Source: Deltaproteobacteria bacterium (lineage in GTDB: Bacteria; Myxococcota; Kuafuiibacteriia; Kuafuiibacteriales; Kuafuiibacteriaceae). Taken from it: a stretch of 14,122 bases of DNA. Of the stretch, positions 1 to 14,122 are shown piece by piece; the stretch's first letter is position 1; the number at the start of each line of letters is the position of its first letter. The position numbers were made by a program, and so were the translations under genes. The stretch lies in contig JAVJQW010000004.1 of assembly GCA_040218735.1 (NCBI GenBank), positions 1 to 14,122 on the forward strand, given 5' to 3'. The notes beneath the pieces are model-generated. The model searched no databases, was not told the DNA's origin, and saw only the letters and a list, made by a program, of their open reading frames with translations.

Positions 1-2
1 CG

Positions 3-1925
3 CTGGGCTTCGCTTCGCTCCTCACAACGCTCCCCGAGGGGACGGACGCGGGCGACCTCTCGGCCTACTTCGTGGCCTCGGTCGAAGTCCCCGCCGAGCT
101 CGCGCGCAGTTTGTCGAACGTCGACGTCACGGCGGAACAGATCCAGCGCCGCTACTTCGAGGTGTTCGGCCGCCGCTCGATCGTCTTTCTCTTCCGCCAG
201 TGGCTCGCGCGCGCCGCCCTGATCTCCACGGTCGCGGCTCTGCTGTTGTGGCTCGCGTTGCGCGCGTACCGCGAAGCGATCTTCGGCGCGCGGCAGCGGC
301 GCGGCGCGATCCTTCGCGACCACGCGGCGCATGAGCGCGAGCGCCGTCGCCGAGGTCGTGCCCTCCATGGACTGGCGAGTGTGGCGCTCGCGGTGCCGCT
401 CGCCTCCGTTGTCTTCGACGCCCCGCCGGCGGAGCTCGCGGTCTACGCGAAGGCCGAGGCGTTCGTCGCAGTTCCCGCGGTGCGGGATCTACTCGCGCCG
501 GAGTGGTCGCCGGACGTGCTCTGGATCGATGGGGCGTTTCGAAGCGGCGAGGCCGCGGTCGTCACGCAGCGTGCGCGGTTCGGTGGACGCTCTGTGCTCC
601 ACCTCGTGGCGGGCTACGTGTTCATCGCGGGGTGGGCCGCGGTCGCGATCGCGCTGGCGCGCCGCCAGTGGCGCGTGCGCTTCGGGGGAGGAGGCGACGG
701 CGGCTACCGCCTCGCCGGGGTCGAGCTCGAGGCCGGCAAGGAGTGCTACCACGTGCTCCTGTGCGGCTCGCCGGGCTCGGGGAAGTCGACCGCCTGCAAG
801 GACCTGCTCGATCAGATCCGTGCGCGCGGCGAGCGAGCGATCGTCTACGACCTCAGCGGCGAGTACCTGCGACTGTACTTCCGACCAGGCCGTGACCGGC
901 TGCTCAGTCCGTCCGACGCGCGGTCCGAGACGTGGTCTCCGTGGGCCGAAGGCGACGACCCGGCGACGTACCTCGCGCTCGCGCGCTCGCTCTTCCCAGG
1001 GGGCGGGCGCGATCCATTCTGGCAGGAAGCCGCCGCCACGCTGTTCGCGGCGGCGCTCGAAAAGCTCGCCGCTGACGGCTCGAACCAGCGCCTCTACTTC
1101 GCGCTCACGCAGGGCAGCATCGAAGACCTCCGCGAGCTCCTCGCGGACACGGACGCCGCGCGCTTTCTCGACCCGAACGGCTCAGCGATGCCGGCCTCGG
1201 TGATCGCCACGGTCGCGAGCGGACTCAAGGGCTGGCGCCAGCTCGTCGACCCCGTAACCCCGTCGTCGGCGTTTTCGATCCGACGCTTCATTCGAGGGGA
1301 GGGCGAGGCCGACGATGCGTGGCTCTTCCTGTCGACGACGGAAGCGGACCGCATCGCGATGAAGCCGCTCCTGTCGCTGTGGGCGGACGTCGCGGCGACC
1401 GCGCTGCTCTCACTGCCCGAGACGCACGCGAGTCGCATCTGGGCGGTCTTTGACGAGGTCGCGAGTCTGCAGCGGCTCCCGGCGTTGCCCGGCCTGCTCG
1501 AGCGCGGACGCAAGCACGGCGCGGCGGTGCTGCTCGGCCTTCAGGCCATCCCGCAGCTGCGCGAAGCGTACGGCCGCGACCTCGCCGCAGCGATCGCGGC
1601 GCAGCCGCAGACGTGGCTCGTGCTTCGCTCCGTCGAGCCGGACACCGCGAAGTGGTTGGAGTCGGCCCTCGGTACGGTCGAGGTCGAGGAGGCGCACACG
1701 TCGTTGTCGATGGGCGTCGATGCGATGCGCGACGGCGTCTCGTTTCAGCAGCACGTGACGCACCGGCCGCTCGTGCTGGCCTCGGAGATCACGACCCTGC
1801 CGGACCTCACCGGCTACCTGAAGCTGCCCGGCGCGCCGGACTTGTGGCGGGTCGCGTACGGCATCCGCGAACGCGAAGACATCGCCGCGCCGTTCGTGCC
1901 GCGCGCACGAAGGAGGCCGACGTGA
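3..1925 (+). CDS. traD: Type IV coupling protein (TraD/TrwB family), 5'-truncated by the window edge
   Basis: The frame is open from position 3 (LGFASLLTT...), so the GTG at 72 is probably not the start. N-terminal TM segments are followed by Walker A GSPGSGKS (765-788), RAIVYDLSGEY, DARSETWSPW, DPFWQEAA, Walker B IWAVFDEVASL, GRKHGAAVLLGLQAIPQLREAYG and LVLASEITTLPDLTGYLKLPG. It lies upstream of a MOBF relaxase. Confidence 0.95.
   Translation: MGFASLLTTLPEGTDAGDLSAYFVASVEVPAELARSLSNVDVTAEQIQRRYFEVFGRRSIVFLFRQWLARAALISTVAALLLWLALRAYREAIFGARQRRGAILRDHAAHERERRRRGRALHGLASVALAVPLASVVFDAPPAELAVYAKAEAFVAVPAVRDLLAPEWSPDVLWIDGAFRSGEAAVVTQRARFGGRSVLHLVAGYVFIAGWAAVAIALARRQWRVRFGGGGDGGYRLAGVELEAGKECYHVLLCGSPGSGKSTACKDLLDQIRARGERAIVYDLSGEYLRLYFRPGRDRLLSPSDARSETWSPWAEGDDPATYLALARSLFPGGGRDPFWQEAAATLFAAALEKLAADGSNQRLYFALTQGSIEDLRELLADTDAARFLDPNGSAMPASVIATVASGLKGWRQLVDPVTPSSAFSIRRFIRGEGEADDAWLFLSTTEADRIAMKPLLSLWADVAATALLSLPETHASRIWAVFDEVASLQRLPALPGLLERGRKHGAAVLLGLQAIPQLREAYGRDLAAAIAAQPQTWLVLRSVEPDTAKWLESALGTVEVEEAHTSLSMGVDAMRDGVSFQQHVTHRPLVLASEITTLPDLTGYLKLPGAPDLWRVAYGIREREDIAAPFVPRARRRPT
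1911..1916 (+). promoter_or_regulatory. Shine-Dalgarno AGGAGG for the methyltransferase
   Basis: AGGAGG lies 5 nt before the GTG at 1922, which overlaps the traD stop (GTGA). Confidence 0.75.
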
Positions 1926-2764
1926 ACGCCGCGCCGTTCGTGAAGTGGGCCGGCGGCAAGCGTCGCCTGTTGCCGCAGCTGCTCGCGCGTCTGCCTCGAC
2001 GGATGACGACGTACTTCGAACCGTTCGTCGGCGGTGGCGCCGTGTTCTTTGCGCTCGCGAACGAAGGTCGCTTCGAGCGCGCCGTGCTCGGTGACGAAAA
2101 CGCCGACCTCATCGAGGTCTACCGCGTCGTGCGCGATGATCCGGACGCGCTGATGCGCGCGTTGAAGCCGATGCAGAAGCACGTCCGCAACAAGGACTAC
2201 TTCAACCGCGTGCGCGCCTCGTCGCCGCGGCTCCCAGTGCGCCGCGCAGCGCGCTTCATCTTCTTGAACAAGACCTGCTTCAACGGCCTGTACCGCGTGA
2301 ATAAGGCCGGCCACTTCAACGTGCCGTTCGGTCGCTACAAGACGCCGCCGCAGTTGTTCGACCCGGAGGCGCTTCACGATGCTTCGCGCGCTCTGCAGAA
2401 CGTCGAGCTCGTCGTCGGTGACTTCGCCACGACACTCGAAGCCGCCGCGCGCGGTGACGCCGTCTACCTCGACCCGCCGTACGCGCCGCGCTCCGAGACT
2501 TCGCGCTTCACGTCGTACACGACGGGCGGCTTCGGCGCGCACGACCACGAGCGCCTCGCGGACGCGTTCGCGATGCTAAAGCGCCGTCGCGTTCGCGCGG
2601 TGCTCTCCAACGCGAGCACGCCGTTCACGCGCGCGTTGTTCGAGGCGCATGAGGTCGAAGCGTTCCAAGTTGGCCGAACGATCAGTGCGGCGGCGAAGCG
2701 CCGCGCACCGGTCGACGAGCTGATCGTCACGCACCGCAGTCGACGAAGGAGGCGCGCGTCATGA
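1922..2764 (+). CDS. dam: Orphan Dam-family (D12 class) N6-adenine DNA methyltransferase, 280 aa
   Basis: Motifs PFVKWAGGKRRL, motif I YFEPFVGGGAVFF, target-recognition hairpin FNGLYRVNKAGHFNVPFGRY, catalytic motif IV VYLDPPY and AVLSN. The true start is taken as GTG 1922 (RBS and GTGA overlap), not 1613 as in the ORF track. Confidence 0.93.
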   Translation: MNAAPFVKWAGGKRRLLPQLLARLPRRMTTYFEPFVGGGAVFFALANEGRFERAVLGDENADLIEVYRVVRDDPDALMRALKPMQKHVRNKDYFNRVRASSPRLPVRRAARFIFLNKTCFNGLYRVNKAGHFNVPFGRYKTPPQLFDPEALHDASRALQNVELVVGDFATTLEAAARGDAVYLDPPYAPRSETSRFTSYTTGGFGAHDHERLADAFAMLKRRRVRAVLSNASTPFTRALFEAHEVEAFQVGRTISAAAKRRAPVDELIVTHRSRRRRRAS

Positions 2765-5439
2765 TCTCCATCTCGAACCTGAAGAGCGCCGCGCAAGCCA
2801 AGTCGTACTACGAGGAAGGCGACTACTACCGCGACGGCGCCGAGCAGACGCCGAACCGTTGGTGGGGGGAGGGCGCTCGTCGCCTGGGCCTCGAAGGCGA
2901 CTTCGATCAGCAAGCGTTCGCTGATGCGCTCGCTGGCAAGCTCCCCAACGGCGTCGAGATGCCGAGCGGTCACGCGGGTGATCGTCTCCCCGGGATCGAT
3001 GTGACGTTCTCGCCGCCGAAGAGCGTGAGCCTTCAGCTCCTCGTCGCCGGCGACGAACGCATCCGCACTGCGCACGACCAGGCAGTCGAGGCGGGGCTTC
3101 GCTACTTCGAGACGAACTTCGCGCAGGCGCGCCTTACGCGCGACGGCGTCACCGAGTCCGAGCGCACCGCGAACCTCGCCGTCGCGCGTGTGCAGCACGA
3201 GGTCTCGCGCGAGCTCGACCCGCAGCTGCACACGCACTGCGTGATCCTCAACGTGACCCAACGCTCCGACGGGGCGTGGCGCGCCCTCGACAACCGAGGC
3301 CTGTACGACGGCCGCGCGGCAGCGGACGCGATCTATCGCGTGGAGCTGTCGTCGCGCCTACGCGCGCTTGGCTACGACGTCACGCGCACGAACAGCCTCG
3401 GACACTTCGAGATCGCGGGCTATGCGCCCGAGCACGTCGAGCATTTCTCGAAGCGCCGCGCGCAAATCGAAGAGGCGATGCAGCAACGGGGCGAGGCCGG
3501 CGCGCGTGCGGCCGAGCGCGCGAACCTGATGACGCGCGCTTCGAAGAGGAAGATGCACCCCGAGGACCTGCACGCGATGTGGGCGCGTGAGGCGCGTGCG
3601 CTCGAGATGGCGTCCCCACCCATTCGGGAAGTCGCCCCGCGCGATGGCGTGGATGAGCTCGCGAACGCGGAGCGCGCCGTCGAGCACGCGCTACAGCACC
3701 TCACCGAACGCTCGACCGTCATCGCCGAACGCGACCTGAAGAAGCACGCGCTGCAGCTGGGCGTAGGTCGCCTCGACGACTCGGCGAGTGTCTTCGCCGC
3801 GATCGAAGCGATGAAGCAGGACGGACGCCTCCTCGGCGCCACGCCTGCGATCAAGAAGGACGGCGACCTCGATCGCTACTTCACCACGCCGAAGGCGCTC
3901 GCCACCGAGCGCGACCTCGTCGACCTGGTCGAGGGCGGCCGCCAGACCGTCGCACCGATCGTGTCGCCCGAGATTGTCGATGCGCAGACCGCCGCACGCG
4001 GTCTGACGGAAGGGCAGGGCGATGCGGTGAAGCTCGCCCTCACCACACAAGATCGCGTGACCGGCGTGCAGGGCTATGCGGGCACCGGAAAGACCTTCGC
4101 TTTGAAGACCTTCCGCGAGCTCGCGGAAGGTCAGGGCTTCGAAGTCCTCGGCGCGGCCCCCTCCGCGAACGCGGCGCACCTCCTCGAGGAGGACGCCGGC
4201 ATCGAGAGCCGCACGCTCGCGCAGCTCCTCATCGACGTGAACCGCGAGGACCCGACCCCGGACCGCAAGCAGGTCTGGGTCGTCGACGAGGTCTCGATGA
4301 TGGGCAACGACGATGCCCGCCGTCTTCTTCGCGCCGCCGAGCGCCACGGGGCGCGCGTCGTCCTCGTCGGCGACGAGGCGCAGCTGCCGTCCATCGCCGC
4401 GGGCCAGGCCTTCCGGCTCCTGAAGCGGCGGGGGCTGACGCACGCCACGATGCAGGAGGTGCTTCGCCAGGAGGAGGGCGTCCTCCGCGAAGCCGTCTAC
4501 GACACGATCCGTCGCAACGAGGCCGAGTCGCTCGACAAGCTCGCCGGCCGCGTCGTCTCGATCGGCGCGCGGACCGACCGCCTGCAGGCCGTTGCCGATG
4601 CCTTCCTGAACCGACCCGAGGCGCGCGACGACACCATCGTCCTCACCCCTTCGAACAAGGACCGCATCGAGCTCAACGAACGCATCCGCCAGGGCCTGCG
4701 TCGCGACGGCGTCCTCGTCGGCGACGAGCAGCGCGCTGAGGTCTTCGTCTCGCGCGGCTTCACAGACGCACAGACCCGCGAGTCCGCCTACTACGATGTC
4801 GGCGACGTCGTGCGCTTCGGTCGGGACTACAAGCGCCTGTCCGTTCGATCGGGCGACACGCTTCGGGTGGTCTCGACCGACCTCCCGAAGAACGAGGTCC
4901 TCCTCGAAGACGCCGCCGGCGGACGTGTCACATGGCAACCGCATCGTCACGCGAAGGTCGAGGTGTACCGCGCCGAGGAGCGGCGCCTCGCCGTCGGCGA
5001 TCGCATCCGGTGGACGCGCAATGACAAGACGTTCGGTCGGCGCAACGGCGCGCTTGCGACCGTCGTCGCACTCTCGGAGGATGGCCGCGTTGCGGCGGTC
5101 GACGTCGCGTCGAAGAACGGCCCACCCGAACGTCAGATGCTGAACCTCGAAACCCAACGGCACTGGGACCACGCTTGGGCGGTCACCGCCCACGGCGCAC
5201 AAGGGCAGACGCGCGGACGCGCGCTCGTGCACATCGACACCGCCGAGAAGAACCTCGTCGGCTACGAGAACTGGTACGTCGCCATCTCCCGGGCGAAGCG
5301 GGAGCTGGAGGTGTTCACGGACGACGTGGACCGCCTCCCCAACGTCATTCAACGACCGATGCAACAAGAGAGCGCGCTCGAAGGGCGCGCTCGTCACTTC
5401 GCTGGGCGTGAACGTATGCGCCTCCCGGAGGCACCATGA
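2761..5439 (+). CDS. trwC: MOBF conjugative relaxase-helicase (TrwC/TraI family), 892 aa
   Basis: Catalytic tyrosines SYYEEGDYY, GIDVTFSPPKSVS, HUH motif HEVSRELDPQLHTH and FSKRRAQIE. The RecD-like helicase has GYAGTGKT, VVDEVSM, LVGDEAQL, TAHGAQGQT and YVAISRAK. ATGA overlap with dam and AGGAGG upstream. Confidence 0.97.
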   Translation: MISISNLKSAAQAKSYYEEGDYYRDGAEQTPNRWWGEGARRLGLEGDFDQQAFADALAGKLPNGVEMPSGHAGDRLPGIDVTFSPPKSVSLQLLVAGDERIRTAHDQAVEAGLRYFETNFAQARLTRDGVTESERTANLAVARVQHEVSRELDPQLHTHCVILNVTQRSDGAWRALDNRGLYDGRAAADAIYRVELSSRLRALGYDVTRTNSLGHFEIAGYAPEHVEHFSKRRAQIEEAMQQRGEAGARAAERANLMTRASKRKMHPEDLHAMWAREARALEMASPPIREVAPRDGVDELANAERAVEHALQHLTERSTVIAERDLKKHALQLGVGRLDDSASVFAAIEAMKQDGRLLGATPAIKKDGDLDRYFTTPKALATERDLVDLVEGGRQTVAPIVSPEIVDAQTAARGLTEGQGDAVKLALTTQDRVTGVQGYAGTGKTFALKTFRELAEGQGFEVLGAAPSANAAHLLEEDAGIESRTLAQLLIDVNREDPTPDRKQVWVVDEVSMMGNDDARRLLRAAERHGARVVLVGDEAQLPSIAAGQAFRLLKRRGLTHATMQEVLRQEEGVLREAVYDTIRRNEAESLDKLAGRVVSIGARTDRLQAVADAFLNRPEARDDTIVLTPSNKDRIELNERIRQGLRRDGVLVGDEQRAEVFVSRGFTDAQTRESAYYDVGDVVRFGRDYKRLSVRSGDTLRVVSTDLPKNEVLLEDAAGGRVTWQPHRHAKVEVYRAEERRLAVGDRIRWTRNDKTFGRRNGALATVVALSEDGRVAAVDVASKNGPPERQMLNLETQRHWDHAWAVTAHGAQGQTRGRALVHIDTAEKNLVGYENWYVAISRAKRELEVFTDDVDRLPNVIQRPMQQESALEGRARHFAGRERMRLPEAP

Positions 5440-7115
5440 GGCACGCGATGCGTTGGCAGAGCCTCTTCTTCGCGCTCGTCGTCACGACGGCGTGCGAGCC
5501 ACTTCGTTACCCGCTCGACGAGCCAGACGGCGGTGAGCGTGATGCTTCGATTCGTGATGCTAGTGCCGGCGACGCGCGTGCGTCGGACGCCGGCCAGACC
5601 GATGCGGGCACTCGCGACGCGGGCGAACAACGCGATGCCGGAGAGCTGCGTGATGGCGGCGAGGCGCCCGACGCGGGAGCGCGAGACGCTGGTCCCGCTG
5701 TCATGCACACGCTCTCGCTGACCATCGCCGGAGGCGGCGCGGGTCGCGTTGTCTCTTCGCCGCCGGGCATCGACTGCCCCGGGACATGCGACGCCGAGTT
5801 CCCCGAAGGTGTGGAGATCCAGCTGCAGGCGAATCCGACCAGGACGTCTCGCGTCGGCGGTTGGTCTCTACCGTGTAACCGCGCCGAGGTGTGCGCGACG
5901 ATGCTCGGCGCGGATGCTTCGGTAGACGTCTTCTTTCAGGTCAAACCGCGTGTCTTCGTGGGCGACTCTCATTCGTGTGCGCTGAACGAGCTCGGTCGGC
6001 TCCGCTGCTGGGGCGAGAACGGCTCAGGGCAGCTTGGCTACGACAATACGACCGACGTTGGGGACGGCGTTGGGCCCTCCGTCCAAGACGTTGGTGAAGT
6101 CGACACCGGCTTCGGCGAGGTCGTCGTCGACGCTGCGCTCGGTCGCTTCCACACTTGCGCGGTCTACAACGATGGCCGCTTGAGGTGCTGGGGAGCCGGC
6201 TTCCGCGGTGCGCTTGGATACAACGATACGGAGAACGTCGGCGACGACCCGAGTCGTCGCATCACCCTCGCGGGTGATGTTCCGGTCGGTGGCCTTGTTG
6301 TGCAGGTCCAAACACACGGCGACGTGACCTGCGCGCTCCTCAGCACCGGGGCCGTCCGCTGCTGGGGAACGAGTGTCACCGGCGCACACGGTCACGGCTC
6401 GACCCCCGCGATAGGCAACGGCACGGGCCCATCGATCATCACCGCGGGCGACTTGACGCTGTCCGGCTCTGCAGTGGTCATCACGCATCGCTGCGCGCTG
6501 CTCGCGACCGGTGCGATCGAGTGTTGGGACGGCGGCATTGATGGCACCGACCAGACAGTTTTCCGCAGCATCAGCGTCGGCGAGCCCGCCCTCGACCTCG
6601 TCTCCGGCGACACCCACGACTGTGCGCTTCTCTCGGGCGGGCGCGTTCGCTGCTGGGGACGCAACGCATGGGGGCAGCTCGGCTACAACAATACGACGAA
6701 CGTGAACGACGGCATCGGCCCCAGCATCCCTGTCGCTGGAGACGTCCCGGTCGGCGAGTTGGTCTCGCAGATCGCGACCGGGCACAGCCACACATGCGCC
6801 ATCCTTGCCTCCGGCGGTCTTCGGTGCTGGGGCGACGGCGGCGACGGTCGGTTGGGCTACGGCAACACGGACAACGTGGGGGATGGCATGGGGCTCGACG
6901 TCGCGATGGCCGGTGTCGTCGCACTCGGTGCAGCCGCGGCGCACGTCGCCCCATCGACCCTGCCGGGGCGACACACGTGCGCAGTCACGGCGGCCGACGA
7001 GGTCTACTGCTGGGGCAACGGCGGCTCTGGGCGTCTTGGGTACGGTAGCGAGGCAAACGTCGGCGACGGCGCTGGGCTGTCGGTGGCCAGTGCCGGTCCC
7101 GTCTTGTCCCTGTAG
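5436..7115 (+). CDS. Lipoprotein with a DAG-rich linker, a divergent InlB B-repeat-like domain and a seven-repeat RCC1/BLIP-II-like beta-propeller
   Basis: Signal peptide with lipobox VTTA-C, then an xxDAG low-complexity linker and the TLSLTIAGGGAGRVVSSPPGIDCPGTC module. Seven units of H(T/S)CA...G.(L/V)RCWG.(N)..GxLG follow. The start is 5436 (ATGA overlap) or 5448. Confidence 0.88.
   Translation: MRHAMRWQSLFFALVVTTACEPLRYPLDEPDGGERDASIRDASAGDARASDAGQTDAGTRDAGEQRDAGELRDGGEAPDAGARDAGPAVMHTLSLTIAGGGAGRVVSSPPGIDCPGTCDAEFPEGVEIQLQANPTRTSRVGGWSLPCNRAEVCATMLGADASVDVFFQVKPRVFVGDSHSCALNELGRLRCWGENGSGQLGYDNTTDVGDGVGPSVQDVGEVDTGFGEVVVDAALGRFHTCAVYNDGRLRCWGAGFRGALGYNDTENVGDDPSRRITLAGDVPVGGLVVQVQTHGDVTCALLSTGAVRCWGTSVTGAHGHGSTPAIGNGTGPSIITAGDLTLSGSAVVITHRCALLATGAIECWDGGIDGTDQTVFRSISVGEPALDLVSGDTHDCALLSGGRVRCWGRNAWGQLGYNNTTNVNDGIGPSIPVAGDVPVGELVSQIATGHSHTCAILASGGLRCWGDGGDGRLGYGNTDNVGDGMGLDVAMAGVVALGAAAAHVAPSTLPGRHTCAVTAADEVYCWGNGGSGRLGYGSEANVGDGAGLSVASAGPVLSL
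5526..5696 (+). repeat. Degenerate coding tandem repeat (xxDAG/DGG penta- and hexapeptides)
   Basis: Encodes DGGERDASIRDASAGDARASDAGQTDAGTRDAGEQRDAGELRDGGEAPDAGARDAGP. Confidence 0.8.
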
Positions 7116-7120
7116 CTCGT

Positions 7121-7936
7121 TCAGTTGACGGTGAGCGCGCCCAACTGCGTCGCGGAGAACACGAGGCCCCCGTTCGATCCTGCACCGTCGAGGTCGCCAT
7201 ACGAAAACGACGCACCGCCATCGAGCGAGTACCGGAATGTATAGGCGTAGCTCCCGGCGCTCGAGATCGTGAACGTCCCTTGGTACTCGTCGTCGTTGCC
7301 GCCGATCATGTTGAAGACGGCCGTCTGCCAGACCCAGGCGGTGGACGCTGTCGGATCGGTTCCAGCCGGCCCGTACCCAATTTCCGCGATGATGCCCGCT
7401 CCCGGACCGGGGGCCTCGGTCACGCCGGCTTCGTAGATCCGACCGTAGACCTCCGGCGTCGTCTCGCCGGCGTTGATCGTGATGGAGGCGGGGAACTGCA
7501 GGTTGCAGAAGTCGCACTCCTCCGGGGCGTCCGTCTCGTTGGCAACGCCTGGCAGCGCGCCGCCATCACGCGCGGAGCCGGCGTCGCGCGGCGGACCCGC
7601 GTCCCGTGCGGGGCCCGCATCGCGAGGGGGGCCAGCGTCTCTCGGCGCTCCGCCGTCTCGGAAGCCTCCGTCTCGGTCCCGACCCGCGTCCTCTACTCCG
7701 CCATCCCTGGTTCCGCCGTCCGCGCTCAGACCTCCGTCTCGGAAGCCGCCGTCGACGAGCTCTCCGGCGTCTCTAGCGCCTCCATCTCTCGACCGAGGTC
7801 CAGCGTCATACGCCGGGCGCGCGTCCAGTGGAACGAAGGTCGAGTCGTCGTTTTCTCCGCCGTCGCCACTACAACCGACAGCGAGTATCGCGACCCAGAG
7901 GGCGCACGAGATCGAATCCACCGCGGGGCGTCGCAT
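7121..7936 (-). CDS. Lipoprotein with an RDAG-repeat linker and a C-terminal beta-sandwich resembling an amylopullulanase-associated module, about 271 aa
   Basis: ATG 7936 gives MRRPAVDSISCALWVAILAVG-C (lipobox LAVG-C). The C-terminus CNLQFP...VYGRIYEAGVT...AEIGYGP...WVW..A.FN...GNDDEY...G.Y.Y.FRYSLDGG..F.YGDLDG resembles, from memory, a non-catalytic module of amylopullulanase/alpha-amylase proteins. The ORF track extends to 8026. Confidence 0.78.
   Translation of the reverse strand: MRRPAVDSISCALWVAILAVGCSGDGGENDDSTFVPLDARPAYDAGPRSRDGGARDAGELVDGGFRDGGLSADGGTRDGGVEDAGRDRDGGFRDGGAPRDAGPPRDAGPARDAGPPRDAGSARDGGALPGVANETDAPEECDFCNLQFPASITINAGETTPEVYGRIYEAGVTEAPGPGAGIIAEIGYGPAGTDPTASTAWVWQTAVFNMIGGNDDEYQGTFTISSAGSYAYTFRYSLDGGASFSYGDLDGAGSNGGLVFSATQLGALTVN
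7560..7810 (-). repeat. Degenerate 15-18-bp coding tandem repeat (RDAGPP/RDAGPA/RDGG)
   Basis: Encodes ...RDGGARDAGELVDGGFRDGGLSADGGTRDGGVEDAGRDRDGGFRDGGAPRDAGPPRDAGPARDAGPPRDAGSARDGG. Third codon positions differ between units. Confidence 0.82.
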
Positions 7937-8040
7937 GGTGGAGGACGCTACTCGCCGGACCTCGGCACGCCAAGCGGCTTGATGCACGTCGTCGTCCGAG
8001 CCCGATTCGTTGTACGCTAGCGCCACTCGGTTCGAAGGCG

Positions 8041-8490
8041 ATGTCCGCAGCAGTCCCCACGAAGTGTTGCTCGAAGTGCGGCAAGGATCTGCCGCTCACC
8101 GACTTCCATCGTCGCCGGCACCACGTGAAGGCCGGCGTGCGCGCAGCGTGTAAGGGCTGCACCGCGAAGGACACAAAGGAGCGTCGCACGGGGCGGATGC
8201 TCTCCGAGGAGGAGAAGCTCAAGAAGATCGTTCGGCAACGAACCAGTCGGGCGATCCTGCGCGGTGAGCTCGTGCCGCAGCCGTGTCGCGACTGCGGTTC
8301 ACACGACGTGCAGGCGCATCATCCGGACTATGTCGCCCCCGATGCGCATCTCCATGTCATTTGGTTGTGCGTCGACGACCACCATCGCGAACACGGAGCC
8401 AGCGATTGGTGTCGTCAGCTCGACATGTTCCCGGGAGCAGAGCGCGAGACAAAGATCGACCCGCGTGTCGTTCACCGTGTCCCGGCCTGA
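8041..8490 (+). CDS. Phage/MGE-type Zn-finger plus HNH-like protein, 149 aa
   Basis: N-terminal CSKC...CKGC zinc finger and C-terminal PCRDCG...QAHHPDY...VIWLCVDDHHREH (HNH-like beta-beta-alpha-Me pattern). ATG 8041 is preferred over 7828, which would overlap the opposite-strand lipoprotein. Confidence 0.8.
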   Translation: MSAAVPTKCCSKCGKDLPLTDFHRRRHHVKAGVRAACKGCTAKDTKERRTGRMLSEEEKLKKIVRQRTSRAILRGELVPQPCRDCGSHDVQAHHPDYVAPDAHLHVIWLCVDDHHREHGASDWCRQLDMFPGAERETKIDPRVVHRVPA

Positions 8491-8827
8491 AAGCGGCGGG
8501 ACGAGTTCGTTGAGAACTCAATACGACGCGGCTTCGCATTTGATGTTGCGAACGGGCGGCCTCGCGCGAACGCGTTCCAGCTGGGGGCAAGACACTGCGG
8601 CCCTTGGGGCTTCCGCGTGGCGGAGCCGGACTTCGGTGCGCCAGTCTTGTGGAGCGGGTAGTGTTGGGCCATGAGGAGCGAGTGCAAGACTCGCGTGACG
8701 CGAAGTCGAGAAGCGGCGCGTACGCCACCCGTGAGGACTCCGAGCGCTCGTAAGCAGGCTGCCAGGAAACCGTGCGTGCCGGGAGAAAGTTGGTCAGAAA
8801 CGTGAGCGTCACCTCGTAGACTTCTGC

Positions 8828-10369
8828 GTGGGCAGACCTGGCGCGTTCCTTCTGGGATTCTTACTCGTCTCCTCGCCCCGTTTCGCAGCCGCGCAAGAGA
8901 AGACAGGCCTTCCCGAGGTCACCTACCTGCCGTCATCACACCAGCTGGCAGGTAGACCGCCGTACGATACGCCGTTCGTCATCGTCGCGAAGTTCCCAAT
9001 GAATGATACCAAGGAGTTCGGCGCCTCGGTCGTGGAGGCCGACGAGAGGTGTCCAACCAGGGCTCAGTTCTCGGCACTGCCGAATCCGGAGTCCCTCAAG
9101 GATCCGAACCTGCGGGAGTTTCGTGTTGTCGCCGGACTCGACGAGGACGGTAAGATTGTCGGCCTCCGACTACGCAAAGCGTATCGGCTTTGCTTCTACT
9201 ACCAAGCCGATCTCACTCCGGCTCGCGCAAGAGCCTTGTCCGCCGACGCTTTGAAGCGCATCAGCGCGATGATCACGGAGTTCAGCAAGACCTCCACGAA
9301 GAATGTTGAGGCCGCCGCCGCGAAGCTCACCGGCCAACTACATGCCGAAGCGAAGAGGCTCATCAGTGCGCTCGACGTCGACGAGACGCACTTGCAGCCC
9401 TTGAAAACACACTTGACGGCGCTGGCCCTTGCGCGGCTGCGCTTGCACGAGACTACGAGGACCCTCAGGAGCCTCCGCGACGCTGCCACAATCGGGGGTG
9501 GGGACAGCAGCATCGCTGGGCTGGCGTCCAAGCCGCCTGCAGGGCCCGATGGTTCGCGGTTCATGCAGGCCCTCTTCGCGATGAATCCGATGAGCGGCGC
9601 CGAAATCTCGCGAATTCTCATCGGCGAATGGGATTTGCCCGCACCGCCGTCGGAGAGCATCTCGTTCACGCCCCGGAAGCGCGGAACAGACGTCTTGTTC
9701 CTTCCCGGGGTTTTGGAGGAGCTGTCACGTTCCAACGTGTCGACGGCGAACGAAATACGCGGCGCGTTGGCGGGTTTCGGGCCGCCGCTCAAGGCCCTAG
9801 GCAGACAGGAAAAGGCGGTCGACGATGCGAAGTTGGCGGTCTCCAAGCGACTCGTGGAGATGTACTCCAGCAAGGACCCCACTCCACGCATCACGTTGTT
9901 CGAGCCCAATCTCAAGCCGAAAGATCGGGCGGATCGAATCAAGTCCTACGTGACAGCTGACATCGGTCTCGCACTCACCGGTTTCGGTGGCGAAGGCGCG
10001 CACGTCGTTCCGACGGTTGCGCTGAACCTCTACTTCCGTCCGATCGATTCCACGCTGGGCCGTTGGAGCGACCACTACGACGGCCTCGACTTCTTCTCGA
10101 TCGTCCTCGGCGTGACAACGTCGCTGCCGGAGGTCGACGGAACGACACTCAAGGGGCTCGTCTCGGACAACGTGACACCCCTAGTCGGGTTGGGCTGGAT
10201 GCCGTTCCACTTTTCGCGCGTGTCAGCCGGATTCGTTCTCGCGAAGGCGGAAGTCGCCTCCGAGATCTCGAAGGCGACGAAGCCTGCGCCTGGATGGTTC
10301 GTGAGGCTCTCGCTCGATGTCGATGTCGCGAAACTTCTCAGCGATGCAAAGAAGGCGCTCATCAACTGA
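8828..10369 (+). CDS. Exported hypothetical protein, 513 aa, with a helical middle region and C-terminal amphipathic beta-strands (possible outer-membrane barrel)
   Basis: Long ORF with Sec-type signal MGRPGAFLLGFLLVSSPRFAAA-QEK. C-terminal alternating strands include ADIGLALTG, TVALNLYF, SIVLGVT, LVGLGW, RVSAGFVL and GWFVRLSLDV. Confidence 0.75.
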   Translation: MGRPGAFLLGFLLVSSPRFAAAQEKTGLPEVTYLPSSHQLAGRPPYDTPFVIVAKFPMNDTKEFGASVVEADERCPTRAQFSALPNPESLKDPNLREFRVVAGLDEDGKIVGLRLRKAYRLCFYYQADLTPARARALSADALKRISAMITEFSKTSTKNVEAAAAKLTGQLHAEAKRLISALDVDETHLQPLKTHLTALALARLRLHETTRTLRSLRDAATIGGGDSSIAGLASKPPAGPDGSRFMQALFAMNPMSGAEISRILIGEWDLPAPPSESISFTPRKRGTDVLFLPGVLEELSRSNVSTANEIRGALAGFGPPLKALGRQEKAVDDAKLAVSKRLVEMYSSKDPTPRITLFEPNLKPKDRADRIKSYVTADIGLALTGFGGEGAHVVPTVALNLYFRPIDSTLGRWSDHYDGLDFFSIVLGVTTSLPEVDGTTLKGLVSDNVTPLVGLGWMPFHFSRVSAGFVLAKAEVASEISKATKPAPGWFVRLSLDVDVAKLLSDAKKALIN

Positions 10370-10377
10370 GGTCAAAC

Positions 10378-10710
10378 ATGGCAACTCGATTCTCGATCAC
10401 ACCGCGGTTCCCCGCGACATCACCACTACGAAGGCCGTTCGAAGTCGAAATAACGATCGTCCATCCGGAATCCGAGGGCCAACCACACATCTTGTTCACG
10501 GGGGAGGGCGTCCACGTGAAGGTGACCAGCCGGGTGCCCACGTCGCTGCCGGCCGGGGCAGGAAAGGTGCAGCACGAGGAGCGAATCACCATGATCCTCT
10601 TCGACGAACCCGCGCGACCGTTCCCGGTCGGCGAAATCGCATGGATCACTTATCGCGTCTTCTTCAAGACGGCACAGGATCGCGGCATCGATGGCATCCA
10701 GATCGTATGA
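10378..10710 (+). CDS. Hypothetical beta-rich protein, 110 aa
   Basis: ATG 8 nt after the previous stop, with GAGG at 10368-10371. Composition is protein-like (MATRFSITPRFP...). The ORF-track extension back to 10063 overlaps the upstream gene. Confidence 0.6.
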   Translation: MATRFSITPRFPATSPLRRPFEVEITIVHPESEGQPHILFTGEGVHVKVTSRVPTSLPAGAGKVQHEERITMILFDEPARPFPVGEIAWITYRVFFKTAQDRGIDGIQIV

Positions 10711-11389
10711 GCTTCCGGCTATCGTCCTCCTTCTTGTGACGAATGCGTGCCTACCGGATGCATCGCTTCGTCACACGGCGGCCATCAGCGCCCCACTGAT
10801 GGTCGAACCTGGTGAAGTCTTCACGATCTCGATGACGCTAACGCCTGTCGAAGGCATCGAGTGCGACCAGGTCGACACCAAAGTCACGTTCAACGCAACG
10901 GCGGGCAAGTTCATCAACGCCGGCGCAGCGAAGGAGGAGGTCGCACTGGAGTCGTGCTCTGCGACAGCGGCCTTCCAGGCCCCCATGGAGGGCAGAATTG
11001 GTGTCTCGGTCGTCGTCGGGAACGAATCGGCCGCGACGATGGTCACCGTCGCCAGCCCGACCCCTCCGGTGGCCCCGCGTCCGGTTCCCGTGGTTACGCT
11101 CGACGTTGGCAATGGCAGCCTCCGTGCCGACGGCGTGGCGACGCTAGAGGTTATCGTGGGCGGGACGCTGGACGACATGCCGATTCCCGCCGGCACGTCG
11201 ATCGTCGTCGGCACCACGGCAGGAACCTTCGTAACGGCGGTGGGCGGTGTCTCGACGACCACACTGAGCGCTGATCAGAACGGTCGCGCGGTGGCGCGGC
11301 TCGTCGCCACCTCGACGGGCTCAGCGCAGATCGGCGCAGAGATGATGGGTGCTGTTGACTTCGCAACAGTGACGCTTTCCCTGGAATAG
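10691..11389 (+). CDS. Lipoprotein with two Ig-like domains (C-terminal one Big_1/invasin-like), 232 aa
   Basis: Lipobox-like IVLLLVTNA-C and a Pro-rich linker (SPTPPVAPRPVP). The pattern LRADGVATLEV...IPAGTSIVVGTTAGTF...ADQNGRAVARL...G.AQI.A is typical of Big_1 domains. It overlaps the upstream ORF by 20 nt. Confidence 0.75.
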   Translation: MASRSYELPAIVLLLVTNACLPDASLRHTAAISAPLMVEPGEVFTISMTLTPVEGIECDQVDTKVTFNATAGKFINAGAAKEEVALESCSATAAFQAPMEGRIGVSVVVGNESAATMVTVASPTPPVAPRPVPVVTLDVGNGSLRADGVATLEVIVGGTLDDMPIPAGTSIVVGTTAGTFVTAVGGVSTTTLSADQNGRAVARLVATSTGSAQIGAEMMGAVDFATVTLSLE

Positions 11390-11401
11390 GGACGCCGCAG
11401 C

Positions 11402-11419
11402 GTATCCGTTCAACGAACC
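11402..11419 (+). repeat. Putative IS66 right terminal inverted repeat GTATCCGTTCAACGAACC
   Basis: It begins with GTA and resembles the GTA..CGT.C...GAAC ends of IS66 elements. It sits immediately 3' of the tnpC fragment. No partner repeat was seen in the window. Confidence 0.65.
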
Positions 11420-11785
11420 GCGTGGTTGACCAGGTCATCTCGCCGTGTTGAGCAGCTGTCGGCGCTGTTTGCACGAGCACCGTCGTCACTCCCCACGAGG
11501 ATCCAGTTCTTCCGGCCAACCGCCTGGCGCCGGAATTCGCGCTCCGAGAGGTTGTTGTCGAGCGGGAGCCGACCGTCGTCGAGGAAGTTCGGCCACTCAT
11601 CTTCGCACCACGCGAAGAAGCGCTCGACGACCGGCTTCGAGTGTTTGCGCCGGCTCCTCTCTCTCTTCTTCCGCGGCGCGGTCGCGATCGAACGCTCGAC
11701 CTTGAAGAGCATTCCAATCATCCCGAGCGCGGCGCGGGCGCGTTCTGGATCGGACCCGAGCGCTTTGAAGAAGTACCGCCGCGCA
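11402..11785 (-). mobile_element. tnpC: Degenerate IS66-family remnant (3' part of the tnpC transposase plus right end)
   Basis: The minus frame reads ARRYFFKALGSDPERARAALGMIGMLFKVER...FFAWC...FLDDGRLPLDNNLSEREFRRQAVGRKNWILVGSDDGARAN, with the IS66 TnpC signatures DNN.SER and GRKNW. There is no 5' part and internal segments are missing. Confidence 0.88.
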
Positions 11786-11792
11786 ATGCCAG

Positions 11793-12005
11793 GTGAAGTC
11801 GCTGACCAAGGCCGGCAAGTTCTCCACGAAGAAGATGCCGCAGGGACTCTTCTGGGAGTCCTACCAGGACTTCGTCTGCGGTGCGGCGCTACGCGCCGCT
11901 CGAGAGCTGCTCGCCGTACTCCCCATCGAGACCGTCCTGTCCAACGTAACGATCTCGATGCTCAACACTGCGACCGGACAGGACCCCAAGCCTTCGGCGT
12001 TGCTC
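11793..12005 (+). pseudogene. Internal fragment of a conserved protein (resembles the C-terminal region of DUF4236-containing proteins)
   Basis: VKSLTKAGKFSTKKMPQGLFWESYQDFVCGAALRAARELLAVLPIETVLSNVTISMLNTATG is well-formed with strong GC3 bias. It starts at the IS66 junction and loses coherence after about 11990. The family call is from memory. Confidence 0.55.
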
Positions 12006-12034
12006 GGCCCGAGGAACCGAGGCACAACCAGATC

Positions 12035-12691
12035 ATGCGTTTCAAGGAACGCTTGGTTGTCCTGCTGGTTCTCCTCGGATTCTCGGCGGCACTGCTCTAC
12101 AGCGCGAATGCGAGCTTCTCGGAGAGCACGATGGATACGTTGGGTCCGGTCCTGCTCTTCGGAACACTGAGTCTATACGCGCTCGTAGTGCAGCCACGGC
12201 TCGAATCTCGGGCGCTCGCTCGCCGACTGAGACCGGTCCTTACTGTCTTCGAACAGGCGGGGCCGATGCACGAGAAGCGTCACGAGACCGCCTACCGCAA
12301 CGCGCTTCTCGGTCAGGTTCTCGCAGGACTCACCGACACGCAGAAGCCAGAATCGCCGCTTCCAACGGGCACGCGGGTTGATGCTTGGTTCGAACACGAC
12401 GGAGACGACTGGTACGTCACGGTCAAGAAGGGCATCGACAATCAGCGGCGACTCACTCTGCAGGGCGAAGTCGAGGACATCCTGCTGCACGCACCCGATC
12501 GCAAACGGGACATGTGGATTGTGATCGTGCTCGGTCTGGATCCGGGGGCCAATCGGAATCCTGAAACCGCCGCACAGCTGACATCTCTCAGACGCTATGC
12601 AGCGCAGCGATCGAGCCAGGTTCTCGAACTCGAATCTAGTCGAAGGCGGTCGATCGAGGTCGTCGAGATAGCCACGAGTTCGGACCCATAG
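12035..12691 (+). CDS. Two-TM membrane protein with a C-terminal degenerate PD-(D/E)xK-like domain, 218 aa
   Basis: ATG 12035, two hydrophobic helices (LVVLLVLLGFSAALLY; LGPVLLFGTLSLYALVV), then HETAYRNAL...E.PLPTGTRVD...WYVTVKK...LQGEVE...IVIVLG. The CDS is well supported; the fold is an inference. Confidence 0.65.
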   Translation: MRFKERLVVLLVLLGFSAALLYSANASFSESTMDTLGPVLLFGTLSLYALVVQPRLESRALARRLRPVLTVFEQAGPMHEKRHETAYRNALLGQVLAGLTDTQKPESPLPTGTRVDAWFEHDGDDWYVTVKKGIDNQRRLTLQGEVEDILLHAPDRKRDMWIVIVLGLDPGANRNPETAAQLTSLRRYAAQRSSQVLELESSRRRSIEVVEIATSSDP

Positions 12692-12706
12692 TTGAGTCCG
12701 TCGGGT

Positions 12707-13582
12707 TCACCAGCTGTAGACGCCGCCCCGTCGCTGAAACCGCTCGAGGTCGAACGAGACGCTCTTCCACGCTGTCGAGACGCCAACGTCCAGGATCGGC
12801 GCCCCGTAGGAGTGGCCGCCGGCGACGTTATCGAAAAACCGCCCTGCGGGGTCCACCATGGCGTACGAGCCTCGCATCGCGTCGTTGTCCTCGACGACAG
12901 GGCTCAAGTCGCGGTGCCTTCGGACAAAGTCGTTCAGCTGCGCCTTCGTCACGAGGAGCGGCTCCACGGTGCCGTCGTTCTGTCCCTTGACCGGGAGGAC
13001 TTGGAATATCTTCCACCGCTCCGGCTTTGCGCGCTGGATGAGCTCGCGGAAGTCCTCTTCCGCGTTCAAGCGGCTGACGACTGTGTTGATCTTGATCCGA
13101 ATGCCCAGGGCACGCGCTTGCTCGATGATTTCGAGGTATCGCTCATCCGGTATCGCGCGACCCCGGATTGCTCGACCGAGAGCGACGTGTGTCTTCGAAC
13201 TAGGGCTGTCGATGCTGAGCGCGAGCCACCCGAGCGAGCCGGCGAGGCGCTGGAGCGCGTCCCGGTCGAGTCGCGTGCCGTTCGACACGAGCATCGTCGT
13301 ACACCCGCTGCCCGCCGCCTCGTCGATGAGTTCTGCGAGCCACGGGCAGAGCGTCGGCTCCCCTCCCACGAAAGTGATCTTGTCGAACTCGGAGGCGAGT
13401 ACCCGCGTGAGCCGGAGCGCCGCCGCCCGGTCGAGGTGCCCGGCTGGCAAGACGTCGCGCCTGACGTCAGCGAACACGGCAAAACAGCCTCGACACCGCA
13501 TGTTGCAGGGCTGCCAGAGGTGGAAGTTGACAGCCGGCGGGAGTGGCCGGCCATTCCGAGAGGTTGAGCTGTCACTTTGCAA
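12707..13582 (-). CDS. vip: Prokaryotic viperin (pVip; RSAD2-like antiviral radical SAM nucleotide dehydratase), 291 aa
   Basis: Motifs VNFHLWQPCNMRCRGCF (N-aromatic-H-x4-Cx3Cx2C-F), KITFVGGEPTL, MLVSNG, LSIDS, KINTVVSRLN, RWKIFQVLPVKGQND, EDNDAMRGSYAMVDPAGRFFDN and terminal FQRRGGVYSW. TTG start with AAGGAGG at 13587-13593. Confidence 0.95.
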   Translation of the reverse strand: MQSDSSTSRNGRPLPPAVNFHLWQPCNMRCRGCFAVFADVRRDVLPAGHLDRAAALRLTRVLASEFDKITFVGGEPTLCPWLAELIDEAAGSGCTTMLVSNGTRLDRDALQRLAGSLGWLALSIDSPSSKTHVALGRAIRGRAIPDERYLEIIEQARALGIRIKINTVVSRLNAEEDFRELIQRAKPERWKIFQVLPVKGQNDGTVEPLLVTKAQLNDFVRRHRDLSPVVEDNDAMRGSYAMVDPAGRFFDNVAGGHSYGAPILDVGVSTAWKSVSFDLERFQRRGGVYSW

Positions 13583-13586
13583 GGGT

Positions 13587-13593
13587 CCTCCTT
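13587..13593 (-). promoter_or_regulatory. Shine-Dalgarno AAGGAGG for viperin
   Basis: Plus-strand CCTCCTT, 4 nt upstream of the TTG start at 13582. Confidence 0.7.
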
Positions 13594-13644
13594 CGAGCAG
13601 CGGGAGAATCTGGGCTGCTCATCGGGGACCACGCGGTCGGCCGT

Positions 13645-14121
13645 TCAGCGTCTCAGGTTTCTTCGAAGTTTTTCGAACGGGTCCGGGGGCCCTTCGCAGA
13701 TCCGTTCGTAGGTCTGGCGCATCCGGGCGGTGACCTCGCGGCACTGGCGGTTGACAGTGCTCCTCGACCCGATGCCCCGCGCCTCCAGCTCGCGCGCGCT
13801 GAATTCGACGCAGAGCAACAGCAGTGAGCGGCTCTTGGGCGCCAAGGCATCGAGGGCCCGCGATACGCATCGTCGGAGCTCTCGGAGCTCCAGCGCTTCG
13901 AGAGGGGACGGCTCGGTATGCCCCAGGCGCACCGCCTCGCGTTTCTCGGCGGCCGCCTGGCGCCGCAGCGCGTCCTTTCCGGCATTCTCGACCGCCCTCC
14001 AGTAGAAACCGCGGACCGCCTCCTCGGACACCGCGGCGCGGCTCCCGAATCCGGCGCAAACGTCGATCGCTTTGTCGACGGCGAGATCTCGTGCGTCGTC
14101 GAACGTAAGCCGCGCTCGGAA
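13645..14121 (-). CDS. ECF-type sigma-70 family factor, 5'-truncated by the window edge
   Basis: The frame is open to the window end. Region-2-like DDARDLAVD...VRGFYWRAVENAGKDALRR is followed by region-4-like LRRCVSRALDALAPKSRSLLLL...SARELEARGIGSRSTVNRQ. The match is divergent. Confidence 0.7.
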   Translation of the reverse strand, partial: FRARLTFDDARDLAVDKAIDVCAGFGSRAAVSEEAVRGFYWRAVENAGKDALRRQAAAEKREAVRLGHTEPSPLEALELRELRRCVSRALDALAPKSRSLLLLCVEFSARELEARGIGSRSTVNRQCREVTARMRQTYERICEGPPDPFEKLRRNLRR

Positions 14122-14122
14122 G

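What the first reader, a model, noticed from the sequence alone, without database searches (positions are those of the whole stretch)
12707..13582. Intact prokaryotic viperin near a MOBF conjugative module
Seen: a complete pVip with all hallmark motifs and a strong RBS, about 7 kb from the relaxase. Known: pVips convert NTPs into 3'-deoxy-3',4'-didehydro (ddh) NTP chain terminators that block phage transcription, and some have an adjacent nucleotide kinase. No kinase is seen in this window. Inference: a mobilisable antiviral cargo in a probable Myxococcota host. The product (ddhCTP, ddhUTP or ddhGTP) cannot be determined from the sequence by eye.
Basis: partly seen in the sequence, partly recalled or inferred. 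Interest (0 to 1): 0.75.

Follow-up and report, generated by a model that had tools for sequence, protein, structure and literature searches.

The report
Plasmid-borne viperin with sigma-factor partner
This is an intact bacterial viperin, an enzyme that makes antiviral nucleotide analogues, carried on a conjugative plasmid-like element of a myxobacterium together with an unusual membrane-anchored sigma-factor gene that accompanies viperins across myxobacteria and may switch them on.

Summary
Window 12707-13582 (minus strand) is a complete 291-aa prokaryotic viperin (pVip): NCBIfam viperin_w_prok 290 bits against a cut-off of 180, end-to-end match to solved viperins, and a model with TM 0.87 to mouse viperin. 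All core residues are kept. The base pocket is the Asn type that a preprint links to promiscuous ddhNTP synthesis.

No kinase lies in the window, and no homologue of the kinase linked to related pVips was found in the genome.

The window is a whole contig. Neighbouring contigs carry replication, partition, pilus, VirB4, SSB and ArdC genes and no tyrosine integrase. The element therefore looks like a self-transmissible plasmid, present in three variants, two of which carry the pVip. The host is Myxococcota. No pVip was found in 19 other genomes searched from the host's own family.

New here: the ORF upstream of the pVip, cut by the contig end, belongs to a family of about 430-aa proteins with a polytopic membrane domain fused to an ECF sigma domain. 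Full-length members of the sister family sit directly upstream of a pVip in 14 of 14 genomes that hold one, out of 401 Myxococcota genomes sampled. I read this as a conserved regulator-effector module. The regulatory role is inferred, not shown.

The pVip itself is ordinary. The partner gene is a testable lead on how pVips are controlled.

The parts
12707..13582 (-). Prokaryotic viperin (pVip), 291 aa, TTG start. Radical-SAM cysteines C26, C30, C33; GGE at 73-75; C-terminal RRGGVYSW; pocket residues N252 and H257.
13583..13644 (-). 62-nt spacer between the stop of the sigma-like gene and the pVip start. AAGGAGGA at 13593-13586, three bases before TTG.
   Evidence: No sigma-70-type promoter and no minus-strand terminator were found in 11300-14122.
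13645..14122 (-). C-terminal 158 aa of 'X', a membrane-anchored ECF-sigma-like protein cut by the contig end. Its N-terminal membrane part lies at the start of contig C31. About 360 nt in between are not in the assembly.
12035..12691 (+). 218-aa ORF convergent with the pVip, with hydrophobic N-terminal helices. There is a weak structural lead to PD-(D/E)XK-type nucleases and no family match. It is present only in this variant, not in C65.
72..1925 (+). TraD/TrwB-type type IV coupling protein.
   Evidence: PF10412, 360 bits
1937..2764 (+). Dam-like D12-class N6-adenine DNA methyltransferase. The exact start was not determined.
   Evidence: PF02086, 209 bits
2761..5439 (+). MOBF (TrwC/TraI-type) relaxase-helicase, 892 aa.
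5436..7115 (+). RCC1-repeat protein with an N-terminal signal or lipoprotein-like region. First gene of the variable cargo stretch.
7121..11389 (.). Cargo ORFs with no family match: 7121-8026(-), 7828-8490(+, Cys/His-rich), 8828-10369(+, 513 aa, signal-peptide-like), 10691-11389(+, 232 aa, lipoprotein-like). GC falls to 0.59-0.66 in this stretch.

Best explanation
Shown. The ORF is a bona fide, intact member of the prokaryotic viperin family. It has the radical-SAM cluster cysteines, the SAM-binding GGE, the residues that align with the nucleotide-binding residues of solved viperins, and the viperin-specific C-terminal extension.

Inferred from the family (Bernheim et al. 2021, recalled; Shomar et al. 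2023 preprint, read). It converts ribonucleoside triphosphates into 3'-deoxy-3',4'-didehydro-NTPs, which end transcripts made by phage RNA polymerases. The position that is Cys314 in mouse viperin is Asn252 here, and Lys319 is His257. This is the pocket that the preprint associates with promiscuous use of CTP, UTP and GTP, so I expect more than one ddhNTP rather than ddhCTP alone.

Shown. The gene is the second gene of a two-gene module. Directly upstream on the same strand, 62 nt away, lies X. X is about 445 aa: roughly five hydrophobic helices, then a charged linker, then an ECF-sigma-like domain. X-type genes accompany pVips in at least 20 distinct Myxococcota loci elsewhere. Full-length members of the sister family were found next to a pVip in every case.

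Inferred. X is a membrane-tethered sigma factor. It is held inactive at the membrane and, on an envelope or infection signal, drives transcription of its own operon including the pVip. That would make this viperin inducible.

Shown as far as the assembly allows. The module is cargo of a conjugative, plasmid-like element with replication initiator, ParA/ParB, pilin, VirB4, TraD, MOBF relaxase, SSB, ArdC and RadC. The element is present in three variants, two of which carry X-pVip. The pVip gene comes from the Myxococcota gene pool, not from the backbone's proteobacterial-like relatives.
For: pVip identity
-, as set out under the observation check.
- Core residues N19, H21, C26, C30, C33, K68, G73, G74, E75, N101, S123, R137, K164, N166, R189, K191, Y240, R248, R285 and G287 are identical in 82 of 82 aligned pVips.
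- Asn at position 252 occurs in 70 of 82, and His at 257 in 66 of 82.
- Pocket roles come from section 5 of the preprint; the register comes from the phmmer alignment to 6q2p.

Selection
- The two copies differ at 11 of 291 residues. dN/dS is 0.16. Both keep the TTG start.

X and its link to pVip
- The 158-aa fragment hits proteins of 414-443 aa at their C-termini, E 2e-20 to 7e-5. These have about five hydrophobic segments in the first 200 aa.
- Profile-profile comparison of this family (A3) with the proteins encoded upstream of pVips (A2): probability 98.9%, E 2.6e-17, 391 columns, nearly full length.
- A2 members reach the ECF superfamily model TIGR02937 above its cut-off: 50.5, 47.0 and 46.7 bits against 42.9. 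The A2 profile hits M. tuberculosis SigE, E 3.6e-10.
- In one sample of 401 Myxococcota genomes, a pVip is present in 19 including this one. Full-length A2-type X is in 14, and in all 14 it lies directly upstream of a pVip on the same strand. So 14 of the 18 other pVip-bearing genomes have it.
- Among the 27 Myxococcota-clade pVip loci from the GTDB set, 13 have X.
- That makes 20 distinct loci plus the two copies in this genome.

Element
- Searches give the backbone genes.
- No tyrosine recombinase lies on any of the 15 element contigs.
- Contig-end overlaps link these contigs to each other and not to large contigs.
- Protein P0242 joins the start of C31 to the start of C65.
- A 1,890-nt contig from a run of another study equals window 12118-14007 with no differences.

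Origin
- The pVip sits in a clade of 23 Myxococcota and 4 Gemmatimonadota rows (SH-aLRT 98).
- No pVip was found in 19 other genomes searched from the host's family.
- The relaxase was found in 1 of 60 relatives, at 47% identity.
Against: - No enzymatic or phage assay exists for this protein or for any close relative that I could see. The best named relatives are only 56-60% identical.
- Pocket class predicts promiscuity only loosely. The preprint itself notes that some Asn-pocket pVips make one product in vivo.
- The window's own X fragment is below the ECF model's cut-off (25.4 against 42.9 bits). It was not found by the A2 C-terminal HMM at E <= 1e-3. Alone against A2 it gave only 14% probability. 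Its membership rests on the family-level comparison.
- The one other A3-type X found with genomic context (genome G001, same genus) is followed by a beta-CASP metallo-beta-lactamase RNase, not a pVip. The subfamily is therefore not tied to pVip alone.
- Many of the 14 genomes belong to two genera, so the association counts are not independent.
- No promoter was identified, and alignment of regions upstream of X gave no rigorous motif.
- The X model is of moderate confidence (pLDDT 73, pTM 0.46). Its Foldseek matches to ECF sigma factors are weak, best E 0.02.
- Circularity of the element is not shown. About 360 nt between the window and C31 are missing, the node beyond C3/C7 is missing, and serine or DDE recombinases were not searched.
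- The three variants could belong to three strains in a mixed sample rather than one cell.
Confidence: 0.72

Rival explanations
1. The pVip is a solitary, constitutively expressed defence gene. The sigma-like gene upstream is merely a neighbour that travels with it and has no role in viperin function.
For: - pVips protect E. coli when expressed alone (family knowledge, recalled).
- 4 of 18 other pVip-bearing Myxococcota genomes lack an A2-type X.
- 14 of 27 clade loci lack it.
- None of the 53 pVip loci outside the clade has X next to the pVip.
- The pVip has its own strong ribosome-binding site and a 62-nt spacer.
Against: - Full-length A2-type X was found only next to pVips: 14 of 14 genomes among 401.
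- Order, strand and spacing are constant. The distance from X's stop to the first aligned pVip codon is 78-212 nt in 26 of 27 loci; the exception has a split X.
- The homology block shared by the two plasmid variants is exactly X plus pVip. It ends 3 nt past the pVip stop.
Confidence: 0.2
2. The element is an integrative conjugative element or a chromosomal island, or the three variants come from different strains in a mixed sample, rather than co-resident plasmids. The pVip would then be chromosomal cargo.
For: - The assembly is fragmented and two graph nodes are missing.
- CheckM-type contamination is 4.65%.
- The runs holding the sequence are metagenomes or mixed cultures.
- Some ICEs carry replication and partition genes (general knowledge).
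- Only tyrosine recombinases were searched.
Against: - Three different replication-initiator/ParA modules sit next to the same TraD.
- No tyrosine integrase is on the 15 element contigs.
- No end overlap joins these contigs to a large contig.
- SSB, ArdC and RadC are typical of plasmid leading regions (general knowledge).
- Summed contig depth in run X1 is about 70-127 over the shared backbone, about 30 over 8479-11304 and 50-77 over the pVip. This fits three, one and two copies, but the tool warns that this depth is not a copy number.
Confidence: 0.25
3. X is not a transcription factor. It is the infection sensor or a co-effector, for example a membrane protein that gates or localises viperin activity, and its sigma-like fold serves to bind polymerase or phage proteins.
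For: - The window's subfamily scores below the ECF cut-off.
- Several cysteines are conserved in the soluble domain (C258 and C304 of P0243 across both families; six in A2). This hints at a metal or redox site.
- An N-terminal membrane domain of this size is unusual for ECF sigma factors. Passages of Casas-Pastor et al. 2021 say N-terminal extensions are rarer and shorter.
Against: - A2 members match the whole ECF model, positions 15-165 of 165, above its cut-off.
- They align with region 2 to region 4 of SigE.
- The best structural neighbours are ECF sigma factors bound to polymerase.
Confidence: 0.12
4. The ORF is a housekeeping radical-SAM enzyme (MoaA-like or another type) wrongly taken for a viperin.
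For: It shares the radical-SAM core with MoaA: TIGR02666 58 bits and Foldseek 1e-10.
Against: - The MoaA model's cut-off is 284 bits.
- The viperin-specific model is passed by 110 bits.
- The viperin C-terminal extension is present and aligned.
- TM is 0.87 to viperin against about 0.6 to MoaA.
Confidence: 0.01

Closest known systems
Prokaryotic viperins (pVips; Bernheim et al. 2021, recalled, paper not held here; NCBIfam NF038283; PADLOC pVip)
   Same: Same family by curated score, full-length alignment, fold and every conserved catalytic or binding position tested. It has no kinase, like most bacterial pVips; the preprint gives 12% with a kinase.
   Different: It is carried on a conjugative plasmid-like element and preceded by a membrane-anchored sigma-like gene. 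It is only 56-60% identical to the nearest named proteins and 65% to the nearest unnamed one.
Chromosomal X-pVip(-kinase) operons of Myxococcota
   Same: Same gene order, strand and spacing of X and pVip. The pVips fall in one clade. X is homologous over its full length.
   Different: - The window's X belongs to a divergent subfamily, about 17-21% identical to A2 members.
- The DNMK-like kinase that follows the pVip in 11 of 27 clade loci is missing here and from the whole genome.
- Where the contig is long, these loci lie on large contigs of 100 kb to over 1 Mb. Here the module sits on a mobile element.
pVip homologues on plasmids in PLSDB
   Same: pVip homologues occur on 14 of 72,556 plasmid records, 3 of them typed conjugative. 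Viperins on ICEs of Firmicutes are mentioned in Botelho 2023 (one passage seen).
   Different: All 14 are at most 45% identical and come from other phyla. None is from Myxococcota.
Vertebrate viperin (RSAD2) with CMPK2, interferon-induced
   Same: Same fold and chemistry. If X controls expression, both would be inducible.
   Different: The CTP-selective Cys/Lys pair is replaced by Asn/His. There is no kinase partner. The control logic would be a dedicated sigma factor, not interferon signalling.
ECF sigma factors with extensions: BldN (ECF121), CorE/SigZ-type (ECF238), ECF263 (Casas-Pastor et al. 2021, passages seen)
   Same: X has an ECF sigma2-sigma4 domain. It has conserved cysteines in and after the domain, and weak hits to SigZ models. 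A sigma domain fused to a regulatory extension instead of a separate anti-sigma factor is a known theme.
   Different: The extension is N-terminal, about 280 aa and polytopic. According to the passages read, N-terminal extensions are rare and short, and the multi-helix membrane extension of ECF263 is C-terminal. I did not test membership of any numbered ECF group.

Membership tests
Prokaryotic viperin (NF038283 / pVip) | Score above the curated family cut-off | tested here: met
   290.2 bits against a cut-off of 180. PADLOC pVip models score 241-315 bits.
Prokaryotic viperin (NF038283 / pVip) | Radical-SAM CxxxCxxC cluster motif and SAM-binding GGE | tested here: met
   C26, C30, C33 and G73-G74-E75 are present, and identical in 82 of 82 aligned pVips.
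Prokaryotic viperin (NF038283 / pVip) | Viperin-specific C-terminal extension and nucleotide-binding residues aligned with solved viperins | tested here: met
   Alignment runs to the last residue (RRGGVYSW against the equivalent end of mouse, Nematostella and Trichoderma enzymes). Positions N19, H21, K68, R137, K164, N166, R189, K191, Y240 and R285 are invariant. Their roles in binding are recalled from the structural papers, not read here.
Prokaryotic viperin (NF038283 / pVip) | Viperin fold | tested here: met
   Model pLDDT 84. TM 0.87 to 6q2p. The 18 best-ranked Foldseek chains are all viperins.
Prokaryotic viperin (NF038283 / pVip) | Makes ddhNTP and protects against phage | not testable with these tools
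   Needs LC-MS and plaque assays.
Conjugative plasmid (MOBF) | Relaxase, coupling protein and mating-pair-formation genes | tested here: met
   - TrwC 274 bits and TrwB-type T4CP 360 bits, in the window.
- TrbC/VirB2 pilin 51 bits on C3, C7 and C30.
- VirB4/TraC-like ATPase on C30.
- A TrbI-like protein is below its cut-off.
- The secretion genes lie on linked contigs, not in the window.
Conjugative plasmid (MOBF) | Autonomous replication and partition genes | tested here: met
   RPA-type initiator at 41 bits on C7; on C30 only 25 bits, under the cut-off. ParA at 144-193 bits on C3, C7 and C30. ParB on C7 is under its cut-off.
Conjugative plasmid (MOBF) | Closed circle separate from the chromosome that contains the pVip | tested here: inconclusive
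   End overlaps and P0242 give a path C47-C31-C44-C51-C30 back to TraD with no link to large contigs. Two nodes are missing and three variants are tangled.
ECF sigma factor (for the upstream gene X) | Sigma region 2 plus region 4 matching the ECF superfamily model above its cut-off | tested here: inconclusive
   - Window fragment: 25.4 bits against 42.9.
- Its subfamily: 17-21 bits.
- Sister family A2: 46.7-50.5 bits, met.
- The two families are homologous over their full length.
ECF sigma factor (for the upstream gene X) | Binds RNA polymerase core and directs promoter-specific transcription | not testable with these tools
   Needs in vitro transcription or genetics.

The most novel reading that the evidence does not exclude
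Myxobacterial viperins are not stand-alone enzymes. They are the output of a dedicated, portable sensor-regulator: a polytopic membrane protein fused to an ECF sigma factor. This protein is released or activated by phage attack on the envelope and then transcribes the viperin. That would be a bacterial counterpart of interferon-induced viperin expression. The same sensor cassette can be coupled to other effectors (a beta-CASP RNase in a genome of the same genus) and is spread between cells by conjugative plasmids.
Probability: 0.3. Interest if true: 0.75.

Novelty: new variant of a known kind. Interest (0 to 1): 0.5.

Why it matters
The pVip itself adds one more member to a well-described defence family, and defence genes on conjugative elements are a known theme.

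What may matter is the partner. How bacterial viperins are controlled is, as far as I know, not established. Making chain-terminating nucleotides all the time should be costly.

A membrane-anchored sigma factor sits upstream of most myxobacterial pVips (14 of 18 other pVip-bearing genomes in one sample). Its full-length members were found next to a pVip in all 14 genomes holding one. This gives a concrete, genetically tractable hypothesis for inducible viperin expression. It is also an unusual architecture for an ECF sigma factor.

The plasmid context shows the module moving as a unit into a family where none of the 19 other genomes searched has a pVip.

Three literature searches found no paper linking viperins to sigma factors or treating myxobacterial viperins. 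The original pVip paper and all supplements were not available, so prior mention cannot be excluded.

Tried and rejected
- tblastn of eleven window proteins against 140 pVip loci (80 genome, 60 metagenome; 1.68 Mb) found none of the neighbours beside a pVip: RCC1-repeat matches in two loci and one weak relaxase-like match (E 7e-4), no X. For X this was a false negative caused by divergence. It was overturned by neighbour clustering and profile comparison.
- The A2 C-terminal HMM did not find the window's X fragment. The single sequence against A2 gave 14% probability.
- Kinase: none in the window. The HMM of the pVip-linked DNMK-like kinase hit nothing in the genome.
- Promoter and terminator scan of 11300-14122: 0 promoter-like sites and 2 plus-strand terminator-like sites, no more than in shuffles.
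- Repeat search of 8000-14122: only short chance-level repeats and no att-like pair.
- Alignment of regions upstream of X in 10 loci: a possible ECF-like pattern in three close relatives, nothing rigorous.
- Close relatives of the pVip in JGI metagenomes: best 57% identity.
- Expression: no RNA holder listed.
- Placement among the numbered, experimentally tested pVips and their products could not be done. The Nature paper is not held, supplements are closed, and no searchable paper pairs Lacinutrix mariniflava, one species among the related loci, with viperin.
The pdb_via library was not available.
- Foldseek of the X model gave no match at E <= 0.001.
- PADLOC found nothing for the X fragment, the 218-aa ORF, or the 513-aa and 232-aa ORFs.
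- I considered and rejected MoaA-like identity and a pseudogene reading: the frame is intact, dN/dS is 0.16 and all core residues are kept.
Full report
**1. What is at the coordinates.**

The window is one whole contig (C47, 14,122 bp) of an 11.6-Mb, 70-contig genome. The ORF 12707-13582 on the minus strand codes for 291 aa. Its start is TTG. No other start codon lies between the preceding stop and the conserved N-terminal motif. AAGGAGGA sits three bases upstream.

The protein passes the curated NCBIfam model for prokaryotic viperins: 290.2 bits against a cut-off of 180. It matches all three PADLOC pVip models at 241-315 bits. The MoaA model scores only 58 bits against a cut-off of 284.

phmmer against PDB sequences aligns residues 10-291 to the end of mouse, Nematostella and Trichoderma viperins, E 1.6e-38 to 4.7e-33. 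An AlphaFold model built on 20 sequences has pLDDT 84.1. It superposes on mouse viperin with CTP at TM 0.87, and the 18 best-ranked chains are all viperins.

In an alignment of 82 pVips (the two copies of this genome and 80 from other genomes), the cluster cysteines, the GGE and the positions that align with nucleotide-binding residues are invariant and present here.

**2. Which product.**

Section 5 of the Shomar et al. 2023 preprint assigns substrate choice to two positions of the beta-8 loop. Cys314/Lys319 (mouse numbering) give CTP selectivity. An Asn at the first position marks a pocket found in most prokaryotic viperins and linked to promiscuous synthesis, including ddhGTP.

In the phmmer alignment to 6q2p these positions are Asn252 and His257. 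Asn occurs in 70 of 82 aligned pVips and His in 66 of 82. I therefore expect more than one ddh-nucleotide. This is an inference from a pocket class, and the preprint notes exceptions.

I could not place the protein among the numbered, tested pVips. The Nature paper is not held and supplements are closed.

**3. Kinase.**

None is in the window. Related pVips often have one: a DNMK-type kinase (Pfam PF21448) follows the pVip in 11 of the 27 loci of its clade. An HMM of that kinase hit 0 of 75,494 ORFs of this genome.

According to the preprint only 12% of bacterial pVips have a kinase nearby, so its absence is ordinary.

**4. A second copy, and selection.**

Contig C65 carries a copy with 11 amino-acid differences. 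dN/dS is 0.16 and the TTG start is kept.

The block shared by C47 and C65 runs from 3 nt past the pVip stop to the contig end. It holds exactly the pVip and the gene upstream of it.

In C65 the same relaxase, at 93% nucleotide identity over its 3' part, is linked to the pVip through a different and shorter cargo stretch. A third variant (C22) has the relaxase and other cargo, including a Schlafen/AlbA_2-domain protein, but no pVip within its 11 kb.

**5. The element.**

The window holds a TraD-type coupling protein, a Dam-like methyltransferase and a MOBF relaxase.

- Its left end overlaps C3 and C7. These carry ParA, a weak ParB, an RPA-type replication initiator and a VirB2-type pilin.
- C30 carries a third initiator/ParA variant, the pilin, a VirB4/TraC-like ATPase and a 95.7% identical start of TraD.
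- Linked contigs hold a weak TrbI-like protein, SSB, ArdC, RadC, RND efflux systems and regulators.
- No tyrosine recombinase lies on these 15 contigs. Their end overlaps join them to each other and not to large contigs.

The window's right end stops inside the gene upstream of the pVip. The N-terminal part of that gene lies at the start of C31. A 322-aa protein from the public collection (P0242) matches the start of C31 with its first 47 residues and the start of C65 with its last 155, both at 100%. So about 360 nt are missing from this assembly, and the pVip is flanked on both sides by element DNA.

The path C47-C31-C44-C51-C30 returns to TraD. I read this as a self-transmissible plasmid of roughly 60-65 kb in three variants. 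Circularity and co-residence in one cell are not shown.

Summed contig depths in one run fit three, two and one copies of backbone, pVip and variant-specific cargo. The tool warns that such depth is not a copy number.

A contig from a run of another study equals window 12118-14007 without a difference. The local arrangement is therefore not an artefact of this assembly.

**6. Host and origin.**

RecA of the chromosome is 84-88% identical to that of Myxococcota MAGs and 77% to Haliangium ochraceum.

In a tree of 82 pVips the two copies sit on a long branch inside a clade of 23 Myxococcota and 4 Gemmatimonadota rows (SH-aLRT 98), next to a Myxococcota MAG (quick search, midpoint root).

In a sample of 401 Myxococcota genomes a pVip occurs in 19 including this one. 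No pVip was found in the 19 other genomes searched from the host's own family. The relaxase occurs in 1 of 60 relatives, at 47% identity. Its best plasmid matches are proteobacterial at 36-39%.

GC falls from about 0.70 in the backbone to 0.59-0.66 in the cargo. The pVip thus looks like cargo picked up from the myxobacterial gene pool by a mobile backbone.

pVip homologues on plasmids are rare but known: 14 of 72,556 PLSDB records, 3 of them typed conjugative, all at most 45% identical.

**7. The partner gene.**

The fragment 13645-14121 (minus strand, 158 aa) gave only weak ECF-sigma hits. I first dismissed it, because tblastn against 140 pVip loci found nothing.

Clustering the neighbours of the 27 clade pVips then showed a recurrent gene directly upstream. 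It codes for 417-460 aa with a C-terminal Sigma70 region 4.

- An HMM of it finds it upstream of the pVip in 13 of 27 clade loci and in one metagenome locus.
- An exhaustive HMMER search with the window's fragment returned nine proteins. The closest is P0242 at 93% identity, and five others of 414-443 aa match at their C-termini.
- These five have about five hydrophobic segments in their first 200 residues, as does the C31-encoded N-terminus.
- Profile-profile comparison of this family (A3) with the pVip-linked family (A2) gives 98.9% probability, E 2.6e-17, over 391 columns and nearly the whole length.
- A2 members pass the ECF superfamily model over positions 15-165 of 165. The A2 profile matches M. 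tuberculosis SigE at 3.6e-10.
- A model of one A3 member is all-helical (pLDDT 73). Its best, though weak, Foldseek neighbours are ECF sigma factors in initiation complexes.

In the 401-genome sample, full-length A2-type X occurs in 14 genomes and in all 14 lies directly upstream of a pVip on the same strand. That is 14 of the 18 other pVip-bearing genomes. Counting both sets there are 20 distinct loci.

Two points count against a strict tie.
- The only other A3-type gene with context (same genus, G001) is followed by a beta-CASP metallo-beta-lactamase RNase.
- Many of the 14 genomes are close kin.

**8. How it most likely works.**

- Shown: an intact pVip, under purifying selection, moving together with X as a unit on a conjugative plasmid-like element.
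- Inferred from the family: the ddhNTP chain-terminator mechanism.
- Inferred from architecture and conserved synteny: X is a membrane-tethered ECF sigma factor that controls the operon and makes the viperin inducible.

Passages of Casas-Pastor et al. 2021 say that N-terminal extensions of ECF sigma factors are rare and short. They also say that cysteine-rich CorE/SigZ-type factors respond to metals or redox state. X has conserved cysteines and weak SigZ-model hits, so a redox or metal input is possible.

No promoter was found.

**9. Novelty and verdict.**

The pVip is a new member of a known family, and its place on a conjugative element fits a known theme. Botelho 2023 mentions viperins on ICEs (one passage seen).

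The conserved membrane-anchored sigma partner is not in PADLOC: the fragment gave no hit. It did not appear in the papers found by three searches. The original pVip paper and all supplements could not be checked.

I rate the whole as a new variant of a known kind, with moderate interest.

Noticed in passing
window 12035-12691 (+): A 218-aa ORF converges on the pVip, with 15 nt between the two stop codons. It has hydrophobic N-terminal helices. ESM Atlas structure neighbours include PD-(D/E)XK, SfsA and Mrr-like nucleases at TM 0.43-0.57, which is a lead only. It might be a second defence gene. It is absent from the C65 variant.
   Followed up: partly
window 1-3261 and contigs C3, C7, C30, C22, C65: Three divergent replication-initiator/ParA modules (C3, C7, C30) and three cargo variants (C47, C22, C65) join a shared TraD-Dam-relaxase segment. 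The contigs break at window positions of about 900 and 3261. This suggests three related plasmids with different maintenance modules in one sample.
   Followed up: partly
L099 (contig C22) 453-1385 (-): In the third variant, the cargo stretch downstream of the relaxase holds a Schlafen/AlbA_2-domain protein (PF04326, 53 bits) instead of X-pVip. The position may be a hotspot for defence-type cargo.
   Followed up: no
L184 (G001 contig C916) 4715-7621: In a genome of the same genus, an X-like gene (membrane domain plus sigma-like domain) is followed at once by a beta-CASP metallo-beta-lactamase RNase with an RMMBL domain. No pVip lies on the 16 kb of this 16.3-kb contig that were examined.
   Followed up: partly
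window 1937-2764 (+): An orphan Dam-like D12 adenine methyltransferase lies between the coupling protein and the relaxase. No restriction partner was seen in the window. It may protect the incoming plasmid.
   Followed up: no
window 5436-11389 and L100 (C65) 3608-6181: RCC1-repeat proteins follow the relaxase in all three variants (559, 568 and 857 aa; the last with InlB B-repeat-like domains). Secreted or lipoprotein-like ORFs with no family match come next. Their function is unknown.
   Followed up: no
window 11400-11983: Short stretches 84-93% identical to contig C63 and to the start of the large contig C61 (1149-1343). This may be a repeat or a mobile-element remnant at the edge of the segment specific to this variant.
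   Followed up: no
L096 (C68) 2425-6900 and L098 (C31) 6930-13113: The element carries two RND efflux systems with CusB/HlyD-type adaptors, and an outer-membrane factor in C31. This resembles heavy-metal efflux cargo.
   Followed up: no
L175/L179 (G299 contig C33): In one Myxococcota genome the X gene upstream of the pVip is split into two reading frames, covering profile positions 9-261 and 310-445. It may be a broken copy.
   Followed up: no

Follow-up and report, generated by a model that had tools for sequence, protein, structure and literature searches.

The locus described here raises the question of whether a prokaryotic viperin (pVip) encoded near a conjugative module acts by itself or forms part of a larger unit. 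These proteins, reportedly first described by Bernheim et al. in Nature in 2021, are usually treated as single-gene or viperin-plus-kinase systems, and a sequence-only reading of this DNA had seen no kinase with the pVip. The window, i.e., the whole stretch of DNA that was analyzed (14,122 nucleotides), is an entire 14.1-kb contig (C47). Taken as a whole, the evidence is probably best explained by a plasmid-borne pVip that is the cargo of a conjugative element and that is accompanied by a sigma-like partner that may switch it on. The features of its right end that bear on the question are the following:

12707..13582, minus strand: gene for the 291-aa pVip, starting at TTG and ending in TGA (identified by NF038283, the PADLOC pVip models and the AF2 fold)
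12812..12829, minus strand: beta-8-loop nucleobase pocket, in which N252 aligns with Cys314 and H257 with Lys319 of mouse viperin (HMMER alignment to 6q2p_A)
13358..13366, minus strand: codons of the GGE SAM-binding motif G73-G74-E75 (invariant in the pVip alignment A1)
13484..13507, minus strand: codons of the radical-SAM [4Fe-4S] motif C26-N-M-R-C30-R-G-C33 (aligns with CNYKCGFC of mouse viperin)
13587..13593, minus strand: Shine-Dalgarno sequence AAGGAGG, 4 nt ahead of the TTG (read directly from the sequence)
13583..13644, minus strand: spacer of 62 nt between the stop of the sigma-like gene and the pVip start (sequence read, motif and promoter scans)
13645..14122, minus strand: membrane-anchored ECF-sigma-like protein, C-terminal 158 aa (sigma2-sigma4-like), its 5' part cut by the contig end (TIGR02937, the homologue P0121 and hhalign)

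The identity of the viperin gene is supported by family models, motifs and predicted structure. The NCBIfam model NF038283 ("viperin family antiviral radical SAM protein") matched the ORF with 290.2 bits against a cut-off of 180, the PADLOC models PDLC02903-02905 scored 315.4 (pVip-kinase), 284.1 and 241.1 bits (both pVip; E 2e-94 to 4e-72), and Pfam Radical_SAM gave 73.7 bits; the eukaryotic viperin model TIGR04278 reached 135 bits against a cut-off of 450. The GC content by codon position (0.65/0.48/0.82) is canonical for the host genome. Two plus-strand ORFs of the same length that overlap pVip have non-canonical profiles (0.82/0.49/0.66 and 0.50/0.68/0.76). Reading on from an in-frame TGA, the first start codon is the TTG at 13582-13580; no ATG or GTG lies between that stop and the TTG, and the next in-frame Met falls inside the Fe-S motif, so that TTG is the only usable start. 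The strong ribosome binding site claimed earlier is indeed present at 13593-13587, 4 nt before this codon. Besides the two motifs listed above, the protein carries K164-INTV, R189-WKIF, G238-SYAMVD and a C-terminal R284-RGGVYSW, and all motif columns are invariant across 26 relatives (alignment A1). In the HMMER alignment to 6q2p_A, KINTV, RWKIF, GSYAMVD and RRGGVYSW pair with KINSV, RWKVF, DSYLILD and KRGGKYVW, residues of mouse viperin 6Q2P that we take to have triphosphate- and ribose-binding roles. The AF2 model (pLDDT 86.1) superimposes on mouse viperin with CTP (6Q2P) with a TM score of 0.89 and an rmsd of 1.6 Å; TM scores to nine viperin entries are 0.86-0.89, against 0.63 for the next fold family (MoaA, SkfB), and solved viperins are matched at E 1.6e-38 to 4.8e-33. 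Family scores, motifs and fold thus agree with the earlier claim of a complete pVip with all hallmark motifs: 12707-13582 on the minus strand is an intact, functional-looking prokaryotic viperin. As an enzyme it is ordinary, one more member of a well-populated viperin family. Its nearest relative outside the copies of the host genome itself is 65% identical, and in a quick tree it lies on a long branch (0.58).

By its motifs, pVip would be a radical-SAM enzyme using [4Fe-4S] and SAM to dehydrate an NTP to a 3'-deoxy-3',4'-didehydro-NTP (ddhNTP), which would terminate viral RNA synthesis; catalysis, product identity and antiviral effect are predicted here from sequence. According to the Shomar preprint, an Asn at the position of mouse Cys314 is found in most prokaryotic viperins and defines a pocket class called promiscuous, while Cys/Lys pockets are CTP-selective and Arg pockets UTP-selective. 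The Asn252/His257 pocket of pVip is of the Asn ("promiscuous") type, and we agree with the sequence-only reading that the choice among ddhCTP, ddhUTP and ddhGTP cannot be read beyond this class.

The window holds no kinase according to that reading. Pfam, NCBIfam and PADLOC revealed no nucleotide-kinase domain in any of the 12 window ORFs, and a viperin-linked kinase profile detected nothing in the window, beside a second pVip copy on contig C65, or genome-wide (0/66,708 ORFs), which extends the claim to the whole genome. The same profile finds 13 related loci, with a DNMK-type kinase directly downstream in 10 and fused in 3; one more related locus has a cytidylate-kinase fused to the viperin. 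PADLOC gave no match for the DNMK kinase of the relatives, and Rfam no match at E 0.1 in the window, contig C65 and three related loci. As the window is an entire contig, the absence of a kinase from it at first said nothing about the upstream side, which is now known to be occupied by the sigma-like gene.

The pVip is not a lone gene: it comes second in a unit of two genes, preceded 62 nt ahead and on the same strand by a membrane-anchored ECF-sigma-like gene that had been overlooked. The truncated fragment scored 25.4 bits with TIGR02937, below the cut-off of 42.9. P0121, a 322-aa partial homologue 93% identical to the fragment, has hydrophobic segments upstream, and the N-terminus is encoded on contig C31:510-1; together they give a protein of ~445 aa with hydrophobic segments through ~residue 200, although ~360 bp of the gene are absent from the assembly and the N-terminal part is known for the C65-type copy only. 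In this protein a multi-TM domain at the N-terminus is joined to an ECF-sigma-like domain at the C-terminus, and the window holds the C-terminal third. PADLOC did not match it. A sigma-70 promoter scan around pVip returned no site, and no promoter or terminator matched in the 62-nt spacer. A single terminator-like site inside the pVip gene is at chance level. Among the public runs that contain the stretch, no RNA run was listed.

Whether this neighborhood is meaningful was judged from related loci. Of 80 related loci, 13 have the architecture of transmembrane segments plus sigma domain directly upstream of pVip. When the phylum was sampled with 401 genomes, full-length members of the corresponding family (A2) turned up in 14 genomes, in every one of them beside pVip, 130-235 bp upstream and on the same strand, while the other two A2 matches in the sample are both sigma domains alone; many of these co-occurrences come from one family (14/14) and are not independent. 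The C-terminal sigma domain of the relatives exceeds the TIGR02937 cut-off (46.7-50.4 bits vs 42.9) and matches solved ECF sigmas by fold (E 7e-5). For the partner of one relative, the ESM Atlas returned ordinary short ECF sigma clusters only. The window protein has the A2 layout, with a polytopic N-terminus, a sigma C-terminus and a position directly upstream of pVip on the same strand. Its sequence similarity to A2 is weak, as hhalign gave a probability of 46% (E 2e-4) for the window fragment and 16% for P0121, BLASTP matches were at E 1e-5 with L032 region 2, when six sequences were compared, and at E 0.57 with L050, the sister locus, and the A2 model at E 1e-15 did not detect the window-type protein in the host genome. 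What it shares with the other pVip partners is consequently architecture and position alone, not demonstrably descent. In the limited literature collection searched, no link between viperins and sigma factors was found.

Taken together, the gene order and the predicted domains point towards a regulatory role of the sigma-like protein over pVip. In the likeliest working model, the sigma domain would stay at the membrane in an inactive state until a cue, perhaps an assault of phage on the envelope, sets it free; it would then drive pVip transcription and make the viperin inducible. If so, pVip expression would be regulated and possibly infection-triggered, and the two genes would offer a tractable sensor-to-effector pair for learning what bacteria sense of phage at the envelope. 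It is tempting to speculate further that Myxococcota viperins are the output of a one-polypeptide device, in which a sigma factor tethered by its own N-terminal polytopic domain senses an envelope cue (phage adsorption or injection, for example), comes free and induces the viperin (and the kinase, if present); in the present case, a conjugative plasmid would have acquired the module and be spreading it. We regard this extension as doubtful; if true, it would be a bacterial counterpart of the infection-induced viperin of animals.

The alternative that survives best is that pVip is an autonomous, constitutive single-gene defence and that the sigma-like gene is a neighbor with an unrelated regulon or a decaying passenger. 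In the Shomar preprint, 26 bacterial viperins protect alone on heterologous expression in E. coli. The partner is absent from most of the 80 related loci and from 4 of the 18 other pVip genomes of the phylum sample, so pVip can function without it; in sequence, the window-type partner has hardly any similarity to the others, and the window spacer holds no recognizable sigma-dependent motif. Against this, full-length members of the family combining transmembrane and sigma domains are found, in the phylum sample, beside pVips only and in a fixed arrangement, the quick tree shows the pairing in three pVip clusters apart from one another, that of the window included, and it is kept on two diverged variants of the element. 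Moreover, a bipartite motif, GTCAC(A)-N16-18-(G/C)TGGA(G/C), lies 14 nt past the sigma stop in 11 of 12 related loci and is conserved between partners only 24% identical. This motif was not found in the 62-nt spacer of the window nor upstream of the sigma genes of the relatives, and its loose form matches GC-rich DNA often. On balance we hold the autonomous reading to be unlikely, and a pVip controlled by its sigma-like partner to be the preferred one. A dedicated membrane-anchored sigma-like partner beside viperins alone in the phylum sample would take the family beyond the single-gene or kinase view.

The remainder of the window concerns the way in which this module is carried, and contains, from left to right:

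3..1925, plus strand: type IV coupling protein (TraD/TrwB-like), its 5' end continuing on contigs C3/C7 (PF10412, 360 bits; end overlaps with C3 and C7)
1934..2764, plus strand: Dam-family N6-adenine DNA methyltransferase, no partner endonuclease seen (TIGR00571, 274.6 bits vs 114.85; PADLOC MTase_II/orphan MTase)
2761..5439, plus strand: MOBF relaxase-helicase (TrwC/TraI-like), 892 aa (NF041492 MobF, 288.5 bits vs 100; PF08751 TrwC, 274 bits)
5436..8490, no strand assigned: backbone block common to all three variants of the element (contig comparison), made up of the next three features
5436-7115, plus strand: RCC1-repeat lipoprotein
7121-8026, minus strand: secreted PRDAG-repeat protein
7828-8490, plus strand: Cys/His-rich ORF (g7828)
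8828..11389, plus strand: variant-specific cargo, namely a 513-aa secreted protein, an ORF of ~110 aa (10378-10710) and a 232-aa lipoprotein-like ORF (no family matches)
11410..11990, no strand assigned: IS66-family transposase debris (73% aa and 92% nt identity to the IS66 of C63; 93% nt to C61)
12023..12691, plus strand: convergent neighbor of ~222 aa with two N-terminal hydrophobic segments, start uncertain (no family match)

The sequence-only reading had placed the viperin about 7 kb from the relaxase, and the end of the latter at 5439 is 7.3 kb from the viperin stop. The stop of the convergent neighbor is 15 nt from that of pVip, and no homologue of this neighbor was found beside related pVips. 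The element is known in three diverged variants (on C47, C65 and C22), two of which carry the viperin. The C65 copy of pVip, 96% identical, is also linked to the relaxase, with different cargo in between; the cargo at 8828..11389 is absent from both the C65 and the C22 variants. RepA, ParA/ParB, the TrbC pilin, TraC/VirB4-like and TrbI-like proteins are encoded on contigs that overlap the window or are homologous to it (for the last three, at its left end), which gives an unclosed replicon with a partial set of type IV secretion (T4SS) genes; ArdC, SSB and RadC also lie on contigs of the element. To the left of the module lie TrwC, the RCC1 gene and g7828; to its right, C31 carries RadC, RND efflux genes and a gene of 285 aa. 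With genes of the backbone on either side of the module, a viperin lying outside the element is unlikely; pVip is cargo in a variable hot spot. No tRNA was found on the six element contigs, the right contig end had no overlap partner besides the identical end of C65, and PADLOC returned nothing for the hot-spot genes of C22, C65 and C31. Among 40 relatives, pVip occurs in 2 and the relaxase in 3. The earlier description as mobilizable cargo stands insofar as pVip is linked on one contig to the coupling protein and the MOBF relaxase, an arrangement repeated on C65, and falls short in treating it as merely mobilizable: the T4SS and RepA/ParAB genes on linked contigs make the element plasmid-like and probably conjugative and self-transmissible. 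Defence genes on conjugative elements are common. Plasmid-like conjugative replicons are, to our knowledge, rarely described in myxobacteria, and three related ones that combine RepA/ParAB, T4SS genes and a hot spot of variable cargo would have uses both in biology and as genetic tools.

The host is a large, high-GC Myxococcota genome, as had been proposed; Myxococcaceae-type loci are carried by its phylum-level relatives. The genome is probably metagenome-derived, so that the host assignment and the copy number rest on binning, and the "three copies" may represent several plasmids or several strains. The contig might even have been misbinned with a Myxococcota genome, the variants then belonging to different organisms or strains of a mixed sample, and a few observations fit this: the best public matches to the stretch are mixed-culture and aquaculture metagenome runs, the estimated contamination of the genome is 4.65%, the GC content of the element (0.665) is below that of the large contigs (~0.69), and k-mer depths in run X1 (Logan contigs), which are not copy numbers, are ~24-30 for the C47-specific parts vs ~41-56 for the other variants. 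However, lower GC is usual for plasmids, the IS66 debris has its 93% match on the 489-kb contig C61, the 339-kb contig C8 encodes a paralogue, 62% identical, of one of the backbone proteins, and, among the loci examined, the nearest pVips and the pairing with a transmembrane sigma protein come from Myxococcota only, all of which makes misbinning improbable in our judgment. It is very improbable that the modified nucleotide serves a non-phage purpose (competition among bacteria or among mobile elements, predatory behavior, or part of the route to a nucleoside natural product), as could be argued from the prolific secondary metabolism of myxobacteria, from actinomycete relatives adjoining AIR-synthase-like and squalene-hopene-cyclase-like rather than defence genes, and from the profit that a conjugative element could draw from harming rivals, given that pVip passes the equivalog model for antiviral viperins, that its closest solved or characterized relatives are ddhNTP synthases and that neither pVip copy has biosynthetic genes beside it.

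Compared with known systems, the plasmid-borne, partnered pVip combines familiar parts in an arrangement of its own. With other prokaryotic viperins it shares the whole-length family match, the radical-SAM and GGE motifs, the C-terminal NTP-binding tail and the viperin fold, and it differs from them by the sigma-like gene ahead and the carriage on a conjugative element. Some of the pVip-kinase operons and fusions, which recall the viperin-CMPK2 pair, belong to relatives from the same region of the tree, and the best PADLOC model of pVip is the kinase-fusion one, yet the kinase is absent; in those operons it lies downstream, whereas the gene downstream of pVip is convergent and unrelated. Animal and fungal viperins (RSAD2; 6Q2P, 5VSL, 7N7H, 7N7I, 9DFN) are 30-33% identical across the catalytic domain with TM scores of 0.86-0.89, and presumably share the same chemistry. 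They have an N-terminal amphipathic or ER anchor that pVip lacks, and a CTP-selective Cys/Lys or UTP-selective Arg pocket in place of Asn/His. With MOBF conjugative plasmids, the putatively conjugative element shares a MobF relaxase-helicase, a coupling protein, T4SS pilin, VirB4 and VirB10-like genes, RepA-ParAB, ArdC and SSB; it is set apart by its myxobacterium-like host and its three diverged variants.

On the regulatory side, the closest parallel is DdvS-DdvA of Myxococcus xanthus, where the ECF sigma DdvS controls a CBASS-CRISPR island (PMC11506125). As with the ECF-sigma-like gene here, an ECF-type sigma is encoded beside defence genes in a myxobacterium, and DdvS is membrane-held and proposed to be phage-responsive (CBASS/type III-B CRISPR island). 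In that system, the sigma and the transmembrane anti-sigma are two proteins, and a zinc anti-sigma domain is found along with a TPR-CHAT sensor in the periplasm, whereas the system proposed here joins a polytopic membrane domain and a sigma domain in one polypeptide and has a viperin as its output. Finally, ECF sigmas with an extra domain (PMC7826278) also have their core fused to a presumed control domain, a transmembrane extension being present in group ECF263; in the pVip partner, by contrast, the extension is N-terminal, measures ~290 aa and bears ~5-6 hydrophobic segments.

The viperin on this contig (C47, one complete contig of 14,122 bp in a source genome of 11.6 Mb, 70 contigs and about 69% GC) is a genuine, intact and kinase-less pVip, carried as hot-spot cargo by a plasmid-like MOBF conjugative element in a Myxococcota genome. 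A viperin on a conjugative element is ordinary; the part of interest is its conserved membrane-anchored sigma-like partner. The two genes are:

12707-13582, minus strand: pVip open reading frame, 291 aa
13645-14122, minus strand (that of viperin), 62 nt upstream of viperin: sigma-like open reading frame, open at the contig end, 158 aa

The codon-position GC of the pVip ORF (0.65/0.48/0.82) is canonical for the genome; that of two overlapping plus-strand ORFs of the same length is not. The protein scored 290.2 bits with NCBIfam NF038283, "viperin family antiviral radical SAM protein" (cut-off 180), 315.4, 284.1 and 241.1 bits with the three PADLOC pVip models and 73.7 bits with Pfam Radical_SAM. 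It possesses the cluster motif C26-x3-C30-x2-C33, G73-G74-E75, KINTV, RWKIF, GSYAMVD and a C-terminal RRGGVYSW, and matching stretches of mouse viperin align to each of these hallmark motifs. Furthermore, with 26 relatives as input, AlphaFold2 gave a model (mean pLDDT 86.1) that matched CTP-bound mouse viperin (6Q2P) with a TM of 0.89 and an rmsd of 1.6 A; non-viperin radical-SAM folds gave TM values of 0.63 or less. Taken together, family scores, motifs and fold confirm the intact pVip proposed in the sequence-only reading. The strong ribosome binding site it described is also there, as AAGGAGG lies 4 nt ahead of the TTG at 13582, the sole usable start: an in-frame TGA stands 13 codons 5' of it, with no ATG or GTG in between. 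By homology with the well-established reaction of viperins, SAM would be reductively cleaved at the [4Fe-4S] cluster to give a radical, which would take the 4' hydrogen of an NTP with loss of water, and the resulting ddhNTP would terminate viral RNA chains. At the base-selectivity positions of mouse viperin, Cys314 and Lys319, pVip has Asn252 and His257. Section 5 of the preprint by Shomar et al. calls the Asn pocket, the usual prokaryotic type, "promiscuous", such viperins being able to make ddhCTP, ddhUTP and/or ddhGTP; the product is therefore not assignable, as had been anticipated.

Among 7,728 candidates from a large protein collection, 2,895 were relatives at E ≤ 0.001. The best was the genome's own second copy, on contig C65 (96%), and the next was 65% identical; named matches, annotated as viperin family antiviral radical SAM protein, come from Polyangium, Corallococcus, Pyxidicoccus and Chondromyces. 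A quick maximum-likelihood tree (80 rows, L041 and L045 being left out for internal stops) places both copies on one long branch (0.58) whose sister is L050, a locus of a Myxococcota MAG (SH-aLRT 92). The branch lies in a set of viperins from Myxococcota and Gemmatimonadota whose support is weak. Actinomycetota relatives (L057, L062, L099, L063, L067, L095) adjoin squalene-hopene-cyclase-like or AIR-synthase-like genes, which hints at a different context or role, and the ORF read in L057 comprises 698 aa, including a long N-terminal extension. One same-family genome has no more than a piece of a related viperin (L102, G010:C222:12437-12748; residues 11-114, 63-68% identical, one internal TAA), which appears to be a decayed copy.

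The absence of a kinase, noted before for the window, holds. None of the 12 ORFs of the window has a nucleotide-kinase domain, and a profile made from nine viperin-adjacent DNMK-type kinases found no match in the window, in C65 or among 66,708 whole-genome ORFs. The same profile matched 13 of 80 related loci (10 as a separate gene directly downstream, 3 as fusions), and one more locus has a cytidylate-kinase fusion with viperin. The viperin of the window is thus kinase-less, although the kinase-fusion PADLOC model scores best on it.

As for the element, the contig encodes a TraD/TrwB coupling protein (PF10412, 360 bits), a Dam methylase and a MobF relaxase-helicase (NF041492, 288.5 bits versus 100), whose end lies 7.3 kb from viperin on the same contig, in line with the roughly 7 kb first estimated. 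The left end of the window overlaps contigs C3 and C7. About 20 small, lower-GC contigs group into families of 2-3 members, 85-96% identical to one another, and encode RepA (PF10134), ParA, ParB, a TrbC/VirB2 pilin, a TraC/VirB4-like ATPase and a TrbI/VirB10-like protein, together with ArdC, SSB, RadC, SprT and RND efflux. This is a plasmid-like element, probably self-transmissible, in three diverged variants (C47, C65 and C22). The earlier description as mobilisable cargo stands for the linkage to coupling protein and relaxase and falls short for the element, which is probably more than mobilisable. The element contigs grouped with window 1-5439 are C3, C7, C30, C2, C34, C51, C10 and C62 (loci L005-L009, L018, L019; variants at 85-96% nucleotide identity). 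The RepA/ParA(/ParB) modules differ between the variants, and a Ser/Thr kinase and a sigma-54 activator are encoded as well; to our knowledge, few plasmid-like replicons have been described from myxobacteria. Cargo on C36, C44 and C69 (L015, L012, L010) includes an RHS-repeat protein with an Imm51 immunity gene and a tyrosine recombinase, ArdC anti-restriction, SSB, an AbiZ-like protein (PADLOC E 3e-14) and a weak LmuA-like match.

Window 902-3261 (C-terminal part of TraD, Dam, N-terminal part of the relaxase) is single-copy in the assembly, both its flanks having second copies, and is probably a collapsed region common to the variants; in the public run X1, summed k-mer depth was about 83-127 over it versus about 30 over C47-specific cargo. 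The best public holders of this stretch are mixed-culture and aquaculture metagenome runs, and k-mer depth in one run was ~24-30 for C47-specific parts versus ~41-56 for the other variants, so the variants may be different plasmids or come from different strains. A 1,890-bp contig from another study's run is identical to window 12118-14007; hence the exact C47 variant is not unique to one sample.

Viperin is present in two of the three variants. On C47 it is preceded by IS66 debris and ~4 kb of cargo specific to that variant, on C65 by only two small ORFs; C22 keeps the same backbone on both sides with other, unassignable genes between. Viperin therefore lies within a variable hot spot of the element and not past its edge, which makes the concern that it might fall outside unlikely to hold. 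Both viperin and relaxase are accessory, being found in 2 and 3, respectively, of 40 sampled relative genomes, all at low identity. In place of the sigma-viperin pair, C22 (L004, 453-4785) has a Schlafen/AlbA_2-domain protein and 397-, 208- and 137-aa ORFs without family match; no PADLOC model matches any gene there. The left edge of the variable cargo region is marked by a Cys/His-rich ORF (7828-8490; CxxC pairs, HH motifs), 88-93% conserved in all three variants and without family match. Directly after the relaxase, all three carry an RCC1-repeat lipoprotein gene (window 5436-7115; L003:3608-6157; L004:7435-9117), which overlaps the relaxase stop by 4 nt in the window and encodes a longer protein on C65 (849 aa, with added InlB B-repeat domains). 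The IS66-family transposase fragments at 11410-11990, which separate the variant-specific cargo from the viperin end of the contig, have their matches in an intact IS66 on C63 and in a copy on C61 (489 kb).

The sigma-like fragment upstream of viperin, overlooked in the sequence-only reading, has weak ECF likeness (TIGR02937, 25.4 bits, below the 42.9 cut-off). The one protein found when longer relatives were sought, P0121 (322 aa, itself 5'-partial), is 93% identical to it and identical to the C65 copy, and has hydrophobic segments preceding the sigma part. The first 47 residues of P0121 are encoded at 100% identity by the start of contig C31, where the ORF 510-1, with an ATG behind AGGAG, adds 123 residues with more hydrophobic segments. 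Joining both, the predicted full partner has ~445 aa, with a polytopic membrane domain, a linker and sigma2-sigma4; ~360 bp of the gene are absent from the assembly. Since the gene starts on C31, the right-hand neighbours of the window are fixed as a 285-aa gene, RadC and an RND efflux cluster. The sigma-like gene and viperin may share a transcript.

A similar arrangement recurs in relatives. Of the 80 loci, 33 with high GC were selected and the immediate viperin neighbours scanned with Pfam; in ten of these, the gene directly upstream, on the strand of viperin, encodes a 417-472-aa protein that ends in Sigma70_r4_2. These ten proteins align over their whole length and have ~5-6 hydrophobic segments within the first ~220 residues; the three tested passed TIGR02937 (46.7-50.4 bits), and in a structural model long N-terminal helices lead through a disordered linker to a C-terminal part matching solved ECF sigmas (E 7e-5). 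Searching every ORF of the 80 loci with a profile of these ten added the more diverged L032, L039 and L033, all directly upstream of viperin. This brings the total to 13 of 80 loci, which all come from Myxococcota and fall into three separate clusters on the viperin tree. Across the phylum, 401 evenly sampled genomes were screened (partner threshold E ≤ 1e-15). The viperin model exceeded its cut-off in 19, 18 besides the source genome, and the partner profile matched 16: (i) in 14 it was full-length, always 130-235 bp upstream of viperin on the same strand and never seen away from it, (ii) the other two matches were to the sigma domain only, and (iii) four other viperin genomes had no partner. 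All 14 genomes belong to one family, so these pairings are not independent. A bipartite motif, GTCAC(A)-N16-18-(G/C)TGGA(G/C), occupies the same place between sigma stop and viperin start in 11 of 12 loci and is kept across partners only 24% identical. In Myxococcaceae (L023, L025, L026, L027, L030, L031, L034, L037), membrane-anchored sigma, viperin and DNMK-type kinase form a three-gene operon, in which viperin stop and kinase start have 4 nt in common and a conserved hairpin (CCCG...CGGG) immediately precedes the viperin ribosome binding site.

The partner in the window resembles this family in architecture, length, position and strand, with barely any sequence likeness. With hhalign, the probability was 46% for the fragment, at E 2e-4, and 16% with P0121 as query; by BLASTP, region 2 of L032 was matched at E 1e-5 within a tiny set of sequences and L050, the sister locus, at E 0.57. 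In the multiple alignment, the sequences are colinear and share an Asp, an Arg and a Cys that follows region 2.1, and the 62-nt spacer of the window lacks the relatives' bipartite motif. Common descent is plausible from these comparisons.

In the model proposed for the pair, a membrane-tethered sigma would be released on a cue and then transcribe viperin. No report of a viperin-sigma link was found in the literature searched. The partner's architecture is unusual, since the relevant part of PMC7826278 describes N-terminal extensions of ECF sigmas as less frequent and usually short, and the transmembrane extension that it mentions, in ECF263, is C-terminal. Membrane-held sigma control of this kind has a precedent in the DdvS-DdvA pair of Myxococcus xanthus, an ECF sigma with a transmembrane anti-sigma which, as PMC11506125 describes in the portion concerned, controls a CBASS-CRISPR island and phage resistance.
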